This document shows, in pieces, positions 1 through 64,000 of a stretch of 64,000 nucleotides of DNA. The notes beneath the pieces were generated by a model, which saw only the letters and a list, made by a program, of their open reading frames with translations, was not told the DNA's origin and searched no databases. The stretch's first letter is position 1, and every line of letters begins with the position of its first letter. This stretch comes from Promethearchaeota archaeon (GTDB taxonomy: Archaea > Asgardarchaeota > Heimdallarchaeia > Hodarchaeales > Hodarchaeaceae): contig JBHLMN010000012.1 in the NCBI GenBank assembly GCA_048938105.1, forward strand, positions 96,001 through 160,000. Reading direction: 5' to 3'. Made by a program: the position numbers and the translations under genes.

Positions 1-1
1 T

Positions 2-739
2 AGAAATAATCTAGTTCAATTGAATGAATTCGCAGTTGTAGGAATCCCTGGAGAATTTTATGCAAAATATTTTATTTCCGATGTTGGGACGAATAACACT
101 TCCAGAGATAATTATTGGAGTGACTGGAGTGGTTCAGGGCCACATTATAACCCCTACGATCCATCTCCATTGTTAAATCCACTTCATCTATCTGCTCCGA
201 TATTTACCTCTCCAACAACTGATGTGGAGAAATTAGAAGGAATAATTAACATTCAATGGACTTCTTCAATAGATACATATGGTCATCCTCTCACCTATAC
301 TCTATATTTCTCTAATGATTCTGGATCAACTTGGATTGAATTAGCTTCAGAATTAACCGGAACAAATTACAGCTGGGATTTATCAAATATTTATAATGGG
401 ACGAGTATTCGTTTTAAAATCCAAGCTTTAGATAATGTAGGTTTCAAAAGCACCACTTTTTCTTTGGTTCAATATATTGTCATCAATCCAGATCTAATAC
501 ATCTCCCTCCTACCTCAACTTCTCCCACCTCAACTTCTCCCAGCTCAACTTCTCCCAGCTCAACTTCTCCTGGCTCAACTTCTCCCACCTCAACTCTTCC
601 CACCTCAACTTCTCCCAGCTCAACTCCTACTAAAACTGATACAAGTGATGTTACTGTAACGCCTAGTTGGACTTTTCACATGTTACTACCTTTCCTTTTC
701 ATTATATTCTTGTTAAAACATAAAAGGAAAACGGATTAG
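2..739 (+). CDS. Surface protein, C-terminal part (5' truncated): NosD/beta-helix-like tail, Ig/FN3-like domain, S/T/P linker, C-terminal sorting signal
   Basis: Frame is open from base 2 (RNNLVQLNEF...), so the true start is upstream of the window. Contains the DNYWSDW...DPSPL segment typical of beta-helix C-termini, a WTSSID..LTYTLYFS..SGSTW Ig-like domain, TSTSP repeats, and ends TPSW + hydrophobic helix + KHKRK. Confidence 0.75.
   Translation, partial: RNNLVQLNEFAVVGIPGEFYAKYFISDVGTNNTSRDNYWSDWSGSGPHYNPYDPSPLLNPLHLSAPIFTSPTTDVEKLEGIINIQWTSSIDTYGHPLTYTLYFSNDSGSTWIELASELTGTNYSWDLSNIYNGTSIRFKIQALDNVGFKSTTFSLVQYIVINPDLIHLPPTSTSPTSTSPSSTSPSSTSPGSTSPTSTLPTSTSPSSTPTKTDTSDVTVTPSWTFHMLLPFLFIIFLLKHKRKTD
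512..631 (+). repeat. Intragenic 15-bp tandem repeat, ~8 copies (consensus ACCTCAACTTCTCCC) encoding a (T/S)STSP linker
   Basis: Units visible at 512, 527, 542, 557, 572, 587, 602 and 617. Confidence 0.95.
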
Positions 740-1101
740 GTGAAAATTACAGGATTTGTTAAGTGCTAGAATTGAATGAACTTAGACAAAACAGTCAGAT
801 CCAACACACTGACATCTAATTGTACAAATAAATTGATCTTTCAGGTTATGGATTCATCGTTGCAGGTGTTGTTGACTATACTAGTCGTTCCTGGGGCAAC
901 CATATCGTCAAAGATACCATGATTAATAGAGCTCTTAATCCAATTTCGAATCTAACTGTTCCACGAATTGATGGGCTGGTCGAAGACACTTTCATAGATT
1001 CTTAAAGTCCTTTTTAGTGTGTTTCGTTTTCTATCCCTTTGTAAACATTAAAAAGTGATGGTAAAGTTAGAGATTAATATTTCAAACTAAGGGGATCAGA
1101 A

Positions 1102-1515
1102 ATGAATAACGATACAACATTAGAATGGGATCTCAGTTTTTGTGGTCTCAATTGTGCAGCATGTGAAATTTATCTTGCGTCACATGGCGATGATGAATTA
1201 CATGATGGACTCCTTAAATTCTTTCAAGAAAATTTTGATTCGAAAATTACCTCAGTATCTTGTGAAAAGTGTAGAGGGATGATAGATAAGTGTTGGACTT
1301 CTGAGTGTCACTTCCGAACCTGTGCTACTGACCAAGGATTGACCTACTGCTTTGAATGTAAAGATTTTGTTTGTGAAAAGTTAGAGGAATTTGGGAAACA
1401 ACCACCTGCAAGTCCAGATCATGGAAATACAGTAGAGAATCTGAAAAAGATGAAAGAAATGGGAGTAGAGGAATGGATTACTTCACAAAAAGAAGTGAAA
1501 TTCTGCCCTAAATAA
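1102..1515 (+). CDS. DUF3795-family Cys-rich (putative Fe-S/Zn) protein
   Basis: Pattern CGLNCAAC...CEKCR...C..C...C.....YCFEC..FVC..L; GGGGA RBS upstream. Confidence 0.8.
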   Translation: MNNDTTLEWDLSFCGLNCAACEIYLASHGDDELHDGLLKFFQENFDSKITSVSCEKCRGMIDKCWTSECHFRTCATDQGLTYCFECKDFVCEKLEEFGKQPPASPDHGNTVENLKKMKEMGVEEWITSQKEVKFCPK

Positions 1516-1635
1516 CCATTATATGAAATAGGCTTCTCTTAATCTAACCAAAGTGTGAGATAAATAGATTATATCTTAAAAGAAATAATACTCCTGTGAT
1601 TTCTTCGCAAGATATGGACAGAAAGATTCGTGCGA

Positions 1636-2043
1636 TTATTTCTGATAGTTTATTGGATCTATGAGTTCTAAATTCGATACCTTTGTAAACTGTTGGTCTG
1701 TGCTGATTATTTTCCCATCGTTCTCGAGTGCTGTAGCAGCATGATGAGAATCAAAAAAGCTCAGGTTGTATTCTTCCCTCAATGTTATTGAAAGAAGAAT
1801 TGTTTTTGGAGTCAATGCTAGCGAAGTGATGTTCGGAATCGCGACTAGGTTTGCAACATGACTCGCAAGATCGTCTTCGCGGTCATTTGACTTATATATC
1901 AGCTCCATTTCAATTAAAACGGATGTTGGTAATCCCACTTCATATCCAGACTTTATATGGGTGAAGAGCTTGCTAGCAAGCTTATGATGAGGGTCGTTTG
2001 TATTTAGAAAAGCGAAAATCATATCTGTTTCAATTATAGGCAT
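1636..2043 (-). CDS. vapC: VapC PIN-domain toxin
   Basis: IETDMIFA (D to E variant), D..H, E in helix, LSFFDSHHAATA, ISTDQQF; directly downstream of an AbrB-type gene. Confidence 0.9.
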   Translation of the reverse strand: MPIIETDMIFAFLNTNDPHHKLASKLFTHIKSGYEVGLPTSVLIEMELIYKSNDREDDLASHVANLVAIPNITSLALTPKTILLSITLREEYNLSFFDSHHAATALENDGKIISTDQQFTKVSNLELIDPINYQK

Positions 2044-2045
2044 TT

Positions 2046-2297
2046 TTACTTGTCCCTTTGGTTACTTTGTTTTATTTCCTTCATTGCTAAGTCGAGAGCT
2101 TCTTTTTTGAGTTCTTCTGTGGTCTTTTTCGTTGTGAATGCTCCTTTTAAGACTTTTAGAGGATCATTTGAAACTGGGATCAAGTAAATGCTGTTTTTAG
2201 TATGAACAGCCACTACTCGTTTCATAGATAACTTTTCACGCCATTCTTTAGGAATTGTTATTCTTCCCCTGTCATCCAAATCTAATACTATTGCCAT
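2046..2297 (-). CDS. vapB: AbrB/MazE-family antitoxin
   Basis: LDDRGRITIPKEWREKL swapped-hairpin motif; 2 bp from vapC. Confidence 0.9.
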   Translation of the reverse strand: MAIVLDLDDRGRITIPKEWREKLSMKRVVAVHTKNSIYLIPVSNDPLKVLKGAFTTKKTTEELKKEALDLAMKEIKQSNQRDK

Positions 2298-2312
2298 TTC
2301 AAGTCGATTATA

Positions 2313-2339
2313 TATGGGTGTACTTCCTTATAAACCCAT
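2313..2339 (-). promoter_or_regulatory. Putative vapBC promoter/operator: ATGGGT...ACCCAT inverted repeat bracketing a TTTATAA box
   Basis: Minus strand reads GATGGGTTTATAAGGAAGTACACCCAT, ending ~15 bp upstream of the vapB start; fits TA autorepression. Confidence 0.45.
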
Positions 2340-2451
2340 CTATGCCTCATTTCTCCCACTTGAAAAAAGTTGAAGTATGAGAAATTACAGGACTATTGGA
2401 TCTGACCCCTTTTAAATCTAACAAGCCATATTTATTTCATATTAATGTCCT

Positions 2452-2700
2452 TTACATATTTATCAATTTGGAATGAGAATTTTGAAGATTGGATTTATTG
2501 TCTTGAATTCGTAAATTAATTAATTCTGCTCTTCGAAGTCCAAAACAAAACCCTAGCTACATTGCAAATCTTGTTACTCGCTTTTCTGCTTTTAACCAAA
2601 ATTTTTGCCATTCTTCGGGTGTTACGGCAGTTCGGTCACATTTCTTTGAAAAATCACCTTTAAGGTGATATGTATTTCTATATAACAAGTATGACGACAT
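2452..2700 (-). pseudogene. Tyrosine recombinase/integrase remnant
   Basis: Manual translation MSSY...VTPEEWQKFWLKAEKRVTRFAM*LGFCFGLRRAELINLRIQD... contains the box I motif GLRxxELxxLxxxD, with an in-frame TAG at 2557-2559 and no box II. Confidence 0.7.
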
Positions 2701-2735
2701 TATGCATTGTGCGATTAACAAGAGTTGTACTTTGT

Positions 2736-3686
2736 TTATAAATTGATTATGAGTTTTCCTTTGACATGACCTTCTTCAAGATAGCGGATGGCTTCTGGAA
2801 CCTGCTCCAAAGTATAGCGTCGATCGATGACTGGTATTATTTTTCCAGCTTCAAGAAGATCCTTCAAAAAAATCAAATCACCTTTTGTGGGATTCGCCAC
2901 ATATGAGATCATCTTCTTGTCACCTCTTCTCAATTTCCCCTTTAAAACTAGGCCTGGAGAAAATGCTGTTGTTATGTATCTTCCATTGGACTTCAAAATT
3001 GGTTTGCAATCCGAAAATGACCTCTTGGCCACAGCATCAAAAATAAGGTCATACATCTCCTCTTTAAGGAGCGTAAAATCTTCTTGCGTATAATCTATCA
3101 CTTCATCTGCACCAATTGAGCGAACCATATCCAGATTAGTAGTACTGCAGACACCAGTTACAGTAGCTCCTAGAGACTTAGCAATTTGGACAGCAAATGT
3201 TCCAACACCACCAGATGCACCATTTATCAAAACATTCTGACCAGATTGAAGTTTGCCATGTTTTTGAAGACCTTGTAACGCGGTAACTCCCACTGCTGGT
3301 ACAGTTGCTACATCTTCAAAAGATACGTTGGGAGGTTTAATTAACAATAGTTCTTGAGTTGTGCATAGGTACTCTGCAAAACCACCTGCACCCTTGTTTG
3401 TCCCGAATACCTCATCACCCGGGTGAAACTCTGCAACTTTTTTACCAACTTTCTCCACCTGTCCAGAAAAATCATACCCTAGAATTTTGGTTCTTGGTTT
3501 TCTTAGACCACCCAAGACAATCCGTGCCATGAATGGTGTACCTCTTAGACCATGGGAGTCAGTTCGATTAACTGAAGCTGCATGCACTTTCAGTAATATC
3601 TCATCATCTTTGGGGACTGGTTTTTCAATTTCCTGCAATTCAAGAACATCAGGGGAACCGTATTCATGTCTGATAATGGCTCTCAT
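2736..3686 (-). CDS. NAD(P)-dependent medium-chain dehydrogenase/reductase (quinone oxidoreductase-like, non-Zn MDR)
   Basis: YGSPDVL, VHAASVN, GYDFSG, NGASGGVGTFAVQIAK, GADEVIDY, GHVKGK. Confidence 0.9.
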   Translation of the reverse strand: MRAIIRHEYGSPDVLELQEIEKPVPKDDEILLKVHAASVNRTDSHGLRGTPFMARIVLGGLRKPRTKILGYDFSGQVEKVGKKVAEFHPGDEVFGTNKGAGGFAEYLCTTQELLLIKPPNVSFEDVATVPAVGVTALQGLQKHGKLQSGQNVLINGASGGVGTFAVQIAKSLGATVTGVCSTTNLDMVRSIGADEVIDYTQEDFTLLKEEMYDLIFDAVAKRSFSDCKPILKSNGRYITTAFSPGLVLKGKLRRGDKKMISYVANPTKGDLIFLKDLLEAGKIIPVIDRRYTLEQVPEAIRYLEEGHVKGKLIINL

Positions 3687-3942
3687 TGTTTTTTCTCATC
3701 CTTTCCTTTATTACTGCGGAATAGTCTTTCTAAAATGCTGATATGTTCCCATTTTAAGAATTTCTTTGAAAAATAATTAACAATATCTCGATTCTAAATT
3801 ATTATTAATGAAATCTTTGATGTTGGACTATAATTCTTAAAAGCTAGCTTTCACAATTATAATCTGCCTTTGAGGATAAAGTACTAGGGAAGGAATTAAA
3901 CTTATAATCTGAAAAAGGGATTGTTTCATCCCATTCCTGGAG

Positions 3943-4479
3943 TTGGTTGAAATCTGTTATCAAATAATTCTAAGTGCTTCTAAAAATGTCAGCAGGGATC
4001 AAATTAGCGATATTCTTGAAAGGAACGAGATAGATTTTATCTCTATACCTTGTCCTAATGCCATCATACGAGAGAAGAAGAATGATAACTGTTATAGCCC
4101 ATTCAACCGTCATTGTGACTGTGATACCACTCTAGGAGCCTTTCTCCGAAAAAAAGACCGTATCACAAAAACTAAACGCAGAAAAATGAAAAAAGTTTAT
4201 TCGTCTCCTCAAGAAAGTGAAAAAGAAGTTCAGAGGCAACTCGAAGCCTGGAAAGAGCTTTTGAAAAATGATATTGAAACCCAACGCTGGATTTCTTTTC
4301 TTCAGGATATTTTTTCGAAAGTATGGCGTATTAATATCATCCTTCATTGGCAATCGCATGACCCTTTCATTATCAAAAGAGTTGAAACAAAATACCATAC
4401 TGAAATCACTCCTGATCTGCTTTTAAACATCGAAGAAGATGTGCTGTATGAATTTGTGAAAAGAATAAGCTACTTGTAA
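3943..4479 (+). CDS. Hypothetical protein (HCDC motif)
   Basis: 178-aa ORF with GGAG RBS before TTG; no family recognised. Confidence 0.6.
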   Translation: MVEICYQIILSASKNVSRDQISDILERNEIDFISIPCPNAIIREKKNDNCYSPFNRHCDCDTTLGAFLRKKDRITKTKRRKMKKVYSSPQESEKEVQRQLEAWKELLKNDIETQRWISFLQDIFSKVWRINIILHWQSHDPFIIKRVETKYHTEITPDLLLNIEEDVLYEFVKRISYL

Positions 4480-4585
4480 CCCCGTTCATGCTTAAGGATT
4501 CAAGATGTCCATGAAGAAATCTGACACGAAATGTCCCCATATCTGAACAAAGTTTCCTATAAATACCCTCTTCCCTTTTTTTTCT

Positions 4586-5701
4586 TTGACGAAATTACAC
4601 CTATTGGTGATACGAAATTTGCAATTACAAAAAATACAATCACGAGATCTGAATTTCCCCATAACTAACTACCTGCAATTAAGACGATCATCAGATCGCA
4701 AAATCTTCATCAGATGTGATTTTCCTGAACGAAAAATACTCCGTATCGATGAGAATACCGAAACTGTCGTTTTAAAAGCCCCCGTAGAATCTTTCGTGCC
4801 ACTTAACAATGAAAAATTTCTCATTCTTGAAAATAAGGGAACTTCAGTCACATATTGGTCAGAAAGCTCTAAGAAATTAGAAATTCTTCGATTTAAGGAG
4901 AAAAAGAGTTTTGACTTTGGCCTTCTCTTGTTAGCTCTTTTGTTGACATTCTTCAGTACTATTGCGATCTTAGATATGCATATCACGATGTATTTCCCAA
5001 TTCCTTCTCCATATCGTGAGCTTGTAACATTGTTAGCAATATCAGCAAGCATTCTTGCATTGATCAAATCTTACCGTACAATAGAATATGGTATCATTGC
5101 AGGAGATAAGCTAAAAGGTAATTTCTATTTACCTAAAGATTCAAATGTGCTGATTTTGCCATTAGACAAAATCGTTGCTAAAGAGAAAGAACTTGATTCC
5201 CATGTCATATTTCTAAAGGCTTTTGAGGATAACTCTGAAGTTAAAGTTTTAACTCGAACAGTAAAATCACTGTACTTATTAGACGCTGATCTTGAGATTC
5301 TATGGCACCTTCCAGTTAAAAGTGATCGCTGGGCACCTGAGGTAAGATTTATCAAACAAGATGACCCACAAATAATCTCTGATCTGATTCTTACAGATGG
5401 AAAAAACCTTTTCATTCTTGATCTGAATGGAAATGTAAAACAACAAATACAAATCCAGACTAGTCCAATTAAAAAAGTGATTACAATTGATACTGGTGAT
5501 ATAGATGGTGATGGCATAGAAGAGATCATTGTATCTGATTCATCAAAGATTCAGGTAATTAAGAACAAGAAAACCATTGCTACATATGATTTTCCAAGAT
5601 ATGTAACTGTACAGATGGCTGTTGCAGATTTGGATAATGATCAGATTGATGAAATTGTTGTATGCTATAATTATTGTCTTGAAATTCTTAAATCAGTGTA
5701 A
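4586..5701 (+). CDS. Membrane-anchored beta-propeller-like protein with FG-GAP/VCBS-type Ca-binding repeats
   Basis: TGDIDGDGIEEIIV and VADLDNDQIDEIVV motifs; two internal TM helices (aa ~110-160); start uncertain. Confidence 0.6.
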   Translation: MTKLHLLVIRNLQLQKIQSRDLNFPITNYLQLRRSSDRKIFIRCDFPERKILRIDENTETVVLKAPVESFVPLNNEKFLILENKGTSVTYWSESSKKLEILRFKEKKSFDFGLLLLALLLTFFSTIAILDMHITMYFPIPSPYRELVTLLAISASILALIKSYRTIEYGIIAGDKLKGNFYLPKDSNVLILPLDKIVAKEKELDSHVIFLKAFEDNSEVKVLTRTVKSLYLLDADLEILWHLPVKSDRWAPEVRFIKQDDPQIISDLILTDGKNLFILDLNGNVKQQIQIQTSPIKKVITIDTGDIDGDGIEEIIVSDSSKIQVIKNKKTIATYDFPRYVTVQMAVADLDNDQIDEIVVCYNYCLEILKSV

Positions 5702-5828
5702 AAAGCCAATCAACACCTAGCCTTACAACTCCCTCAATCTCAGTAGAGATTGGGACTGTAACAATCCACGAAATAATAATTATCTTAATCATCTGTTTCC
5801 GAATAGACGTAGTTGTGGAGGTTTCCAT
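5688..5828 (-). pseudogene. Possible C-terminal remnant of a PiT/PHO4 phosphate transporter
   Basis: Manual translation METSTTTSIRKQMIKIIIISWIVTVPIS..., resembling the PiT C-terminal I+xSW+xTxP motif. Confidence 0.3.
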
Positions 5829-6042
5829 AGTTAGCAACTTTTTTCTGTTATTTAGGGAGAAAGATTCAATGACATTATCCTAGATATGTGTCTTCGCATT
5901 TTTAATTATAAAAGAGTTATCAGTGATCTTTACATAAACAATCCTCTGTCTATCCTTTGTTTCCCCCTTTGAACCAGAGCCCTTCTTTTATCCTCTAATG
6001 CTTGTGTTGACGCTCGCGTGGTGTGCTGCGGTGGGATGGTGA

Positions 6043-6414
6043 GTGTTTAAACCTCCTCCCACACTTTTTTTTGACTCTGATATTACCATTAAGCGAAGAA
6101 ATGAATTAATGACGATAGAATGGGGTAATCTTCGTTTGCTGAGTATTTATATGGTAAATCCCCACAAGGCTCCTGGATTATACAGTATGTTAGCTTCAGG
6201 AAAAATCACGATCAATATTCGCCTTCTTCAGAAAGATAGGGAATCGAAAAAATTCCAAATTAGTAATATTGAAGCTAAAAAGGTTGGTGATGTTATCAAA
6301 CTTATTTCTGAGCGGATGCAATTAGAACCGCAAGTTTTAGAAGGAAAGGAAGCTCTTCAAGCTCACTCTCTTGAATATTTTGGGAAAAAAGGACTGGGAT
6401 GGCATCTAAGATAG
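6043..6414 (+). CDS. Hypothetical protein (true start possibly ATG 6109)
   Basis: ORF track; the annotated GTG start falls inside a GC-rich hairpin. Confidence 0.4.
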   Translation: MFKPPPTLFFDSDITIKRRNELMTIEWGNLRLLSIYMVNPHKAPGLYSMLASGKITINIRLLQKDRESKKFQISNIEAKKVGDVIKLISERMQLEPQVLEGKEALQAHSLEYFGKKGLGWHLR

Positions 6415-6599
6415 GAGCTATGAGCGCAAAGGTTGTTAAAGTTAGATGGAAATTTGAGAAGTCGTCAATGGATGAATCTTAGGATTTGAAAAGACATATC
6501 TTTGCACTGGTCGGAGACGAATATTAAGGTAAATTGGGAATCCCCACGATCGATGGTGCCCAGTTAATTGCTTTCTTCAAGGCTACTTGGTGTCTATTA

Positions 6600-7199
6600 A
6601 TGCAATTAGTGATTATTCGACATGGTGAAAGTGTTGCTAATGCCCAACGTATTCTTCAAGGACATTCCGAATACTCTCTTAGCGAGCTTGGACGTCAGCA
6701 AGCACACACTTTGAGTAATCGCTTGATCAAAAGGGCTTTTTCCTTCGATGTTGTCTATTCCTCCGATCTTGCGCGTGCAGTAGAAACAACTGAAATTCTT
6801 GCTAACCAACTCAAAATTCCCTCCAATAAGATAAATTATACAAAACTTCTTCGAGAACACGCTTTGGGTACATTTGAGGGTGTTAAATATGATGATTTGT
6901 CTCCTGAAAGAAAAAAAGTCTTTCAGGAAGTATTGGAGTTCCCTTCAAAAAAATTTCCTGGAGGGGAAAGTATTCATGACTATGTTTCTCGTTTAAAAGC
7001 TTTTTTACGTATTCTCGATAATCTGGATCCTCCCCCGAAATCTGTTCTTATAGTTGCTCATGGTGGTACGCTGTATCAACTTCTGATTCGAATCTGGAAG
7101 TTAATACCCGATATTGATGGATGGTTTACAAACTGCTCTATGACCATTGTAGAACAGAGAAATGACGCAAAATGGGTATTAATTTCCTTGAATGAATAG
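6600..7199 (+). CDS. Histidine phosphatase (PGM/CobC-like)
   Basis: RHGES, SSDLARAVET, LRE..LG.FEG, GGES, VAHGG; start moved to ATG 6600. Confidence 0.92.
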   Translation: MQLVIIRHGESVANAQRILQGHSEYSLSELGRQQAHTLSNRLIKRAFSFDVVYSSDLARAVETTEILANQLKIPSNKINYTKLLREHALGTFEGVKYDDLSPERKKVFQEVLEFPSKKFPGGESIHDYVSRLKAFLRILDNLDPPPKSVLIVAHGGTLYQLLIRIWKLIPDIDGWFTNCSMTIVEQRNDAKWVLISLNE

Positions 7200-7663
7200 A
7201 ATAATCAGTGGATTCTTTTTTCGCATTTTTGGGATATGCTAGCTGTTATATTCTTTACTAGAAAGCATTAGATTTAATTATTTTACTAATAGATATTGAA
7301 GACACAGCGAATCTCATTACCTATATGAAGAATAAAGATGTAGATATTGAGAGCATTTATAGAAAAGGGAAAAAAATGGGAATTTACTGGAATTGTTATT
7401 TCTGGATTTCTTACCCTTTCTGTACTATACGTATGAAATATCATGTTTAGACCAAGAAATTCCTTTTCTAACCTGATAGAACCAACTGAACAGCATCCTA
7501 TCCCACAACTTACATTCTTAGCCAGTTTGTTCTCTTATTCTCCTTCACTCAGTATAAAAAACTTCTTTCAATATTTCTAGAAAATAGTGTAAAAGCAGAG
7601 TAAAATCATCGTCAATGATAAATTACACCTACTTAAAAATATAGAACTTTCAGAGGTAAAAGC

Positions 7664-8830
7664 ATGAGAAAATTTAATTATCATCAACCTACTCGGATTC
7701 TTTTCGGTTGGCATCGTGTGAATGAAATTGGAAAAGTGATTTCACGTATTGGAAAAAAGTGTCTTCTTGTCACTGTTAAATCCTTTCCAGCCTTACAACC
7801 TGTATTTGACAAAGTAAAAAGATTGTGCATTGAAGCAGGAGTTGATGTGACTCATTTTGATGGTGTTATTCCCAATCCAGACATCTTTTGCATTAAATTA
7901 GGTTCTGAAATGGCTGTTGAAAATGAAATTGATGTTGTTTTAGGGGTAGGTGGTGGTTCAAGTATTGATACTGCTAAAGCTGTGGCTATTGGTGCCACTC
8001 ATGAAGGAGAAGTGTGGGATTACCGTCTAGGACAGAAAAGAGTGGTAAAGAATCAAGTTCTTCCAATTATAGCTGTCCCTACTACAGCAGGCACTGGATC
8101 TGAAGTCACACCAATGGCAGTAATAAAAAATCCTGATGAACACTTCAAGTCTGCACTTGCTGACTGGTCTCTAGCCCCAAGGGTTAGTATTGTTGATCCT
8201 GAACTTACCCTGACCCTTCCACCATATATTACTGCAGCAACAGGTTTTGACGTTTTTTGTCATGCATTTGAAAGTTTCTTGCATAAAAGAGCTTCAGATT
8301 ATGTCGACCTTCTCGCTTTAGAGGCAATAAGACTAGTGATTAATTATCTTCCAGTTGTTGTTAAAGAGGGTTCAAACAGAGAGGGAAGAGAGGCGATGTC
8401 ATGGGCAAGCACCTTTGGGGGGATTTGTATTACAAATGCGGGTACAACACTTGCCCATGGAATTGGTATGGCTATTGGAGGGCATGTTACAAATGTGATG
8501 CATGGAGAAGCACTAGCAGCCATATATCCAAAAGTTAACCATTGGACGTGGAAACATGCAAAATCAAAATATGCAACAGTAGGTAGAATATTTAATCCTG
8601 ATTTGAAAAATGAATCTGATGAAGTAGCAGCAGAAGAAGCATGCAATGAAATGGATATGTTTCTGAGAAAAATTGGTTTATGGATTAATTTGAGGGAGAT
8701 AAACGTGCTTGAAAATCAACTAAAAGCAATTGGGGATGATACAATGAAACTCAAAAACTATACTGTTCATCCTAAAGTCCCAACCATTGTAGAAATAAAC
8801 AATCTTATTTTAGCAAGCTACGATAAGTAA
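7664..8830 (+). CDS. Iron-containing alcohol dehydrogenase
   Basis: GGGSSIDTAK, PTTAGTGSEVT, DVFCHAFES, HGIG..., MHG metal ligands. Confidence 0.93.
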   Translation: MRKFNYHQPTRILFGWHRVNEIGKVISRIGKKCLLVTVKSFPALQPVFDKVKRLCIEAGVDVTHFDGVIPNPDIFCIKLGSEMAVENEIDVVLGVGGGSSIDTAKAVAIGATHEGEVWDYRLGQKRVVKNQVLPIIAVPTTAGTGSEVTPMAVIKNPDEHFKSALADWSLAPRVSIVDPELTLTLPPYITAATGFDVFCHAFESFLHKRASDYVDLLALEAIRLVINYLPVVVKEGSNREGREAMSWASTFGGICITNAGTTLAHGIGMAIGGHVTNVMHGEALAAIYPKVNHWTWKHAKSKYATVGRIFNPDLKNESDEVAAEEACNEMDMFLRKIGLWINLREINVLENQLKAIGDDTMKLKNYTVHPKVPTIVEINNLILASYDK

Positions 8831-9199
8831 ATCACGATAATTGTTAGATGAACAGGAGTTATCTACTATTTTCATTCACTCCTAATAACATTTGTTAAAA
8901 TTACTTGGTTTTCTTGTTATTCTTTCTTGTTACGCTTTCAATTCCTTTTTAATGAGTAAATAAACTTCAATACACTAATGGAGGGATGATCAGTACTTGT
9001 ACTTTTCTGGAGAATCTCCTCTATGAGTGATACTATTTCCTCCTTTAATCATTTTACGTAAATACATTGACTTATCCAGAATTGAACACTTTTACTCATT
9101 AAGACTGTGAAATTTTATTTTTAAAAATGGGATGGAGAAATAGAAGAGGGGAGAAGAAAAAAGTCGAAAATGATGTCTATTAGATAAAAACGAAGCATT

Positions 9200-10957
9200 T
9201 TAGGCGATATCTCGCGTCGGGATCCATTTTTTAGTCACAGCAATGAAGAATGCAATAACGACTGCTCCGAAAACGATTAATTTTGGAATTACTTTCTCAA
9301 AGGAAATGTCTTGTAGAAAAATTCCTGCCACATCAAAATAATAAAATGGGGTAAGGTAGAGTAACCATGACAAATCTTGATTCAGGATCCAAATCATTGG
9401 TATGAAGACTGCTATGAGAAAAACGCTAAGAAGTGCTACCAATAGGTATTTGGGACGGGGAATGGAAGCCAATGCCACGAAGAGAACGAGGAAAAGACTG
9501 TACCCAATTCCTAGAAAGATAAACGTTAACGCTGTTGCCCCCAAATCTGTTATCACGACATCTGTATATGTTCCAAGGAGAATTTGACTGACATAAAGAA
9601 TCACAAAATTAGCAAGCATAATTATCCATAAATACACGAGAGCTGCAATTGTTCTTTCTAAAATGATCCAGGTACGAGTTCGAGGCATTGACCAAGTGAT
9701 TTCGTCATATCCAGCATTCCTATCACGCATAATGATAGCATGGGTCATAATGAAGAGAAACGGACCGTAGTATATCCAATGGAATACCATGATTTTGTAG
9801 AGCAGAAATCCTTCGAGAGTCGGAGTCAAACTATGTCCAAACAGAAAAGCTGCTATAATAGGAGATTCAAATAATATATCTAAATCAGAAAGGATAACCG
9901 CCATCGCTGCATCTCCAGGATACACAATAACTACAATCGCTAGTAACATACTCGTTACGACTAAATAAATTAGGAATAATCCAGCTGAGGACTGGAGTTG
10001 ATCTCGAAAAGCAGGATAGTTCCAACCTGTTCTGGAAAGAATCGACTCAATAGGAGTTCGTACAAATTTTCGAACGAAGGAGAATTTGGCAATTATTTTC
10101 CGTATTCCAAGGTTATTTTCTCCTTCAACCATTTCTTGATAAGCTGACCGTGTTTTAATGTGATCTACTCGATATAAGAAGAAAATTGTCAAGACAATGA
10201 GAAGTATCACTAAAAGAAGGCATCTGAGGATGAATTCTTCATTCCATGTTCTATCTAAGGCGTGTTTAATAGCGCTAATTTGTGTCATCAGATTGATATC
10301 CTCCAGCTTAAAGTTGAAATCTTTCAACATATCGTCGATTTCTTGGTGTAGAAGATCCAAAGTAAATGAAACTATGAAGAAGATACCGCCAAAAGCATAT
10401 CCAGTTCGCGTAGACAATGAAATCGCACAACCTAAACTTGTTACCATTATTACAACGAATGTAAAAAAAAGTGGAAGAATAAATGCGATTGTAAAAGATG
10501 ACACACCACCTCCACCTGATAACAGTGATCCTACTCCTACGAGATATGCAGGTAACACAATAAGCGGAACTAATACAATAATAAGCGATAAATTCTCCAA
10601 AAAATATCTGAATGGTGATTTTTCCGTACTGAAAATGAGTTCTTTTCCATCTCGTTCATCCCATGGCAATATCCGAGTACCAAGAAAGATTCCCATCACA
10701 GGGTAGATGATGTTGGCGAATATAGAAAACAGTAATAGAAACCAGAAGAGTAGACCAGGATTGTCAACATCAGGTATCGATCCAATAAGAGCCTGAACGA
10801 CTGGTATTTCAAAAAAAGTTCCGAAGAAATCTGGGCCAGGGTAGATTATACCAATTACAGCCACGATTAGCACCAAGACCATAGCTGCTAATAAAGCGAC
10901 TGTCCTATACCTTTTCAAATCTAGCCAAAAGCGCCGAACTGTGAACTGAACTGTCAT
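9200..10957 (-). CDS. ABC-2 type exporter permease (duplicated TM domains)
   Basis: ~12 TM in two halves (ERDGKELIFS / RDRNAGYDEITWSMP; TPFYYFD); follows the ATPase gene. Confidence 0.8.
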   Translation of the reverse strand: MTVQFTVRRFWLDLKRYRTVALLAAMVLVLIVAVIGIIYPGPDFFGTFFEIPVVQALIGSIPDVDNPGLLFWFLLLFSIFANIIYPVMGIFLGTRILPWDERDGKELIFSTEKSPFRYFLENLSLIIVLVPLIVLPAYLVGVGSLLSGGGGVSSFTIAFILPLFFTFVVIMVTSLGCAISLSTRTGYAFGGIFFIVSFTLDLLHQEIDDMLKDFNFKLEDINLMTQISAIKHALDRTWNEEFILRCLLLVILLIVLTIFFLYRVDHIKTRSAYQEMVEGENNLGIRKIIAKFSFVRKFVRTPIESILSRTGWNYPAFRDQLQSSAGLFLIYLVVTSMLLAIVVIVYPGDAAMAVILSDLDILFESPIIAAFLFGHSLTPTLEGFLLYKIMVFHWIYYGPFLFIMTHAIIMRDRNAGYDEITWSMPRTRTWIILERTIAALVYLWIIMLANFVILYVSQILLGTYTDVVITDLGATALTFIFLGIGYSLFLVLFVALASIPRPKYLLVALLSVFLIAVFIPMIWILNQDLSWLLYLTPFYYFDVAGIFLQDISFEKVIPKLIVFGAVVIAFFIAVTKKWIPTRDIA

Positions 10958-10968
10958 CCTCTACTCAC

Positions 10969-11907
10969 CTACTTTTTACTTTCATAGAACTGCAGGAAGA
11001 ATTCTTCAAGGCTCGCAGGAGGATAGACGAGTTCTTCAGGATCCATAGCTAGTAGAGACCCAATGCTGTCTTTAATCGAATCTTCCATCCGAATTAACAA
11101 TCTCACGAAATTATCGTGTTTTCGAAACTCAAGAAGCCGATCACCAAATTCGGTTAGGCGGGATTCATCTGGATTTCGAAGACGTGCCTCCAAGATACGG
11201 GGAACATCCTTATTAAGATCCTCAATTTCCTCGATGCTAATTAGAAAGCCATCGTTAACTATCCCAACTCGATCACATACCCGTTGAACTTCTTCAAGAT
11301 TGTGAGAACTCATAAAGAGTGTTTTTCCTTCCTTCTTCGATTCTAAAAGGAGTTTAAAAACTACATGTTGGAGTAATGGATCTAATCCCGCTGTCGGTTC
11401 ATCCATGATTAATACGTCAGGATCATTCATAAAACCCGCGACAACACCAACTTTCTGTTTATTTCCTTTTGATAAAGCACCGATTTTCTTCCTGAGGTGT
11501 GAATTGAGATCGAATCGATCGATGATTTCTTGTCGTCGCATCGCTGACTTACCGCGCATTGCCTCTATGTAATTTAAGAATTCATTAACTGTGTAATATT
11601 CAGGTAAAGCTAATTCACCAGGGATATAACCTATCTTCTCACGTAACCTTGAATTTCCCCGCGTAACTAACTCCCCAGAAATCCTGATTTCTCCTTTTGT
11701 AGGTAAGAGTGTGTTCATCATGCAGCGTATAGTTGTCGTTTTCCCTGCTCCATTAGGACCAAGAAACCCAAATATTTCACCAGTTTGAACCTCGAGATCT
11801 AAATCCTCTATCCCGCGAGTAGAACCATAATATTTCGTTAAACCTTTAATTTCTATCTTTGTTTCTTGAGGCAATTCCTTCACCAACTTATAATGGAGAA
11901 ATAGCAT
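10969..11907 (-). CDS. ABC-2 type transporter ATP-binding subunit (probable start TTG 11874)
   Basis: GPNGAGKTT, LSKGNKQK, DEPTAGLD, SSH. Confidence 0.95.
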   Translation of the reverse strand: MLFLHYKLVKELPQETKIEIKGLTKYYGSTRGIEDLDLEVQTGEIFGFLGPNGAGKTTTIRCMMNTLLPTKGEIRISGELVTRGNSRLREKIGYIPGELALPEYYTVNEFLNYIEAMRGKSAMRRQEIIDRFDLNSHLRKKIGALSKGNKQKVGVVAGFMNDPDVLIMDEPTAGLDPLLQHVVFKLLLESKKEGKTLFMSSHNLEEVQRVCDRVGIVNDGFLISIEEIEDLNKDVPRILEARLRNPDESRLTEFGDRLLEFRKHDNFVRLLIRMEDSIKDSIGSLLAMDPEELVYPPASLEEFFLQFYESKK

Positions 11908-12506
11908 ATTCTATATTGTTTATTACTGAAAAAAATTCTATAAACATATTTAAAGCTAATTTTCTATAAAGAATATTTCCAATTATAGAACCAGAAATTA
12001 TTTCCAAAATTAAATAATTAACATATGATCATTCTTTGACTGGTATTTAAGAATTTCTTTGGGAACACTATAAAAATAAATAAGCAGAGAATTTTACAGA
12101 TAAAAAAGAGCTTTTTTTATTAAATGTCATTTAATCTGGGTCATATTTGATTTCTACCGCAATAATGACATATGACCAATGTTACATTAATGATTATCTA
12201 GCGTTTTATAAAAAACTTTCTTTAACCAACGTTATATGGTCAAAGAGGGTTATGTTAAAAACTATGTTCTGTCGCATAACTTTGATTTAACCTCAGGATA
12301 TCTCTAACAAGCTAATCTCAATTGAAAATAGATAAGTCTAATTTTTCGCTGTTCGATCTATGGCACGAGGCATTATCCCTGATAATCTACCTGATTAACA
12401 CGATGTAATCAAAAATTGTCATCCTTTAAAATCAAATATAAATATCTCAGTAAGGAGCGAATTTTAGAGTTCAATTTATTATAATGATAACAGTGGAAAG
12501 GACAAA

Positions 12507-13229
12507 ATGCAGAATGAATTAGATTTAAATGAAAGTTCAACGAAAAATAATGCAATTCGAATTATTGTTTCAGCCTTAGCTATTCTCTCTGGTTTTGCAG
12601 GGTTTGAACATGGATTTTTTGAATTTTTACAAGGGAATGTAGCCCCAGAAGGTTTTGTTATTTCCGCTATTGGTCCTAATCAAAGGTTTTGGTCATTGGG
12701 ACAAGAACCCGCATTTACATTAATCCCAAATTTCTTTATTACAGGTATTTTAGCTATGACCATTGGTATTTCAATAATTATTTGGGCGATTTTTTTTATT
12801 GATAAACGATTTGGAGCTCGCATACAATTTCTCCTCTCAATTTCTTTATTTCTCGTCGGAGGAGGTTTTGCTCCAATACCCCCTGCTCTACTTGCCTCAA
12901 TTATAGCTATTGAAATTGATAAACCATTAACTTGGTGGCAAGCGAATCTACCTGAAAAAATTCAACAAGTTTTTAGATTATTATGGCCTTGGGATGTCAT
13001 CTTATTTATTCTTTTATACTTAATCCCAATGTGGATTGCGGTTTTTGGAGTTCCTCTAATTTGGTTCTTTACAGAAGAAGTCACTGTTCAAATTAATACT
13101 AATTTGGGATTATTATGTGTTTTCTTTATTTTGATTTCCATTATATCTGCCATTTCTGTGGAAATCCAAAGAAAATCCAATAAGTACTCAGAGAAGCAAA
13201 TAGAGTACTTAAAGACGGAGGTAATATAG
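12507..13229 (+). CDS. Conserved hypothetical membrane protein
   Basis: ~6 TM; GFEHGFFEFLQGN and EPAFTLIPNF motifs. Confidence 0.7.
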   Translation: MQNELDLNESSTKNNAIRIIVSALAILSGFAGFEHGFFEFLQGNVAPEGFVISAIGPNQRFWSLGQEPAFTLIPNFFITGILAMTIGISIIIWAIFFIDKRFGARIQFLLSISLFLVGGGFAPIPPALLASIIAIEIDKPLTWWQANLPEKIQQVFRLLWPWDVILFILLYLIPMWIAVFGVPLIWFFTEEVTVQINTNLGLLCVFFILISIISAISVEIQRKSNKYSEKQIEYLKTEVI

Positions 13230-13404
13230 GTTTAGATGCTATACCTCGATCAAAGAAAGATTATTATCTTGGGAGAGTCAAAAACTCTAAACCAGTAACA
13301 GAAAACCCATTTTTGGCAACATCATCCGACCTAACATACACTGAATTTTCCACAAAGGATAATCTCCAATTCTCTCGGGGGTATAATGTTCAGTAACCAA
13401 CGAA

Positions 13405-13866
13405 ATGGAGTTAAAAAAATTGATAGCAAGTACAAATGAAATAATTAGTGAACTATCATCAGCATCTGCCAAGATACTGCTACTGATAGGTTTAATCTTT
13501 ATTATTTTAAAAATTATTGATAAAAAATGGAATAATCAGCCCTGTCATGGATTCTATGTGAAAAGGAAAGTATTACTCTACCAATTACACATTAATGGTT
13601 GTAAATTCGCAATAATACTGTCATTTGTTCATGGTTTTACCTCGACACCCGTGAATCAATCGGATTGGATTACTGGGTGGATTTTAGGAATTATCATGCT
13701 AACATTATTAGGATTAGGCGCTATTCTTAGTATTAAGAATAAATCTAAACCTATGGATGCGGAAAAAGACTTAGAATGGAAAGTTATCAGATTTGTCAAA
13801 TGGGGTTTGACAGGTATCGGTTTTTTATTCCTTGTAGTACACACAACCAGCTTGATCTCTTTTTGA
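13405..13866 (+). CDS. 4-TM membrane protein with intramembrane His (cytochrome b/ferric-reductase-like TM domain?)
   Basis: His at YQLHING, SFVHG and LVVHT at helix ends; family not confirmed. Confidence 0.5.
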   Translation: MELKKLIASTNEIISELSSASAKILLLIGLIFIILKIIDKKWNNQPCHGFYVKRKVLLYQLHINGCKFAIILSFVHGFTSTPVNQSDWITGWILGIIMLTLLGLGAILSIKNKSKPMDAEKDLEWKVIRFVKWGLTGIGFLFLVVHTTSLISF

Positions 13867-14009
13867 ATATTTAGGTGAATCATCCAATGAGTAAAGGATA
13901 TATTATTTTTCAGGCACTGGAAATTCTTTGGTTCAGTGCAGCAATTCCTGGCCCTAGTTGGGTTACAATGATTTCTTGCGGTAATGCAAGGCTTTCCCAT
14001 GATCCTAAA

Positions 14010-14843
14010 CTATATCTTTATTGAATAAAATATAGATTCTCCTATAATAAAAATTGTACTTAAAGTAATCACAATAGCAAGTAATAATTGTAAGAAATAG
14101 GGTCGTAGATTATATTGAGAAAGAACAGTTCCAAGAACTGATCCTATGAAGCCTAAAGCAAATACACATATTGCTGTAATTAGCTCTAGTTGATTAAACA
14201 TAATAAATTGTGTAGTTGTAGATAGTGCAGTAAATAGAACCATGAAACTTCCTGTTCCACATGCAATCCTAGGAGATAGTCCTAATTCACTTAACATCGG
14301 AACTTTAATTAAACCTCCACCGATTCCTACTATTGAAGAAATCATTCCTGCAGAAAAAGAGCCCCCTATGGCTATTATAGTTTTTTCTGAAGATAATTGA
14401 GAATTTATAAAACCATCAGTTTCTCCTTCTTCTACTTTTAATCCGTTTTTGATTTTTTGTGCCCTTTTAATAGATTCGATTGATAAAATGATCATTAGAA
14501 TAGTAAAGAAGAACAGAATGAGATATTCTGGGATATTGAGAAAAACTTGTACACCGACTAACGTACCAATGATTGTAAATGGCTCTAGTGTCAGAGCCAA
14601 TCGGTAGTTTATTGTATGATGTTCAATATTTACTAAAGTAGAGCCTAAACCCACTCCAAAAATTACTGCACTTGCAACAGGAATGGCTTGTGATATTGTT
14701 AATCTCCCTATCATCAATAAAATAGGAGTAAATAACCCTCCTCCTCCTATTCCGACTATTCCAGCTAATGCTGCAAAGATAAGTATTAATCCGCCAATTA
14801 GTACTTGAAATAACAGGTTTTCAGTCAAAAAGATCACTAACAT
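14010..14843 (-). CDS. Sulfite exporter TauE/SafE family protein
   Basis: Duplicated GIGGG..xxP motifs (GIVGIGGGGLFTP; SIVGIGGGLIKVP); ~8 TM. Confidence 0.9.
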   Translation of the reverse strand: MLVIFLTENLLFQVLIGGLILIFAALAGIVGIGGGGLFTPILLMIGRLTISQAIPVASAVIFGVGLGSTLVNIEHHTINYRLALTLEPFTIIGTLVGVQVFLNIPEYLILFFFTILMIILSIESIKRAQKIKNGLKVEEGETDGFINSQLSSEKTIIAIGGSFSAGMISSIVGIGGGLIKVPMLSELGLSPRIACGTGSFMVLFTALSTTTQFIMFNQLELITAICVFALGFIGSVLGTVLSQYNLRPYFLQLLLAIVITLSTIFIIGESIFYSIKI

Positions 14844-15392
14844 CTTAATTTTGGAGATATCTTTTCCTAGATAGCTTTTTTTGGGGAATTAAACTATTAC
14901 ATTTCGTTTTTACCTTCTTCTAATGTGAATTTTAAGTTTTTTTATGAAAAATTCGCTTTTCTAAACTCTGATCTAATTAATTGTATTGAAGAGCGTTTAT
15001 TTTTCATGTTTACTTTTTCTATAGATATTTACTCGTAAAATAGTATTACAATGCCACAGGGTCAGATTATTCAAGGATATTTATTAACTGATAACGAAAA
15101 ACACATCCAAAGCCGATTTACTTGTTTTATATGCAATAAGCTTAGAAACTGATCGAAAACTCCAAGGGTGGTGGCTTAAGCGATAATTTCATTCTTCGAT
15201 TTTTTTTATCCCTATTTATCAATCCAGTTTTTGATTCTAGGATCAAAACAGAATAACCATTATTTATATATTCAAATCGAATATGATATTTATTGTTTCA
15301 ATAATTCACATCTTTAGAGGATGTTATATCTAGATTCTCATACGCGATGACATTTGAATGGATTCAAATTTTATTTGAGTGGAAATGACGTT

Positions 15393-15539
15393 TAACTAAC
15401 GATTTATTCCGAAAAAAAAAGTGATTTAAGAAATTAGATTTCATTAGAAAAAGAAAAACTCCTTAAACAGGCCTAATTCAAAAAAAACAGAATATAAGGT
15501 AATTCAGGAGTCTTTGAAATCCTAATTGGCCGAAACTTA
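15393..15539 (-). repeat. Degenerate ~150-bp direct-repeat copy of 20453-20603 (decayed 3' end of the 20504-20893 gene)
   Basis: Shared blocks AGATTTCATTAGAAAAAGAAAA-TCCTTAAACAGGCC-AATTCAAAAA and GGAGTCTTTGAAATC...AATTGG-CGAAACTTA. Confidence 0.9.
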
Positions 15540-15610
15540 TTGACATTCCTCAAAGCTAAACCATTATTAGTCACCATGAACAGTCATATAAAATTTAATT
15601 TTTATTATTT

Positions 15611-16384
15611 CTAAGAGTCTTTAATGGAAAAAAGAAAACGAAAAAATTTCCCGATATTTCTAGGATATGGAAAAAAGCTTGGAGTTTTATTGATATACTG
15701 TCGATGTGGTTCTCCGATTCTTTTAATTAACTCTTTATCTTCCATCTTTGCTCCGATAATGAAAGGAATGAAAGCTATTAATGCAATAATAATTGCTAAC
15801 AGATTATTTTTTAATAAAGCTAATCCTATAGCGAGAAACATGTCTCCAGTATACATAGGATGTCGAATGTAAGAATAGATATCAGAAGTGACAGAAGCTC
15901 CCTCCTCGGGGAATACCATATAGATCCCTAATCCATGGCCTATTTCATCAAAACCCGCTTTACGTAGATGCCACTCTAGTAAAAATCGCATTAGAATGAA
16001 AAATATTCCTATAACAAGGGCAACCCAAAAAGGTAGAAAAATTGGGCCCGTTAGTAAAAAAGCATGGAATATACAGGCATTCCCAGTGATAAGAACTGGA
16101 ATTACATAATGAAAAAAGAAGTTTCGATATGCTAACACCCCATATTTCTCTCGATAAGTTGTGGCCTTTGTTGCAAAACAGTAAAAATAGACGATACTGA
16201 TAAGCACCAAAATCAATTGACTAATTATAGCTCCATACCAACCGAAACTATCAAACCACAAGAATAGAATCAGAATTGTTATAAACACTAGTATTGAGAG
16301 AGAAATAATAAATCCCATTTTCAAAGGGTTTCTAAATTCTGGGACCTTCTCCTTCAATAAGTTAAATCCTGTTTTTTGAGACAT
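15611..16384 (-). CDS. ICMT/PEMT-family membrane methyltransferase
   Basis: IYSYIRHPMYTG, MEDKEL..RIGE.H..Y...TPSFFP. Confidence 0.85.
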   Translation of the reverse strand: MSQKTGFNLLKEKVPEFRNPLKMGFIISLSILVFITILILFLWFDSFGWYGAIISQLILVLISIVYFYCFATKATTYREKYGVLAYRNFFFHYVIPVLITGNACIFHAFLLTGPIFLPFWVALVIGIFFILMRFLLEWHLRKAGFDEIGHGLGIYMVFPEEGASVTSDIYSYIRHPMYTGDMFLAIGLALLKNNLLAIIIALIAFIPFIIGAKMEDKELIKRIGEPHRQYINKTPSFFPYPRNIGKFFRFLFSIKDS

Positions 16385-16486
16385 TCATACCAATTCATAA
16401 TTATTTTATTCAAGATTTCTTCCAGTTTTTCAAGGTTCTAGGCTAGTTTGGGAGTAGTACTCGTTGTTGAACCATTGTTCTAATTA

Positions 16487-19400
16487 TTATTTCATCGGTC
16501 TGTGCTTTTGACCTGTTTTCTGTTTTTTCTTAACTAAGATCAATGGGAGGAGTACAATGACCCATAATACGATAATATCAATAAAGTACCAAGATGTAGT
16601 ATCAGCTGTACTACTCGTACTAGAAGTCGATTTGATTGTGGATGTACTCGGAATACTGGACGAGCTTTGTGGTACATAATCAGGATCGATAATTATGCCA
16701 TCATACGCATATACTCCCCGATCATCTCCTCCGATATTGCCAAGAGTGTCTTTAAACTCCACAAATACAAATTGTGGTCCTAAACCTGTGAGTGTGAACG
16801 GTATTATGCTTTGGAATGGCACCCATGAAACCCCCTCGAAAGAGGATGTTTGCGAGACTCGCATATGGCTAATATCTGTTTCATTGGTAATCAATGTTAA
16901 GGTTACTGTTGGATTGTTGGTATACTGATCCCCATTGTTGATAAACACGAATGCTGTTGGTCGGATAGTATCAATGTTAGGCATTGCACTCATAATGGGA
17001 CTAAACCCACTTTCCGCGCCTGCGGCATTTACAGCAACCATTCGATAGTAATAAATTTCGCCATTAGTTAAACCAGTGTCAATAAACTCTAGTGTACTAG
17101 CATCTATGGAATCGTTTATTAGTACAAAGGGCTTATTGATATTATCAGCGCGATAAAGCTTAAATTCGACTACTCCAGGTCGTGCTTGGAATCTGATTGT
17201 TATATTCTGGTTTCCAGGAATGGCTAGAAAGTTGGGTGGAACGAGTCGATCATCTTCAGTATAATAAGGATCTCGGACAGCATATATCTCGGAGAAGTCA
17301 CTTTCTCCTCCTCGATCCGTATCTGCACAGATTGGACTAGTTCCATGCACTAACTCATCAATATTTTCAAGTCCATCTAGATCTTGATCACCTTTTGCCC
17401 CATCGTCGCCTGAAGCGGTTTGGGTATTCATTCCATAACGTAATTCCCATCCATCTGGCAATCCATCCTTATCTTGATCATCGTCTGGGATCAGATGGAA
17501 AGCTCTACTTACCTCTCGAGTGAAATCCCCTACAATGGAGGAATGTCCTGTGGCTTGGATCTTCACGGTATATGTCCCTGGGTTCATCGTCCGGGTAAAC
17601 CAATTTCCATACACTCCATCATCAGGTAATCCATCTCCATGCTGGCCGTCATCATACAGTTTGAGATTCCACGACGCATAGTCTGTATAACTAGTACCTG
17701 TTCTAACCGTTGCTGAGACACTGGCACCACTAATCGGCGCCTTATCTGTAATTGTAGCTAGAATTGGAAATTCACACCCTGTCACTCTCAGAGTTGGTTC
17801 TTTCGGTGACCGACGATCTGGAAGCGGGAAATAGAGATTCATAGAGACAGGGCCCTCAACAGAAGCTTCAACAAAATATTCGATGCCTTCTGATCCCCCT
17901 TCAACAATTATTTTGTACTCTCCCGCAATTGGTTTGTCTAATATCCAGACATAATGTCCATAATAGTTTGTAGGTTCCTGTACACCTGTAGAAAATGTTG
18001 TTGATATATTTACCCCCTTGGGTGTCTGTAATACTACGGGTTGTCCAACGAAGGGGGTTTCTGCCTTGTAGTTTAAAATTACTGTAGCTTTTTTTGCTTG
18101 ATCGAGGTTAAATGATTCCTCTATATTCCAATTAGCTCCCTTAAGTTCTTTTAAGTTCGAATAGACTCGTTGTTCTTTTGTTGTCTGTTCTACTATAGAT
18201 CGATAGATATCTGCTAAATCAGAGGCTAGAGTGCCTGACGCAGGATCAAAAGCGAAATGAATTGATCCTCTGGTCATATATGCAAGTTCTTGTAAATCCG
18301 CGGCCTGGGTATCGATTCCTAATAAAATCGCGTGGACTTGAGTATAATTATTTGTAATTAAAGGGGCGACATCGGCTAAATATCGCGCGGCATTTTCTAC
18401 CCCGTCCGTCAGAATAATTATATGATCGTCTAGAAAAGTATTGTTACCATACAGAGCAATTTCATTTTGGGCATAATAGAGGCCATCTCCGATAGAAGTT
18501 GCTCCCCCTGGCGTGATACTATTGATTTGACTGATCAGATAATCTCGTGATTGTTCAACTGGTTTTAAATCGGCATGGAGAGTAGCATCATCATCAAAGC
18601 TCACTATACCGACTTGACATCGATTGTAAAACGAATTCACGAACAATCGAGCAGCTGCAAGAGCAGCATCAAGCTTTTCATTCCACATCATGCTTCCAGA
18701 CCGATCAATTACCAGCATATTATCTGGGGTTCGAATGTCATACGCAACTGCCTCTTCTTCTATGTCCATTGCGGTACCATATGTTACCGTGAGATCGTAA
18801 ACATTAAAGGAAGGTTGGACTGGAGCTTCTACTTCCAGATAATATAGTCCATAGACCTCTGTACAGCTTGTTACATTTGCATCCAATCCTCCTATTGTTA
18901 CCTGAACATCATCTTTATCAATATTGGGTACAGTGTGCCAATTGGAAATGACTTCTATAATTATCAATAGTTTTCCTGGATCATCAGGGGGTCCTACATA
19001 AGCCTCAAGATTGTCAAAACGGGATCGGGGTGTTTGGATGTCAATAGACAGGCCCTCTCCAATAGATGAGAACATATACTGATAGTTGACTGCATCAGGA
19101 TTTGTCTCCTCTAATGTTGAGACAATCAACACGAGCTCATCTCCAGGCTTCACCATAACAGTTTGAGAGAAATGTTTTGTACGTCTTTGCGTATAATGTC
19201 CTACTAGGTTGTTGTTGTTAATAATAAGTAGTTTAATGAATAGATCTTCGTCTGTAGTTTGGGTTACATCAACAAATATTGGAGAACGAGCTCCACGGAC
19301 AATTGGAACGACTCGATAATATTTAGGAGACCACGGGGTAGGAATCATATCAATATCTGATTCAGTCCCCCCATAGGGTAAGATCGTGTTAATTTCAAGC

Positions 19401-20341
19401 GGGACTGATGGATAACGTCCAGGGGTTTGCAGTTCATCCATATACTGATAACTTGATGGAGATCCCCATTCTAAATCCTTCGCATAATTTGCTACTACAA
19501 ATGCTGTGAAAACATCAACTAGATCCCAACTTGTATATCCAAGGCGGTCTAGCATTTGTTCAAAGATATAAAAGGCATCAGTACAGCCACCTGCTGCTTG
19601 AGCAGCTTCCCAGAAGTGATAAAGAGCATCCACTCCCCTACCAGGCTCTACTTGATATTGACCGAATTGTTCCGTCACATAATTCCAAAATAATGCTAAA
19701 TCGTATGCTCCATCTTGGAATAAATTCCTGATTGGATTCTCAAGATACCCTTGGACTTCCCCGTAATAATTCGCCCATCCAAAGGTGTCATCGGTATCAC
19801 AGATAGAATAGATTTTATCTTGTAACATTCTGGCCTGGCCTTCATAAACCCACGGTGGCCCAACGCTCCCAGGATACATGAACTGAATAACATGCAGATA
19901 TTCATGAACTGCAATAGCATACTGTTCAAAGATCGACGCACTTCGACCTAGATTGATGTCTGCTTCTCCGAGGAAGAATGGATCGAATTCCATTTGTCCA
20001 TGACCTGCCTGAATCCCCCCTCGGGCGTTAACTCCTCCCTGATCTTTAATCCCTATCCTTGTTCGTGAATTTCTCTCTGGGTTATCAAAATTCCATTGAA
20101 GGACCTTGTCTCGGACATCTTCGATAAGAGCTCCAAAAATCTCCACTTGACTGAGGGATACTTCGTGTATCGGAAATCCACTATCTAGTGGAATGTAGTG
20201 TATCTGAAAATGTCCTTGAGGCGTATAGTAAATTTCCCAGCTAGCTTCTCTACCCATTACTCCGCTAGCAGAGATAACAATTACCAGTAATATACCTATT
20301 ATAAGTTTGGATGGAAATCTCATATTGGAAACGGGCTTCAT
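16487..20341 (-). CDS. Large secreted, C-terminally anchored protein: HExxH metalloprotease + vWA + CLCA-like beta domain + TSP3-like Ca repeats + FN3
   Basis: Signal peptide; AVHEYLH...WVYEGQA; LVIDRSGSM, GATSIG and ILTDG (MIDAS); LYDDGQHGDGLPDDGVYG; DQDKDGLPDGWE and DQDLDGLENIDE; DTGLTNGEIYYYRMVAVN; S/T linker, TTSW, TM, KKKQK. Confidence 0.85.
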   Translation of the reverse strand: MKPVSNMRFPSKLIIGILLVIVISASGVMGREASWEIYYTPQGHFQIHYIPLDSGFPIHEVSLSQVEIFGALIEDVRDKVLQWNFDNPERNSRTRIGIKDQGGVNARGGIQAGHGQMEFDPFFLGEADINLGRSASIFEQYAIAVHEYLHVIQFMYPGSVGPPWVYEGQARMLQDKIYSICDTDDTFGWANYYGEVQGYLENPIRNLFQDGAYDLALFWNYVTEQFGQYQVEPGRGVDALYHFWEAAQAAGGCTDAFYIFEQMLDRLGYTSWDLVDVFTAFVVANYAKDLEWGSPSSYQYMDELQTPGRYPSVPLEINTILPYGGTESDIDMIPTPWSPKYYRVVPIVRGARSPIFVDVTQTTDEDLFIKLLIINNNNLVGHYTQRRTKHFSQTVMVKPGDELVLIVSTLEETNPDAVNYQYMFSSIGEGLSIDIQTPRSRFDNLEAYVGPPDDPGKLLIIIEVISNWHTVPNIDKDDVQVTIGGLDANVTSCTEVYGLYYLEVEAPVQPSFNVYDLTVTYGTAMDIEEEAVAYDIRTPDNMLVIDRSGSMMWNEKLDAALAAARLFVNSFYNRCQVGIVSFDDDATLHADLKPVEQSRDYLISQINSITPGGATSIGDGLYYAQNEIALYGNNTFLDDHIIILTDGVENAARYLADVAPLITNNYTQVHAILLGIDTQAADLQELAYMTRGSIHFAFDPASGTLASDLADIYRSIVEQTTKEQRVYSNLKELKGANWNIEESFNLDQAKKATVILNYKAETPFVGQPVVLQTPKGVNISTTFSTGVQEPTNYYGHYVWILDKPIAGEYKIIVEGGSEGIEYFVEASVEGPVSMNLYFPLPDRRSPKEPTLRVTGCEFPILATITDKAPISGASVSATVRTGTSYTDYASWNLKLYDDGQHGDGLPDDGVYGNWFTRTMNPGTYTVKIQATGHSSIVGDFTREVSRAFHLIPDDDQDKDGLPDGWELRYGMNTQTASGDDGAKGDQDLDGLENIDELVHGTSPICADTDRGGESDFSEIYAVRDPYYTEDDRLVPPNFLAIPGNQNITIRFQARPGVVEFKLYRADNINKPFVLINDSIDASTLEFIDTGLTNGEIYYYRMVAVNAAGAESGFSPIMSAMPNIDTIRPTAFVFINNGDQYTNNPTVTLTLITNETDISHMRVSQTSSFEGVSWVPFQSIIPFTLTGLGPQFVFVEFKDTLGNIGGDDRGVYAYDGIIIDPDYVPQSSSSIPSTSTIKSTSSTSSTADTTSWYFIDIIVLWVIVLLPLILVKKKQKTGQKHRPMK

Positions 20342-20452
20342 GGAAGTTCACCTAGATATCAGGAAAATAGGTATTATGTATTCTTGTTGATTTTAAGTTA
20401 TGCGCAATTTTTTGATTCTTCTGATAACATTTCTTCTATAATAGATGTGTAA

Positions 20453-20603
20453 TAACCAACGACTTGTTCCGATAAAAAGATTGATTTACGAATTCAGATT
20501 TCATTAGAAAAAGAAAAATTCCTTAAACAGGCCCAATTCAAAAATAATAAACAAAACGCAAGGCAATTCTGGAGTCTTTGAAATCAGAATTGGTCGAAAC
20601 TTA
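20453..20603 (-). repeat. Direct-repeat partner of 15393-15539
   Basis: See 15393-15539; covers the 3' end and downstream region of the 20504-20893 ORF. Confidence 0.9.
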
Positions 20604-20893
20604 CCGATCCTCTTATCATTCCCCCCAAATATGAATCCTTCAATTGTTTTTGATAGATAAACCGAACTTCCACCCCGTTTATCTTCACAATAACCAATCC
20701 ACTTTTCAACTAATTCTGAATGACTTCCGATATATTCAATAAGGTGGTCGACTCTGATTTGATCTTCTAATTTCATTTTTTTGATATTTCGACTGATGGT
20801 TTGTCTATTACTTTCAGTAAAATATGTGGGGTAACCAAAATCTACAGGCACGTGGCAAATTGTCTTTATTATTTCTTCTTGATTCATAAACAT
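20504..20893 (-). CDS. Hypothetical protein
   Basis: 129-aa ORF with GAGG upstream; HSELVEKWIGYCEDKR motif; a decayed partial copy sits at 15.4-15.5 kb. Confidence 0.65.
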   Translation of the reverse strand: MFMNQEEIIKTICHVPVDFGYPTYFTESNRQTISRNIKKMKLEDQIRVDHLIEYIGSHSELVEKWIGYCEDKRGGSSVYLSKTIEGFIFGGNDKRIGKFRPILISKTPELPCVLFIIFELGLFKEFFFF

Positions 20894-21495
20894 TCCTCGA
20901 AGATTCTTAGAGGAAATAAACCCATGGCATTATTCCTCGGATGAGAGTGTCTGTTCATTCATTCTGAGTCAATATAGGGATGCTCGATCAGGATTTCATT
21001 TATTCCATCTTTCATTCGATCATAAAAGTCTTTATTAACCCTTTTTAATAGATTTAATTGTGTTTGAAATAATAATCGTCGTGATATTTGAAAGACAAAA
21101 TTTTCTATAGGAAGACTGGATTTTTCCAAAAATCGATTCAAAAAATTATGTGTAGGTTTTATAGAGGTGATTCTAAAGATCTGGCCATGATCATGTTATT
21201 AGAAGAATGGGAAGAAAAACGGCCTATAAAATTCCTCGTAATTGACTATGAGTGGCTTAAAACTAAAAAATAAAACTATATTGGACGTATCTATGCGAAT
21301 AGCCTCCGTAATTACGCCCGATGGAGATGAAAATGACCTTAAAATCACCCCAAGAAATAAACTTGAATGAGAATATGGTACAAGTCATAAATGACTCAGA
21401 AAATTAAAAAAAACAACGAAAAAATAGAGTACCATAGATAACAGAGATCGAAATTTCATCAGGATGCTTGAAGGAACGAAAATAGAGGTTATAAG

Positions 21496-23502
21496 ATGAC
21501 TAGTGGTGGGTACGTTGGTGAAATATTAAAAGTAGACCTGTCCTTAAAAAAAGCTGTCCCTGTTGGACTAGATGCAAAAATTGTGCAGACATACTTAGGT
21601 GGTCTCGGTCTAGCTATGAAAATCCTTTATGACGAAGTCGGACCAGATGTGGATGCTCTCAGCCCTGACAATATAATAATAGCTGCTCCAGGACCACTAA
21701 GTGGTACCGCAACTCCAACAAATAGTAGGACTGAGGTAGTTACAAAGTCACCACTAACAGGGATTATTGGCGCGGGGAATTTTGGGGGCTGGTGGGGAGC
21801 TAGATTAAAGCTCGCTGGATTTGAAGGTGTTGTGATTAGAAAAAAGTCTGATAATCCCGTCTATCTCTGGATAGACGACGGTAAAGTTGAGATCAGGAAC
21901 GCAGAACACATCTGGGGTAAAGATACTAAAGAAACAGTAGATGCTCTCAGGGCAGAGTTAGGGGAAGATGTGAGTGTGCTTGCTATTGGTCCCGCTGGTG
22001 AAAATCTAGTTAGGTTTGCTTGTCCTGTGAGTGATTATTGGCATGCACCGGGTAGAGGGCATGCTGGATGTGTGATGGGTGCTAAGAAACTGAAGGCTAT
22101 AGCTGTACGTGGAACCAAAGAAGTGCCTATTGCTGATCCAGAGAAGTTCAAAGCAGCGGTAGCAGAGGCCACGGATAGAGTAACTAGTTATCCTGAGGGT
22201 AAGATAAGAAAAGATGTGAGAACTGGCTCGAACGCCAAAACAAAGCGTGCCGCGGAATTGGGAACGACTCCTGCAAAGAATTTCACAAGCACGATCGTTG
22301 AACCAGACAATGATATTTGGGGCCTTCCTGAGAGTGCGAGTAAACATCTAAGACGGAAACCTGGATATTATGGTTATCATTGTCCGATGTCTCAAGATTA
22401 TGGTTGTGACCTCATAACAAACGTCAAGACAGGCAAGTATGCTGGGCTTGAAGAAGGAGGAATATGCTATTCTTTTCCTTCATGGCAATGGGGAGCCAAT
22501 CTTGGAGTTAAGAGTTACCCAGCCATGTGGAAGTGCAGAGATCTTGCTAATCGATATGGCATGGATCAAGCGACACCGATTCCCTTTGCAATGGAGCTAT
22601 TTGAGAAAGGAATTATCACGAAAGAAGATACTGATGGGCTTGAATTAAAGTGGGGCGATGAGACGGTCATTCACGAGATGTTACATAGGATAGCTTACAG
22701 AGAGGGTTTAGGTGATGTTCTTGCCGAGGGAAGTGCAAGGGCAGCAAAGAAGATAGGGAAAGGCGCACAAAATTGTGAAATGACGGTCAAAGGCATGGAG
22801 ATTCTTCCAGGATGGGATCCGAGGGTATCACGAGGGCCTGTGTTGCTCGGAATTATGACTTGCCCCCGAGGTGGTGATGACCTCAAAACTACCCATACTG
22901 CACAACAAGAATCCTTTCCATATTGGGCGGGAATACTTGGTTGGAGTAAGGATGAGTATCGTAAATGGCTCCTTCATGATAGACTTGATATCTTTGAGGA
23001 TGTAAAACAAAAGATTTTCAGTGATCCATCAAGCCTTGATGTTCTCACTAATGAAGGAATCGCGGTTTTTGTAAAGTGGTATGGAGAACTAACCTCTATA
23101 TTTGATTCTCTAGGGTTATGTATGTTTGCAGGGAATGCCTATGATGCATTGGGCCCAACACATTTCGCGAAGCTATATTCAGCATGTACAGGGTGGCAAA
23201 TAACTCCGTATGAGTTGATGAAGACCGGAGAGAGGATCTTCAACTTAATGAGAGCATATATTGTTAGGGAAGGTCTCACAAGGAAAGACGATTGCCTTCC
23301 AGATAGGTTTTACAAAGAACCGATACAGGATGGCCCCAATAAAGGCGCAATACTTTCCAGGGACGAGACAAACAAACCACTCAACGAGTACTACAAAATC
23401 ATGGGATGGAATATTAGAACAGGAGTCCCCACTAAAGAAAAGTTAATCGAAATTGATTTGGATTATGTAGCCAATGAGCTTTCTGTTTTGGGTCTTATTT
23501 GA
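21496..23502 (+). CDS. aor: Aldehyde:ferredoxin oxidoreductase-family (tungstopterin) enzyme, divergent active site
   Basis: YLGGLG, KSPLTG, IGPAGENLV, GR...G.VMGAKKLKAI, REGLGDVLAEG, DSLGLC, DDCLPDRF, EYY..MGW...GVP; GC visibly higher than the flanks. Confidence 0.92.
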   Translation: MTSGGYVGEILKVDLSLKKAVPVGLDAKIVQTYLGGLGLAMKILYDEVGPDVDALSPDNIIIAAPGPLSGTATPTNSRTEVVTKSPLTGIIGAGNFGGWWGARLKLAGFEGVVIRKKSDNPVYLWIDDGKVEIRNAEHIWGKDTKETVDALRAELGEDVSVLAIGPAGENLVRFACPVSDYWHAPGRGHAGCVMGAKKLKAIAVRGTKEVPIADPEKFKAAVAEATDRVTSYPEGKIRKDVRTGSNAKTKRAAELGTTPAKNFTSTIVEPDNDIWGLPESASKHLRRKPGYYGYHCPMSQDYGCDLITNVKTGKYAGLEEGGICYSFPSWQWGANLGVKSYPAMWKCRDLANRYGMDQATPIPFAMELFEKGIITKEDTDGLELKWGDETVIHEMLHRIAYREGLGDVLAEGSARAAKKIGKGAQNCEMTVKGMEILPGWDPRVSRGPVLLGIMTCPRGGDDLKTTHTAQQESFPYWAGILGWSKDEYRKWLLHDRLDIFEDVKQKIFSDPSSLDVLTNEGIAVFVKWYGELTSIFDSLGLCMFAGNAYDALGPTHFAKLYSACTGWQITPYELMKTGERIFNLMRAYIVREGLTRKDDCLPDRFYKEPIQDGPNKGAILSRDETNKPLNEYYKIMGWNIRTGVPTKEKLIEIDLDYVANELSVLGLI

Positions 23503-24048
23503 GAAACACTTCACGTGATTGGTTTGATTGATGGGGGAAGATTGTATGAAATTCTTCGGATCACGAACAGTCTCATTTACCAAATTCAAATGTGTAGATG
23601 TTCCAGAAGGAAATATGAAAGGAGGAGGTGGAGGACCAACTTCTTGATATATAACGTTTTACATAAAAAACTAGTCTTATCCAACGATTAATGTCCAAAT
23701 ACTATGAAAAAAGCCCATTTATTGTCATAAATTAAAGAATTAATAAGATTCATATTTTCTATTTTTTTTCTATGAAGTGGATTAGGATTCCATGTACTTT
23801 CTTGTTCATAATTTTCTCTTTTTTTGGATCTTTGTTTGTTATTTGATCCTATATTCCATCTAACTAGCGTACATTTATCGATCTAGTTTTATTCACACAT
23901 ATGAACATTTTACAACTGGTTAAATCAGTAGACTGATAAATAAAATGCCAAAGTCTTTAGAACTGTCTTAAGATTTTCTATCAGAGAATATATCCCTGTG
24001 ATTCTTCGTAATGGAGTTTTTAGATACAATTAATTATCTGGTGATCAG

Positions 24049-27018
24049 ATGACCGATGTTGAAAAGTATTCCCACTATGGTTTAGGTCTAGATGAGGTAT
24101 TTGAGCGACAACAGCAATTTGGGAAAAATGTTCTTCCTCGAAGGAAAAAACGAGCCCCTTTATCCATTTTTTTTACCCAATTTAAAAATCCTTTAATCTA
24201 CATCATTACCGTCGCTGCACTGATCTCATTCATTCTGGAACAATATGAAGATACTTTGATCATTGGAGCAGTGATTCTTCTAGATACTGCAATTGGTTTT
24301 TTTCAGGAAAATAAAGCTGAAAATACCATGGAAACGTTACGAAATCTTTTGAAGCCTACAACTAGGGTTATTCGGGATGGTAAAATTGAGGAGGTTGAAA
24401 GTGTAGAGATTGTGCCTGATGATCTTGTCGTTATTCATCCTGGTGACAAAATCCCTGCTGATGGAACTATTATTGAAACCGTAAATTTATCATTGAATGA
24501 GGCAATACTTACAGGTGAGAGTGAACCAATTTTTAAGAATCTAATAGATGCCAACCGTGTTTTTATGGGTACTACGGTTTTAGCAGGGAGAGGAATAATG
24601 AGAGTTACTCAAACTGGAATAAGAACTGAGCTGGGAAAAATAGCTTCCTCTCTCTCTGAAATTGAGGACGAAGAAACCCCACTCCAGATGAAACTTGAAG
24701 AATTTGGTAAAACACTTACTATGTTGGTACTTGCCATTAGTATTGCTATCTTTTTCACCGGAATTCTTTTGAGGTACGATATATTAGAAATGACTAGAAT
24801 GGCTGTGGTTCTCGCCATTGCAGCGATCCCTGAAGGACTTATTATCGCTGTTACTATGATTCTAGCAATTGGAATGCGAAAAACTCTCCAACGAAATGGT
24901 TTGGTGAAAAACCTTCTTGCTGTTGAAACTCTTGGTTCTGTTACAACAATATGTACTGATAAAACAGGTACACTTACTGAGGGAAAAATGCAAGTTGTGA
25001 AAACTGATTTTCCTGATGAAAAGATGGCTATTAACATAATGGTGTTATGTAACAATCTAGAAGATTCTCTTGAAATCCAACTCTGGAATTATGTAAAAAA
25101 CATTGGTTTAGATCCTGAAGAACTTACCAGGTCCCATGCTAGGGTTTTTGAAATTCCCTTCTCTAGCGAAAACAAATATATGGTAACAACAAATACATTG
25201 GACGGTAAAGAGATCAATTTAATGAAAGGTGCACCAGATATTGTTATGAATATCTGTCGACTTGAACCAAACGAAAAAAAGAAAATAATGGCCCAAATAG
25301 ATGAATGGTCAGGTTCGGGTTTGAAATTATTAGGTCTGGCTGCTAAAACTGAAGGTGACCTTAAACAATTAAATGATTACACTTGGAAAGGTTTGATTGG
25401 TATAGAGGATCCAATAAGGAAATCAGTGATTGATGCTATTGCATTATGTCGCCGGGCGGGTGTTAAGGTGAAGATAATCACAGGAGATTATCGGAATACT
25501 GCGATTAATATCGCTGCGAAATTAGGTTTATTTGTTGGCTCCGATCAGATTCTAGAAGGAATGGATTTAGAGAAATTCTCTGATGACAAACTAGATGAGG
25601 CTGTTGACCAAACCATCATTTTTTGCCGTGTTTCCCCTTATGATAAATTAAGAATTATTTCTTCTCTTCAACGCCGAGGTGAGATCACTGCAATGATTGG
25701 CGACGGCGTTAATGATGCACCTGCTCTTCGCAAAGCTAATATTGGTGTATCAGTTGGTGGTGCTACTGATGTTGCTCAGGAAACAGCTTCTCTAATATTG
25801 TTAGATCATAACTTTAAGACACTAGTCGATGCTGTGGAGGAAGGCCGAACTGTTTTCGATAATATCAAGAAGGTTGTTGCATTTGTTTTATCAAATTCTT
25901 TTGCTGAAATATTCACCATCTTTGGAGCTTTTATATTAGGATGGCCATCTCCATTGAATATCGCTCAAATCCTTTGGATCCATTTAATCTGTGATGGTCC
26001 ATCTGATATAGCTCTTGGGTTTGAAAGAGCAGAAACAGGAATCATGGATGAACCTCCACGTAAAATAGAAGAAAATATTTTAGATTCTAAAGGGAAGCTC
26101 TTAATCGCTTCTATTAGTTCCTTTTCAGCAATCTTTTGCCTTCTAATTTTTGGGTATTTTCTTTCTATGGGAAATCCACGAATGGGCAGTACTATTGTCT
26201 TTGTTATCCTTGGGATTCAATCTTTGGTTTATATCTTCTCTTTTAGAAGCTTAAGGCGATCTATTTTTAAATCAGGTAACTTCTTAGAAAATAAGGTACT
26301 GTTATTTTCAGTTATTTTAGGAATGATTCAAATTATCCTAGGCCTGTATATCCCATTTTTTAGTGATCTGCTTCAGGTTGAACCTCTACCGTTCTGGGGC
26401 TGGGGAATAGTTCTCATTATTTCAATGATTATGGTTATTACTGTAGAATTGGTTAAATTTATTGATAGAAAGGAACATGAAACACCAGCTTATGAATTAA
26501 TTTTCTCAAAAATCCATCAAATAGAACAGAAACTATCCACTGTTCATAATCTCCATAATTTATCAGTTGATATCATGGAAGATAAAACCTTATTACAATT
26601 CCACTTTAAAATCCCAGCTGAAACGACTTTAGAGGTAGCTCATGCAGTATCCAAAAGTCTAGAGGAACAGATCGCAGAGCAATTTCCCAGTTCATTAAGA
26701 GATCGTCTGAAAATCATCAGTCACATTGAACCTGCATATCTTCCAACGAAGAAAGTACATTACCATCCTCTGCCATCGATTACAGCGGAAATTCTAGAGA
26801 AAATCCAATATGCAGCTGATCAGATTCCCCAAATCAAGAAATGGCATCATGAAACAATTTTATTCGAGAAAGATATCATCTCGTTATCTTTGACTATCTA
26901 TTTATCAGGTAAAATGAATATTGTATCTGTTCATAACATTAATGATGAACTAGAATCAATGTTAAAGACTAGTATTCCCACTCTTAAACGATGTATTATA
27001 CATTCAGAACCTGTTTAA
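24049..27018 (+). CDS. P2-type cation-transporting ATPase with two C-terminal CDF-type (ZT_dimer-like) domains
   Basis: TGES, IPEGL, DKTGTLT, KGAP, TGD, GDGVND; C-terminal repeats ...TLEVAHAVS..LE..I...ISHIEP and ...IVSVHNI..ELE..L...IIHSEP. Confidence 0.9.
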   Translation: MTDVEKYSHYGLGLDEVFERQQQFGKNVLPRRKKRAPLSIFFTQFKNPLIYIITVAALISFILEQYEDTLIIGAVILLDTAIGFFQENKAENTMETLRNLLKPTTRVIRDGKIEEVESVEIVPDDLVVIHPGDKIPADGTIIETVNLSLNEAILTGESEPIFKNLIDANRVFMGTTVLAGRGIMRVTQTGIRTELGKIASSLSEIEDEETPLQMKLEEFGKTLTMLVLAISIAIFFTGILLRYDILEMTRMAVVLAIAAIPEGLIIAVTMILAIGMRKTLQRNGLVKNLLAVETLGSVTTICTDKTGTLTEGKMQVVKTDFPDEKMAINIMVLCNNLEDSLEIQLWNYVKNIGLDPEELTRSHARVFEIPFSSENKYMVTTNTLDGKEINLMKGAPDIVMNICRLEPNEKKKIMAQIDEWSGSGLKLLGLAAKTEGDLKQLNDYTWKGLIGIEDPIRKSVIDAIALCRRAGVKVKIITGDYRNTAINIAAKLGLFVGSDQILEGMDLEKFSDDKLDEAVDQTIIFCRVSPYDKLRIISSLQRRGEITAMIGDGVNDAPALRKANIGVSVGGATDVAQETASLILLDHNFKTLVDAVEEGRTVFDNIKKVVAFVLSNSFAEIFTIFGAFILGWPSPLNIAQILWIHLICDGPSDIALGFERAETGIMDEPPRKIEENILDSKGKLLIASISSFSAIFCLLIFGYFLSMGNPRMGSTIVFVILGIQSLVYIFSFRSLRRSIFKSGNFLENKVLLFSVILGMIQIILGLYIPFFSDLLQVEPLPFWGWGIVLIISMIMVITVELVKFIDRKEHETPAYELIFSKIHQIEQKLSTVHNLHNLSVDIMEDKTLLQFHFKIPAETTLEVAHAVSKSLEEQIAEQFPSSLRDRLKIISHIEPAYLPTKKVHYHPLPSITAEILEKIQYAADQIPQIKKWHHETILFEKDIISLSLTIYLSGKMNIVSVHNINDELESMLKTSIPTLKRCIIHSEPV

Positions 27019-27061
27019 TCTCTTTTCAAACCTTATAAAAAAATCCCTGAGGAGATCATCA

Positions 27062-27808
27062 ATGAATAACTACTATATGAAGAATAAACCAAAATTGATG
27101 AAGGCGTTCAAAAAATTGGTAGATAATCCCAAAATCGAAAGAAAAGTATTTTTACTCTATTTTGATAGACAACAGATTCAAGATCTGAGAAAGGATGTAC
27201 TTGAAGAGTTTGAAAGACTGATATCGCAGATTCCTTATGTTGGAGGGAAAAAAAACAAACGTATGACTGATTTCCTAATTCATACTGCATGGTCTTTAGC
27301 AATCTATCGAACCTTATTGAAGACAGGAATGGATGTTCGGCAAGTTGGACAGATTTTATATGAAATAAGTGAGGTATACTATGATACGCTAAACCCGATT
27401 GTGAAGAAGTTTGGTAAGTGGTATCACTATTCACGAATTGCTCGATATCTCCTTAAACGTAACAGTAAAAAGCGAAGTAAATGGAATTACCCTGGTGACT
27501 TCCAAGGCGAACTTGTTAAAGGGGATGGAAAGGATTTTACTATAGGATATAATTATACAGAGTGCGGAAATTATAAATTTCTGAAAGCACAAGGTGCTGA
27601 GGAACTAACCCCTTATTTATGTCTTACAGACTATGCTCTATATAGAGCATTTGGAATTGGATTTAAAAGAACGAAAACGATTGGAATGGGAGGGACTCAT
27701 TGTGATTTTCGTCTGATCAAGAATTATCAAACACCACGAGGATGGCCTCCAGAGAATGTGGACGATTTTAAGAATTACCTAAGACAGGAAAACATTAGTC
27801 ATAAATAA
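27062..27808 (+). CDS. L-2-amino-thiazoline-4-carboxylic acid hydrolase-like (ATC hydrolase/V4R fold) protein
   Basis: IPYVGG, YTECG..KF....GAEELTPYLCLTD, RTKTIGMGGTHCDFR. Confidence 0.85.
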   Translation: MNNYYMKNKPKLMKAFKKLVDNPKIERKVFLLYFDRQQIQDLRKDVLEEFERLISQIPYVGGKKNKRMTDFLIHTAWSLAIYRTLLKTGMDVRQVGQILYEISEVYYDTLNPIVKKFGKWYHYSRIARYLLKRNSKKRSKWNYPGDFQGELVKGDGKDFTIGYNYTECGNYKFLKAQGAEELTPYLCLTDYALYRAFGIGFKRTKTIGMGGTHCDFRLIKNYQTPRGWPPENVDDFKNYLRQENISHK

Positions 27809-27816
27809 AGTCATTT

Positions 27817-27933
27817 TTATATTAAAGAAAAGGAGAGGACAAGGAGTGGGGTCTCATCACTTATGCTTACTACATTGTACCATTTCCAACCCCCAGGTAC
27901 AGACACATAACCTTCTTCCGTTGAGATAGTCAT
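27817..27933 (-). pseudogene. N-terminal remnant of a proline iminopeptidase-like alpha/beta hydrolase
   Basis: Manual translation MTISTEEGYVSVPGGWKWYNVVSISDETPLLVL, which stops just where HGGPG would follow. Confidence 0.55.
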
Positions 27934-28292
27934 TTTATCAACTTCCAATTGTAATTAAATTGCTGTTAAGAATTGGATAGAAAAAAACTAAGTTTATGAA
28001 ATTTTAGGAACAAAACTACTTTTAACGAATGTTAAGTAACTAAAAATATCTCTTTTCTTTAATGCTGGTACCCTTTCTTATGCAAAATATTCGAAATTAG
28101 GGATTTCTTCAGTCAAAAAAGGAATGATAAAATCAATAATCTATGATTTAAGAATAACTCAAGAAGAATTTTTCAAGTTAATTTAAAGCAAATTTTCCAA
28201 GCTATTTTTTATGTAGGATTGGAATATACAAAATGCTTTATACTCTTCTAACCTGTTTCAGGGGAAAAAGTTATCCTTCATGAGGAATTATT

Positions 28293-31200
28293 ATGTACCC
28301 CAAATCAGGATTGAAGAACAAGAAAGCTCTTTTTTTTCGCAGAGGAATATCCAACTTATCAGTATTAATCTTGTGCTTTTCATTTTTCATCTATTCGTCA
28401 ATACACATGAATCCAATACTTTTATCGCCGAGGGAGGATGATCGACATTCTATACGTAGTTTAAGAAAAGATATCTCACCAACTCACTCTATCAATCAAT
28501 TGACTCATCCTCCATTTATCGAAATTACTGTCAAAGATGCTACCAATTCCAATCTGTTAGAGTCAGCTCTCGTGGAAGTTTATAACGGAACAGGAATGTT
28601 GATTATATCTGATGTTACAGATACTAATGGATTTCTTAATGTGACCAATTTAAACCTTGGCCAGTACAGAATTGAAATTGGCTATTCACGTATTTATTCT
28701 GCTGAAACTAGAGTTGTTACGTTTAACGTTGAAGGAGAGTCTAAACAGCTGACAGTCTTTTTGGTACCAAATTCTGCTGCAAAGGCAGCAGTAGAAGTAC
28801 ATGTACAGGACTTATCCAATGTACCACTTGAGGATGCAGATATTACGCTTTATGATGAGGACATGGGAATAATTTCCTCAACAGCAACCAATTCTTCGGG
28901 ATTTGCAGTCATAAGCCCATTGAACGTTGCAAATTATACAATAACAGCCTCAAAAACGGGATATCAGAATAAAAGTGAATTGGTTTGGATAGAATGGTTT
29001 GGACATTATCAAAAAGTCGAATTAAGGCTTTCCCCAGCGAATACATTGTCTGCATTCATTGAAGTTTATGTCCATGATAGTTCTACCAAGCAAATGTTAC
29101 CCTATGTATTTATTGAGGTACAAGATCAATTTGGGAGAATTATAGTAAATCAGCAGACAGATGACTCTGGTTTTGTGAATATTACTAAACTAGATATGGG
29201 TGTGTATAATATTTTCTTCCATCTGGATACATATAATGAATTCGTTGAAGAAGTCATTCTAAAATTCCCTTCAGATTTTCGATCACTTCATGTCCCATTA
29301 ACTTCCTCCTCCTCAAACCAGGGTTCTATTGAAGTCAATGTCATCACTGATGATTTTGTTCCGATAATCAATTCCCTGGTTGAGCTATATAACTGGAAAA
29401 GTGAGCTGGTTGGAACTGGAACAACGAATGATTTTGGATTTTATGAATTCACGACGTTAGAATGCGGGGTATATGAAGTAACTGTATCTGCCTCCTATTA
29501 CTTCAGTCAAACGCAGGAGGTCAAAATTAGATGGAGTAATGACACCAGAATATTGTATTTCCCTCTTGAGAGTAAACAGGGAAATACATTCATTCAGGTG
29601 TTTCTCACCGATCATTATGATCAACCAATAAAAGGTGGGATTGTAAAGCTGTATGATTCTAACCAAAATTTCGTTCAGGTGGGCTTATCAGACGATACTG
29701 GATTTTTAAATCTATCAGATATTCCTATTGACATTTACAATCTAGAAATATCGAAATCTGGATATCAAACAAAGTGGTTCTTCAATATAAATCCAGTCAA
29801 AGGGCTTAACCAAGTTATTTCGCACAAATTTCTTCCTGATGCAGGAATTGGAGTGTTGAATGTCTTTGCACCATCCAATTCCTATGTTACGATAAGTAAT
29901 GACAACAATGAGGTAGTTTTTTCTGGATTAAGTTCAGCAGAAACATTAACAGTTCCATACCTTCCAGTTGGGGATTATCTGGTAGAAGTATACACAGAGG
30001 AGGGGTGTCAAACGCATAGTAGTAGCATCAATTGGATAGGAGATGTCAATTCTGTATATGTTGACCAAGTCACCGAACAGATGGACACATCGGGATATAT
30101 GGAGTTTACAGTATATGAATTTAATGTGGGGCCCATTCCAAACTGTTTTGTGACTGCAAAAAGTCAATATGATGTTTATTATTCGCAAGTTACGGATCAA
30201 AATGGATTTGTGAATATTACTGGGTTACATATTGGAGAGTATGAAATAACTGCTCAACATAGTGGTTTTGTTGACACTGTTGTATACCATTCTATTGATT
30301 ATGCAGGGGATTCCTCAAAAGCAAGTCTTTACCTTTATCGGGCAACAGGGGCTGTAGAAGTATATCTTTCAAGCGCACTCTCTGGAAATCCAGTTCAGGG
30401 ATGGGTACAATACAGATTTAATTCTGGGGAATGGTCAATAATGTATCCTAGTGACCAAAATGGATTTAAAAGATTCAATAATTTACCAGCAGGCCACTAT
30501 GATTTTTGGGTTAAGACAGCAGCGTTTGAAGACCAGTATCAAACTTTGGATATTATGATGGCTGGGGATTTTCATATACTGAACTTTCCGCTCGTTATTC
30601 CTGGAGGAAATGGAGTTGAAGAATTTTACGCACTAATTGTAGGAGGGGGTACTGAAGATCGTTTTACGCATGATGCTCGGGGGATGTTTCTGACCTTAAC
30701 TAACTATTATGGTTATACCCCACAAAATACCTATCTTCTTACCTGTGAACCTATGGACTGGGTTGCGAATGTCCCTGTTCCATATGATGCTATTACAAGT
30801 TTATCTTCAGTTACTTGGGCAATTAATGAAATAGCTAGTAAAGCAGACGCTGAAGATGAGGTATTTATCTGGTGGACGGGTCATGGAGGTTATTATACAT
30901 CAAAGACTGGAGCATTATTAGATGTTAGATTCACTACAAATGGAGATCACATGTATGGAACAGATTTTGCTACATTGATTGATGGGATCACCTGTGATCG
31001 GATGTATATTTGTCTTGGACCCTGTCATTCAGGATACTGGATTGGAAGATTAAATGATACAAATAATCGTATAATCTACACCTCGTGTAAATGGAATGAG
31101 ATTGCCCACGCTTTTTATCAACATTCCTATTGGCCAAGAGCTACTAAAAGAGCGCTAGACCCATCATATGATGCTAATCAAGCTGATAAGGATAATAATA

Positions 31201-32453
31201 ACAGGGTTTCGTTAGAAGAGTTATTTAATTATGCCCGTTATTGGGTTCAAGTCAAGAAAAATAAGGACCAGCACCCACAACGCTGGAGTGGGATTATATC
31301 TGAATCTTATAGCTATATCGGTGATGAAACCTATAATTCAGGATTTGGTGTAACAACCCGTAGTAGTATCAGATTGAATCAAGAATACAGGCTTGATTAT
31401 TCCATTAAGGAAGAAACTATTCAATTCCAGGATGAAAAGACTGGAATAATGACTAGTGTCGCCACAGGGTTACTAGATGATGAACTGGACAATGATGACT
31501 GCTTCATTAATTTTTATAATAGTTCCACGTTTCCAATTTATTCTCCTATCTCAGATGTGTATCTTATCCTCAGATTTACATACGGAACGGTATTCTCTTC
31601 AGACTATAGTAATCTAGATGGAACAATTACCCTTTATGATCTCCCTGATGGAACATATGCTTGGGAAGCCATTTACAAAACCCAAAAAATTGGTTCTGGA
31701 CGCTTCACTACTGACGGAGTTAAGGTTGTAGCGGATGCTTTTTTAGATAACTATGATAGACAGGGAGATGCAGCTGATCTTCAAGTTCAAATTGCAGATC
31801 AAACCGAAGCTACACCTCTAATGGGAATGACTGTTTGTTTATATCATGTGGATGGAACATTTATCGGGAATAGGACTTCGGATTTTAACGGAATTGCCAT
31901 GTTTTATGATTTATCTGGAATATTTGGCTATGAGGTATTCTATCAGGATGCTTTATGTGCAGAAGGTACTATAGCTATTGATTCTTCCCATTTTACATTG
32001 TCAACTGATTCAACGGCCCCTGAGGTGACAATTCTTTCTCCAACAGATGGAAAAACCTATTCTATCTCAGATTTGCCTATCAAATTACAATATCAAATTA
32101 TTGAAGAGTATAATTACTCGTTGACTGTATTTCTGAACAAATTGGACATTGGTTTCAAATTCAATGGGTCAGAGCTTGATGAAATATCAGCTTCTGGTGT
32201 ATATACCATTAGAATCGAAGCTGTGGATATTGTAGGATATTTGGGTTATGATGAGGTATCTTTCACGCTTACAGATGATATTTCAATAACCACTACTAGT
32301 AGTGGTAGTAGTAGCAGCAGTAGTAGTAGACCATCCACAATCACAACTGGGACTGAAACCACTAATGTAACTACTTATTGGCATCTGGGGTTTTTACAAG
32401 TTGTATGTTGTATCCTTTTGACTTCGATTGCCAGAAGGAGACGTTCTCAGTAA
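28293..32453 (+). CDS. Large surface protein: ~7 carboxypeptidase-regulatory/Cna-B-like repeats + clan CD (caspase/C13-like) cysteine peptidase domain + Ig-like domain + C-terminal anchor
   Basis: Repeated IEV.V.D....P+..A.VE+Y...TDxNGF...L..G.Y.+ units; FYALIVGG, DEVFIWWTGHGG, CLGPCHSG, IIYTSC...E, ADKDNNNRVSLEELFNY; DSTAPEVTILSP; S-rich linker, TTYW, TM, RRRR. Confidence 0.82.
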   Translation: MYPKSGLKNKKALFFRRGISNLSVLILCFSFFIYSSIHMNPILLSPREDDRHSIRSLRKDISPTHSINQLTHPPFIEITVKDATNSNLLESALVEVYNGTGMLIISDVTDTNGFLNVTNLNLGQYRIEIGYSRIYSAETRVVTFNVEGESKQLTVFLVPNSAAKAAVEVHVQDLSNVPLEDADITLYDEDMGIISSTATNSSGFAVISPLNVANYTITASKTGYQNKSELVWIEWFGHYQKVELRLSPANTLSAFIEVYVHDSSTKQMLPYVFIEVQDQFGRIIVNQQTDDSGFVNITKLDMGVYNIFFHLDTYNEFVEEVILKFPSDFRSLHVPLTSSSSNQGSIEVNVITDDFVPIINSLVELYNWKSELVGTGTTNDFGFYEFTTLECGVYEVTVSASYYFSQTQEVKIRWSNDTRILYFPLESKQGNTFIQVFLTDHYDQPIKGGIVKLYDSNQNFVQVGLSDDTGFLNLSDIPIDIYNLEISKSGYQTKWFFNINPVKGLNQVISHKFLPDAGIGVLNVFAPSNSYVTISNDNNEVVFSGLSSAETLTVPYLPVGDYLVEVYTEEGCQTHSSSINWIGDVNSVYVDQVTEQMDTSGYMEFTVYEFNVGPIPNCFVTAKSQYDVYYSQVTDQNGFVNITGLHIGEYEITAQHSGFVDTVVYHSIDYAGDSSKASLYLYRATGAVEVYLSSALSGNPVQGWVQYRFNSGEWSIMYPSDQNGFKRFNNLPAGHYDFWVKTAAFEDQYQTLDIMMAGDFHILNFPLVIPGGNGVEEFYALIVGGGTEDRFTHDARGMFLTLTNYYGYTPQNTYLLTCEPMDWVANVPVPYDAITSLSSVTWAINEIASKADAEDEVFIWWTGHGGYYTSKTGALLDVRFTTNGDHMYGTDFATLIDGITCDRMYICLGPCHSGYWIGRLNDTNNRIIYTSCKWNEIAHAFYQHSYWPRATKRALDPSYDANQADKDNNNRVSLEELFNYARYWVQVKKNKDQHPQRWSGIISESYSYIGDETYNSGFGVTTRSSIRLNQEYRLDYSIKEETIQFQDEKTGIMTSVATGLLDDELDNDDCFINFYNSSTFPIYSPISDVYLILRFTYGTVFSSDYSNLDGTITLYDLPDGTYAWEAIYKTQKIGSGRFTTDGVKVVADAFLDNYDRQGDAADLQVQIADQTEATPLMGMTVCLYHVDGTFIGNRTSDFNGIAMFYDLSGIFGYEVFYQDALCAEGTIAIDSSHFTLSTDSTAPEVTILSPTDGKTYSISDLPIKLQYQIIEEYNYSLTVFLNKLDIGFKFNGSELDEISASGVYTIRIEAVDIVGYLGYDEVSFTLTDDISITTTSSGSSSSSSSRPSTITTGTETTNVTTYWHLGFLQVVCCILLTSIARRRRSQ

Positions 32454-33068
32454 TTTCCTTAGTATTTCCAATCTAAATGATTTAAAGTCTAAGTACGAAG
32501 TTCTAGGGCCTTATTATAATACTTAGGACAGTAGTACTCAATAAGAATCGTAAGATATTAAATGATATCCCAATTAGTGGAGGGAATTTGTCAATTCACT
32601 AATAGAGTTCTAGTCTATCTTAAAAATCCTTGATAATTTTCAAAGGAATAATGAATGATTATTATGAACTTATAAAAAATCGACTTTTGGATGTTCGAAT
32701 ATTTTGATATTAACCAACAGATAAATCGGTAAGACTTCTGTAAAGAGATTGAAGTTTACTAACAGTGGCCTATAATTCAATCAGATGCAATAGCAACTTC
32801 AACATTTTATCTTAGATCTTCCTCATAAAATAACTTTTACTTCCTATATGGGAATTTTGAGAATATATTTTCTAAAACAGAGGAAAATAATTATATAGGG
32901 TCAATAAAAATCTTCTAAAGAACCTTATTCTTATTCTAAAAAGTAAAAAAAACGAATAGAACAGTTGAATTTCTCCTTAACCATAAGAGTTTTTGAATTG
33001 GTAACATTAGTTCTTTTTACCTTTTTATTATGTTTAAGGCTCTATTTGTTTAAAATCGAAGTGTGAAC

Positions 33069-33584
33069 ATGAGCTTTAATAAAAATCGTAATGAATCACA
33101 TAATGTCAATATTAGTGAATTAAAACCCCTGGAAAAGAACTTAAATGTCGTTTTCAAGGTTACAAAAAAAAGAAATGAGCGAACGGTCAGAAATCGTATT
33201 GGAGAAACTCAACGAGTTTGTGATTTCACTATTTCTGATCCAACTGGGAGTGTTACTCTTACTCTTTGGAATGAAGATATTGATGTATTAAAAGAAGATT
33301 CTGTCTATAAGTTGTCGAATGGTTATGCGAATGTCTTCAAAAACTCTCTTCAACTATCTAAAGGTAAATATGGATCCATAGCGGAGGATAGTACAGTTTT
33401 TGAAACAATTAATGAAGAAAATAATCGTTCTGCGGAACGTATTGCTGACCCCCGAAGAGATTCAAATAGAAATCGAGGGAGAGGTAATTCCTCTCAACGT
33501 GGTTTTCGCAATAAACGTTCTTCTAATCGTCATAACAGGGATACTTTTGAAGACCGACCCGTACACCGACGTCACAATTGGTAA
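33069..33584 (+). CDS. ssb: Single-OB-fold ssDNA-binding protein (crenarchaeal SSB / hSSB1-like) with Arg/Asn/Gly-rich tail
   Basis: ISELKP..KNLNVVFKV, ISDPTGSVTLTLW, NGYANVFKNSLQLSKGKYG. Confidence 0.85.
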   Translation: MSFNKNRNESHNVNISELKPLEKNLNVVFKVTKKRNERTVRNRIGETQRVCDFTISDPTGSVTLTLWNEDIDVLKEDSVYKLSNGYANVFKNSLQLSKGKYGSIAEDSTVFETINEENNRSAERIADPRRDSNRNRGRGNSSQRGFRNKRSSNRHNRDTFEDRPVHRRHNW

Positions 33585-33840
33585 AATTATTCCTAATTAG
33601 CTTATTCCTCGTCCAAACTCGTTGGTGGATTGCAAGGAACGTAAGAGCTTAATAATTATGGACGGAAGAAGAATCGCTATTCTTCCCAATAATCTTCTTG
33701 AATTCATTTTTATACATATCTTCAATTCGATCTTTAAATAGTAAGAATATCTATAATTTTTACTTTTCCTAGTGAGGATTTGCCTCCATCAATATTTTTT
33801 TAATCAGAAGAATAACTCTGTATTTTGTGAGGTAGTAGTA

Positions 33841-34665
33841 TTGTATGTTAACACCCATTTCCATCTAGATGATCCTTGGCTCAAAGGAGACCAAAGACGT
33901 CAAGATGTAATTCAAGATATTGATAGAAATCATATTATTACCTTTGCTCAATCATGTAGTATCCCCTCGTATGAGAAAATTTTATCTTATGCAAATCAAT
34001 CAAAATTTATTTTTCCCTCTTTTGGTATTCTTCCTTGGTATGCTCATGAATACATTGATAGGTTGGATGAAGTAGCAACTCTTTGTGATGGAGCAATGAT
34101 GTTAGGAGAAGTAGGATTAGACAAGAAATATGCTCCAGATAAGGCCTGTATTCCTCATCAACGACCTTTGTTTAGAATATTTTTAGAAGCTGCAGAGAAA
34201 AAGAATATGTTTATGAGTCTCCATTTCCGAGGAACCGAAGAAGAAGGACTTAACCTGCTCAAATCGTATAATATTAAGAAAGCAATCTATCATTCCTATT
34301 CAGGTTCCGTAGAACTGATGAACAAGATCACAGACCAAGGATATTTTTATTCTATAGGACTTTCGAGTTTGTTATTGAATCGTATGAAAGATGACCGAAG
34401 AAAATTCTTTATTGAAAGAGTAAAGAATATTCCTGATGATTTACTTGTAATAGAAATTGATGAATTACCAACTTTAGAATATTTCAAAATGAACTTCGAA
34501 GTAAATTCAACTCTATTTCCTAAGATAATAAAAGCAATAGCAGAAATAAGGAATAGTTCTCCAGAAGAAATTAAATCACTCTGTTACAAAAATGTATTGA
34601 AACTTATAGGTAATGATCCAAGATTGAAAAATATCAGAGAAGTATGTACTAATAATGGAGTTTAG
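33841..34665 (+). CDS. tatD: TatD-family amidohydrolase/DNase
   Basis: NTHFHLD, FGILPW, GEVGLD, LHFR, YHSYSG; start reassigned to TTG 33841 after GAGGT. Confidence 0.88.
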   Translation: MYVNTHFHLDDPWLKGDQRRQDVIQDIDRNHIITFAQSCSIPSYEKILSYANQSKFIFPSFGILPWYAHEYIDRLDEVATLCDGAMMLGEVGLDKKYAPDKACIPHQRPLFRIFLEAAEKKNMFMSLHFRGTEEEGLNLLKSYNIKKAIYHSYSGSVELMNKITDQGYFYSIGLSSLLLNRMKDDRRKFFIERVKNIPDDLLVIEIDELPTLEYFKMNFEVNSTLFPKIIKAIAEIRNSSPEEIKSLCYKNVLKLIGNDPRLKNIREVCTNNGV

Positions 34666-34679
34666 AGAGGAGATCACAT

Positions 34680-35153
34680 ATGACAAAAGATACTAACGAT
34701 CAAATTTGGGGAAAGATTCGATTAATTAGACAGAGTTGGAGAGACCCTAAAAAACTAAATACACTACTCGATGAGTGGGAAAGAAATTTTGGGGATAAAT
34801 ATAATCAGATAGCAGAAGAACTTATAGCAGAACATACATACTCCACTTGGTCGAACCTATCGTCCAAAAAGGGGGACTCATCTTTAGACGGCTTAATCAA
34901 TTATCTATGGGAACAATGGACGGAAGGAGAATATACTATTGAACGAAATGAAACAGAGGTACAAATTTATTGTAGAAAATGTCCAATAGCAGACGCTTAT
35001 CGGTCAATTAACAAAGAAAAGTATGGATTGCTTTTTCATTGCAGTGAGGATCCTTTTATTGTCAAAGGGTTTAATCCCAAAATTAAATTCAAGCGTACAA
35101 AGACGCTTATGGATGCTGATGATTGTTGTGACCATCATTACTCACTAGAATGA
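34680..35153 (+). CDS. ATC hydrolase/V4R-fold protein
   Basis: KCP...HCSED....GFNP.IKFKRTKTLM.ADDCCDH. Confidence 0.85.
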   Translation: MTKDTNDQIWGKIRLIRQSWRDPKKLNTLLDEWERNFGDKYNQIAEELIAEHTYSTWSNLSSKKGDSSLDGLINYLWEQWTEGEYTIERNETEVQIYCRKCPIADAYRSINKEKYGLLFHCSEDPFIVKGFNPKIKFKRTKTLMDADDCCDHHYSLE

Positions 35154-35185
35154 AAAACCTGAAAAGACCTTAAGCCCCAGGTTTT
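35154..35185. terminator. Possible hairpin between convergent genes
   Basis: AAAACCTG (35154-35161) pairs with CAGGTTTT (35178-35185). Confidence 0.3.
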
Positions 35186-35244
35186 CCTATATCAAAAAAG
35201 TCCTTAATGACATAGGATCCTCTTGGTTTATTAAAACCTAAATG

Positions 35245-37698
35245 TCAAAAGTCTCGTACTTTAGTTGCTTCTGATAATTCCATTTTTCTTAACGTACGCA
35301 CTATGCCCAGTTGAGAAGTGATAGCGACGATAAGTGCAAGACCACTAAATAATAGTGCTGTAGAGAGTTGTATTTTGGTTTTAATGACATAAAGAGTATA
35401 AGCTGCTTGAAACGCAGGTATAAGCATTAGTTCTAACACCAACCATCCGAAAAAATTGCCTAGTAATATTCCAATTATACTCAGAAAGATCGCTTCCCAA
35501 ATAGATATTCGGAGAATACTCATGTCTGATGCTCCTAGCGTCATCATTGTTCCATGTTCACGTTCACGTTCCGAACTATTAATCATAGCAGTTAGTAAAA
35601 TTAATCCAAAGCATAATGATAGGGTTAAACCCTCCAATATTTGCATTAATCCCTGAAACATTTCTAATACATCCTCTAAATCACGTGTTAAATCTTCACG
35701 CAACTCAACAATCCGAACAAACGAAAATGAATAGAGATACTCACGAAACTTAGAGAGATTAACATCAGAAGTAAGTCTTATGAGAAGTTGATTTGCTGAT
35801 CCAGTAAGATTGAACATGTTTTGAATTTTCTTCCATGGTACCAATACCTCTAGTTTAGAAACTCTGTTATGCCAGAATCCTACTTTTAATGACGTTTGGA
35901 TAACTGTTGCACCAGTTGTTGGATCGAAAGCGAAATGCTTAAATGTAACTTTTTCTCCTATTTCTATTCCTAATTCATCTGCTAATTTTTTTGACATTGC
36001 AATGCTTGTCATATTTTGCTGTAATGTTCCATTCACAATTTTTTGTGGAATTAACTTGCCACTATATCCTTTCAACTCAATCACTTTGGTATTATTATCA
36101 CCTTTTCCTTGTATTTCGGCAAAATACGCCAAACCATAATTAATATCCGCAATACGGGTATCATTTACAAAGGGTACCAGGGTATTGTTTACAGGAACAT
36201 TAAAAGTAACTCGTATATCCCATTCTCCTAAATCTTCCCTGTAACTGTCTTTGAGAAAAATAAAACTGTCATAAGCTCCTAAATATGCAATGACCAGAGC
36301 TAAACTTAATGAAATTCCCAAAATTGTTGCAATTGTACGTTTTCTATTACGAAAGATATTTCGTGCAGCAATTCGTGATGAGAGAGAAAAGCTTACAATT
36401 TTCGCTAGAATTTTTTCAATAAATTTTGGATTTTTATAGCTTGAACCTCCTAGAGCTGGATCTTGTCTTAAAGCGTCGATTGGAATCATTTTTGCTCCAT
36501 TTCGGGCAGGCCAAAAGGAAGCCAGAAAAGAACATGAGAAGCTAAGTATTATCGCCTGTAACAATCGATCCCAGAGAATTGGCTTTTTTAAATTGGGAAC
36601 TGACATATATGCCATATATAGTTCTATTGTGGCTTCTCCAATGAAGTTTCCTATTATTAAGCCTATAATTATTCCTAAAAAGGCGATCATCAAACCATAG
36701 AAAATATAGTAAAAGAGGATGGATCGTTCATTTGTACCGAGTGAAAGTTCGATTCCAATGTCACGCCTCTGTTGTGTAATCATTCGATTTATTGAGATCC
36801 ATAATGCGAACAATGCGATGAAAATTATTAGTAAAGCAATGACTGTCATTAGATCAATATCATCTGTATTTTGTTGCTCTAAAGTTTTGATCAGAGGAGT
36901 TTCTTTTCGCCTTTGGTAACTACAGGGATATCCTTCTTCTTCTAAAAATTGTTTTAAAGATTGGCCTATTGATTCATCATTCATAGACTGTTTAACACGA
37001 AAAACAATTTCATTTATTGAGTCATCTAACCCAGACCATGCTTGAAGGTCTTGTATCAAAGTATAACCTATTCCAAATTGAACACTTGCTGAAAAAGCAG
37101 TACTTTCTGGATCAAAGATTACGACCCACTCAGGTGATATAACCGTTCCTTCAAGTTTTACTTTTTGAATCAAACTTGAAAATCTAATGTTTAGATTATC
37201 AAGATTTTGAAGAGAGTAAGTTTGACAAAAAGTGCTTTCTAGTAAAACATATGATTTATTAATATCATTTACAGTAAGAAATCTGCCTTCATCCAACGCT
37301 AATCGATCTACATCACTTGTACTGAAAAAGTCTGCCTGAAGTCCGTACAAATATCCTCTAATTACAATAAGACCCTCCGAACTGTTGAATTCATATGCTA
37401 TTGAACATTTTAACCTTACATCCCAAGCTTTAATCTCATTTAACCTGGGAAAACGGGCCATGGTATCAATAATATCAGAATAATTGACTTCATATTCTTG
37501 AGGAAAAGCTATAATCCCATCATCAAGGGAATAGTCATCCATAAATTGATTAACACTATCAATTCGCCATTGTACACCTGAGAATAACCCCCAAAAAGCC
37601 CCTGTTCCTATCCCCAATATTATTGTAACAATGCATACCTGTATCCATCTTTTTCGTAGATCACGGGTAATTCTTGTCCATAATAATCTATTAACCAT
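35245..37698 (-). CDS. FtsX/MacB-like ABC permease (two FtsX domains)
   Basis: QQRRDIGIELSLG, WPARNGAKMIPIDALR, RNIFRNRKRT, EREREHGTMMTLG; two large extracytoplasmic loops. Confidence 0.9.
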   Translation of the reverse strand: MVNRLLWTRITRDLRKRWIQVCIVTIILGIGTGAFWGLFSGVQWRIDSVNQFMDDYSLDDGIIAFPQEYEVNYSDIIDTMARFPRLNEIKAWDVRLKCSIAYEFNSSEGLIVIRGYLYGLQADFFSTSDVDRLALDEGRFLTVNDINKSYVLLESTFCQTYSLQNLDNLNIRFSSLIQKVKLEGTVISPEWVVIFDPESTAFSASVQFGIGYTLIQDLQAWSGLDDSINEIVFRVKQSMNDESIGQSLKQFLEEEGYPCSYQRRKETPLIKTLEQQNTDDIDLMTVIALLIIFIALFALWISINRMITQQRRDIGIELSLGTNERSILFYYIFYGLMIAFLGIIIGLIIGNFIGEATIELYMAYMSVPNLKKPILWDRLLQAIILSFSCSFLASFWPARNGAKMIPIDALRQDPALGGSSYKNPKFIEKILAKIVSFSLSSRIAARNIFRNRKRTIATILGISLSLALVIAYLGAYDSFIFLKDSYREDLGEWDIRVTFNVPVNNTLVPFVNDTRIADINYGLAYFAEIQGKGDNNTKVIELKGYSGKLIPQKIVNGTLQQNMTSIAMSKKLADELGIEIGEKVTFKHFAFDPTTGATVIQTSLKVGFWHNRVSKLEVLVPWKKIQNMFNLTGSANQLLIRLTSDVNLSKFREYLYSFSFVRIVELREDLTRDLEDVLEMFQGLMQILEGLTLSLCFGLILLTAMINSSEREREHGTMMTLGASDMSILRISIWEAIFLSIIGILLGNFFGWLVLELMLIPAFQAAYTLYVIKTKIQLSTALLFSGLALIVAITSQLGIVRTLRKMELSEATKVRDF

Positions 37699-37701
37699 AT
37701 T

Positions 37702-38439
37702 CTACCACCGTAACTCTTCTGGATCGATTGGTGATGGGTTTTTGCTGTCAGATATTACTTTTCCACTTCGTAAGCGAATTACTCGATCCGCAATTTTCGC
37801 AATATCAGCATTATGTGTAACAATCAGAATTGTTCTCTTTTTATTACCATTTATTGCAGCTGATACCAACAATTTCAGTATTTGGATACCAGTTTCATAA
37901 TCTAGTTCTCCTGTGGGCTCATCGGCCAAAATTAAGTCTGTTTGCTTCGCTAAAGCGCGTGCAATAGCCACACGTTGTTGTTCTCCTCCTGATAGCTCGC
38001 TGGGAAAATGATTGACTCGTTCTTCTAATCCTACCTCTTTTAAAACTTCACGAGCTCTGTGTTGGGCGTTTTTCTTCTTCTGAAGAAGAATAGCATATTC
38101 GACATTTTCTAATGCTGTTAATGTAGGTAAAAGATTGAAAAATTGAAATATAAATCCTACATGCTGCCGACGAAATGCCGCAAGGGCATGACGATTAGCT
38201 TTTGTTAAATTATAGCCAAGAACATTTACCTGACCTTTAGAAGGGACATCAATAGCACCAATCATATTTAAAAGAGTTGTTTTTCCAGAGCCCGAAGGCC
38301 CCAGAATAACAATTAGTTCACCTTGATGGATTGTTAATGTTACATCAATCAACGCATTAACGTCAATTTCTCCAACCTTATAATTCTTTGATATCCCTTT
38401 TAAGTTGATAACAGAATGATTATGAATAATTTCCGACAT
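37702..38439 (-). CDS. LolD/MacB-type ABC ATP-binding protein
   Basis: [42 protein letters not shown]. Confidence 0.95.
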
Positions 38440-38534
38440 TGCTTGTCAACACAGTTTATTTTGAAATAATAATGTTGTTTGAGACTTATTAAGTAATATA
38501 CTTCAGCACAAGACGTTTGACTTATAAATTTCAG

Positions 38535-38575
38535 TGTACAGCAGATTTAAAAGAGGATAATGCGTACATTGTACA
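38535..38575 (+). promoter_or_regulatory. Candidate RHH operator: TGTACA/GTAC palindromes flanking a TTTAAAA box
   Basis: TGTACA at 38535-40, GTACA-T-TGTAC at 38564-74, TATA-like box at 38546-52; upstream of the small RHH-like gene. Confidence 0.45.
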
Positions 38576-38596
38576 CGATGTTTTATTTTATGGAGA

Positions 38597-38791
38597 GTGA
38601 ACCTCATAACAAGGACTCAATCTTTAACAATTCGTCTACCATATGAAACTGTAAAGGAAATAAAAAAATATTCGGAATTCTTGCGATTAAAACCAACTAG
38701 GTTGTGTTCTATGGTACTCCAAGACTCATTAAAAGATTGGGTAAAGAATTATGCTAAAGAGATATATGAAGGAGTTGATGAGATAGTATGA
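38597..38791 (+). CDS. Small ribbon-helix-helix-like DNA-binding protein
   Basis: SLTIRLP..TVKEIKKYS beta-alpha-alpha pattern; GGAG RBS; ATGA overlap with the next gene. Confidence 0.6.
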   Translation: MNLITRTQSLTIRLPYETVKEIKKYSEFLRLKPTRLCSMVLQDSLKDWVKNYAKEIYEGVDEIV

Positions 38792-39534
38792 CTTCAATAT
38801 TAGGCATAATAATGATTCTTGTATTTTATTTTTGGGCGATTATTCTTCTAATATCAACTCGAAAATTCATTCAATTTTGGTTTGAAACTCGTGAGGAATC
38901 TTTCTTACATCTTATGTTGATTACGGTTTACCCAGCATTTTTACTTGGTATAATGGCCAGTTATTATATAATATTAACTATAATTACTCCTGGGGAAGAT
39001 ATAAAAATCCCTACACTGCTAGGAAGTGCATTTACGTATGGATTTTTTTTAGAATTCTCCTTCTTTTATCTATCCTTATTTAACAATAGTAGACGCTATT
39101 TTGAAAAATATATCCCAGTTTTATTCGGATTTACCCTGTTGTTATCTATTTTAGAAATTATCATAAATGAAGAGCTTTATTCAATAGATTTATTAGACAA
39201 TACACTATTTTTGGTATCGTTAATTATGATGGTTTATCTATGCGTCCGTATTTATGGTAATTTGCGACAGAATAAACAGTTTTTTGATGATCAAGAAAAA
39301 GAATTCATAGATTTGTTAGAAAAAATCACGCTTATCTTTTTATTCATATCTATTTTTGACGGATTAGTGCATGCAATTATGTCTCTTCAAATAAATTACT
39401 TTGATGAAGCCTACATGATTATTGCGATTATTTCATTGGGTTTATTAGGTTTAATCTTTTTATATTGTAAGAGACTTGTTGAGGAACGCACCAAGAATAT
39501 TGACTGGATAGCTTTCTTTAATAATATCTCCTAA
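38788..39534 (+). CDS. 7-TM membrane protein of unknown function
   Basis: Seven hydrophobic segments; charged loop between TM5 and TM6; no retinal-binding motif. Confidence 0.7.
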   Translation: MTSILGIIMILVFYFWAIILLISTRKFIQFWFETREESFLHLMLITVYPAFLLGIMASYYIILTIITPGEDIKIPTLLGSAFTYGFFLEFSFFYLSLFNNSRRYFEKYIPVLFGFTLLLSILEIIINEELYSIDLLDNTLFLVSLIMMVYLCVRIYGNLRQNKQFFDDQEKEFIDLLEKITLIFLFISIFDGLVHAIMSLQINYFDEAYMIIAIISLGLLGLIFLYCKRLVEERTKNIDWIAFFNNIS

Positions 39535-39577
39535 GTATGTGTTGAACTCTCATATATTCGAAGTGTGGAGAAAAAAA

Positions 39578-40060
39578 ATGTCTTATACACAATCCCCTCA
39601 TCTAACTGATGAAGAAATTGAACTATTTCTAAAGGAACCTCATGTTGCTCGGATTTGTACTTTCAATAAAGATGGTACAATTCATGCTGTTCCTGTTTGG
39701 TTTAAATATGAAAAAGGACTATTTACTATCGCTTCTCCCGAGAAAAGTCGTAAAACGAGAAATATGTTAAGAAATAATAATCTAACGTTATTAATCGATG
39801 TTGCAGGGCCACCGACAAGAGGGGTGATAGTATATGGTAAAGCAGAAGTTGATTTTACTGAATGGGATTCAGAGGCTCTCTCTTTACTTGAAAAGTATCT
39901 GCCAAAGGAGGATGCTAAAAAATCTCTTAATGGGTTGAATAAACTTACGAAATGGGTAAAAATCTCCATTTCGCCTACTCATATGGCGTCTTTCGATTAT
40001 GGAAAAGATGAAAAATATTGGAACGCAGTAAGTTATAGTGCAGGAGCTGGTCAACAGTAA
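39578..40060 (+). CDS. Pyridoxamine 5'-phosphate oxidase-like (PPOX class) flavin/F420-binding protein
   Basis: ARICTFNKDGTIHAVPVWF, KTRN, RGVIVYGKA, SFDY. Confidence 0.85.
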   Translation: MSYTQSPHLTDEEIELFLKEPHVARICTFNKDGTIHAVPVWFKYEKGLFTIASPEKSRKTRNMLRNNNLTLLIDVAGPPTRGVIVYGKAEVDFTEWDSEALSLLEKYLPKEDAKKSLNGLNKLTKWVKISISPTHMASFDYGKDEKYWNAVSYSAGAGQQ

Positions 40061-40319
40061 TTTAGGATTTAATCGAATAAAGTATGATATTTACATTAAA
40101 ATTCTTGCACGAATACTATTTCCAACGGTTATCAATCACGACAGATTCCCAAGATAATAAAATATCTGTGTTGTATTACAGGGAATTGAAACAATAGAAG
40201 ATAAATTAAGATAAATGCTATTTGAAGAAATATTAAATCGAAAATTATAATCTGAATCAACAACTTAATCCTTACTATTAAGTAAAACAGCAAAAAGCAG
40301 ATAGAGGAGCAAACTGCCA

Positions 40320-41000
40320 TTGTGGAAACAAAATGTCGTGAAAAGGAAATTTATAGGAATTCCAGTCCTGTTAATTTACATAAATTTAATTTTAATTCTT
40401 TGGCCACAGTCATACGATAAAGCCACTGTGCTGAATTTGCTAGCAATCTTGTTATTCAGCGTATTTATTGGTGGAGATGTATTATTTCGACCGCTTTGGG
40501 TTGGTAAAGAAAAAGACCAGTTTAGAAAAAGTACCCTCTTTATTTTTCTATTATTCTTTATAGTCCCATTTCTCCTATATTTTCCCTATATTGAGTACCA
40601 AGCATTCCTTCAGCAATTCATTCCATCCCCGATCGTTTTAGTGATGGGAATAATTGGTAATCTCGTGTTGATTTTTGGAGGGATTCTAATGATTTGGAGT
40701 AGGCTTCTCCTTGGACCATATGGGACACCCAAGATCGTAATTAAAGACCATCATCAATTAATTACTCATGGAGTTTATCGATATATCCGTCATCCTCTCT
40801 ATTTAGGTTATATTCTATTGTTATTTGGGTATACTTTTGCTTTTGGAAGTCTTTTCTCTTCCTGCCTCATCATTGGTTTCATGCTTCCTTTAACTAAAAG
40901 TAGAATGGATTTAGAAGAAAAATTACTCCTAGCTAATTTAGGAGAGAAATATAACAACTACATGAGACAGACAAAACGGTTAATTCCTAAGATTTATTAA
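40320..41000 (+). CDS. ICMT-family membrane methyltransferase
   Basis: HQLITHGVYRYIRHPLYLG, EEKLL...GEKY..Y...TKRLIP. Confidence 0.9.
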   Translation: MWKQNVVKRKFIGIPVLLIYINLILILWPQSYDKATVLNLLAILLFSVFIGGDVLFRPLWVGKEKDQFRKSTLFIFLLFFIVPFLLYFPYIEYQAFLQQFIPSPIVLVMGIIGNLVLIFGGILMIWSRLLLGPYGTPKIVIKDHHQLITHGVYRYIRHPLYLGYILLLFGYTFAFGSLFSSCLIIGFMLPLTKSRMDLEEKLLLANLGEKYNNYMRQTKRLIPKIY

Positions 41001-41040
41001 AAATGTTTTTTTTAATGCTAACCAGAGAATCTGAATATAT

Positions 41041-41868
41041 TTATTCAAATCTAAAATGAACAATGCGTGACATTTTTCTGATAAATGGAATAAACCTTAA
41101 TATTTTGAATATTCCCACACGTGCTTCTTTATCATTAAAAAAAGACCACTCACTAACCAGTCGGAGATTCGGAGCCCATTTCTCAATGTCGTGAAGATTA
41201 TTTACCCCCCATTTAAATTCTGCTTGAAATTCTTTAAGACCAACATTTTTATTTGCTTCTTTAACCATGAAATTAGTGTACACATCAAAAATAATTTCTG
41301 CATTTGGAAATGAAATAGATAGTTTTTGGAAAAGAGATTGGACATCAGTTTTTGGTAAGTACATTAGAACTGCTTCAGCAATAAAAAGAACTGGACATTC
41401 AACTTTTGATGCCAGGGCTAGTATTTGCGGAATCCATGAATAATCAAGAATTGAACAACCAACAAATGGATTTCTTAGTGTTTCAGATAGGAGTTTTCTT
41501 CTAACAATAATAACTTCTGGAAGATCAATATCAATAAAGGTAAGAAGACCATTATCGAGCCGATCAAAACGTGTGTCTAATCCTGATCCCAAACTAATAA
41601 CAATACCATTTGGATATTTTTCAAGATAACTACGAATTCGATTATCAAAATAACGCCCTCGAAGGGCATGACCGATAATCGCGGGTTTTTCTAAAGATTT
41701 TTGGAGAGTAAGAAAGTCGAAATCCAACTTTTCTAGGAGTTCTATGGCTTTTTTATCGTTTAAAATAGGCTTTGGTGACTTTGCATCTAATGTTCGAGAG
41801 AGCAATGGGAAGAATAATGTATTTTCAACTCTTGTAAGTTTTTCTACTTTAATTGCCTCATTTCGCAT
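41041..41868 (-). CDS. Class I SAM methyltransferase, leucine carboxyl methyltransferase/TcmP-like
   Basis: TL..PL..R, R...FD, SLGSGLDTR, DIDLPEVI..RRK, FIAEAVLMYL. Confidence 0.9.
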   Translation of the reverse strand: MRNEAIKVEKLTRVENTLFFPLLSRTLDAKSPKPILNDKKAIELLEKLDFDFLTLQKSLEKPAIIGHALRGRYFDNRIRSYLEKYPNGIVISLGSGLDTRFDRLDNGLLTFIDIDLPEVIIVRRKLLSETLRNPFVGCSILDYSWIPQILALASKVECPVLFIAEAVLMYLPKTDVQSLFQKLSISFPNAEIIFDVYTNFMVKEANKNVGLKEFQAEFKWGVNNLHDIEKWAPNLRLVSEWSFFNDKEARVGIFKILRFIPFIRKMSRIVHFRFE

Positions 41869-42192
41869 AATTTTTAAAGTAAAATAATGAAATAAATAGT
41901 TTTTGTTTGAGTTATAAGTTTTACATTGTGAATATTATTAGTAATACAATAAAAAAGATCCAGGGATAGTTAAAAATCACTCTAAATATCGTGGATGTAT
42001 CCCCTTAAATTAGTCTCCGATTTAAGAAAATAAAAAGCTCTTTGACTTTTACTAATCAATATTGATTGCCTCTGAAAATTCTTAAAATAGTCTTGATTAG
42101 GTTAGACATTGCATAAACCTAAATCCAAATAAAGCGAACAAAAAAGAAAAAAGTAGTTCCAACTTTCATAAAAAGATAAGGAACGAGGGGTT

Positions 42193-42645
42193 ATGATAAC
42201 GCTAATAGATTCAATAGACGTGAAAACAACGCCCGGAAAATTGTTTGATGGCTTGATTAAAGTTTTTTCTTCCAAAGAGAATTATATACAATGGCATAAA
42301 GACCATGTTAAATGTAGTTGGATTAAAGGTCAGCCATTCGAGTTGGGATCAATACTCTATTGTGAGGAATATTTGCATGGCGAATTACATAAGATGAAAT
42401 TTTTAACCACAAAAAAAGAGCCAAATAGAATAATAGAATATAAACTTCTGTTTCCAATGTCAATTATTTGTCCTAAAGGTTCTTTTATCATAGAACCAAA
42501 GGACGGGAGTTCAATCTTTACGGCGACACTTTCTTTTCGGTTCGGTTGGTTCTTCCAAAAATTTGCTAAGAGGAGAGTCGAGGCTATTACAATGCATATG
42601 AAGGAAGAAGGAGAAAATCTTAGAAAAATCTTAGAAAATCAATAA
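42193..42645 (+). CDS. SRPBCC (START/polyketide cyclase) family protein
   Basis: DSIDVKTTP..F....Y..WHKDH ... HMKEEGENLRKILE. Confidence 0.75.
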   Translation: MITLIDSIDVKTTPGKLFDGLIKVFSSKENYIQWHKDHVKCSWIKGQPFELGSILYCEEYLHGELHKMKFLTTKKEPNRIIEYKLLFPMSIICPKGSFIIEPKDGSSIFTATLSFRFGWFFQKFAKRRVEAITMHMKEEGENLRKILENQ

Positions 42646-42676
42646 GCTTATAATTCAGAGAATTTAAATTGACTTT

Positions 42677-43357
42677 GTGAGAGATCTTTCAAAAATAACA
42701 ATAGTCATTCAAATGATCCTTGCTGTTCCATTCATCATCATTTTTGCAGGAGTAATGCTCTTCATTCCAGCTGGAACAATTGATTGGATCGAGGGGTGGA
42801 TTTATATCCTTTTATTAATTGTTTACTACCTTACTATGACTATATATTTAATTATCAAGGATCCATCAACACTGAGAAAACGTAAAAAACTGTCTACTAG
42901 TAAGATTGAAAATTTTTTCCTTGTTATTCTGGGTTTGTTGTTCTTTCCATTGATAATTATGCCAGGCTTTGATTATAAATTCCAATGGACACAATTACCA
43001 AGTTTAGTTAGGATAATTGGGTTTTTTGGGCTTGTATTCTCATATATCATTAACTTCTGGGTCATGAAAGTAAATTCTTACGCTTCAAAAGCTCTAATAA
43101 TACATGAAAATCATATAGCAATAACGATTGGACCCTATGGAATCGTACGACATCCAATGTATGTGAGTTTTATACTTCTAGCTTTTAGTACGCCAATTGC
43201 ACTCGGTTCATTAGTATCCATACTCTTGGCGATACCAATACCCTTTTTACTTGTCTTTCGGATCCGTAAAGAAGAAGAAATGTTAAAGAAGAACCTTTCA
43301 AGCTATATTGAATATACCGAAAAAGTTCGTTATCGTTTAATTCCCAAAATATGGTGA
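42677..43357 (+). CDS. ICMT-family membrane methyltransferase
   Basis: AGTIDWIEGW, GPYGIVRHPMY, RIRKEEEML...YIEY..KVRYRLIP. Confidence 0.9.
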   Translation: MRDLSKITIVIQMILAVPFIIIFAGVMLFIPAGTIDWIEGWIYILLLIVYYLTMTIYLIIKDPSTLRKRKKLSTSKIENFFLVILGLLFFPLIIMPGFDYKFQWTQLPSLVRIIGFFGLVFSYIINFWVMKVNSYASKALIIHENHIAITIGPYGIVRHPMYVSFILLAFSTPIALGSLVSILLAIPIPFLLVFRIRKEEEMLKKNLSSYIEYTEKVRYRLIPKIW

Positions 43358-43418
43358 TTAGTAATGAAAAAGAGTTCGGATTGAGAAATATCTATTTTTC
43401 AACTCTAATACTAATAAA

Positions 43419-44195
43419 TTAAGCCTTATTCCAAATGAAAAAAAGAAATCATAAAAATTGGCCCATCTCTCTAATATATGGAAGAAAAGAAGGTGTCCTA
43501 TTAACACATTGCTGATATACTTCTCCAACTCTCTTAATTAAATCTTTATCTTCCATCTTTGCTCCAATAATGAAAGGAATGAAAGAAATCAATGCAATAA
43601 AGATTGCTAATAGATTATTCTTCAATAGAGCTAAACCTATAGCGAGAAAAAAATCTCCAGGATACATAGGGTGATGAATATAGGAATAGATATCAGAAGT
43701 GACAGCCACTCCTTCTTCGGGAAATAACATATGGATCCCTAATCCATGTGCAATTTCATCAAATCCTGTTTTGCGTAGATGCTTCTCTAATAAAAACCGC
43801 ATTAGAATGAAAAATATCCCTCCAATAAGAGCAGCTCAAAAAGGTATTAAAATTAGGCCGTTTATTAAAAGAGTATGGAATATACAGGTATTGCCAGTAA
43901 TAAGAACTGGAATTACATAATGAAAAAAGAAGTATCGATACGCTAAATCCCCATGTTTCTCTCGATAAGCCTTGCCTTTTGTAGCGAAACCAATAAAAAA
44001 GGACAAAGTGATGAGTACGAAAATCAATTGACAAATAATAGCCCCATACCAAGCTAAACCATCAAACCACCAGAAAATCCCCATAATTAGTAAAAGTGCT
44101 GTTATTGAGATTATGACAATAACTCCTGCTTTTAAAGGGTCTTAAAATTCTGGAACCTTCTCTTTTAATAGGTTAAAACCTTTTGTTTGAGACAT
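43419..44195 (-). pseudogene. Pseudogenised paralog of the 15611-16384 methyltransferase
   Basis: Starts MSQTKGFNLLKEKVPEF*; collinear in one frame with in-frame stops at 44142-44 (TAA), 43836-38 (TGA) and 43449-51 (TGA); RHP motif changed to HHP. Confidence 0.9.
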
Positions 44196-44230
44196 CGACA
44201 CAAACTTTAGATAAGTTCATTTTTTAGAGG

Positions 44231-45361
44231 CTATAGATCTAAGTTTGACGGTTTATGTTGTGGTAAAAATTCCTGTAAGATAGTGGTACAAGCATTGGTA
44301 TAATCTTCAAATAACTCAAAGAAACGGATATTTTCTTCTAAAAATCTTAAAAACTTTTCTTTTTCTCCATTTTCTTCAATTTTTTCGAGATTTGATTGAA
44401 ATTGAACTTGAATAATTTCTTTAGCGTGAGAAAATATATATCGAAACTGTTTAACAGTGTTGAACAAATTTTCTGTTAAAGTATATTTTATTTGGTAGTA
44501 TTTTCTTCTATCTTTCCGTTTTTTAATTACCTGAAGGATATTGAGTCGGATGAGCGTTTTTAGCGCAACTGAAACGGTTGAACGGCTATAACCAGTGATT
44601 TTTATTATGTAATCTTGTGTAAGTGGTTTTTCTTCTACAAAAAATAATAAACCTATCATTACAAGTTCTTTCTTCTTACCGACAGCTGCGGATTGATTAG
44701 CAGCTTGATCTTCAAGAAAATCCTTCTTGATTTTTTCAAGACTATCTCCTCTAATTAAATCATATTTAGGACTAGGAAAGTTAAAGTTTTTAGCATCATT
44801 CGATGAAATATTGCTAATTAATTGGGAAATTGAATCAGGATCCTTAACAAATCTTTCCACATGATTTTGGAAATATGTTACAGTGAAATGAAAATAGTTT
44901 GAGACTTCCCAATATTCGCTGAGAAATCTCCTCACACGTAAAATTTCGGGATTTTGAGAGGGTAGCGCGTCTAACCTATGGATCAATAGCGGGACTTGTT
45001 CCAAACTGAATTTAGTTACTTCTAAACCTTCTACTAAAAGAGTACGAAAATATATAGCTAGCTTTTGAGGACACTGATACTTTTTATGTTCCCCTTTTTT
45101 TCGAATTTGAAGGACTAAAAATTTACTAGTTGTATCTGTGAGTCTTGAAAGAGTCTCTGAAACAGTTGCTCTGTTTAATTGTGTTAATTTAATTATTTGA
45201 TTTTGATCAAGTGCGTCCCCTTCCATTAGTAAAGCGAATAGAATCCTTACTAGATTTGAATCAAACCAAGTTAATGTCTGCTCCATAAAGATAAGGTAAT
45301 TTCTCTTCATATCTAAGAAAGGTGATTGACTAACAACTGTTTTCATTAAATTCATGTCCAA
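44231..45361 (-). CDS. Transcriptional regulator with two GbsR/MarR-like winged-HTH modules
   Basis: LDQNQIIKLTQLNRATVSETLSRL...RKKGEHKKY and LTQDYIIKITGYSRSTVSVALKTL...RKDRRKYY; divergent from the ABC operon. Confidence 0.8.
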   Translation of the reverse strand: MDMNLMKTVVSQSPFLDMKRNYLIFMEQTLTWFDSNLVRILFALLMEGDALDQNQIIKLTQLNRATVSETLSRLTDTTSKFLVLQIRKKGEHKKYQCPQKLAIYFRTLLVEGLEVTKFSLEQVPLLIHRLDALPSQNPEILRVRRFLSEYWEVSNYFHFTVTYFQNHVERFVKDPDSISQLISNISSNDAKNFNFPSPKYDLIRGDSLEKIKKDFLEDQAANQSAAVGKKKELVMIGLLFFVEEKPLTQDYIIKITGYSRSTVSVALKTLIRLNILQVIKKRKDRRKYYQIKYTLTENLFNTVKQFRYIFSHAKEIIQVQFQSNLEKIEENGEKEKFLRFLEENIRFFELFEDYTNACTTILQEFLPQHKPSNLDL

Positions 45362-45504
45362 AGAGAAGATAAGTAGATAATTTTAAATGTTTTATTTTTT
45401 CTAGCATTTATGAAATTTCTGGCATTTTCGAAAAATATAAAAACACTTGCTTAAGTTCTGTCAATTGCGATAGTCATGCAAAAAAAATTGATTAGGTCTT
45501 AAAA

Positions 45505-46392
45505 ATGAATGAACCAAAAATAAAAATCCAAGATCTAACAAAATATTATGGTAAATCTCGTGGGATTGAAAACTTATCCCTTGAAATCAAGGAAGGTGAA
45601 ATATTTGGCTTCCTTGGTCCGAATGGGGCCGGTAAAACAACAACGATTCGCTGTATGATGAGTATTCTCCTACCTACATCAGGAAATATTTGGATCAATG
45701 GTAACAAGGTTACTAGAAAGAACCCTGAAATACGGGAGAATATCGGATATATTCCTGGAGAATTTATCCTTCCAGAAAATTATACTGTAAATGAATTTCT
45801 CTCCTACATTCAAAACATGCGTAAAAATCCGAGTAAACGACGAAATGAGCTTGTTGAACGATTCGCATTACCTCCGAAGAAAAAGATAGGAGAGCTCTCT
45901 AAAGGAAATAAACAAAAAGTAGGCATTGTGGCTGCGCTTATGCATGATCCAGATGTCTTAATACTAGATGAGCCAACCTCAGGCCTCGATCCACTTCTTC
46001 AACAGGAACTTTATGAGCTCCTTTTAGAATCGAAAAAACAAGGAAAAACCATTTTTATTAGCAGTCACAATCTTTCCGAGGTACAAAGAATTTGTGATAG
46101 AGTTGCAATCATCAAAGAAGGTGCTTTAATTAAGGTTGAAGAGATTCACACTCTTAATAAAAACGTATCAAGGATATTGGAAGCACAACTTAACAACCCT
46201 GATGAAGAACAGCTGAAATCTCTCGGTGCCAATCTTCTTGAAATACAAAAAGATAGAGTCCGCATATTAATTCCACAATCAGCTTCGATCAAACCTTTTC
46301 TTGAGAAACTTCTCTTAATGGAACCTGAAGAACTATCTTACCCTCCTGCAAGTCTTGAAGACTATTTTATGCAATTTTATAAGACTCAATAA
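45505..46392 (+). CDS. ABC-2 type ATP-binding protein (paralog of 10969-11907)
   Basis: GPNGAGKTT, LSKGNKQK, DEPTSGLD; shares the C-terminal YPPASLE. Confidence 0.95.
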   Translation: MNEPKIKIQDLTKYYGKSRGIENLSLEIKEGEIFGFLGPNGAGKTTTIRCMMSILLPTSGNIWINGNKVTRKNPEIRENIGYIPGEFILPENYTVNEFLSYIQNMRKNPSKRRNELVERFALPPKKKIGELSKGNKQKVGIVAALMHDPDVLILDEPTSGLDPLLQQELYELLLESKKQGKTIFISSHNLSEVQRICDRVAIIKEGALIKVEEIHTLNKNVSRILEAQLNNPDEEQLKSLGANLLEIQKDRVRILIPQSASIKPFLEKLLLMEPEELSYPPASLEDYFMQFYKTQ

Positions 46393-46406
46393 TAGGAGGC
46401 AGTAGA

Positions 46407-48107
46407 ATGTACGTTCCTAAATTCGTTGAACTCTATTATCTTCGTTTTTTACGGCATAAAACTGTTTTTGGGCTTTCTATTATACTTTTTTCTGCTATCA
46501 CTCTATTTTTCCCGTTAATTTATCCTGGCGAAGAGTCAATGCAGAATATTGTAATTTATTATGAGAGATTTGTCGGAGAACTTGAATATGATAATCCTGG
46601 ATTTCATATATGGACAATTATTGCAGCAGGTATGGTAATTAGTATTTATTTACCACTGACAGCCATCCTTCTTGGAGTCAATATTTTGCCAATTGCTGAG
46701 AAGGATGGGAAAGAACTCTTATTTTCGACACCTAAATCACTTACAAAGGATTTTCTAGAGAATTCAATTCTATTAATTAGCTTAATTTGGCTTATTTGCA
46801 TTCCAAGTTACCTATTATCATTATTTTTTCTTCTCATTAATAATAATGTTGATTCAATTGTAAATTTAACAATTAGCTTTGTTATTGGAGGATTTCTTGC
46901 CAGTTTTATTGCTTTTCTAACTGCTTTTGGTTGTTCATTTTCCTTCTCTAAAAGAATAGGTTATCTTTTTGGTGGAGGTTATACTGTAATGGGATTTTTT
47001 TCAGATATGGCTTTAAGAAATAATGAAGATTTTGAGGCCCTGTTGGAATTAAACCTATTTTCCAGAGCTAAAAGTACCCAAAATGCGATCATGGGAACTT
47101 GGAATGAGGAATTCCTTCTTTTTACACTCCTCCTAATAATCATTTTGATTATTCTGTCCATTTTATTGATCTATCGAAAGGATTTCATTGAAGGTGGTTA
47201 TAGAAAATCAATAATTGATGAACCTGGGATAGAAGGTCAAAAGATCACTGAAAAATTTTCAATAATCAAGCTTCCTCTTGATAAGCTAATTGGAAGTCTC
47301 GGATGGAGATTTCCTGCTTTACGTGATCAATTACATTCAATGGTTGGAATAATGACTGTCTTTTTAATAGTTACAATTGGTCTTACAATTATGCAAGGAG
47401 CTACATACGAAGGAGAGGTAAAAACAGCTGCTACTTTTGCTAGCATTGATATCCCCTTTATTGATGCAGCCTTATTCAATTATAAACTAAAACCAACCCT
47501 AGAAGGTTGGTTTACCCTTGAGTTTCTGGCCTGGGCTTGGATGATACCTTTTGGCCCTTTTATACTAATTGTTATAAACAATATTATTTTCAGAGACAAA
47601 AAAGAGCGAATCGCAGAAATCACATGGGTACTCCCACAAAGTGAAACAAAAATAATGTTCAATAGAACTATTGCTGCATTAATCGGTCTTATAACCTTGT
47701 TCATTTTTAGTTTTCTAGCTTTTACTCTTGTGGATTTTGGGCTTGAAAATAATGGTGATCTCGTTAATGCAGCTGCAAGCTATTTGATCTTTATGTGGGG
47801 GTACTGTGTGTTTTTCATTGCTTTTCTATCCTTAGCACTTCTGGTTCCTTATAGACATGCTCAAAAAACGTTATTACTCGGATTTACTATCAGTATTCTT
47901 CTTCTTTTAGCTGGATTTATAACTGATAACTTCTTACTGCTGGCTTTAACTCCATTAAGCTATTTTGACTATATGGGGATATTTTTAGGCGAAAAAACTT
48001 TGATAGATGTTCTACCTAATGCTTTGATTTGTTCATCTATTGTTATCGTATTCTATGTTGTTGTACTAAAGAAAATTGTATCCACGAGAGATAGATTAGT
48101 TCAATAG
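46407..48107 (+). CDS. ABC-2 type permease (paralog of 9200-10957)
   Basis: YPG, DNPG, EKDGKELLFST, TWNEEF, PALRDQL, PTLEG, EITW..P and TP..YFD all shared with the first copy. Confidence 0.82.
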   Translation: MYVPKFVELYYLRFLRHKTVFGLSIILFSAITLFFPLIYPGEESMQNIVIYYERFVGELEYDNPGFHIWTIIAAGMVISIYLPLTAILLGVNILPIAEKDGKELLFSTPKSLTKDFLENSILLISLIWLICIPSYLLSLFFLLINNNVDSIVNLTISFVIGGFLASFIAFLTAFGCSFSFSKRIGYLFGGGYTVMGFFSDMALRNNEDFEALLELNLFSRAKSTQNAIMGTWNEEFLLFTLLLIIILIILSILLIYRKDFIEGGYRKSIIDEPGIEGQKITEKFSIIKLPLDKLIGSLGWRFPALRDQLHSMVGIMTVFLIVTIGLTIMQGATYEGEVKTAATFASIDIPFIDAALFNYKLKPTLEGWFTLEFLAWAWMIPFGPFILIVINNIIFRDKKERIAEITWVLPQSETKIMFNRTIAALIGLITLFIFSFLAFTLVDFGLENNGDLVNAAASYLIFMWGYCVFFIAFLSLALLVPYRHAQKTLLLGFTISILLLLAGFITDNFLLLALTPLSYFDYMGIFLGEKTLIDVLPNALICSSIVIVFYVVVLKKIVSTRDRLVQ

Positions 48108-48147
48108 TCTTCTTTCTCTTTTTTTCTTTTATACTAAGAGATAAATA

Positions 48148-48789
48148 TCATATCAAAGAGAATTGAATCACTACAAAGAGCATGATACTAAATGTAATTA
48201 CTGAAATCACTGTGTCGAATTTTCCTGTCTTTAGAAATGGGATAAATAATGGAGTTTTGCTTTTATAACTAGTATAATCAGCGCCAAATTTCTTCAATAG
48301 GTACTGATCTTCTATAAGTGCAAGAATAATATAAGCCAGTAGTTGTAAATACCATAGTATTATTGTTTCTTCCGCTGACAGCCAACTCATACCAAAAAAG
48401 AAAGTAATATAAAAATAACTCCACCCTGTCAAGCCAATTGTCAAAAGTAGAAGACCAGTATACTGGGGATGTCTTATAAATCGATAAGGGCCAGAGGTGA
48501 CTAATCCCCTTCTCTTTTTTACGCCGAGATAAACAATTGAATAAATTATCAATACAACGCTTATCATAATCAAAATTTTCCCAAAGAATACCTCATTAAA
48601 ATTGAGAAGGCTGGCATAGCCTTCAATGATACTGCTAGAAAGATTGGGAACCAAGGCACCCAATAACAGAATTACAGGAGCAGCCATGAGTGGTATCCAT
48701 ACCCAGATTCCTGGAAGTTGCTGAACTAAAAGAAATAAATATCCAGCCGTGCCAAAAACAATAGCTTGAGCTCTCTCTAGTTTTTTCAT
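48148..48789 (-). CDS. ICMT/PEMT-family membrane methyltransferase
   Basis: LVTSGPYRFIRHPQYTG, IEDQYLLKKFGADY..Y...TPLFIP. Confidence 0.85.
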   Translation of the reverse strand: MKKLERAQAIVFGTAGYLFLLVQQLPGIWVWIPLMAAPVILLLGALVPNLSSSIIEGYASLLNFNEVFFGKILIMISVVLIIYSIVYLGVKKRRGLVTSGPYRFIRHPQYTGLLLLTIGLTGWSYFYITFFFGMSWLSAEETIILWYLQLLAYIILALIEDQYLLKKFGADYTSYKSKTPLFIPFLKTGKFDTVISVITFSIMLFVVIQFSLI

Positions 48790-49113
48790 TGAACATCATC
48801 TCTATCTTATGCAAATTTTCTAGTCTAACCTCATTTCCTACGTTTAAAACCATAAAAACTACCTCTTATAAGCCTATAGTTTTCTGCAAGTTGGGAGATA
48901 AAAGAGATGAATTAGTACACTTGTCCTAATGGATAGAACAAAGCATTTCACATTGTGGTTCCTCTGTTCGACTTTTGATACATTTTCATTACATGTATGT
49001 TTACGGAATGAAATAAGATCTAACTAAGACATTTGTAATAGAATCTAGTTTTTATTACCTAACAGCAATGTTTTTCAGGAGATCTTTACTAGATTTTCTC
49101 TTGAGGTAGAAAA

Positions 49114-49698
49114 TTGGATAAAATGCTCTTAGAAATTCCATCAATGATAGAGACCAAACAATTAATCATCAGAAAGTACAAAAAAGGTGATGGGATGCCA
49201 CTTCTTGAATTATTTGAAAGAAACGATAATCGTGAGCATCTAAAAGATCATGTGTATGAAGCATCCACTATAATGACCCAAGAAGAGGCAGAAATTAGAG
49301 TTAGGCGTTTTATTGCCTCTTGGGTCGCACGAAAGAGATTTGTTTTGGGTGTATGGTTAAAAGCTTCGAACCTATATATTGGCCAAATCTGGATCGAACC
49401 CAAAAAATGGGAAGTTCCCTCATTCGAGCTGGGATGGTTTTTAGACCGATCTTATCAGGGACAAGGATTAGCAACAGAAGCAGCGAGAAGAGCAATTGAA
49501 TTTCTTTTTAATGATTTGAAAGCTCATAAAATCATCATTTTAACTCGTGATGACAATGTGAGAAGCTATAAACTAGCTGAAAGATGTGGATTTACCAAAG
49601 AAGGGTATCTTAAGGATCATGGTATTAAAAATGGTAAAAGATATGGGTTATTTTGCTACAGGTTGTTAAAACCCGACTATAAAATCAAAAATGACTGA
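49114..49698 (+). CDS. GNAT acetyltransferase, RimJ/RimL family
   Basis: IETKQLIIR, ELGWFL..SYQGQGLATEA, NVRSYKLAERCGFTKEG. Confidence 0.92.
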   Translation: MDKMLLEIPSMIETKQLIIRKYKKGDGMPLLELFERNDNREHLKDHVYEASTIMTQEEAEIRVRRFIASWVARKRFVLGVWLKASNLYIGQIWIEPKKWEVPSFELGWFLDRSYQGQGLATEAARRAIEFLFNDLKAHKIIILTRDDNVRSYKLAERCGFTKEGYLKDHGIKNGKRYGLFCYRLLKPDYKIKND

Positions 49699-49761
49699 TT
49701 ATGGTTTTTCTGCAGTATAAGAGTTAGTATTTAGATTTCAATTCCTTATTCAATCATCTTT

Positions 49762-50703
49762 TTAGCTTAATATTTCAATTAATTTGACCAAATCCTCTTT
49801 ATTGATGGCAACAACATCTGCTTCAGGAAATATATTGCGGTTGTTTTCTGAAATTCCCTGTCCTCCGATTGCAATACGAATTTGGTTTTTGAAAACATTA
49901 TGTAAATACTCTAAATTTCGTTTAAGAGTACCAAGATATAACGGAAGGGTAATGGAGATAAATATCCAATCAGGTAATTCAGGAAGATCTTTGATATATT
50001 TGATTAAGGATTGGATGGGTAAAGCTCGCCCCAGATTAATAATCTTGTAATTTAAATCCCGAAGAATATATTCTAAGGCAAATAAACTGAGAACATGTCT
50101 TTCACCTTCTACAGGTACTAAAATGATAATTCCTTTTTCCTCTATATTTTCATTTACTGGTATTCTTGCAACGATTAGCTCTTCAACGCGATTAGAAATA
50201 ATGTGTTCTTCCGCAGTTGAAAGATTCGCTTGAGCCCATTGTACACCGACCTCATGCATTAGTGGTGTGATAAAATCAACAATAAAGGGTGTACTATTAG
50301 GAAACATTGATTCTATGTTTACTGAGAACTCCTCAACATCATAATTTGATGATTTCAGATATCTGATCATTTCTTGTATGGAGGCTAATTTTAAAACAGA
50401 GGGTTTTTCTATTCTTCCTTTCTCCTCAGGCTTCTTCTTTTCTTTTAATATCTCATTCTCATGTATATATAGTTCTTTGATTAGATCATCAGTTAAATAT
50501 ACAACAGTATACCGCCCCCGTTTAAGTGGGCGTCGTTCGATTTCGATATAACCTTGTAAATTTAGTTCTTTTATGGCATTAGAAATTGTTGAACGTTTAA
50601 GATCTAAATTGGATGCAAGTTCAGAAACAGGGACTTCCCTTCCGCGATTTTGCCTTAAGTATCGAAAAATACGATCTCTGGCTGGTAATTGGACATTTTC
50701 CAT
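49762..50703 (-). CDS. wHTH + B12-binding regulator with CarH/LitR-type photoreceptor signature
   Basis: N-terminal MarR/ArsR-like wHTH (VSELASNLDLKRSTISNAIKELNLQGYI); helical cap PLMHEVGVQWAQANLSTAEEH (W-x9-EH); Rossmann domain EGERHVLSL, NLG..LP, ISIT, IGGQG; downstream of crtB on the same strand. Confidence 0.85.
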   Translation of the reverse strand: MENVQLPARDRIFRYLRQNRGREVPVSELASNLDLKRSTISNAIKELNLQGYIEIERRPLKRGRYTVVYLTDDLIKELYIHENEILKEKKKPEEKGRIEKPSVLKLASIQEMIRYLKSSNYDVEEFSVNIESMFPNSTPFIVDFITPLMHEVGVQWAQANLSTAEEHIISNRVEELIVARIPVNENIEEKGIIILVPVEGERHVLSLFALEYILRDLNYKIINLGRALPIQSLIKYIKDLPELPDWIFISITLPLYLGTLKRNLEYLHNVFKNQIRIAIGGQGISENNRNIFPEADVVAINKEDLVKLIEILS

Positions 50704-50772
50704 AAGGCATTGTTACCTTCTTATTGATATTCTTATGATTTCTTCATGACTTACTCTTATTTTATGAACCAG

Positions 50773-51717
50773 CTAAAGTTTACGAAGGTACTCTAAACGT
50801 ACTTTAGTTGCCAAAATAATCTTTCTTAGTTTAGAAACAACTGCCCGTTGATTTAATATTTGATAATCAATTCTTTTTATCTCATTTAGAATTTCCCCAT
50901 AGACTCTTGAGGCCACTTTTACAGTATAAGCTCCTGCAGGTGGTAATTCCTCAATACCAAGATCAGCTATCTTATAAAGAGCTTTCGCTCGCTCTGATTC
51001 GTAACGAATGAGTGATTTGAGGTTCTCATTCACTTTATCACCCCTTAGATCCTCAATCGTAACCTGATAATCATTCCGAGTTTCTTCTGGTAGATATATT
51101 CGCCCCTTGAGGAAATCCTCTTTGATATCTCTTAATATATTGGTTAATTGCATTGCTCTACCTAGATCTGCAGCTCGTGCTAGAGTTCGTTTTTCTGGAT
51201 TTTTGATGAAGATGTGAGTCATCATTAAACCAACAGTACTTGCAACCCGATACATGTATAAGTCAAGTTCTTCTTCTGAATAGTACTCGGTTTTTATAAG
51301 ATCCATTCTCACACCTTCTATAAGCTCATGCATGTAATTAACTGGAATTTGATGTTTACGTAACGTATCTCCAAAGGCATGAAGGATAGGATTTGTAGAG
51401 CTATATCCATTGGCCAATTTTGTTATAGTACTTTTCAATCGATCAAGTTCAAAATTAATCTTATCAATCGTAATCCCCTTAGGGGCTTCATCAACTATAT
51501 CATCACTTAAACGACATATAGCATAGAGAGCAGCAACGCTTTTACGCTGATCTTCAGGTAAAAATCGACTAGCGAAATAGAATGACTTGCTATGCTCTAT
51601 CATCCAGTCTAGACAGATTTGATAGCTTTCTTCAAGTGTTTCATCCATCAAACTATGTTTAGGTGTCGTACTTTTGGGAAGAAGTTCCCAATCAATTGTT
51701 TTGTGAGTTGAATACAT
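50773..51717 (-). CDS. crtB: Phytoene synthase
   Basis: HSKSFYFASRFLP, ALYAICRLSDDIVD, YMYRVASTVGLM, LGRAMQLTNILRDIKED..GRIYLP, RAVVS. Confidence 0.95.
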   Translation of the reverse strand: MYSTHKTIDWELLPKSTTPKHSLMDETLEESYQICLDWMIEHSKSFYFASRFLPEDQRKSVAALYAICRLSDDIVDEAPKGITIDKINFELDRLKSTITKLANGYSSTNPILHAFGDTLRKHQIPVNYMHELIEGVRMDLIKTEYYSEEELDLYMYRVASTVGLMMTHIFIKNPEKRTLARAADLGRAMQLTNILRDIKEDFLKGRIYLPEETRNDYQVTIEDLRGDKVNENLKSLIRYESERAKALYKIADLGIEELPPAGAYTVKVASRVYGEILNEIKRIDYQILNQRAVVSKLRKIILATKVRLEYLRKL

Positions 51718-51739
51718 TTTCTAATTCACTTATTAATAT

Positions 51740-51840
51740 TTCATGAATTAGTTCAACTTCATGAATAAACATTTAAATATTTTTCGAATGTAGGTAATCA
51801 ATCAAAAAAGTGTCATTTGTCAAGTAGACATTACTTTTTT
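51740..51840. promoter_or_regulatory. Divergent crtB/crtI promoter with candidate operator palindromes
   Basis: TTCATGAA palindrome at 51740-47 and 51758-65; TTTAAATA box near 51772; nested inverted repeat AAAAAAGT(51804-11)..TGTC-n5-GACA(51818-30)..ACTTTTTT(51833-40). Confidence 0.5.
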
Positions 51841-51861
51841 GGATAAATAAAAGTGAGAAAA

Positions 51862-53436
51862 ATGAGTAATGGACATAATAAACGTAATATAGCCTTTGAT
51901 AATAAAAACCCTGAAACGTTTCTCGAATCAGTGGTAATTATAGGCTCTGGGATTGGTGGACTGGCGGCGGGAATACGCCTTCAGACAACAGGAAAATTTA
52001 ATGTTACTATTATAGAAAAACTAGACCAAGTTGGTGGTCGGGCCAGAGTCTTTAAAGATCAAGGGTTTACTTTTGATGGAGGTCCTACGGTAATAACTGT
52101 ACCTGACATTTTTAAGGATTTATTTACTTTACCTGGTCGAAAAATGGAGGATTATGTCGAATTAATACCAGTGGAGCCGTTTTATCGAATCCATTTTAAC
52201 GATGGGACATTTTTTGATTATTCTACTCCGGAAAAAAATATACCTCAAATTGAAAAAGTAAATCCTGAAGATGTAGAAGGATATAAACGCATGCTTAAAG
52301 CAGTTCGACCGATCTACGAGAAGGGGTTCAAAGAATTATCATTTAAACCTTTTAACAAGTTTACTTCAATGCTTAAAGTAGCTCCCTCCCTCATCAAGTT
52401 ACAATCATACCGTTCAAATTATAAATTTGTCTCTAAATATATAAAAAATGAGAATCTCCGAATGGTATTTAGTTTTCACCCTTTACTTATTGGGGGGAAT
52501 CCTTTCTCGGTTCCATCAATTTATAGTCTTATTCAATACCTGGAAAAAGAATTTGGAGTTTGGTTTGTGCGTGGTGGTACAAATGCTTTAGTTCAGGCGT
52601 TAGCAAACTTATTTGAGGAGCTTGGGGGTAAAATCATTTTGAATAGTGAGGTTAAAAAAATTGAAGTTAAAGATAATCAAGTAGAGGGCGTTTTAACTGT
52701 TTCGAATGATTTTTATCCAAGTAAAATCGTAATAAGTAATGCTGACCCCGCTTTTACATACACAAAAATGATTGATGCAGAGTGGCGCAGGAAAAACAGT
52801 GATAAGCGTTATAAAAAAGCGAAATATTCTATGGGATTAGTTGTAATTTATTTTGGAACGAAAAGACAATATCCAAATATGAAACATCACACTATTATTT
52901 TGGGTCCCCGGTATAAAGGACTAATAGAAGATATTTTCAAGAAAAAGATTTTAGCAGAAGATTTTTCGAGCTATTTACATCTCCCCACTCGGACTGATCC
53001 AAGTTTAGCTCCTGAAGGACATGAAGCCTTTTATATCCTGATTCCCGTCCCTCATCAAGATTCTGGTATTAATTGGGAAGAAATGGCTGAACCATTTAAA
53101 CAACGAATCTTTGATTTTCTGAATGAAAATTATCTCCCTGAACTAAAAGAGAACTTAGTGACAGAGCGAATTTTTACTCCTCTAGATTTTGAACGAGACT
53201 ATAATAGCTTTAAAGGATCTGGTTTTTCTGTTGAACCAATTTTTACTCAATCAGCGTGGTTCCGTCCACATAACAAATCTGAAGATATTGATGGTCTTTA
53301 TTTAGTGGGTGCTGGAACCCATCCAGGAGCAGGATTGCCTGGAGTTGTCTCCAGTGCAAAAGTAACCACAGATTTGATCATCAATGGGAAAAATGGATTT
53401 TCAAAAAAACCCTCTGGAATAAGTAATGCTAATTAG
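51862..53436 (+). CDS. crtI: Phytoene desaturase (CrtI family)
   Basis: IGSGIGGLAAGIRL, GGRA....GFTFDGGPTVIT, FSFHPLLIGGNPF, QSAWFRPHN, LYLVGAGTHPGAGLPGV. Confidence 0.95.
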   Translation: MSNGHNKRNIAFDNKNPETFLESVVIIGSGIGGLAAGIRLQTTGKFNVTIIEKLDQVGGRARVFKDQGFTFDGGPTVITVPDIFKDLFTLPGRKMEDYVELIPVEPFYRIHFNDGTFFDYSTPEKNIPQIEKVNPEDVEGYKRMLKAVRPIYEKGFKELSFKPFNKFTSMLKVAPSLIKLQSYRSNYKFVSKYIKNENLRMVFSFHPLLIGGNPFSVPSIYSLIQYLEKEFGVWFVRGGTNALVQALANLFEELGGKIILNSEVKKIEVKDNQVEGVLTVSNDFYPSKIVISNADPAFTYTKMIDAEWRRKNSDKRYKKAKYSMGLVVIYFGTKRQYPNMKHHTIILGPRYKGLIEDIFKKKILAEDFSSYLHLPTRTDPSLAPEGHEAFYILIPVPHQDSGINWEEMAEPFKQRIFDFLNENYLPELKENLVTERIFTPLDFERDYNSFKGSGFSVEPIFTQSAWFRPHNKSEDIDGLYLVGAGTHPGAGLPGVVSSAKVTTDLIINGKNGFSKKPSGISNAN

Positions 53437-54260
53437 TGGAAGAAATTGTAATGTTAACATATTTCATCTTCCTCCTTTTCTTTATTGTTATACCTTTGAT
53501 GGTAATCAGTTTTTTTTATTATAAGAAATATCGTGGAGGGGAAGAATATCAAAAAACGATGATAAAAAAAATCTTAATTGTGTTAGCGATATTAATAATT
53601 GTAGCTATTACTTATACTACTCCATGGGATAATTTTCTCGTCGAAAATGGCATTTGGTATTATGAGACATCGAAAGTTATGGGTATTTTAATTGGTTTTG
53701 TACCCATTGAAGAATATGGCTTTTTCGTATTGCAGACTCTCTTTATTGGATTGCTATTCGGATGGATTCTGCTTCATAGAAAGAAAATCAGTCATAATCA
53801 GAATAATTTTAGAGTTAATTTACGCCTGATTTCAGCGATTGGGCTACTTATTGTTTGGATTGTAGGATTTCTTGCATTTATTAACAGAATAGAAACTTTA
53901 ACTTATCTGAATTTAATCCTTTTATGGGGAATACCTCCAATAATGATTCAACTGATCTATGGCGCTGATATTCTCTGGTTGTACAATCGAGACCTTATCT
54001 CAGTCATCTCTCTCTCAACTATTTACTTAGCTATTGCAGATACTATTGCGATTGCAGATGGAATCTGGACAATTAGTATAAATACATCAACAGGGATTCT
54101 TTTGGCTGGAGTTTTACCTATTGAAGAGTTTGTCTTTTTCTTGGTCACTAATATATTAATTACTTTTGGATTAACCTTAATGATTGATTCTAGGAGTATT
54201 GATAGATTTCATCAATACTTTTCTAGATTAAAAGAACACAAGTGGAGAAATAAGTTATGA
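53436..54260 (+). CDS. crtY: Lycopene cyclase, fused heterodimeric type (CrtYc/d / CarR-like, two domains)
   Basis: YTTPWDNFLV..GIW...PIEEYGFF and AD.IAI..GIW...LPIEEFVFF; translationally coupled to crtI. Confidence 0.9.
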   Translation: MEEIVMLTYFIFLLFFIVIPLMVISFFYYKKYRGGEEYQKTMIKKILIVLAILIIVAITYTTPWDNFLVENGIWYYETSKVMGILIGFVPIEEYGFFVLQTLFIGLLFGWILLHRKKISHNQNNFRVNLRLISAIGLLIVWIVGFLAFINRIETLTYLNLILLWGIPPIMIQLIYGADILWLYNRDLISVISLSTIYLAIADTIAIADGIWTISINTSTGILLAGVLPIEEFVFFLVTNILITFGLTLMIDSRSIDRFHQYFSRLKEHKWRNKL

Positions 54261-54377
54261 CCAGTAGAATTTTTGTACAGGAATTGTATACATGCTTCAA
54301 AAATTTAGAAAACTGCAATATGAAGATATATTGGGAATACCTCCCTTTCTTTAACTCACACAATTTGAGGTAATTTC

Positions 54378-54830
54378 ATGTTAAATAACGTAATAGAATA
54401 TCTTAATGAGTCTGTAATACCTTTGCGGCTTTCTGGTACCACTAAATCAGGCTGGCCATTTGTAATGAGCCTTTGGTATGTTTATTTAAATGAAAAAATT
54501 TACTTAGCAACTATAAAATCAGCTAAAGTCGTTGATTATCTTTCTAATAACCCCAAATGTGCTTTTGAAATTGCCAGTGATACTCCACCTTATTGTGGGA
54601 TTCGAGGACAAGCAATGGCAAAAATTATTGAATCTAAGGGGGATGAAATTCTAAAAATCCTTCTAAATCGTTATCTAGGAGGAGAAAATAGTCCTTTAGC
54701 CCGAAGACTGTTGAATCAACGTATACCAGAGGTTGCGATTGAGCTTACTCCTGTTAAAGTGTATCAATGGGATTATAGTAAGCGAATGATTGACTCGATT
54801 GAATTTTCTTCAGTTAAAAAGTGTCCATAA
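54378..54830 (+). CDS. Pyridoxamine 5'-phosphate oxidase-like flavin-binding protein
   Basis: PLRLS....GWPFVMSLWY, CAFEIA...PPYCGIRGQA, WDYSKRM. Confidence 0.85.
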   Translation: MLNNVIEYLNESVIPLRLSGTTKSGWPFVMSLWYVYLNEKIYLATIKSAKVVDYLSNNPKCAFEIASDTPPYCGIRGQAMAKIIESKGDEILKILLNRYLGGENSPLARRLLNQRIPEVAIELTPVKVYQWDYSKRMIDSIEFSSVKKCP

Positions 54831-54867
54831 ATAAGAACGATAAAAAAACCAGTAAAAAGGTGATATT

Positions 54868-55287
54868 ATGTCAGATATCAAATATTCTGCTGGAGTATGC
54901 AATATCGGTGACGCTGAAATAAAACAAAGACGTCGATTAGGATATATAGGCATTGGTCTTACTGTGATAGCAATTATTGTATATTTAGGATTGATTTATT
55001 CTATAAAATTAGATCCATTCTTTGGAGTGATTATTTTCATACCTGCTGAAATGTCAGCTATTGGGTTAATTCAAGCTAGGAACAAATTTTGCGCTGCTTA
55101 TGGATTGATTCACCAACAGAACGTTTCCTCAAGCTTAGGCTTAACTGTGAAAATAGGCAATAAAAATTCCCAGAGAAAGGATAGGAACAAAGCTCTTAAA
55201 ATTATTTTTCAATCCCTAGTAATTGCGATTATCATTACTGTTTTTACAGTTATTGGAGGGATTTTGATAGCTCAAAGTATTATTTAG
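54868..55287 (+). CDS. 3-TM conserved membrane protein with two Cys motifs (DUF2892/YgaP-like pattern)
   Basis: GVCNIGDAEIKQRRR and QARNKFCAAYG; GGTGA RBS. Confidence 0.6.
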   Translation: MSDIKYSAGVCNIGDAEIKQRRRLGYIGIGLTVIAIIVYLGLIYSIKLDPFFGVIIFIPAEMSAIGLIQARNKFCAAYGLIHQQNVSSSLGLTVKIGNKNSQRKDRNKALKIIFQSLVIAIIITVFTVIGGILIAQSII

Positions 55288-55376
55288 GTTTGAATATAGG
55301 TTGAAAAAAAGCATAAGAGATAAATATGAATCAAATCAATATACTCAATCTTAGGGAGAGGATTTTTCCTACTCCA

Positions 55377-56114
55377 TTAAAAAATTCGTCCTAGTGACGC
55401 GTCTAAGATTTTTCCAGTCATTAGAGGAGTAGTTGCAGCAAATTCTATCATTTCATTCAAATCCTTAGGTAATAATGGGTAATTAAGAAGCTGTTTTGAT
55501 ATTAATTTCGATGATAGAACCTCAATTGTTGTACCATTATCCATAGATTTCTTTTCCAATTCTCTATTATGTCGATCCGTAAAAACATATGTAGGAGAAA
55601 CTCCGTTAATTCGAATTTTGGGAGCCAAAACTCTAGCCATTGTACGAATTAAATAGACTAATCCAGCTTTCGCAACTCCATAAGGCATTTTATCCAATGA
55701 AGGTTCATAAGCAGCAGAACTAACGATATGTACTATAGCTCCGCCTTCTATCATAAGTTCAGCTGCCATTCTTGTTAATAAGAAAGCAGATGTTAGATTC
55801 ACATTTATTACACGATTGAAAAATGAAGCATCCACTTCTAATGGATTTTTTGAAGCCAAGGATCCCCCTATATTATTTATCAGAATGTCTATTGATCCAA
55901 TTTTAGTCTGTACCCATTTCTTTACCTTTCTAATTCCTTCCTCGGTTGTGCAATCAGCTGCAATATTATTAATTCCTGGAAAACGATCATTTATCATATT
56001 TAGACTGGATATGAGAACCTCATTATTCTGATTAGAAAGTTTTCTCATAATTGCCTCTCCAATCCCTCCAACAGCAACACCAGTAACTAGAATTTTCTTA
56101 TTTTCGATGATCAT
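55377..56114 (-). CDS. Short-chain dehydrogenase/reductase
   Basis: LVTGVAVGGIG, DILINNIG, VNL, YGVAK, IRINGVSP. Confidence 0.9.
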   Translation of the reverse strand: MIIENKKILVTGVAVGGIGEAIMRKLSNQNNEVLISSLNMINDRFPGINNIAADCTTEEGIRKVKKWVQTKIGSIDILINNIGGSLASKNPLEVDASFFNRVINVNLTSAFLLTRMAAELMIEGGAIVHIVSSAAYEPSLDKMPYGVAKAGLVYLIRTMARVLAPKIRINGVSPTYVFTDRHNRELEKKSMDNGTTIEVLSSKLISKQLLNYPLLPKDLNEMIEFAATTPLMTGKILDASLGRIF

Positions 56115-56159
56115 GATTAATTTCCTCAGTTATGTTGTTAATGGTTTAATTTATTACAT

Positions 56160-56648
56160 CTAGTCATCTATTTTCAGAGTTTGAGTTTTAAGTAATTTAT
56201 AATTTTTAGGAAATCCCCAATCTTCAATCTTATTGTAACTTGTTTTTTTTGATCGAAAATGTACCCATATTGTTGTACTATCAAGAAGTGGATTAGCATG
56301 GTAATGCTTTTGATCACCATATCGAAAAGCTTCTAGTACTAGGGGTAATTCCTGACGAAAAATTCTATCACGAAACTTTAAAGGGCCAATTCCCCCACTT
56401 ACTTGACAATAGACATGGAGTGAATATACATTTTCGGTTTTCAACCATTCAGCTAACACTTCATCCCGCATTATCCGTGTTTGCCATCCTTTTAGTTGTT
56501 TTTTGTTAAACTCATGGGCAATGGTGAGAAATAAATCTCCTGTCCGATCTGAATGGGTTAATGTATAGCAACGAGGTACTAGAGGAGAATCAATGGTTGT
56601 TGGGGGTATAAATGTAACATTTAGTTTATTTGGGTTTAAGCGATTCAA
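56160..56648 (-). CDS. sgr: Stay-Green (SGR) family protein, putative Mg-dechelatase
   Basis: PRCYTLTHSDRTGDLFLTI, RDEVLAEW, LHVYCQVSG, RIFRQELPLVLEAFRYGD, WVHFRS....YNKIEDWG; all SGR blocks present. Confidence 0.92.
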   Translation of the reverse strand: MNRLNPNKLNVTFIPPTTIDSPLVPRCYTLTHSDRTGDLFLTIAHEFNKKQLKGWQTRIMRDEVLAEWLKTENVYSLHVYCQVSGGIGPLKFRDRIFRQELPLVLEAFRYGDQKHYHANPLLDSTTIWVHFRSKKTSYNKIEDWGFPKNYKLLKTQTLKIDD

Positions 56649-56674
56649 GGTAGAAATCCTTCTATTTGAAAGAA

Positions 56675-58177
56675 CTAAGTTGTAGATAAATAATAGGGCT
56701 TAGGAGTAGAGCTTATTTTAGTATATGTAAGACTATCTCCAGGAATATCCCTACAAATTTCCTCTAACAGCTTTTTTGACAGCATGTCGAAAAATGGTTG
56801 GATCATAAACCAATAGGCTATCCCAATAAGCCCTTTTGGGACTATTCGAAAAATCTGATGAAGTTCAATTTTTTTGTGATTAATACGCCTTAAACGATAT
56901 CTTAGGATGGTATAACCAGGTAAGATGAAATCTGTATGTAATGTTAATTCTTTCTTTGGAATTTTATTCTGAATTGAAAGAGGAGTCTTTTTCATCTCTC
57001 CCTTGTCCTTAAAACCTTTGAAAAAACCGTTTAGAAAAGCACCAAATTTCCATAAGTATAAATTGATCTGAAAATTTCTATATTTCTCAATCTGAAGTAA
57101 TTTGTTCCACAAATTCTCAGGATTACTAGTTAAAATAGCCTTACGATGATCTTGGAAGACAAATCCTCCAGACCAGGATGGATCCCCTGGAATGTGCCAT
57201 TCAACGGGTAAATCATAATAGCTAGAATAACTTCCGTACCTAAGATACTGTTGGGGGTTTAATGCTAATCGAATTGCTTGTTTATGGTTTAGTAACTTCT
57301 GTGGAATCAATTCTCGTATCCTAAAATCATGACAAACAACCTCATTCTTCATTCCATCTATTAATGGACGAGCTAAAGATGATTGAATGCCTGTAATCAA
57401 TCTTATCCAATAGGAGCTTAGGCTAGGAGTGAAGAAAGGGATAGGGAGAATTAAACGCTTTGGTAGTGCCATAATTTCCACATAACTCTCCATAAACTGT
57501 TTATAAGTGATAATATCTGAACCACCAATATCAAAGGTCTCACCGATTGTTTCTGGTACATCTAAACAGTCAGTTAGATATTTCAGAACATTTCGAATAG
57601 CTATTGGTTGATTTCTTGTTCTAAGCCACTTGGGTGTAATCATAATTGGCAATCTATTGACTAGATACCTCATCATCTCAAAAGCTGCGCTTCCACTCCC
57701 AATAATAATTGCTGCACGTAACGTTGTAACTGGTACTGAACATGAATTCAGTATTCTGGAAACTTCGATTCGAGACTGTAGATGCTTACTTAATTTTTCT
57801 TTTTCGTCCCCTAATCCCCCAAGATAAATAATTCTTTCAATTGCTGCCTTTTCAGCTGCAATTATTGTGTTTTGGGCTGCAATTCTATCAGATCTAATAA
57901 AATCTTTTATTTTTCCTTCCATAGAATGGATTAAATAGTAAACCGAGGAGACTTCTTCCATTGCGTCTTCTAAGGTTTTAATATCGAAAACATTAAGATT
58001 TACCGTTTTCAAATTCCTATGATGACTCCATAATCTCATATTTAGCTTGTCTTTTGACCTAAACCCCACTCGTACAATATATCCTTTCTTTAAGAGTTTT
58101 GGTACAAGTCTGGAACCTATGTAACCTGTGGCCCCAAGTACAAGAACTTCTTTTTGTTTCAAGGGAAATCTACTCAT
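56675..58177 (-). CDS. Atypical SDR (YbjT-like) with C-terminal DUF2867-like domain
   Basis: GATGYIGSRL, YYLIHSM, IYLGGLG, SKHLQSR, LRAAIIIGSGSAAFE, RLPIMITPKW, QPIAI, GDPSWSGG, PKGLIGIAYW. Confidence 0.88.
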   Translation of the reverse strand: MSRFPLKQKEVLVLGATGYIGSRLVPKLLKKGYIVRVGFRSKDKLNMRLWSHHRNLKTVNLNVFDIKTLEDAMEEVSSVYYLIHSMEGKIKDFIRSDRIAAQNTIIAAEKAAIERIIYLGGLGDEKEKLSKHLQSRIEVSRILNSCSVPVTTLRAAIIIGSGSAAFEMMRYLVNRLPIMITPKWLRTRNQPIAIRNVLKYLTDCLDVPETIGETFDIGGSDIITYKQFMESYVEIMALPKRLILPIPFFTPSLSSYWIRLITGIQSSLARPLIDGMKNEVVCHDFRIRELIPQKLLNHKQAIRLALNPQQYLRYGSYSSYYDLPVEWHIPGDPSWSGGFVFQDHRKAILTSNPENLWNKLLQIEKYRNFQINLYLWKFGAFLNGFFKGFKDKGEMKKTPLSIQNKIPKKELTLHTDFILPGYTILRYRLRRINHKKIELHQIFRIVPKGLIGIAYWFMIQPFFDMLSKKLLEEICRDIPGDSLTYTKISSTPKPYYLSTT

Positions 58178-58189
58178 TCTAAGAGGACA

Positions 58190-58960
58190 TCAATAATCTT
58201 GACGAGCTTTCCAGAAATCACCATAAAAGAAAAATCCAATCAGTTGAGAAAATACGAATATTATTGATATAACTATTCCTAAATACTGTAATATAAGAAT
58301 TTGATTACTATGGAAGATATACAGAGGGATAAAGTTCAATAAGAACCAAATCCACGAAAGAATTGGAGCAGATATGAACATAAGAGATCTTTTCCATTTT
58401 GAAACAGATAAGAAGGAACTCAAATCATATTTTATTCCAAAAATAGGAAGTTTCGTTATAGGTGTCCAAGCTAGCAAGTTTGATTTACGAAATGTGGATT
58501 TGAAAATAAAATAATTTCTAAAGTTTAATCCTAAAAGAAAACCAAATATGCAATGGATTACGGTATGAGAGAGCATAAAGTTTACAAAACTGATTAGAAA
58601 GAACAAAATAACACTAAACCAAAAATCTACAGAAAAATAAAAGGCTAAAAAATAAAGAATTTCTGAGATGAGAACACCAACTGAGAATAGTAAAGTTCCG
58701 ACTTTAATTGAAAATTTTGGAACGTTCCAACTATCGAAGAAGAATTCATCAATTCTCCCTAAAATATCTATTTCTTCCTCTGTTATTTTTACTTTTCGTG
58801 CATATTTTACAGCAGTTTGATATTTTCTCCAATGACTCTTCCGATTTAATGTTCCTGTTTCATATGAATCCTCTAAATCCTTGATATTCCTACTAAAATT
58901 AGTGTTATCCATTTGAGAACCTTCCCTAGAACTGTAGTTCTTATTAGTTATACTTAACAT
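58190..58960 (-). CDS. Uncharacterised membrane protein with HxxxH motif (M50/zincin-like, lacking the catalytic Glu)
   Basis: ~4 TM; LSHTVIH, ISAP, GDFWKA; directly downstream of heliorhodopsin on the same strand. Confidence 0.6.
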   Translation of the reverse strand: MLSITNKNYSSREGSQMDNTNFSRNIKDLEDSYETGTLNRKSHWRKYQTAVKYARKVKITEEEIDILGRIDEFFFDSWNVPKFSIKVGTLLFSVGVLISEILYFLAFYFSVDFWFSVILFFLISFVNFMLSHTVIHCIFGFLLGLNFRNYFIFKSTFRKSNLLAWTPITKLPIFGIKYDLSSFLSVSKWKRSLMFISAPILSWIWFLLNFIPLYIFHSNQILILQYLGIVISIIFVFSQLIGFFFYGDFWKARQDY

Positions 58961-59019
58961 TATAATTCTAGTGATCGAGGTTTGAAAATAAAAAGAGGGG
59001 AAGGATCATAATGACCCAA

Positions 59020-59832
59020 TTAAGCAAATATTAACCCCATAAATACAATCCAAGCTAATGCTGATTTTGCAAAGAGGCTTAATAATTGATAACCTCGTTC
59101 TCCATATAGATAATCTTTCCATGGGCCTATTTTCTTATACTGAAGAAACATATTCAAGGCAAAGCTGTTAAAGAAGACGAAATAAACTACTAAGGCAATA
59201 TAGACAAAAGTAGGAACTTCTCGTCCAACTGTGTTAATACTCAAGAATGTATCAAGGATGACGATCCAGGGCATTATTCCAGCTATCCATCCTAGGATAT
59301 AAGGAGCCCAGCTTGTTTTTTCAGTATATTGGTTATAAGTCTCCATTAACAACCCAAACATGTTCATTAATCCATTAAGCACGAATATCAGAGCAAGAAT
59401 CCAAAATTCTAGTATTCCAAAAGCTAAAGCAATGAATATGATCATCACTGAACTGGAAAAAGCATACTCATACCAACGTACTGGATTCATTTCTTTCTTT
59501 AAATTGGTAACATATTTGTTATATAATGGAAAAGCAATCAGTAAATGAGCAATAGCTGACATTAGAAGAAAACTAGCAAGCAGGATACCTGCAATGTTTT
59601 CAAAAGTGAAAAAAACTTCGGGGATAGGCTCAAGAACTGGACGAGTACCAGTTAATTCTTTTATTCCTAAATACGACCTATAAATGTCGATTTTGAAGTT
59701 TTTTATTTCATCAATTACTAAACTCAGAGCAAATATAACTGTTGCTTGCACTAAGTGCAAGATACCCATGGCTATATTGAATTTCCGGAGATAGGAAAAT
59801 GATATTTTTGACTTTTCAATGTTAGTTGACAT
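59020..59832 (-). CDS. heR: Heliorhodopsin
   Basis: LRKFNIAMGILHLVQA, FLLMSAIAH, NPVRWYEYAFSSSVM (counterion E), MNMFGLLME, FNSFALNMFLQYKKIGPWKDYLYGERGY, LSLFAKSALAW (retinal-binding Lys); GGAGG RBS. Confidence 0.97.
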   Translation of the reverse strand: MSTNIEKSKISFSYLRKFNIAMGILHLVQATVIFALSLVIDEIKNFKIDIYRSYLGIKELTGTRPVLEPIPEVFFTFENIAGILLASFLLMSAIAHLLIAFPLYNKYVTNLKKEMNPVRWYEYAFSSSVMIIFIALAFGILEFWILALIFVLNGLMNMFGLLMETYNQYTEKTSWAPYILGWIAGIMPWIVILDTFLSINTVGREVPTFVYIALVVYFVFFNSFALNMFLQYKKIGPWKDYLYGERGYQLLSLFAKSALAWIVFMGLIFA

Positions 59833-60051
59833 TAAGCAACCTCCTATGGATTTAGACAGAAGAGTCCTTCTTTATATATTCATTATGATAATTAAAACGT
59901 AAATCACCAATAAATCTAGATCTAGAATTAATGACTTGAATCAGGATGAAGTTCTATTACTGAAAAAATAAAGAATCTATTATAATGTGAACCTAAAACT
60001 TGCTGATTGATGAACTAGTACTTCTAAAATCACAAAGAATGGTGAAGGCTG

Positions 60052-60828
60052 ATGTCTCTTACAAAACAAAAACAATTTTTGATTTATGGTAACATCTTGA
60101 GCTTTTTATTAACTATCGTGATGAATTCTTTAGCCAACATCCTTCCTTTGAATGGAAAAACAACTGCAGAACTCAGTGACTCTTTCCCTAACTTATTTGT
60201 CCCCGCTGGGTATGTTTTTAGTATCTGGGGATTGATCTACATTTTATTAGCAATTTTCACGGTTTCCCAAGCCCTTCCCAAGTATAGAGAGGAGGATGTT
60301 ATTGAAAAAATCTCCTATTTCTTTATTATAAGCAATCTGGCTAATTCATCATGGATTGTATTTTGGCACTTTGAAATAATAATCGCATCCTTATTGGTTA
60401 TGTTGATACTCCTTGTATCTTTAATACTAATCTATACCCGATTAGAAATTGGAAAGAAGCCCGTGAGTGAAAAAATTAAGATCACTTCTCATATCCCATT
60501 TAGTGTTTACCTGGGATGGATTACTGTTGCAACTGTTGCAAATGTTACAGCTTTACTTGTATCAATAAACTGGGATGGTTTTGGCATAAGTGAAGTCATC
60601 TGGACTGCAGTTGTAATAAGTGTTGCAACAATAATTGCACTAGTTATCGTATTCACCCGGAAAGACTATGCCTACGTTCTTGTCCCCGTCTGGGCTTTTA
60701 TAGGAATAGCAGTAAAGCAATTAAATACTCAAAACGATGTTGTTATAATTTCTGTTATAGCAGCAGTTATTTTAGTCATAACATTGCTTGTTAGACTTTC
60801 ATTGGATTTAGTTCAGAATCGAAAATGA
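60052..60828 (+). CDS. tspO: TspO/MBR-like tryptophan-rich sensory protein (long form)
   Basis: N.LA..LPLNG.TT.ELSD, FVPAGYVFSIWGLIY, NSSWIVFW, PFSVYLGWITVATVAN, VWAFIGI. Confidence 0.78.
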   Translation: MSLTKQKQFLIYGNILSFLLTIVMNSLANILPLNGKTTAELSDSFPNLFVPAGYVFSIWGLIYILLAIFTVSQALPKYREEDVIEKISYFFIISNLANSSWIVFWHFEIIIASLLVMLILLVSLILIYTRLEIGKKPVSEKIKITSHIPFSVYLGWITVATVANVTALLVSINWDGFGISEVIWTAVVISVATIIALVIVFTRKDYAYVLVPVWAFIGIAVKQLNTQNDVVIISVIAAVILVITLLVRLSLDLVQNRK

Positions 60829-61709
60829 ATGATAATAATTTTAGATCACTAATTACTTCACTCATAATAATATGCATTGCTGCATGTCTTGCACTCATTG
60901 GTAGCCACAGGGGTATAACTGTTTTTGGTGGAATACCAGTATTTGCACTTGGAGTAGCTATTGCCTTTATAATTCAATGGATTGCGTTTATACCTGCTTA
61001 TATCAAAAGAACAGAGAAATTTTTCGATTTGACTGGCTCTTTGACTTACAGTATTGTGATTATTTTTTCAGTTGTTTTGAGTTCTGAAATCAATATACGA
61101 TCTATTTTACTGATGTTTTTGGTCTTGATCTGGGCGATTCGCCTTGGTATGTTCTTGTTTAGGAGAATACTGAAAGAGGGTGAGGATAAACGCTTCAAGG
61201 AAATCAAAGAATCAGGTTCGCGTTTTCTATTAACTTGGACTCTTCAAGGTTTGTGGGTTAGCTTTACATTAGCAGCTGCATTGGCTGCGATCACAGTAAA
61301 ACAGAGGGTAGAATTTGGCGTCTTTGGTTTAATTGGTCTTCTGGTTTGGATCATAGGCTTTGGATTTGAAGCTGTTGCAGACTATCAGAAGAGTAAATTC
61401 AGATCTATTCCTGAAAACAAAGGAAAATTTATTACTACTGGATTATGGTCGATATCACGACATCCCAATTACTTTGGAGAGATCCTCCTATGGATCGGTA
61501 TTGCAATCATTGCACTTCCAACACTTCAAGGTTGGAGATGGCTAACACTAATTTCTCCTATTTTTGTCACATTATTATTGACCAAGGTTAGTGGTATTCC
61601 ATTACTTGAGAAACATGCAGATGAAAAGTGGGGTGGTCAGGAGGAATATGAGCAATACAAAAGTAAGACTCCAGTATTAATCCCAAGGCCATTCTTCAAA
61701 TCAAATTAA
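60825..61709 (+). CDS. DUF1295 (steroid 5-alpha-reductase/ICMT-fold) membrane protein
   Basis: TEKFFDLTGS, WAIRLG.FLF.RI...GEDKRF, WTLQGLW, EAVADYQK, GLWSISRHPNYFGE, SGIPLLE; ATGA overlap with tspO. Confidence 0.9.
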   Translation: MNDNNFRSLITSLIIICIAACLALIGSHRGITVFGGIPVFALGVAIAFIIQWIAFIPAYIKRTEKFFDLTGSLTYSIVIIFSVVLSSEINIRSILLMFLVLIWAIRLGMFLFRRILKEGEDKRFKEIKESGSRFLLTWTLQGLWVSFTLAAALAAITVKQRVEFGVFGLIGLLVWIIGFGFEAVADYQKSKFRSIPENKGKFITTGLWSISRHPNYFGEILLWIGIAIIALPTLQGWRWLTLISPIFVTLLLTKVSGIPLLEKHADEKWGGQEEYEQYKSKTPVLIPRPFFKSN

Positions 61710-61841
61710 GGAATGCTAGTTACCCATGCTGAATAACTCTTCTAACGATTAAACTCTATAACATATAAAAGATCAGAGGAAAATATTGATAAAGCTGAAT
61801 TTCGCAGTTCTTTCCTGATATATGGCTAAAATATTATTTAA

Positions 61842-62180
61842 TCAAACCAATGCATCTGATGGCCACTCTATATGAATAATAAAGGATTTTGCTGTTGCAC
61901 GGTAATATTTAAGAAAAAATCCATATTCATTTTGAACCTTTCGAGTAAGAAACGCTAAATCCTTTGAAACTAGGTCATCAAGATATCTTTTAATGGTACC
62001 AGGGTTTAGTTCGGTTTTTTGTTTCAATTCCATTATATTTAACTCCTTCTCGAGTAATAAATTGAGTATAATCTGCTTTTTTTGGTGGAATAATACTGGA
62101 ACTACAGAGGGATCATTGATTACCTTTACTTTAGGAATATCAGAATTCTCATCTGAATCTTCAGGTTTATCATAGAACAT
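61842..62180 (-). CDS. ArsR-like winged-HTH regulator
   Basis: IILNLL....NIMELKQKTELNPGTIKRYLDDLVSKDL...KYYRATAK. Confidence 0.8.
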   Translation of the reverse strand: MFYDKPEDSDENSDIPKVKVINDPSVVPVLFHQKKQIILNLLLEKELNIMELKQKTELNPGTIKRYLDDLVSKDLAFLTRKVQNEYGFFLKYYRATAKSFIIHIEWPSDALV

Positions 62181-62200
62181 TCTAATGTGATCCTAGTAGA

Positions 62201-63043
62201 TCATTCTTTTCCTTCGGTTTTTGTAGTTAATATAGTTGTGTTATAAATTCGTGTTGAGATCAAGCTAAGAATAGGTATGCCAATGAGGACATTTATAAAA
62301 GTAACAATCAAAAAAATCAGATTAAAAAATAAAAATGTCTCCACGCTGGTAACTATTAGAAGTCGAGTGATATCAACAATAAACATTGTGCCTCGAAAGA
62401 GTAGATGATATGTACCAATTGAAAAAAACAGCCGTGAGAAATGATGATTTAATATTAAAAAATTCTCAGTGAAACTTTTTTTTATTTCTTTAACTACTAT
62501 AATACTCGGGAATATTTCAATGAAAGTAATATTCAGCATAAAATCGACAAAATAAACAATAACCTTGATCAAAACTAAAAAAGTACGATCTCCTCCATTT
62601 GACTGAATTAATTCTAACAATGAGAACATACTGAAGAGTTGTTCCAGAACGATAATTAACGCATAAGGCAATGTCAACAGTGCGAAATACAGCCAAAATT
62701 TCTTAAAATAGGAAATAGATCTTCTAAACTCTGTAAATAATTCCCCAGATGTCATAATATCAAATGTTAAACCAAAAACAGTCCTTGCGTATGATAGGAG
62801 TAAGAAGAATATTAAACAAAAAATTAATAGGATAATTGGCATGAGTATTAATCTAATGATCTCATTAAATTGAAAATAGTTCTCTAGTAATACAAATCGT
62901 ATAATAGAAATACCAGTAAAAACTAATATGATAATTCCAGTTAAGAATAATATAAATGTCTTGATATATTCTTTTTTATATTCTAAGTATACTCTAAACG
63001 CGATTCTTATATCAGTTATTGACTCCTCAAGCATTCTTATCAT
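62201..63043 (-). CDS. Hypothetical multi-pass membrane protein
   Basis: ~6 hydrophobic segments. Confidence 0.7.
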   Translation of the reverse strand: MIRMLEESITDIRIAFRVYLEYKKEYIKTFILFLTGIIILVFTGISIIRFVLLENYFQFNEIIRLILMPIILLIFCLIFFLLLSYARTVFGLTFDIMTSGELFTEFRRSISYFKKFWLYFALLTLPYALIIVLEQLFSMFSLLELIQSNGGDRTFLVLIKVIVYFVDFMLNITFIEIFPSIIVVKEIKKSFTENFLILNHHFSRLFFSIGTYHLLFRGTMFIVDITRLLIVTSVETFLFFNLIFLIVTFINVLIGIPILSLISTRIYNTTILTTKTEGKE

Positions 63044-63343
63044 CGTTTCCTTGTCAAGGTAAAAATTGGTTTGTAAACTCGGGGTTTGTTTTTAATAAAA
63101 AGTTTTTTTCTAATTAAGTTTAGAGCACATTTTGGTTTTACAATTTAGATAAGTCGATTCATCAGTTGTTCAATACTTCGTATTTAACAAAAATATCTAG
63201 ACTTTAATAGATTTCCTTTGGTTTTGTTAAAATTGCAAAAAGCAGTAAATTTATAAGTTCGTTTTGCAGAAAATACAAAACGGGTAAGAATGGATTACCC
63301 GACAAATAATCTCTGTTCTACAAAAGTTTAAGGAAAAAGCGCG

Positions 63344-64000
63344 ATGTATATCGAAAAAGATGAAAATAAAACTCTAGGGGAGGAAATTAGAAGTGAAAAC
63401 TCCATCAATTTAGTAGTGACAACTTTTCTATTAGGTGTGAGCATTTATGTAGTGGCCCAGCTTATCGGAATATTTCTTACTACTGAATCATTTGGTCCAA
63501 TTATCGAAGGAGGAAATGTGTCAAAACTGTTATTAACTCAGTCAATGTTTCTGTTTCTCTCTCTTGTCACTATATTTTTTCTGACTAAAGGAAAATTAAC
63601 TCACTATGGATTAAATAAACCTATCGGAGCAGTAAAATGGGGATATATTATTGGATTAGGATTATTGATTGGTTCAATTGCTACCATCCTCATTATTGTA
63701 ACAGGAGCAAATGGAAATCCTGCTTTAACAGGTCTAGGTATTAGAGAAAAAATAGTCTTACTTTGGTTTTTAGCTAGTATAGCAGAAGAAGTTTTCGTTA
63801 GAGGTTTATTACAGGGGTATCTGAATCCTCTAGAGGGTATGAAAATTAGTATTGGTAAGCAAAATTTCTCATATCCAGTTGTTTTCAGTGCTATATTTTT
63901 TGGTACCATCCATCTACCGCTAGTATTTTTTGGGGCAGACCTTATCACAATTTGTATTATCTTTTCAATGACAATAACTCTGGGTTTCTTTACAGCCTCT
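63344..64000 (+). CDS. CPBP/Abi (Rce1-like type II CAAX) intramembrane protease, 3' truncated; not in the ORF track
   Basis: Manual translation from ATG 63344 stays open to the window end and contains SIAEEVFVRG (EExxxR) and SAIFFGTIH (FxxxH). Confidence 0.9.
   Translation, partial: MYIEKDENKTLGEEIRSENSINLVVTTFLLGVSIYVVAQLIGIFLTTESFGPIIEGGNVSKLLLTQSMFLFLSLVTIFFLTKGKLTHYGLNKPIGAVKWGYIIGLGLLIGSIATILIIVTGANGNPALTGLGIREKIVLLWFLASIAEEVFVRGLLQGYLNPLEGMKISIGKQNFSYPVVFSAIFFGTIHLPLVFFGADLITICIIFSMTITLGFFTAS

Follow-up and report, generated by a model that had tools for sequence, protein, structure and literature searches.

The best-described counterparts of the regulator reported here are the photoreceptors CarH and LitR (T. 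thermophilus CarH, 5C8D/5C8E; Myxococcus xanthus CarH; LitR, 3WHP), in which a MerR DNA-binding domain is joined to a sensor module made up of a four-helix bundle, whose Wx9EH motif caps the cofactor, and a Rossmann subdomain providing the His lower ligand. The genes adjoin carotenoid genes, and the operator, which for CarH consists of tandem 11-bp direct repeats, lies on the promoter of those genes (PMC8156234). The Wx9EH and ExH motifs define CarH homologues, and the Wx9EH cap tells CarH-type photoreceptors apart from MetH-type domains (PMC8156234). In Corynebacterium glutamicum, carotenogenesis is light-inducible and a MarR-class winged-helix repressor, CrtR, is encoded divergently from the adjacent crt operon; CrtR, which lacks a B12 domain, is reported to sense isoprenoid pyrophosphates (PMC5401885, PMC6739363).

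Heliorhodopsin (HeR) genes with carotenoid and UV-repair genes as neighbours have been described (Bulzu 2021, PMC8612252), and crt and heR genes have been reported in a Heimdallarchaeia pan-genome (PMC12137139); the latter paper presents carotenoid genes of 'Ca. Kariarchaeum pelagium' (Extended Data) with no mention of B12 or cobalamin. For Staygreen (SGR), a homologue of Mg-dechelatase, the roles of the active-site residues are taken from AbSGR-h of Anaerolineae (7Y5Y; PMC8531759). No paper dealing with both heliorhodopsin and Mg-dechelatase was found in the literature searched. Here we analysed a 64,000-nucleotide stretch of contig JBHLMN010000012.1 (the window), in which carotenoid genes, a gene for a B12-binding regulator, HeR and SGR adjoin. 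We consider it fairly probable that the locus consists of two separately conserved light-related modules, adjoining in this genome (G000), and that the B12-binding regulator B12reg is the repressor of the first.

Gene order, host genome and contig integrity

All of the 13 open reading frames called in the earlier note were confirmed in position and strand. They form four blocks, with intergenic gaps of −4 to 117 bp within blocks and two divergent gaps of 135 bp and 219 bp (Table 1). Module A (49762-55287) comprises B12reg, the crtB and crtI genes, a fused lycopene cyclase gene and, after these, a PNPOx-like gene and TM139. Module B (55377-61709) comprises HeR, TM256, NmrA/DUF2867, Staygreen and a short-chain dehydrogenase, with the divergent TspO-like and DUF1295 genes. 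Orthologues with 70-94% identity come from records whose titles read Hodarchaeota, Hodarchaeales, Hodarchaeum mangrovi, Heimdallarchaeota or Promethearchaeota, in agreement with the Asgard host proposed previously; the genome (5.85 Mb, 99%-complete) is that of a Hodarchaeales-type Asgard archaeon.

Table 1 Features of the locus, with positions in the window
Feature	Position	Strand	Basis
B12reg: MarR/ArsR-type winged helix + CarH-like B12-binding module (four-helix bundle + Rossmann fold)	49762-50703	-	Pfam/NCBIfam
Secondary degenerate operator, TTCATAAA-N10-GTCATGAA	50743-50768	-	between crtB stop and B12reg start
crtB, phytoene synthase	50773-51717	-	SQS_PSY, 248 bits
Main putative operator: palindromic half-sites TTCATGAA at 51758-51765 and 51740-51747, 10 nt apart	51740-51765	-	
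TATA-like box (ATATTTAAAT) of crtB promoter, predicted	51771-51780	-	read from sequence
crtI, phytoene desaturase	51853-53436	+	TIGR02734, 604 bits
Fused heterodimer-type lycopene cyclase (CrtYc/Yd), two CarR domains	53436-54260	+	TIGR03462, two stretches, 111 bits
PNPOx-like / F420 'PPOX-class' split-barrel flavoprotein, putative	54378-54830	+	weak, 20.8 bits, below cut-off
TM139, membrane protein, 139 aa, no family match	54868-55287	+	
SDR245, classical short-chain dehydrogenase, last gene of HeR block	55377-56114	-	adh_short, 110 bits
Staygreen (SGR; Mg-dechelatase homologue)	56160-56648	-	Pfam, 166 bits
NmrA-like atypical SDR + DUF2867-like C-terminal domain, 500 aa	56675-58177	-	NmrA/NAD_binding_10; DUF2867 weak
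TM256, membrane protein, no family match	58190-58960	-	S-H116-x3-H120 invariant (alignment)
Heliorhodopsin (HeR)	59020-59832	-	Pfam, 286 bits
TspO-like membrane protein, 258 aa, divergent	60052-60828	+	TspO_MBR, 27.9 bits, cut-off 24 (weak)
DUF1295, steroid-5-alpha-reductase-like membrane reductase	60825-61709	+	Pfam, 237 bits

An estimated MAG contamination of 7% and a contig GC of 0.334, compared with ~0.35 for the genome, could point to genes of different organisms having been brought together by misassembly or contamination. This is extremely improbable. The unitigs of the best-matching sequencing run were identical to the window, with an even depth of 12-15 over both modules, and one unitig (55024-56367) bridged the module junction, as did contigs with ~97% identity that a separate study had obtained from mangrove metagenomes. 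Among RNA runs, none was found to contain the locus. Moreover, same-genus genomes hold the 70-94% orthologues of both modules. The crtY-PNPOx-TM139 arrangement is common to relatives G018 and G010, and PNPOx-TM139 lies on the HeR side in G011, so that G000 seems to combine the two arrangements. The contig does not look chimeric at this locus.

B12reg resembles CarH-type photoreceptors in its sensor module

The Pfam matches of B12reg (HTH_11/MarR_2 and B12-binding) were all weak, those of the B12 domains falling below the curated cut-offs. The alignment showed, however, that W156-x9-E166-H167 and E201-x-H203 are without variation across 12 orthologues. Elsewhere the B12 motif is close to canonical (S250-x-T252; G280-G281), differing from that of CarH in that the Gly of ExHxxG is replaced by Ser (S206) and in an SxT spacing of 43 instead of 41. 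The AF2 model (pLDDT 86) had photocobilin 8J2W as its top fold match (E 1.4e-10), with 8JBS (MerR-family B12 domain), AerR and TtCarH 5C8D also among the best. In sequence and fold together, the best matches are B12 photoreceptors (photocobilins, 8JBS, AerR, TtCarH, LitR), with the photocobilins (SasPcob 8J2W, AbPcob 8J2Y; PMC10979010) closest. B12reg differs from these in having a DNA-binding domain and neither a globin-like bilin-binding domain nor an enzyme output domain. It shares the sensor module, the neighbouring carotenoid genes and an operator on their promoter with CarH/LitR, but has a MarR/ArsR-type winged helix (two in tandem in some orthologues) in place of the MerR domain, and it occurs in an archaeon, where the promoter is of the TATA type. 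As a winged-helix protein encoded beside carotenoid genes it is also like CrtR. Motifs and predicted fold suggest that B12reg is the counterpart of bacterial CarH and senses light through AdoCbl, and it is proposed to be a dark-state repressor of the crt genes.

B12reg might instead sense cobalamin supply and tune isoprenoid and carotenoid genes to cofactor availability. The organism appears to be auxotrophic for tetrapyrroles and to depend on scavenged B12, and B12-binding domains also serve non-photic roles, MetH and corrinoid proteins being among the B12reg matches. Nevertheless, we regard this reading as very unlikely, given that the invariant Wx9EH cap is a CarH-type marker (PMC8156234), that the top fold matches are all photoreceptors and that the sole conserved targets are carotenoid genes, which include no B12-dependent step.

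A conserved putative operator at the crtB promoter

Among 300 Asgard genomes, B12reg was restricted to two genera, and it lay beside crt genes in all loci fetched; homologues labelled Kariarchaeaceae exist. crtB adjoins B12reg, with crtI and crtY diverging from them, in 12 loci besides that of G000, including a second Heimdallarchaeia family, and the order of module A is thus kept in 13 loci of two families. The distance between B12reg and the cyclase was ~3 kb in every relative with both genes. The cyclase has no Pfam match, and an alternative ATG start of crtI lies at 51862. The gene at 54378-54830, taken as 'PPOX' in the earlier note, was rejected as a protoporphyrinogen oxidase, its weak match being to the PNPOx / F420 'PPOX-class' split barrel. 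It recurs beside the crt or HeR module in relatives, TM139 travelling with it.

The main putative operator ends 22 nt upstream of the crtB ATG, and the TATA-like box lies 5 nt upstream of the operator. The pattern TTCATGAA-N10-11-TTCATGAA, exact or with one mismatch, was present in 13/13 crtI/crtB gaps. In most loci of the genus, TATTTAAATA is kept at the TATA position, preceding the operator; in L019 and L020 the best TATA-like element comes after it. On the usual archaeal promoter geometry, the operator would overlap the crtB transcription start. Its architecture, two 8-bp palindromes 10-11 bp apart, differs from the direct repeats of CarH (PMC8156234). The three closest relatives (L015-L017) have retained the secondary operator in the corresponding position, and it possibly serves autoregulation of B12reg.

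The operator is also specific. Two copies of the exact pair are present in the 5.85-Mb genome and 13 in 40 genomes, compared with a single match of the reversed-pattern control; 11 of the 13 lie in the crtI/crtB gap, one per genome, and the other two are intragenic or overlap the 3′ end of a gene. Genomes of this set without an exact crt-gap pair contained none. No operator was found upstream of HeR or of the TspO-like gene in G000 or 10 relatives, and 0/13 exact pairs lay near heliorhodopsin. These counts refer to the exact pattern, and weaker, degenerate B12reg sites may exist elsewhere, for example near HeR. Conserved synteny, sensor motifs, fold and the crtB-promoter operator uphold the link between a CarH-like AdoCbl photosensor and crt genes that the earlier note had drawn.

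Heliorhodopsin, Staygreen and their partners

Module B has its own promoter region and is probably outside B12reg control. HeR, the sole rhodopsin found in the genome (no type-1 rhodopsin was found), matches TaHeR (6IS6; E 3e-61) and shares its conserved Lys, Glu and two His; K256, E122, H26 and H96 are unchanged across 13 orthologues. Compared with the neighbourhoods of Bulzu 2021 (PMC8612252), HeR here is the first gene of an operon that continues with TM256, NmrA/DUF2867, Staygreen and SDR, and the genome has no match to the photolyase N-terminal domain (PF00875). Staygreen matches AbSGR-h (7Y5Y; E 1e-45), and its active site is preserved: the catalytic residues D34 and D62 as well as supporting H32, R26, Y28 and T29 are kept, and D112 aligns with D114 of AbSGR-h (PMC8531759). 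Unlike AbSGR-h, it is encoded in an archaeon, inside a HeR operon, and no tetrapyrrole synthesis genes, HemB and HemC included, were found in the genome, so a tetrapyrrole-type substrate would be foreign. Handling of exogenous chlorophyll-type photosensitisers would fit the intact active site and the lack of HemB and HemC. The likeliest role of module B is a light-stress response in which HeR serves as the sensor and membrane pigments or lipids are the targets.

SDR245 lies close to HeR/SGR in four relatives. In 6 Chloroflexota loci, homologues of NmrA/DUF2867 are neighbours of SGR, and in Asgard family f17 they lie beside the rhodopsin/crt island. The TspO-like gene, transcribed divergently from HeR, is the genome's only TspO match, and DUF1295 is found again close to HeR/SGR in both Asgard archaea and Chloroflexota, the Anaerolineae copies being up to 63% identical to it. 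TM256 likely starts at the Met of residue 17. A His-His-Asp set lying in the membrane is invariant in this protein, which also has the C-terminal motif G-D232-(F/L)-W-K-A. Its structure-atlas rows point to Peptidase_M50, and its AF2 model (pLDDT 88) matched SpoIVFB (8VJL) with a VIA-align Z of 7.6, tied with unrelated chains; a degenerate site-2-protease-like core is possible.

HeR requires retinal, and its Schiff-base Lys is retained. The crt module could therefore mainly supply retinal to HeR, and not photoprotection, through a beta-carotene-cleaving enzyme hidden among the conserved unknowns. The 99%-complete genome yielded no Blh/Brp or RPE65-type oxygenase, and TM256, with its membrane His-His-Asp set, lies directly after HeR in G000 and within the crtI-crtY operon in G009; it was not found, however, in HeR-positive G004, G012, G018 and G019, and it occurs in two genomes lacking both HeR and the crt cyclase. 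The cyclase was present in 11/13 HeR-positive genomes of the genus and HeR in 11/12 cyclase-positive ones, figures inflated by relatedness. Genus g6 has B12reg and crt genes without HeR, many Asgard genomes with HeR lack the cyclase, and scavenging could provide retinal or apocarotenoids. Light-derepressed carotenogenesis is, moreover, classically photoprotective (PMC8156234). Retinal supply is accordingly judged unlikely as the main role.

Two modules or one regulon

The earlier note had read the 13 genes as one integrated regulon, controlled by B12reg and HeR, that makes quenching carotenoids and detoxifies exogenous chlorophyll-type photosensitisers. Their contiguity in G000 agrees with this, as do the absence of HemB and HemC from the genes found and the tetrapyrrole-linked families present: Staygreen, TspO-like, PNPOx-like and, on a metagenome contig, SOUL beside TM256, TspO-like and NmrA. 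On another organism's contig, a protein combining XRE-HTH and B12 domains with Wx9EH adjoins HeR. Accessory genes (PNPOx, TM139, TspO-like, TM256, NmrA/DUF2867, DUF1295) lie beside the crt module or HeR depending on the relative, which suggests shared function; the module border thus appears fluid and some co-regulation is possible. A single regulon is nevertheless quite unlikely, with the operator confined to the crtB/crtI promoter and a weak copy before the B12reg gene. HeR, SGR and CrtI are widespread in Asgard genomes without B12reg, and nothing was found for chlorophyll as a target of these proteins in this organism. Nor did a fixed linkage of the two halves hold: in G009 they lie on the same contig at 1.54 Mb (crt) and 2.53 Mb (HeR), ~1 Mb apart, and in G011 on separate contigs.

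What stands is a recurring light-related gene set, its families being found together in Asgard archaea and Chloroflexota. HeR and SGR were within ≤10 kb in 19/300 Asgard genomes of two families, and HeR lay directly upstream of SGR in 11/46 Chloroflexota SGR loci, where NmrA/DUF2867, TspO-like, DUF1295 and crt genes also recur. An Anaerolineae MAG has crtI-crtB-crtY-HeR-SGR consecutively, and the f17 island contains crt, PNPOx (Pyridox_ox_2), photolyase, SGR, peroxiredoxin, type-1 rhodopsin and NmrA/DUF2867. TspO-like, TM256 and NmrA/DUF2867 occur together in G009 and on one JGI contig with a SOUL gene.

Proposed mechanism and significance

With module A as a B12reg-repressed unit, CrtB would convert GGPP to phytoene, CrtI would carry it on to lycopene and the fused CrtYc/Yd cyclase to beta-carotene. 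AdoCbl would come from scavenged cobalamin by way of the CobA-type adenosyltransferase that the genome encodes, along with several B12-dependent proteins. In the dark, AdoCbl-loaded B12reg would oligomerize on the two TTCATGAA half-sites just downstream of the crtB TATA box and block the pre-initiation complex or transcription start, a block that probably extends to the divergent crtI-crtY-PNPOx-TM139 operon. Light would break the Co-C bond, so that the oligomer disassembles and transcription begins. Presumably co-transcribed with crtB and with a weaker site in front, B12reg probably limits its own level.

The novelty suggested in the earlier note needs trimming, because the pairing of HeR with crt genes is in print (PMC8612252), a Heimdallarchaeia pan-genome is known to include crt and heR genes (PMC12137139) and an Anaerolineae MAG has both together with SGR; the proposed archaeal B12 switch and its operator are the newer part. 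The beta-carotene pathway of an Asgard archaeon appears to be switched by a type of B12 light sensor that had not been described from archaea before, and the locus gives testable clues to the light response in these relatives of eukaryotes.

Organization and gene content of the locus

The earlier note had claimed 13 contiguous open reading frames (ORFs) in four blocks, and this layout was confirmed position for position (see table). Pfam and NCBIfam scores were strong for phytoene synthase, a CrtI-family desaturase, Staygreen (SGR), heliorhodopsin (HeR), DUF1295 and SDR. The carotenoid genes crtB (SQS_PSY, 248 bits), crtI (TIGR02734, 604 bits) and crtY (TIGR03462, 111 bits, two domains) scored above the curated cut-offs, and none of CrtB, CrtI and CrtY reached an NCBIfam equivalog cut-off; the predicted product of CrtB, CrtI and CrtYc/Yd is beta-carotene. 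Several of the original labels were revised. The 'crtY' gene is a cyclase gene of a more particular kind, encoding a fused heterodimer-type enzyme with two CarR domains (TIGR03462). The 'PPOX' gene encodes a weak PNPOx/F420 'PPOX-class' split barrel (PNPOx-like) and not a protoporphyrinogen oxidase. The 'TspO' gene encodes a divergent 258-aa protein (TspO-like) barely above the Pfam cut-off (TspO_MBR, PF03073, 27.9 bits against 24), with a match spanning residues 49–167; TspO/MBR proteins usually have roughly 150–170 aa and five helices. The 'HxxxH protein' (TM256) does carry this motif and matched no known family.

The locus lies on a 205-kb contig of a 5.85-Mb, 99%-complete metagenome-assembled genome, and the window covers bases 96001-160000 of this contig. 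Orthologues 70–94% identical were found in records titled Hodarchaeota, Hodarchaeales, Hodarchaeum mangrovi, Heimdallarchaeota or Promethearchaeota, and on these grounds the source was taken as a Hodarchaeales-type Asgard archaeon; the earlier note had proposed an Asgard-like archaeon. In the best-holding run, the unitigs were identical to the window, with an even depth of 12–15 over the locus, and the junction of the two halves was bridged, as it also was by ~97%-identical mangrove-metagenome contigs from another study. Because of the even unitig depth and the bridged junction, the contig was taken as sound rather than chimeric. Rfam and tRNA scans of the window gave no matches, and a repeat search of 44000–64000 found no repeat bounding the modules. 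A search of sequencing runs listed no RNA run containing the locus.

Features of the locus (window positions)
Feature	Position	Strand or direction	Remark
Module A	49762-55287		B12reg, crtB, crtI, crtY, PNPOx-like, TM139
Module B	55377-61709		SDR, SGR, NmrA/DUF2867, TM256, HeR, TspO-like, DUF1295
Block 1		B12reg ← crtB	
Block 2		crtI-crtY-PNPOx-TM139 →	
Block 3		SDR ← SGR ← NmrA/DUF2867 ← TM256 ← HeR	
Block 4		TspO-like-DUF1295 →	
B12reg	49762-50703	-	winged helix + B12-binding protein
TM256	58190-58960	-	SHxxxH membrane protein
crtB ATG	51717		
Operator half-sites	51758-51765 and 51740-51747		
TATA-like box	51771-51780		crtB side

A winged-helix regulator with a CarH-like B12 module

In Pfam and NCBIfam searches, the regulator B12reg showed a MarR/ArsR-type winged helix (wHTH) at its N-terminus and a B12 module at its C-terminus; the N-terminal part matched HTH_11, MarR_2, HTH_27 and ArsR-type models, and MerR models gave no match in these databases. 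CarH homologues, described in bacteria and with MerR domains, are defined by Wx9EH together with the B12-binding motif ExHx2Gx41SxV/Tx22-27GG (PMC8156234). In B12reg, both W156-x9-E166-H167 and E201-x-H203 are invariant among 12 orthologues from two families. The B12 motif reads E201-x-H203-x2-S206-x43-S250-x-T252-x27-G280-G281, in which the His, SxT and GG are retained, the Gly of ExHxxG is replaced by Ser, Ala or Pro in 10 of the 12 orthologues and the spacing to SxT is 43, not 41.

The best PDB sequence matches of B12reg were photocobilins and CarH. Its AF2 model (pLDDT 86) showed a sensor module made of a bundle of four helices and a Rossmann fold, which Foldseek matched to 8J2W (E 1.4e-10) and TtCarH (5C8D, E 9e-9), with a TM-score by target reaching 0.75 across about 210 columns. 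Photocobilins, a Chloracidobacterium MerR-family B12 domain, AerR, TtCarH and LitR all ranked above methionine synthase. Wx9EH and the four-helix/Rossmann module are therefore common to CarH/LitR and B12reg, whereas the N-terminal DNA-binding domain of CarH/LitR is of the MerR type and B12reg has the MarR/ArsR-type winged helix instead. Motifs and fold together suggest that B12reg belongs to the CarH kind, as had been predicted, and that it is a variant with a swapped DNA-binding domain. The genome encodes a CobA-type adenosyltransferase and B12-dependent proteins, and neither HemB nor HemC was found in it, implying that AdoCbl would derive from scavenged cobalamin. Several orthologues (L018, L023–L026, G003 and G014; 364–393 aa as called) have an extra winged helix ahead, giving a wHTH-wHTH-B12 architecture.

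B12reg was found in two genera only among 300 Asgard genomes from 70 genera, and genuine CrtI in 55 of the 300, in several families. An exhaustive search of 1.84 billion representatives returned ~14 full-length B12reg clusters, followed by a sharp drop to proteins with the B12 module only. Two distant full-length matches, both with Wx9EH, were an HeR-adjacent XRE-HTH + B12 protein and an ArsR/MarR + B12 protein, suggesting that non-MerR CarH-like regulators exist elsewhere but are rare. The XRE-HTH + B12 protein, which also has ExH, is encoded directly beside the heliorhodopsin gene at the L121 locus (GCA_035466115.1, DATIVE010000574.1). Ordinary MerR-type CarH homologues with Wx9EH adjoin SGR in four Chloroflexota loci.

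A conserved operator on the crtB promoter

Alignment of 13 crtI–crtB gaps, the divergent intergenic regions of the crt core, showed a palindrome, TTCATGAA or a one-mismatch variant, in two copies 10–11 nt apart, and in most loci of the genus a TATTTAAATA box directly precedes the half-sites on the crtB side. The usual archaeal promoter geometry places the predicted transcription start inside the operator, and the layout would be that of a repressor.

The exact operator pair occurred 13 times in 40 genomes. Eleven of these pairs lie in a crtI–crtB gap, each in a different genome, and two elsewhere, intragenically or overlapping the 3′ end of a gene; the reversed pattern, used as a control, gave one match. 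Genomes of this set with no exact pair in the crt gap had no exact pair anywhere. A weaker operator copy lies between crtB and B12reg in the source genome and its three closest relatives. The earlier note had joined all 13 genes in one regulon. The genes are indeed contiguous in the source genome; the operator was absent upstream of HeR in this genome and in 10 relatives, which argues against a single regulon. Given this distribution of the operator, the most plausible reading of B12reg is a local regulator devoted to the crt module. The most solid and the newest element of the locus is this wHTH-B12 regulator together with an operator on an archaeal crt promoter that is both conserved and highly specific.

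The source genome has two exact pairs. The one outside the crt gap (TTCATGAA-N12-TTCATGAA, G000:C4:94786-94813; L027:4787-4814) sits 230 bp upstream of the gene for an Lhr-type DNA helicase, its sequence overlapping the 3′ end of an unassigned 366-aa ORF. A light-controlled repair helicase would be interesting if this pair were real; with ~0.15 pairs expected per genome, both this pair and the intragenic pair of the relative G009 are most simply explained by chance.

The island consists of two modules

Synteny in the relatives also showed two modules, not one. HeR was present in 13 and the cyclase in 12 of 20 same-genus genomes, in which B12reg always lay ~3 kb from the cyclase. The core order crtY ← crtI, crtB → B12reg was common to 12 retrieved loci, of which two belong to another Heimdallarchaeia family. 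The modules are unlinked in G009, a one-contig chromosome on which the crt core is found at 1.54 Mb and the HeR gene at 2.53 Mb, and in the closest relative, G011, where crt core and HeR are on separate contigs and PNPOx-TM139...SDR-SGR-NmrA-TM256-HeR/TspO-like-DUF1295 stay together. The crtY-PNPOx-TM139 linkage was retained in two other relatives (G018 and G010). Since the arrangements of the nearest relatives are split at different points, the source genome looks like a joined form. The genes for PNPOx, TM139, TspO-like, TM256, NmrA/DUF2867 and DUF1295 adjoin crt in some genomes and HeR in others.

At the crt locus of G009 (L018, C1:1532000-1548000), NmrA/DUF2867, TM256 and TspO-like genes follow crtY on the same strand as an extended crt module. 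Beyond B12reg lie a PNPOx-like gene, a short fragment of a Staygreen N-terminus (C1:1543065-1543223) and second crtI and crtB paralogues. To the right of the island in the source genome (window 61842-64000) are genes for an ArsR/TFIIE-alpha-like HTH protein (112 aa), an unassigned 280-aa ORF and a CAAX-protease-like protein. In G011 (L016, C18) the same genes border the crt module on its B12reg side, which points to a rearrangement between the two genomes.

Heliorhodopsin and Staygreen form a recurrent neighbourhood

HeR matched PF18761 with 286 bits over model positions 1–241 of 242. The Schiff-base Lys K256 (TM7), the Glu counterion E122 (TM3), H26 and H96 are all invariant; the protein is closest to TaHeR and aligns to 6IS6 with E 3e-61, and no other rhodopsin was found in the genome. 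The catalytic residues D34 and D62, and also H32, have assigned roles in AbSGR-h (PMC8531759). These residues (AbSGR-h numbering) are retained in the Staygreen protein (PF12638) and invariant in 11 Asgard orthologues, and in its sequence the protein keeps every residue with a demonstrated importance in AbSGR-h. A Staygreen C-terminal fragment elsewhere in the genome (G000:C39:223443-223562, model positions 105–144) is broken up by two TAG codons and is probably the remnant of a pseudogene.

HeR and SGR co-occur in 52 of 300 Asgard genomes (odds ratio 11.9, not corrected for relatedness) and are <10 kb apart in 19 of the 300, from two families. A Staygreen-centred scan with one genome per species kept 80 loci, 46 of them from Chloroflexota. 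HeR lies directly upstream of SGR in 11 of these 46, which also contain NmrA/DUF2867 (six loci), DUF1295 (five), TspO-like (two) and crt genes (two to three). The bacterial contig of Anaerolineae MAG-31 (L098, JACIWR010000270.1), with crtI-crtB-crtY-HeR-SGR in one direction within 6 kb, has the same crt + HeR + SGR combination as the Asgard window. The Asgard family f17, which lacks HeR, has an island combining crt, a gene of the PNPOx family, photolyase, SGR, peroxiredoxin, a type-1 rhodopsin and NmrA/DUF2867. The repeated co-location in Asgard archaea and Chloroflexota suggests that the module B families are a recurrent light-associated neighbourhood in two domains. The HeR-Staygreen network is real and recurrent.

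With neither HeR nor B12reg, the f17 locus L033 (G099:C2:8000-27000) represents a second type of Asgard light island; it encodes a UbiA prenyltransferase, a CrtI paralogue, crtB, crtI, Pyridox_ox_2, photolyase, Staygreen, AhpC/peroxiredoxin, fasciclin, a 212-aa type-1 rhodopsin, an ATP10-like protein and NmrA/DUF2867. At L032 (JGI 3300041074 contig), a TM256 homologue, a 121-aa ORF, TspO-like, an NmrA-like 496-aa protein and a SOUL haem-binding protein stand in a row, suggesting that the TM256/TspO-like/NmrA trio is a unit of its own. The tetrapyrrole flavour of these genes (Staygreen, TspO-like, PNPOx-like and the SOUL neighbour), in a genome in which HemB and HemC were not found, fits the earlier idea that foreign photosensitisers may be handled.

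The DUF1295 proteins beside HeR-SGR in two Anaerolineae loci (L074 and L079) are 62–63% identical to that of the window, high for a cross-domain pair and suggestive of gene transfer. A recent transfer of Staygreen from Chloroflexota to Hodarchaeales was rejected, as the SGR tree nests Hodarchaeales in a larger Asgard clade (95 SH-aLRT). Copies from family f14 fall elsewhere in the tree, together with Anaerolineales; being unrooted, the tree assigns no direction of transfer.

The source of retinal and the membrane protein TM256

Although HeR occurs together with the cyclase in the genus, the 99%-complete genome gave no match at E ≤ 1 to Blh/Brp (PF15461) or RPE65-type (PF03055) oxygenases. TM256 has an invariant S-H-x3-H and an invariant C-terminal D232 in 11 sequences. 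Site-2 proteases (Peptidase_M50) are marked by HExxH with a catalytic Glu and a downstream Asp ligand in the membrane core. Structure rows in the Atlas point to Peptidase_M50 for TM256, and the match to SpoIVFB (8VJL, VIA-align) was middling, with Z 7.6, tied with unrelated chains. The TM256 motif does not fit this family, as the Glu position is T, A, C or V in all 11 sequences. Foldseek against the PDB found nothing for TM256, and Atlas searches with TM256 and TM139 gave only unannotated clusters. TM256 is in the crtI-crtY operon of G009 and follows HeR in the source genome. Its distribution does not follow that of HeR, which speaks against a general retinal-forming enzyme, and TM256 is only a candidate for filling the gap. 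We consider it improbable, while worth stating, that TM256 (which has a His-His-Asp site in the membrane), NmrA/DUF2867, TspO-like, PNPOx-like, TM139, DUF1295 and Staygreen encode an undescribed pigment pathway, either a new route from beta-carotene to retinal without Blh/RPE65-type oxygenases or a heliorhodopsin-gated disarming of foreign chlorophyll or porphyrin, in an Asgard archaeon that is auxotrophic for tetrapyrroles.

Significance

To our knowledge, neither heliorhodopsins nor prokaryotic Staygreen proteins have an established physiological role. Archaeal Staygreen homologues are already known from the literature, and HeR genes with flanking carotenoid and photolyase genes have been published (PMC8612252). 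The Kariarchaeum paper (PMC12137139), in which crt and heR genes of a Heimdallarchaeia pan-genome are reported, nowhere mentions B12. In the literature searched, whose coverage was incomplete, no description of an archaeal CarH-type regulator was found, and no paper treated heliorhodopsin and Mg-dechelatase together.

If the findings hold, the recurrence of HeR and Staygreen with the same few reductases and membrane proteins in Asgard archaea and Chloroflexota, with or without crt, would provide a short candidate list, and a genus with predicted beta-carotene, a retinal protein and no known cleavage enzyme would mark a concrete gap in retinal biosynthesis. With one protein and a 26-bp site, the regulatory system is compact; it would lend itself readily to in vitro tests and might find use as an optogenetic part. 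Among archaea it would be the first light switch based on B12 for which an operator has been identified, and this in the lineage nearest to eukaryotes, and a bacterial-type sensor would have been fitted to archaeal TATA-based transcription by a swap of its DNA-binding domain.

Follow-up and report, generated by a model that had tools for sequence, protein, structure and literature searches.

The gene at positions 49762–50703 of the window, by which we mean the whole 64,000-nt (64-kb) stretch of Asgard archaeal DNA analyzed here, probably encodes an archaeal switch of a kind not described before, through which light would control pigment synthesis, as judged from its sequence, its predicted structure, and the comparison of related genomes. 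We favor the hypothesis, at a probability of roughly 0.6, that its product is an adenosylcobalamin (AdoCbl)-dependent, light-released repressor of crtB, of its own gene, and probably of crtI. The open reading frame begins with an ATG and specifies 313 amino acids. HMM searches and structure prediction of both domains, which the earlier note on this DNA had proposed, recovered a winged helix-turn-helix (wHTH) head and a cobalamin-type fold. The gene and the parts of its product are located as follows.

49762–50703, minus strand: regulator gene (wHTH, linker, and cobalamin-binding domain), from the open reading frame, Pfam, NCBIfam, the AF2 model, and about 40 Asgard homologs.
50494–50682, minus strand: wHTH, residues 8–70, three helices and a beta-hairpin wing, from Pfam, alignment, AF2, and Foldseek.
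50380–50493, minus strand: charged linker, residues 71–108, partly disordered in the model and variable in the alignment.
50164–50379, minus strand: four-helix-bundle subdomain, residues 109–180, with helices at 109–117, 123–133, 137–157, and 163–180 and a weak B12-binding_2 match.
50203–50238, minus strand: Wx9EH motif, W156...E166 H167 (WAQANLSTAEEH), predicted cap over the 5'-deoxyadenosyl group, from sequence and conservation.
49768–50130, minus strand: Rossmann subdomain, residues 192–312, with E201xH203x2S206-x43-S250xT252-x27-G280G281, from AF2, the motif, and Foldseek.
50086–50103, minus strand: ERHVLS lower-ligand motif (E201-x-H203), from sequence.

The AF2 model of the full regulator, for which 21 homologs served as input, has a mean pLDDT of 85 and falls into four parts, that is, the head, the linker, the four-helix bundle, and the Rossmann subdomain. 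The long charged linker described in the earlier note is borne out by a pLDDT below 50 at residues 87–103. The combination of a four-helix bundle with a Rossmann fold that marks CarH/LitR proteins, in which the two enclose the cofactor between them, is found here by both AF2 and Foldseek, and the C-terminal part had indeed been read as a CarH-type domain on the strength of its Wx9EH and ExH motifs. That reading stands, as the motifs were located, are conserved, and belong to a matching fold. Wx9EH forms the cap over the adenosyl group and is linked to function as a photoreceptor; where it occurs together with the classic B12 motif, it sets AdoCbl-dependent CarH apart from CarA, a B12-independent protein in which the Trp has been lost (PMC8156234, PMC9304148). 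Among the 21 homologs, which are 38–78% identical to the regulator, no variation is seen at W156, E166, H167, or H203, and conservation of E201 is 90% or more; both motifs are also kept across the wider set of about 40 Asgard homologs. On the evidence of this alignment the Wx9EH and ExH motifs are not chance occurrences. Two protein searches (covering the family and its nearest relatives) yielded 180 proteins, of which 175 have Wx9EH, and the exceptions are mostly short N-terminal fragments.

Across the family the classic B12 motif takes the form [D/E]xHx2(S/G/P/N/A/T)-x43-SxT-x27-GG. Measured against D/ExHx2G/P-x41-SxT/V-x22-27-GG, the regulator has the motif with two deviations, namely a Ser at the G/P position and a spacer of 43 rather than 41 residues. 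The Ser in place of the usual Gly in GERHVLS, already pointed out in the earlier note, is confirmed by this comparison; it is found in the Hodarchaeales clade, and relatives have G, P, N, A, or T. Both the substitution and the 43-residue spacer to SxT count against the photoswitch reading, and so does the lack, throughout the family, of a His following the Trp of Wx9EH. The Pfam scores count against it as well, since both lie below the gathering cutoffs (PF02310, B12-binding, residues 193–304, 25.7 bits against 32.1; PF02607, B12-binding_2, residues 140–175, 18.9 bits against 23); the domain call therefore leans on profile, fold, and motifs together. Homologs of the regulator carry precomputed PF02310 and PF02607 matches, and NCBIfam gives a weak match to the CarH equivalog over residues 141–240. 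A profile search of the PDB reached an E-value of 3e-9. By sequence, profile, and fold, the best PDB matches are photocobilins (8J2W-Y) and the Chloracidobacterium MerR-family B12 domain (8JBS), followed by CarH (5C8D), MetH, and corrinoid proteins. Foldseek matched the full regulator to 5C8D, 8C31, 8J2W, and 8JBS with a probability of 1.0 and TM scores of 0.45–0.54, normalized to the full query.

The DNA-binding head has a conserved recognition helix (TISNAIKEL) and a conserved basic wing (ERRPLKRGRYTV). Over residues 11–72 the Pfam HTH_11 model scores 31.5 bits, which is over its cutoff, and weaker matches are made by MarR_2 (26.5 bits against a cutoff of 27), HTH_27, HTH_20/ArsR, and TrmB; HTH_5 reaches 16.4 bits against 22. 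None of the Pfam matches to the regulator is to MerR or MerR_1, in agreement with the earlier claim of a non-MerR winged helix. Modeled alone, the head has a pLDDT of 91, and Foldseek places it near MarR, ArsR/SmtB, PadR, Lrs14/AbfR2, Stf76, and PH1932 at TM scores of 0.58–0.67, with no MerR structure among the matches listed. Sequence matches are weak and mixed (CodY, MarR, and Lrs14). The MarR N/C-terminal and ArsR alpha1/alpha5 dimerization helices are absent from the head in the AF2 model. The description of the head as MarR/ArsR-like is thus upheld as a likeness of fold and fails as a specific assignment, PadR and Lrs14 being about equally close and the dimerization helices missing. We rejected membership of MarR or ArsR-SmtB, whose folds the head resembles, on the grounds of these missing helices and of scores below the cutoffs, and assignment of the wHTH to any one family was dropped given that every match is weak and comparable. 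As modeled, such a minimal wHTH fits a head whose pairing comes from the B12 domain. In some relatives (L007, L008, and L010; P0033-35), a second, degenerate winged-helix-like domain stands where the linker would be.

The regulator family comprises about 40 sequence clusters, all from Asgard metagenome-assembled genomes and 38–78% identical to the regulator, under NCBI labels that include Hodarchaeales, Heimdall-, Hermod-, Prometh-, Thor-, and Odinarchaeota, and Kariarchaeaceae. Members are 302–324 amino acids long, with variants of 366–382. When 300 genomes of the phylum were sampled, 15 proved to have the family: the genome of the window, 12 of the 19 others that share its GTDB genus code, and 2 of 11 in one other family within its class. 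The remaining genomes of this sample gave no match. The Asgard B12 domains form a single clade (43 rows, SH-like support 100). A grouping of this clade with XRE-linked forms has a support of 54, which does not establish a sister group, and we claim no donor for the Asgard domain. Heads among the 129 nearest non-Asgard relatives include 31 of MerR type, 27 of XRE type, and 1 of ArsR type. The exchange of a MerR head for another, which the earlier note had stressed, is therefore real in this regulator and not peculiar to it, and XRE fusions to the cobalamin-binding domain are common among the bacterial relatives.

Gene order ties the regulator to carotenoid synthesis. The neighboring genes that concern us are these.

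50773–51717, minus strand: crtB (phytoene synthase), running in the same direction as the regulator and predicted to be its direct target, from PF00494 (E 1.7e-73) and synteny.
51853–54260, plus strand: crtI (phytoene desaturase) and a lycopene-cyclase-like gene, putative second target, from Pfam and synteny.

The distance from the crtB stop codon to the regulator ATG is 69 bp according to the open reading frame and Pfam coordinates, as the earlier note had it, and crtI itself (51853–53436) diverges from crtB. The same arrangement, crtI diverging from crtB and crtB followed by the regulator, occurs at 12 distinct Asgard loci with protein identities of 31–72%, 11 of them from a scan of genome contigs and 1 from a genome search. 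The regulator directly follows crtB in all 12, and the divergent crtI is seen in all but L006, whose contig starts inside crtB and so holds no crtI/crtB spacer. These loci often also hold a cyclase, a PNPOx-like gene, TspO, or DUF1295 close by, and in the window the regulator belongs to a block of genes related to light, heliorhodopsin, TspO, and DUF1295 among them. There is no methyltransferase gene near the regulator. The GTDB genus code of the window is shared by 21 genomes in this set. Each of the 13 that carry the regulator has crtI about 1–2.5 kb away on the same contig, all six genomes without a crtI match also lack the regulator, and in one genome crtI lies at a contig end and no regulator was found; these counts are descriptive rather than statistical because the genomes are kin. 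A 2025 study of Asgard/Kariarchaeum carotenoid and rhodopsin genes reported genes of unknown function in the crtB-crtI operon (PMC12137139), one of which may be this regulator.

The crtI/crtB spacer contains a predicted operator, and a weaker one lies between crtB and the regulator. Together with the associated promoter element, they are placed as follows.

51740–51765, unstranded: predicted main operator TTCATGAA-N10-TTCATGAA in the crtB/crtI spacer, ending 22 nt before the crtB ATG, from shuffling, a genome scan, and conservation.
51773–51780, unstranded: TATA-like box TTTAAATA (ATATTTAAATA in orthologs), upstream of the operator on the crtB side, from conservation, with a putative promoter function.
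50743–50768, unstranded: weaker second predicted operator TTCATAAA-N10-GTCATGAA (read on the minus strand) in the crtB-regulator gap, conserved in L001-L003 only.

A pair of the form TTCATGAA-N10/11-TTCATGAA is present in all 12 crtI/crtB spacers examined (those of 11 loci and the window) and in most loci starts 4–6 nt downstream of the conserved crtB-side TATA box; 9 of these spacers have both sites downstream of the TATA box and ahead of the crtB start. The TATA box, one site, 10 or 11 variable nucleotides, and the other site are conserved, with the flanks and the spacer varying, so that the alignment reads as a clean phylogenetic footprint. Shuffling gave an expectation of 0.01 such pairs in the window. 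The exact N10-11 pair occurs once in the 5.85-Mb genome (G000) and once in each of three related genomes (G129, G138, and G291). When up to one mismatch per site was allowed in 145 kb of locus DNA, pairs were found only in the crtI/crtB spacers and, in the window and its three closest relatives, in the crtB-regulator gap. The earlier note had proposed two probe regions for gel-shift assays (EMSA). One of them, 51718–51861, contains the predicted operator pair; the other, 59833–60051 in the heliorhodopsin/TspO spacer, has none by the site scan.

Archaeal transcription is expected to start about 25 nt after the TATA box. The first site would thus lie between TATA and the start and the second over the start, and since a site between the TATA box and the start is the classic archaeal repressor position, we infer a repressor-type placement of the two sites at crtB. 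At three loci (L005, L009, and L011) the TATA arrangement differs and 63–82 nt separate the pair from the crtB ATG, which counts against the photoswitch reading. The sites at L005 and L009 are upstream of a TTTATAAAT box, and a third site is present at L009 and L018. The geometry of the operator, with 8-bp palindromes whose centers are 18–19 bp apart, also counts against it, being unlike the 11-bp direct repeats of CarH and unlike a typical wHTH-dimer site. The TATA-like box is identical on both strands and could in principle serve crtI too. The second operator is predicted to provide autoregulation or an internal promoter. Scans for sigma-70 promoters and intrinsic terminators are inapplicable to an archaeal host.

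Several other candidate sites were considered and set aside. Two of the three copies of TTCATGAA in the window make up the main predicted operator, and the third (19901) lies inside an open reading frame for 1284 amino acids. An extra exact pair in G255 is likewise inside an open reading frame. The other genome-wide pairs with up to one mismatch per site fall inside open reading frames or beside genes for a GNAT protein, a PCC-domain protein, and unknowns, and were not accepted as a regulon. An exact N12 pair about 230 bp upstream of an Lhr-type helicase gene (G000 C4:94786-94813) has no exact N12-13 counterpart in five related genomes. Three 11-bp repeats upstream of the regulator (50717–50749) are not conserved in L001-L003, whereas TTCATAAA-N10-GTCATGAA is.

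In favor of a supply of the cofactor, the genome (completeness 99%, contamination 7%) has a gene for a CobA/CobO-type corrinoid adenosyltransferase (E 1.6e-59). About 1.8 kb downstream, on the same contig, lies a small open reading frame for a B12-binding domain; a PduO-type adenosyltransferase was not found in this genome. Among public runs, the stretch is carried by sediment and mangrove DNA runs only, and no RNA run carrying it is listed. The sediment/mangrove origin, with its uncertain light exposure, counts against the photoswitch reading.

We propose that the regulator would be a one-component photoreceptor and transcription factor whose C-terminal domain binds AdoCbl in the dark, with H203 as the predicted lower axial ligand and W156, E166, and H167 as the putative cap over the adenosyl group. 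The holo form would oligomerize through the B12 domain as CarH does, and the oligomer would set the flexibly linked wHTH heads on the pair of TTCATGAA sites, downstream of the crtB TATA box and ahead of the gene start. Filled sites would stop the assembly of TBP, TFB, and RNA polymerase, so that crtB, the regulator, and probably crtI-cyclase would be off. Near-UV, blue, or green light would then cut the Co-C bond, the oligomer would dissolve, the heads would release the DNA, and carotenoid synthesis would be turned on. Autoregulation is expected because the gene lies downstream of crtB, no T-tract is seen in the 69-bp gap between them, and that gap holds a second, weaker pair of sites. As the sequence of the TATA box is identical on either strand, crtI may come under the same control by way of the spacer. 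The genomic and regulatory link to carotenogenesis that characterizes CarH/LitR proteins is seen here in the synteny, the co-occurrence with crtI, and the predicted operator at the crtB promoter. The earlier proposal of a B12 photoreceptor at a TATA promoter is independently supported by the synteny, the strict co-occurrence, and the double operator.

A B12 domain and an operator would be equally compatible with ligand sensing alone. The protein could then be a cobalamin sensor that reports B12 availability or, like AerR/PpaA-type proteins, binds OH- or Me-cobalamin and tunes the crt genes, with light at most an indirect input via photolysed B12. We regard this as unlikely. Foldseek does match the regulator to AerR (7TE2) too, the samples are sediments, and the His needed after the Trp for a CarH-style light adduct is missing; but AerR-type proteins come without a DNA-binding domain, Wx9EH is the adenosyl cap tied to photoreceptor function (PMC8156234, PMC9304148), and the exclusive coupling to carotenoid genes, along with the light-related neighbors, points to light. 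It is rather less likely again that the regulator is a CarH-like photoreceptor of opposite sign or other mode, that is, a light-dependent activator, or one whose holo form acts on the crtI side (BRE/TATA). The identity of the TATA box on both strands would allow this, as for crtI the sites lie upstream of the box in the usual position of an archaeal activator, and the upstream sites at L005 and L009 are in keeping with it. All characterized CarH proteins are nonetheless dark repressors (PMC8156234), and the placement in 9 of the 12 spacers is that of a repressor.

The cofactor itself might be dispensable if the protein were a B12-independent regulator like myxobacterial CarA (PMC9304148), with the cobalamin fold serving as an oligomerization scaffold and the signal arriving via a partner protein. 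The weak Pfam B12 scores would suit such a reading; CarA, however, lost its Trp, whereas here the W, E, H, and lower-ligand His are invariant across 38–78% identity, which indicates selection for cofactor binding, and we think this alternative very improbable. Finally, a corrinoid carrier of a methyltransferase system misread as a regulator would explain why JGI labels homologs "methanogenic corrinoid protein MtbC1" and why NCBIfam gives weak MtgC and MtbC matches. These matches score 25–29 bits against cutoffs of 350–370, and the wHTH head, Wx9EH, and the lack of a methyltransferase gene nearby all speak against such a carrier; the regulator architecture effectively rules it out. We thus continue to favor an AdoCbl-dependent, light-released repressor.

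Such a repressor would most resemble CarH/LitR of Thermus thermophilus, Myxococcus xanthus, and Bacillus megaterium (5C8D/5C8E/5C8F), which likewise join a head to a C-terminal B12 domain by a flexible linker, share Wx9EH and ExH...SxT...GG, and are encoded beside carotenoid genes with an operator, here a predicted one, in a crt promoter. The differences are substantial. The CarH/LitR head is of MerR type, whereas that of the regulator is a minimal MarR/ArsR/Lrs14-like winged helix without the RxWERRY helix; the CarH operator consists of 11-bp nAnnTnnACAn direct repeats over the -35/-10 elements, whereas that of the regulator consists of paired 8-bp TTCATGAA palindromes near TATA. In Thermus CarH the bis-His light state is formed by a His that follows the Trp (PMC9304148), a residue that the regulator family lacks, and CarH/LitR have Gly or Pro in ExHxxG where the regulator, in an Asgard host, has Ser. 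Similarity to TtCarH is low (E 5e-3 with the single sequence and 1e-5 with the profile). With neither a MerR head nor an 11-bp direct-repeat operator, the regulator is not a strict member of the CarH family.

Among other Wx9EH proteins, the photocobilins and the Chloracidobacterium thermophilum MerR-family domain (8J2W-8J2Y, 8JBS/8JBT; PMC10979010) have photoactive B12 domains and are the best PDB matches, but the photocobilins also possess a biliverdin domain of globin-like type and have enzymes as outputs, whereas the regulator has no such domain and a DNA-binding output instead. The next-nearest relatives are fusions of XRE (HTH_3) or ArsR (HTH_5) heads to B12 domains (P0113 from Fusibacter; P0164), in which the Wx9EH domain is likewise borne on a non-MerR head; these heads belong to other families and the proteins are mostly bacterial, whereas the Asgard B12 domains are a clade of their own. 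To our knowledge, no XRE-B12 or ArsR-B12 fusion protein has been characterized. Methyltransferase corrinoid proteins and MetH are further removed, with DxHxxG, no Wx9EH, a partner methyltransferase, and no DNA-binding domain, unlike the regulator with its Wx9EH and wHTH. On the side of DNA binding, archaeal Lrs14/MarR/ArsR-type repressors similarly combine a small winged helix with an operator between TATA and the start, and we know of no archaeal wHTH repressor coupled to a B12 light-sensing module.

In the literature searched, we found no description of a B12 photoreceptor in Asgard or any other archaea. We consider the odds evenly balanced that this is the first archaeal B12 photoreceptor transcription factor, a light-gated repressor that would act on a TBP/TFB promoter via two 8-bp palindromes between TATA and the start and whose minimal wHTH would depend on AdoCbl-driven oligomerization for DNA binding. 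The system is small and sharply defined, with a protein of 313 amino acids and a predicted operator of 26 bp, which makes it directly testable and an attractive optogenetic part; if the reading is true, promoters of archaeal or eukaryote type could be controlled by a compact switch that responds to green light. Confirmation would also mean that the B12 photosensor is a portable cassette carried on MerR, XRE, and archaeal winged-helix heads, and that a B12 module can gate a TATA/TFB-type promoter. For the organisms themselves, the proposal implies a transcriptional response to light in Hodarchaeales-type Asgard archaea, which are closely related to eukaryotes, and, if confirmed, that the Asgard lineage nearest to eukaryotes controls photoprotective or antenna pigments by light.

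The crt genes are followed by a block of light-related genes:

window 54378-61709, light-related gene block

Its members are a PNPOx-like gene, an SDR, a homologue of Staygreen (Mg-dechelatase), an NmrA/DUF2867 protein, an unknown 256-aa protein, a heliorhodopsin (PF18761, E 2e-85), TspO and a DUF1295 protein. No gene of this block has an upstream TTCATGAA pair, and therefore the operator does not place these genes in the predicted regulon of the winged-HTH/cobalamin-binding regulator. TspO also occurs in several relatives (L004, L005 and L009), where it lies directly 3' of the regulator; in L004 the two are separated by approximately 1.4 kb of unannotated sequence. Given that TspO is downstream of the regulator and on the same strand, the two may be co-transcribed in these three loci. 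The crt cluster of Rhodobacter includes TspO (CrtK).

Paralogous crt genes are found in three Asgard loci, just 3' of the regulator and the PNPOx-like gene:

L006, second crtI
L007:10068-12531, second crtI together with a second crtB
L010:4209-5288, second crtI, incomplete because the contig ends within the gene

These crtI paralogs show 55-57% identity and are accompanied in L006 and L007 by a second crtB (68-70%). The operator pair is absent in front of the second crtI/crtB genes of all three loci. Elsewhere in the genome that holds the window, one exact pair with a longer spacer was found:

C4:94786-94813 (= L012:2787-2814), TTCATGAA-N12-TTCATGAA, approximately 230 bp 5' of the gene for an Lhr-type DNA helicase (domains DEAD, DEAD_assoc and WH_Lhr)

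This pair may have arisen by chance, or it may mark a second target specific to the lineage; five related genomes yielded no exact pair with N12-13 spacing.

Further features concern the regulator itself and the sequence beside it:

L007:8244-8480, L008:8244-8480 and L010:2715-2951, second, degenerate winged-helix-like domain, also in the homologous proteins P0033-P0035
L004:5727-6142, extra reading frame with a wHTH-like stretch (IVYLRKNRGK...), in the interval from crtB to the regulator
window 50717-50749, three 11-bp units in direct succession (TCAnnAAGAAn), upstream of the regulator

The 11-bp units are present in the genome of the window and are not kept in L001-L003. The additional frame in L004 may either stand alone as a small gene or form an N-terminal extension. 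In the 366-382 aa variants of the regulator, the degenerate domain follows the canonical head and precedes the B12 domain, and these longer proteins are accompanied by an operator spacer of 11 nt rather than 10 nt. In more distant loci the crtI/crtB spacer contains three TTCATGAA-like sites, with a 19-bp period in one (L009:6913-6958) and spacings of 28 and 19 bp in the other (L018:4859-4913). The arrangement of these three-site spacers hints that the regulator would bind there as a higher-order oligomer.

Follow-up and report, generated by a model that had tools for sequence, protein, structure and literature searches.

A Staygreen Mg-dechelatase homologue in a heliorhodopsin gene cluster of an Asgard archaeon, and the light-related genes that recur beside its relatives

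The SGR gene and its neighbours

We analysed a stretch of 64,000 nucleotides from the genome of a Promethearchaeota archaeon (hereafter the window), which carries on its minus strand, at 56160-56648, a gene with a TTG start for a 162-aa homologue of the Staygreen (SGR) Mg-dechelatases. The protein belongs to the SGR family: against the Pfam Staygreen profile (PF12638) it scores 166.2 bits (E 5.5e-49; cut-off 27), and the match spans residues 4-150, corresponding to positions 2-147 of the 147 in the profile. The TTG start is probably correct, because in the alignment it coincides with the initial Met of 19 homologues; the protein starts with the conserved core and extends 10 residues beyond it. 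Among solved structures its sole relative is PDB 7Y5Y (49-50% identity; E 1e-45 across residues 1-152), that is AbSGR-h of Anaerolineae bacterium SM23_63, a bacterial homologue with demonstrated Mg-dechelatase activity, which dechelates chlorophylls a, b and c, chlorophyllide, and protochlorophyllide in vitro by means of H32, D34, and D62, residues whose catalytic role was established by mutagenesis and from the crystal structure (PMC8531759, PMC11006732). The identity of 49-50% to AbSGR-h holds over the full length, and both are stand-alone soluble proteins of about 155-160 aa. In the alignment the window SGR has all three catalytic residues at positions identical to those of AbSGR-h, within the blocks T31-H32-S33-D34 and R61-D62-E63-V64; R26, Y28, T29, T31, T36, R61, and E63 are likewise equally numbered, and among the structural residues (R26, Y28, T29, and D112) the last corresponds to D114 of AbSGR-h. 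D34 and D62 are invariant in 106 of 106 relatives, while H32 is kept in 105 of them. An AlphaFold2 model (pLDDT 79.6) was matched by Foldseek to 7y5y_A (E 3.2e-20; TM 0.84/0.89) and to nothing else below E 0.001. With a dN/dS of 0.10-0.22 against same-genus orthologues, the gene is under purifying selection. Given the intact profile, the catalytic residues, the fold, and the dN/dS, we therefore regard the gene as real, intact, and under selection; its sequence places it in the AbSGR-h subfamily of prokaryotic SGR homologues, and the protein is probably an active dechelatase.

SGR is the fourth of five co-directional minus-strand genes, separated by gaps of 59, 12, 26, and 45 bp. The first is an intact heliorhodopsin at 59020-59832 (PF18761, E 2.4e-85; 303 bits to the NCBIfam HeR equivalog, whose cut-off is 100), which lies 2.4 kb upstream of SGR with two genes in between. 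One of these (58190-58960, minus strand) encodes a 5-TM membrane protein with an HxxxH motif, of no known family (no Pfam or NCBIfam match), and is found near SGR only in the window and in its closest relative (locus L137). The other, at 56675-58177 on the same strand and 26 bp upstream of SGR, encodes an NmrA-like NAD(P)-binding domain (PF13460/PF05368) fused to DUF2867 (a weak PF11066 match). The last gene, 45 bp after SGR, is a classical short-chain dehydrogenase (SDR; 55377-56114, minus strand; PF00106, E 1.8e-31); no specific NCBIfam model matched it at cut-off, the matches obtained being generic SDR ones and all far below, and it is found near SGR only among same-genus relatives. A purine-rich, Shine-Dalgarno-like site stands ahead of each cluster gene, and a run of seven T follows the SDR. 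The likely promoters lie in the divergent intergenic region between the heliorhodopsin and a TspO-like gene (59833-60051, assigned to neither strand); that of the heliorhodopsin has a TATA-like ATATATAAAG about 45 nt before the ATG, and GGAGGT 8 nt before it. The five genes are probably transcribed as one operon from this promoter. A T-rich stretch 3' of the heliorhodopsin could attenuate transcription.

Light-related genes flank the cluster on both sides. Upstream of it, and divergent, are the genes for a long TspO-like membrane protein of 258 aa (60052-60828, plus strand; PF03073, 27.9 bits, cut-off 24) and for a DUF1295 membrane protein, steroid-reductase/ICMT-like (60825-61709, plus strand; PF06966, E 2.1e-70). 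On the downstream side four plus-strand genes converge on the cluster: crtI (51853-53436; PF01593, E 2.1e-36); a two-domain lycopene cyclase (53436-54260; TIGR03462 lycopene cyclase domain, E 2.1e-32); a PNPOx-like protein (54378-54830; weak PF01243 match); and a 3-TM protein (54868-55287). The last two are also found near SGR in same-genus relatives. Beyond them, on the minus strand, lie the phytoene synthase gene crtB (50773-51717; PF00494, E 1.7e-73) and a B12-binding winged-helix regulator (49762-50703; HTH and PF02310 B12-binding). The regulator and the crt genes lie within 6 kb. By its gene content, the predicted operon is part of a light and photo-oxidative-stress island made up of carotenoid genes, the B12-binding regulator, and the TspO-like and DUF1295 genes. 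A 13-mer, TTSATGAAYTAGT, occurs once each in the crtB/crtI promoter and in the heliorhodopsin/TspO promoter, as 11/13-identical sites from which the motif itself was derived; we did not count it as evidence for a shared operator, since by our own estimate chance alone would give about four matches of this quality (11/13) between the two regions and further repeats carry little information, and no operator common to the crt and heliorhodopsin promoters was significant in the two regions.

The B12-dependent light regulons of the CarH/LitR type, known from non-phototrophs, comprise carotenoid genes and photolyase. The window resembles them in having a B12-binding regulator together with crt genes, and a MerR-B12 CarH adjoins SGR in several Chloroflexota loci. 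Unlike those regulons, however, the window has a winged-helix regulator in place of one with a MerR DNA-binding domain, and the heliorhodopsin is preceded by no significant shared operator.

An earlier note on this DNA, made from the letters alone, had read the gene as an SGR with all family blocks, co-oriented with the heliorhodopsin and embedded among light-protection genes; our analysis bears out each of these points, the TH-S-D and RDEV blocks being complete, both genes lying on the minus strand, and crtB, crtI, the lycopene cyclase, the B12-binding regulator, and the TspO-like and DUF1295 genes all being real. It had also described SGR as tightly packed with two SDRs. The packing stands, and so does the classical SDR at 55377-56114, but the gene at 56675-58177 encodes the NmrA-like/DUF2867 protein and no classical SDR.

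Pigment genes of the host genome

The window genome amounts to 5.85 Mb and is 99% complete; the SGR loci nearest to its own come from Hodarchaeota, Hermodarchaeota, and Heimdallarchaeota. The host had been taken for a non-phototroph, and the genome agrees: it has no match to the Type-II reaction centre (Photo_RC, PF00124; control positive), nor to HemB (PF00490) or HemC (PF01379), for which the controls were positive in 11 of 14 genomes. With neither HemB nor HemC in a genome of this completeness, any tetrapyrrole substrate of SGR would therefore be exogenous. The same genome gave no match to pheophorbide a oxygenase (PAO, PF08417; control positive), and its best match to chlorophyllase (PF07224), at 22 bits, is below the cut-off. 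There was also no match in it to CCD/RPE65 (PF03055) or to DNA photolyase (PF00875), each with a positive control; in the search for Blh the control was silent.

The chlorophyll a Mg-dechelatases of plants (SGR1, SGR2, and SGRL) belong to the same Pfam family and have the same catalytic residues. They differ from the window SGR in structure and in setting: the window protein lacks both the N-terminal transit peptide and the C-terminal Cys-rich tail that are present in the plant-like aligned sequence, and its host lacks chlorophyll, tetrapyrrole synthesis, PAO, and chlorophyllase. A senescence-type turnover of the host's own pigment is therefore not the task of this SGR.

SGR neighbourhoods in Archaea and Bacteria

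Across 399 genomes of the Asgard phylum, in which the coordinates of SGR and heliorhodopsin were joined by hand, SGR was found in 107, heliorhodopsin in 131, and both in about 80. The two genes share a contig and lie at most 5 kb apart in 29 genomes, and 9 kb apart in one more; their arrangement varies between co-directional, divergent, and convergent. Were two single-copy genes placed at random in a genome of 4 Mb, such proximity would be expected in about 0.25% of genomes, and the linkage is more frequent than chance, related genomes being non-independent observations in these counts. It is confined to three families: f1, the window's genus (7/11 genomes), f7 (1/3), and f20 (22/56). In three same-genus relatives from f1, the heliorhodopsin lies upstream of SGR with gaps of 43-54 bp. 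In about 60% of the Asgard genomes with both genes these are on different contigs, many of them short; they are unlinked also in two closed genomes (G187 and G367). Co-occurrence at the level of the genome is strong, heliorhodopsin accompanying SGR in 11 of 12 SGR genomes of f1, 3 of 3 of f7, and 56 of 64 of f20, and three genomes whose only SGR is decayed (G059, G031, and G186) have no heliorhodopsin. In another family, f12, 10 of the 19 genomes have SGR and none of the 19 has heliorhodopsin; there an intact SGR is placed between peroxiredoxin and photolyase, in the order AhpC-SGR-photolyase-crtI/crtB.

A second sample comprised 80 loci picked by SGR similarity alone, from Asgard archaea, Bathyarchaeia/Thermoproteota, Chloroflexota, and a few other phyla; loci L135-L154, which had been fetched for their heliorhodopsin, were excluded from the rates. 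Within 5 kb of SGR we found heliorhodopsin in 16 of the 80 loci, an MFS transporter also in 16, photolyase in 14, peroxiredoxin (AhpC) in 11, NmrA/DUF2867 and crtI in 9 each, an alpha/beta hydrolase in 8, and a MerR-B12 CarH in 4, and DUF1295 near SGR in 6, the list of light-linked families having been completed partly after inspection of the data; unsupervised clustering recovered the same neighbour families. The linked heliorhodopsin lies immediately upstream of SGR in 12 of the 16 loci, 10 of these 12 being from Chloroflexota; it is then co-oriented with SGR and 16-170 bp away. Where heliorhodopsin is absent, SGR adjoins photolyase, peroxiredoxin, and crt genes. TspO-like proteins repeatedly adjoin it, and the reductase that recurs beside it is the NmrA/DUF2867 protein, not a classical SDR. 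The linkage to heliorhodopsin and crt genes thus extends beyond the window to other Asgard archaea, Thermoproteota, and Chloroflexota, and the earlier note, which its absence elsewhere would have refuted, is not refuted on this count; the recurrent partners that SGR has in both domains are heliorhodopsin, photolyase, crt, peroxiredoxin, TspO, and NmrA/DUF2867. On the SGR tree, in which Asgard and Chloroflexota clades are intermixed, adjacency to heliorhodopsin changes state at least 14 times, and the heliorhodopsins linked to SGR belong to no fewer than four distinct clades.

As a control, 80 loci with SGR of the Bacillota type were run through the same pipeline, and none had heliorhodopsin, photolyase, TspO, NmrA/DUF2867, or peroxiredoxin (AhpC) within 5 kb; their neighbours are generic (ABC transporters, two-component systems, MCP, AraC). 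The light context is therefore specific to the AbSGR-h/Asgard subfamily and not a property of the whole family. Proteins of the Bacillota type share with the window SGR the Pfam domain and the TH-S-D and RDE motifs, but lack a five-residue GWxTR segment and are often fused to DUF3888. Fused forms gave no Rosetta-stone support for the linkage: the only fusions that turned up join SGR to DUF3888, FG-GAP, or DUF4397, in that subfamily, and none joins it to heliorhodopsin, photolyase, or the like.

The biochemically characterised relative has a neighbourhood of the same kind. On a contig of Anaerolineae W379 (locus L113), a protein whose 62 compared residues all agree with AbSGR-h is encoded by the last gene of a co-directional array: photolyase-SDR-NmrA/DUF2867-DUF1475-DegV-TspO-DUF4345-DUF3159-SGR. 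Three of these partners match the window, namely NmrA/DUF2867, the TspO-like protein, and the SDR; the TspO-like gene, a 50%-identical orthologue of that in the window, is 1.3 kb upstream of the AbSGR-h gene. The two loci differ in that the host of the window is an archaeon and its SGR is placed in a predicted heliorhodopsin operon, whereas the AbSGR-h array is headed by photolyase, with the heliorhodopsin of that genome on another contig.

Possible roles of SGR in the light island

To our knowledge, most heliorhodopsins are without an accepted function. Partner operons have been described for AbHeR with glutamine synthetase (PMC9529153), TfHeR with photolyase (PMC9769723), and OcHeR with OmrDE (PMC11109279), and the window is like them in that the heliorhodopsin is on the same strand as, and close upstream of, a soluble enzyme, and in that the pairing recurs across taxa; it is unlike them in that the pairing with SGR spans Archaea and Bacteria. 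The genomic marks of a heliorhodopsin-partner operon all apply to the pair in the window: an intact heliorhodopsin, a common strand, an operon-like array, and recurrence across taxa. Staygreen is neither among the ten published classes of heliorhodopsin neighbours (PMC11109279) nor listed in the neighbourhoods of Bulzu 2021 (PMC8612252), and we found no paper on a link between heliorhodopsin and Staygreen. SGR in archaea, for its part, has been published already, by the account that PMC8531759 gives of Obata 2019. Dey et al. 2021 state that it is unknown what the bacterial homologues do physiologically. The window SGR thus adds a member to a known family; what is new is its context of heliorhodopsin and light island, which falls within the known themes of heliorhodopsin partners and light regulons and constitutes no new kind of system.

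The reading that we prefer, and hold at about an even chance, is that SGR of the light island strips Mg from exogenous chlorophyll-type tetrapyrroles in the light and is co-expressed with the heliorhodopsin. The five-gene unit would be expressed or activated in light; chlorophyll-type pigments would enter the cell from decaying or neighbouring phototrophs (chlorophyll from algal detritus, proposed by the earlier note, may be one such substrate, and gains indirect support from a host that cannot make tetrapyrroles itself); SGR would remove the Mg and so begin the neutralisation of these photosensitisers; and the free-base products would be handled by the TspO-like protein, the reductases, or transporters, or be exported. 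The heliorhodopsin would give the light cue, or regulate SGR directly. What we infer here is the in vivo substrate, the induction by light, and the way in which SGR and its neighbours share the work. Free-base chlorins such as pheophytin and pheophorbide still act as photosensitisers, so that removal of Mg alone would be no detoxification; neither a ring-opening enzyme (PAO) nor a chlorophyllase could be recognised in the window genome, which also speaks against detoxification. The reading is further weakened by the promiscuity ascribed to the bacterial homologues, by the lack of a significant operator shared with the crt promoter, and by those Asgard genomes in which SGR and heliorhodopsin are unlinked. 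The recurrent link of SGR to heliorhodopsin, photolyase, and carotenoid genes in Archaea and Bacteria yields, for both proteins, a testable hypothesis of light-cued handling of foreign chlorophyll pigments. With AbSGR-h already expressed and crystallised, and with Chloroflexota in culture, the long-standing question of the role of SGR becomes directly testable.

Direct regulation of SGR by the heliorhodopsin is compatible with this reading and does not exclude it, the essential link being then a protein-protein regulation rather than co-expression, and we find it attractive. Taken as an explanation of its own, in which the light-activated heliorhodopsin switches the activity of the soluble SGR oligomer by binding it at the membrane, it is possible though on the unlikely side. 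The close upstream, same-strand position of heliorhodopsin (16-170 bp in 12 of the 80 loci, and 43-54 bp in the three same-genus relatives), the strong co-occurrence in f1, f7, and f20, and the absence of heliorhodopsin from the three genomes with a decayed SGR all favour it, as do the heliorhodopsins known to regulate enzymes of their own operon, namely glutamine synthetase, photolyase, and an ABC exporter (PMC9529153, PMC9769723, PMC11109279). Against it stands f12, where SGR is intact in a similar context of AhpC, photolyase, and crt although heliorhodopsin is missing from all 19 genomes; in the genome of AbSGR-h the two genes are on separate contigs, in the window two genes stand between them, and fused forms of the two proteins were not found.

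Rather doubtful in our judgement is the proposal that SGR takes part in a photo-oxidative stress response with a native substrate other than chlorophyll, such as scavenged Zn- or Mg-porphyrins or a lipid or carotenoid-derived compound, its activity on chlorophyll being promiscuous. The literature leans towards promiscuity and broad specificity (PMC8531759, PMC11006732), and the dechelation of chlorophyll by bacterial homologues is described as a promiscuous activity by Obata 2019, as cited in PMC8531759, from which it follows that the native substrate of SGR may be something else. Several recurrent partners, moreover, handle lipid or pigment (NmrA/DUF2867, DUF1295, DegV, the MFS transporter, the alpha/beta hydrolase), and the downstream enzymes of chlorophyll catabolism are absent from the window genome. 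Against this stand the invariance of the active-site residues that bind the Mg of chlorophyll and the recurrence of TspO-like, tetrapyrrole-binding proteins beside SGR. We know, furthermore, of no member of the SGR family with an alternative substrate.

That SGR might be the missing retinal-forming enzyme of a genome without CCD/RPE65 is very improbable: it is kept in f12 without heliorhodopsin, and the chemistry of its family is metal removal. A nutritional, plant-like catabolism, running from SGR through dephytylation to a PAO-type ring opening with SDRs comparable to NYC1/NOL, is likewise very improbable, and the plant-like side of the module suggested by the earlier note finds no support. 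An alpha/beta hydrolase does adjoin SGR in 8 of the 80 loci, and a 2026 preprint that reports SGR in an Asgard lineage predicts chlorophyll degradation in prokaryotes, with one Asgard lineage holding the full enzyme complement (bioRxiv 10.64898/2026.03.19.712979). The window genome, however, has no PaO domain and no chlorophyllase above cut-off, and we rejected the pathway; the neighbours of SGR are photoprotective rather than catabolic, and the SDR, generic in its matches and kept within the genus only, lends no specific support to an analogy with NYC1/NOL. Mere hitch-hiking of SGR on a horizontally mobile light island, with no functional link, would fit the mixed Asgard/Chloroflexota clades of the SGR tree, which suggest transfer between domains, but is scarcely credible for a gene under purifying selection whose linkage survives many rearrangements and at least four heliorhodopsin clades, persists with other partners where heliorhodopsin is absent, and has no counterpart in the Bacillota subfamily.

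A broader extension of our preferred reading, which we offer as speculative and think unlikely, is that heliorhodopsin and SGR form an ancient, cross-domain photoprotective module, in which heliorhodopsin would sense light and switch on the Mg-dechelatase, by co-expression or by binding, so as to disarm chlorophyll-type photosensitisers scavenged from neighbouring phototrophs, and that plant SGR would descend from this subfamily of non-phototrophs. The enzyme of leaf senescence in plants might then have come from a photoprotection regulon of non-photosynthetic microbes. Such a descent from a light-stress subfamily would explain why GWxTR is shared with eukaryotes and not with the Bacillota type: as the five-residue segment GW(Q/Y)TR, it is common to the AbSGR-h/Asgard subfamily, the window SGR included, and to plant SGR and other eukaryotic SGR-like sequences.

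The TspO-like protein and tetrapyrrole supply

The 'TspO' of the window (60052-60828) is a long form of ca. 260 amino acids that scores barely above the Pfam cut-off. It shares 50% identity with the protein encoded at L113:5366-6151, in the Anaerolineae locus of AbSGR-h, the characterised bacterial SGR homologue; because of this identity between an Asgard and an Anaerolineae sequence, the two long proteins look like a distinct SGR-associated TspO-like family. Neither HemB nor HemC was found in the organism's own genome (99% complete; controls positive in 11 of 14 genomes). The regulator of the light-related island nevertheless carries a B12-binding domain; the cell would need to take up cobalamin from outside, as well as whatever haem it uses.

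Photolyase and a second SGR copy

In L137 (G072:C2), the locus of the window's closest relative, a photolyase gene lies between the SDR and 3-TM genes; the corresponding interval in the window (55288-55376) is only an 89-bp gap. No PF00875 photolyase domain was detected in the whole of the 99% complete own genome (control positive), an odd absence for an organism that retains a light-response island. In the same genome, another copy of SGR has decayed to a fragment (G000:C39:223443-223589, equivalent to L002:1501-1647) that covers residues 108-155 only, with 65% identity to the window protein, and is interrupted by two in-frame TAG stops.

SGR neighbourhoods in other lineages

The SGR neighbourhood is conserved in the Asgard family f12, a lineage without heliorhodopsin: at L126, L128, and L129 a peroxiredoxin gene lies upstream on the same strand, and a photolyase gene is convergent to SGR, with crtI and crtB next. 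No light-related neighbours occur within 5 kb of the Bacillota-type Staygreen genes (80 loci). This subfamily lacks the GWxTR segment; profile searches revealed frequent C-terminal fusion to DUF3888 (P0133, P0149, P0162, P0180, P0249, P0264, P0190), and additionally collagen-like repeats in one protein.

Other proteins of the window

Directly after heliorhodopsin lies the gene for a 5-TM protein of 256 amino acids (58190-58960), with no family match in Pfam or NCBIfam; among the SGR loci compared, it lies near SGR only in the window and its closest relative. Elsewhere, a P-type cation ATPase (24049-27018) bears a C-terminal cation-diffusion-facilitator dimerisation domain (PF16916), an unusual combination.
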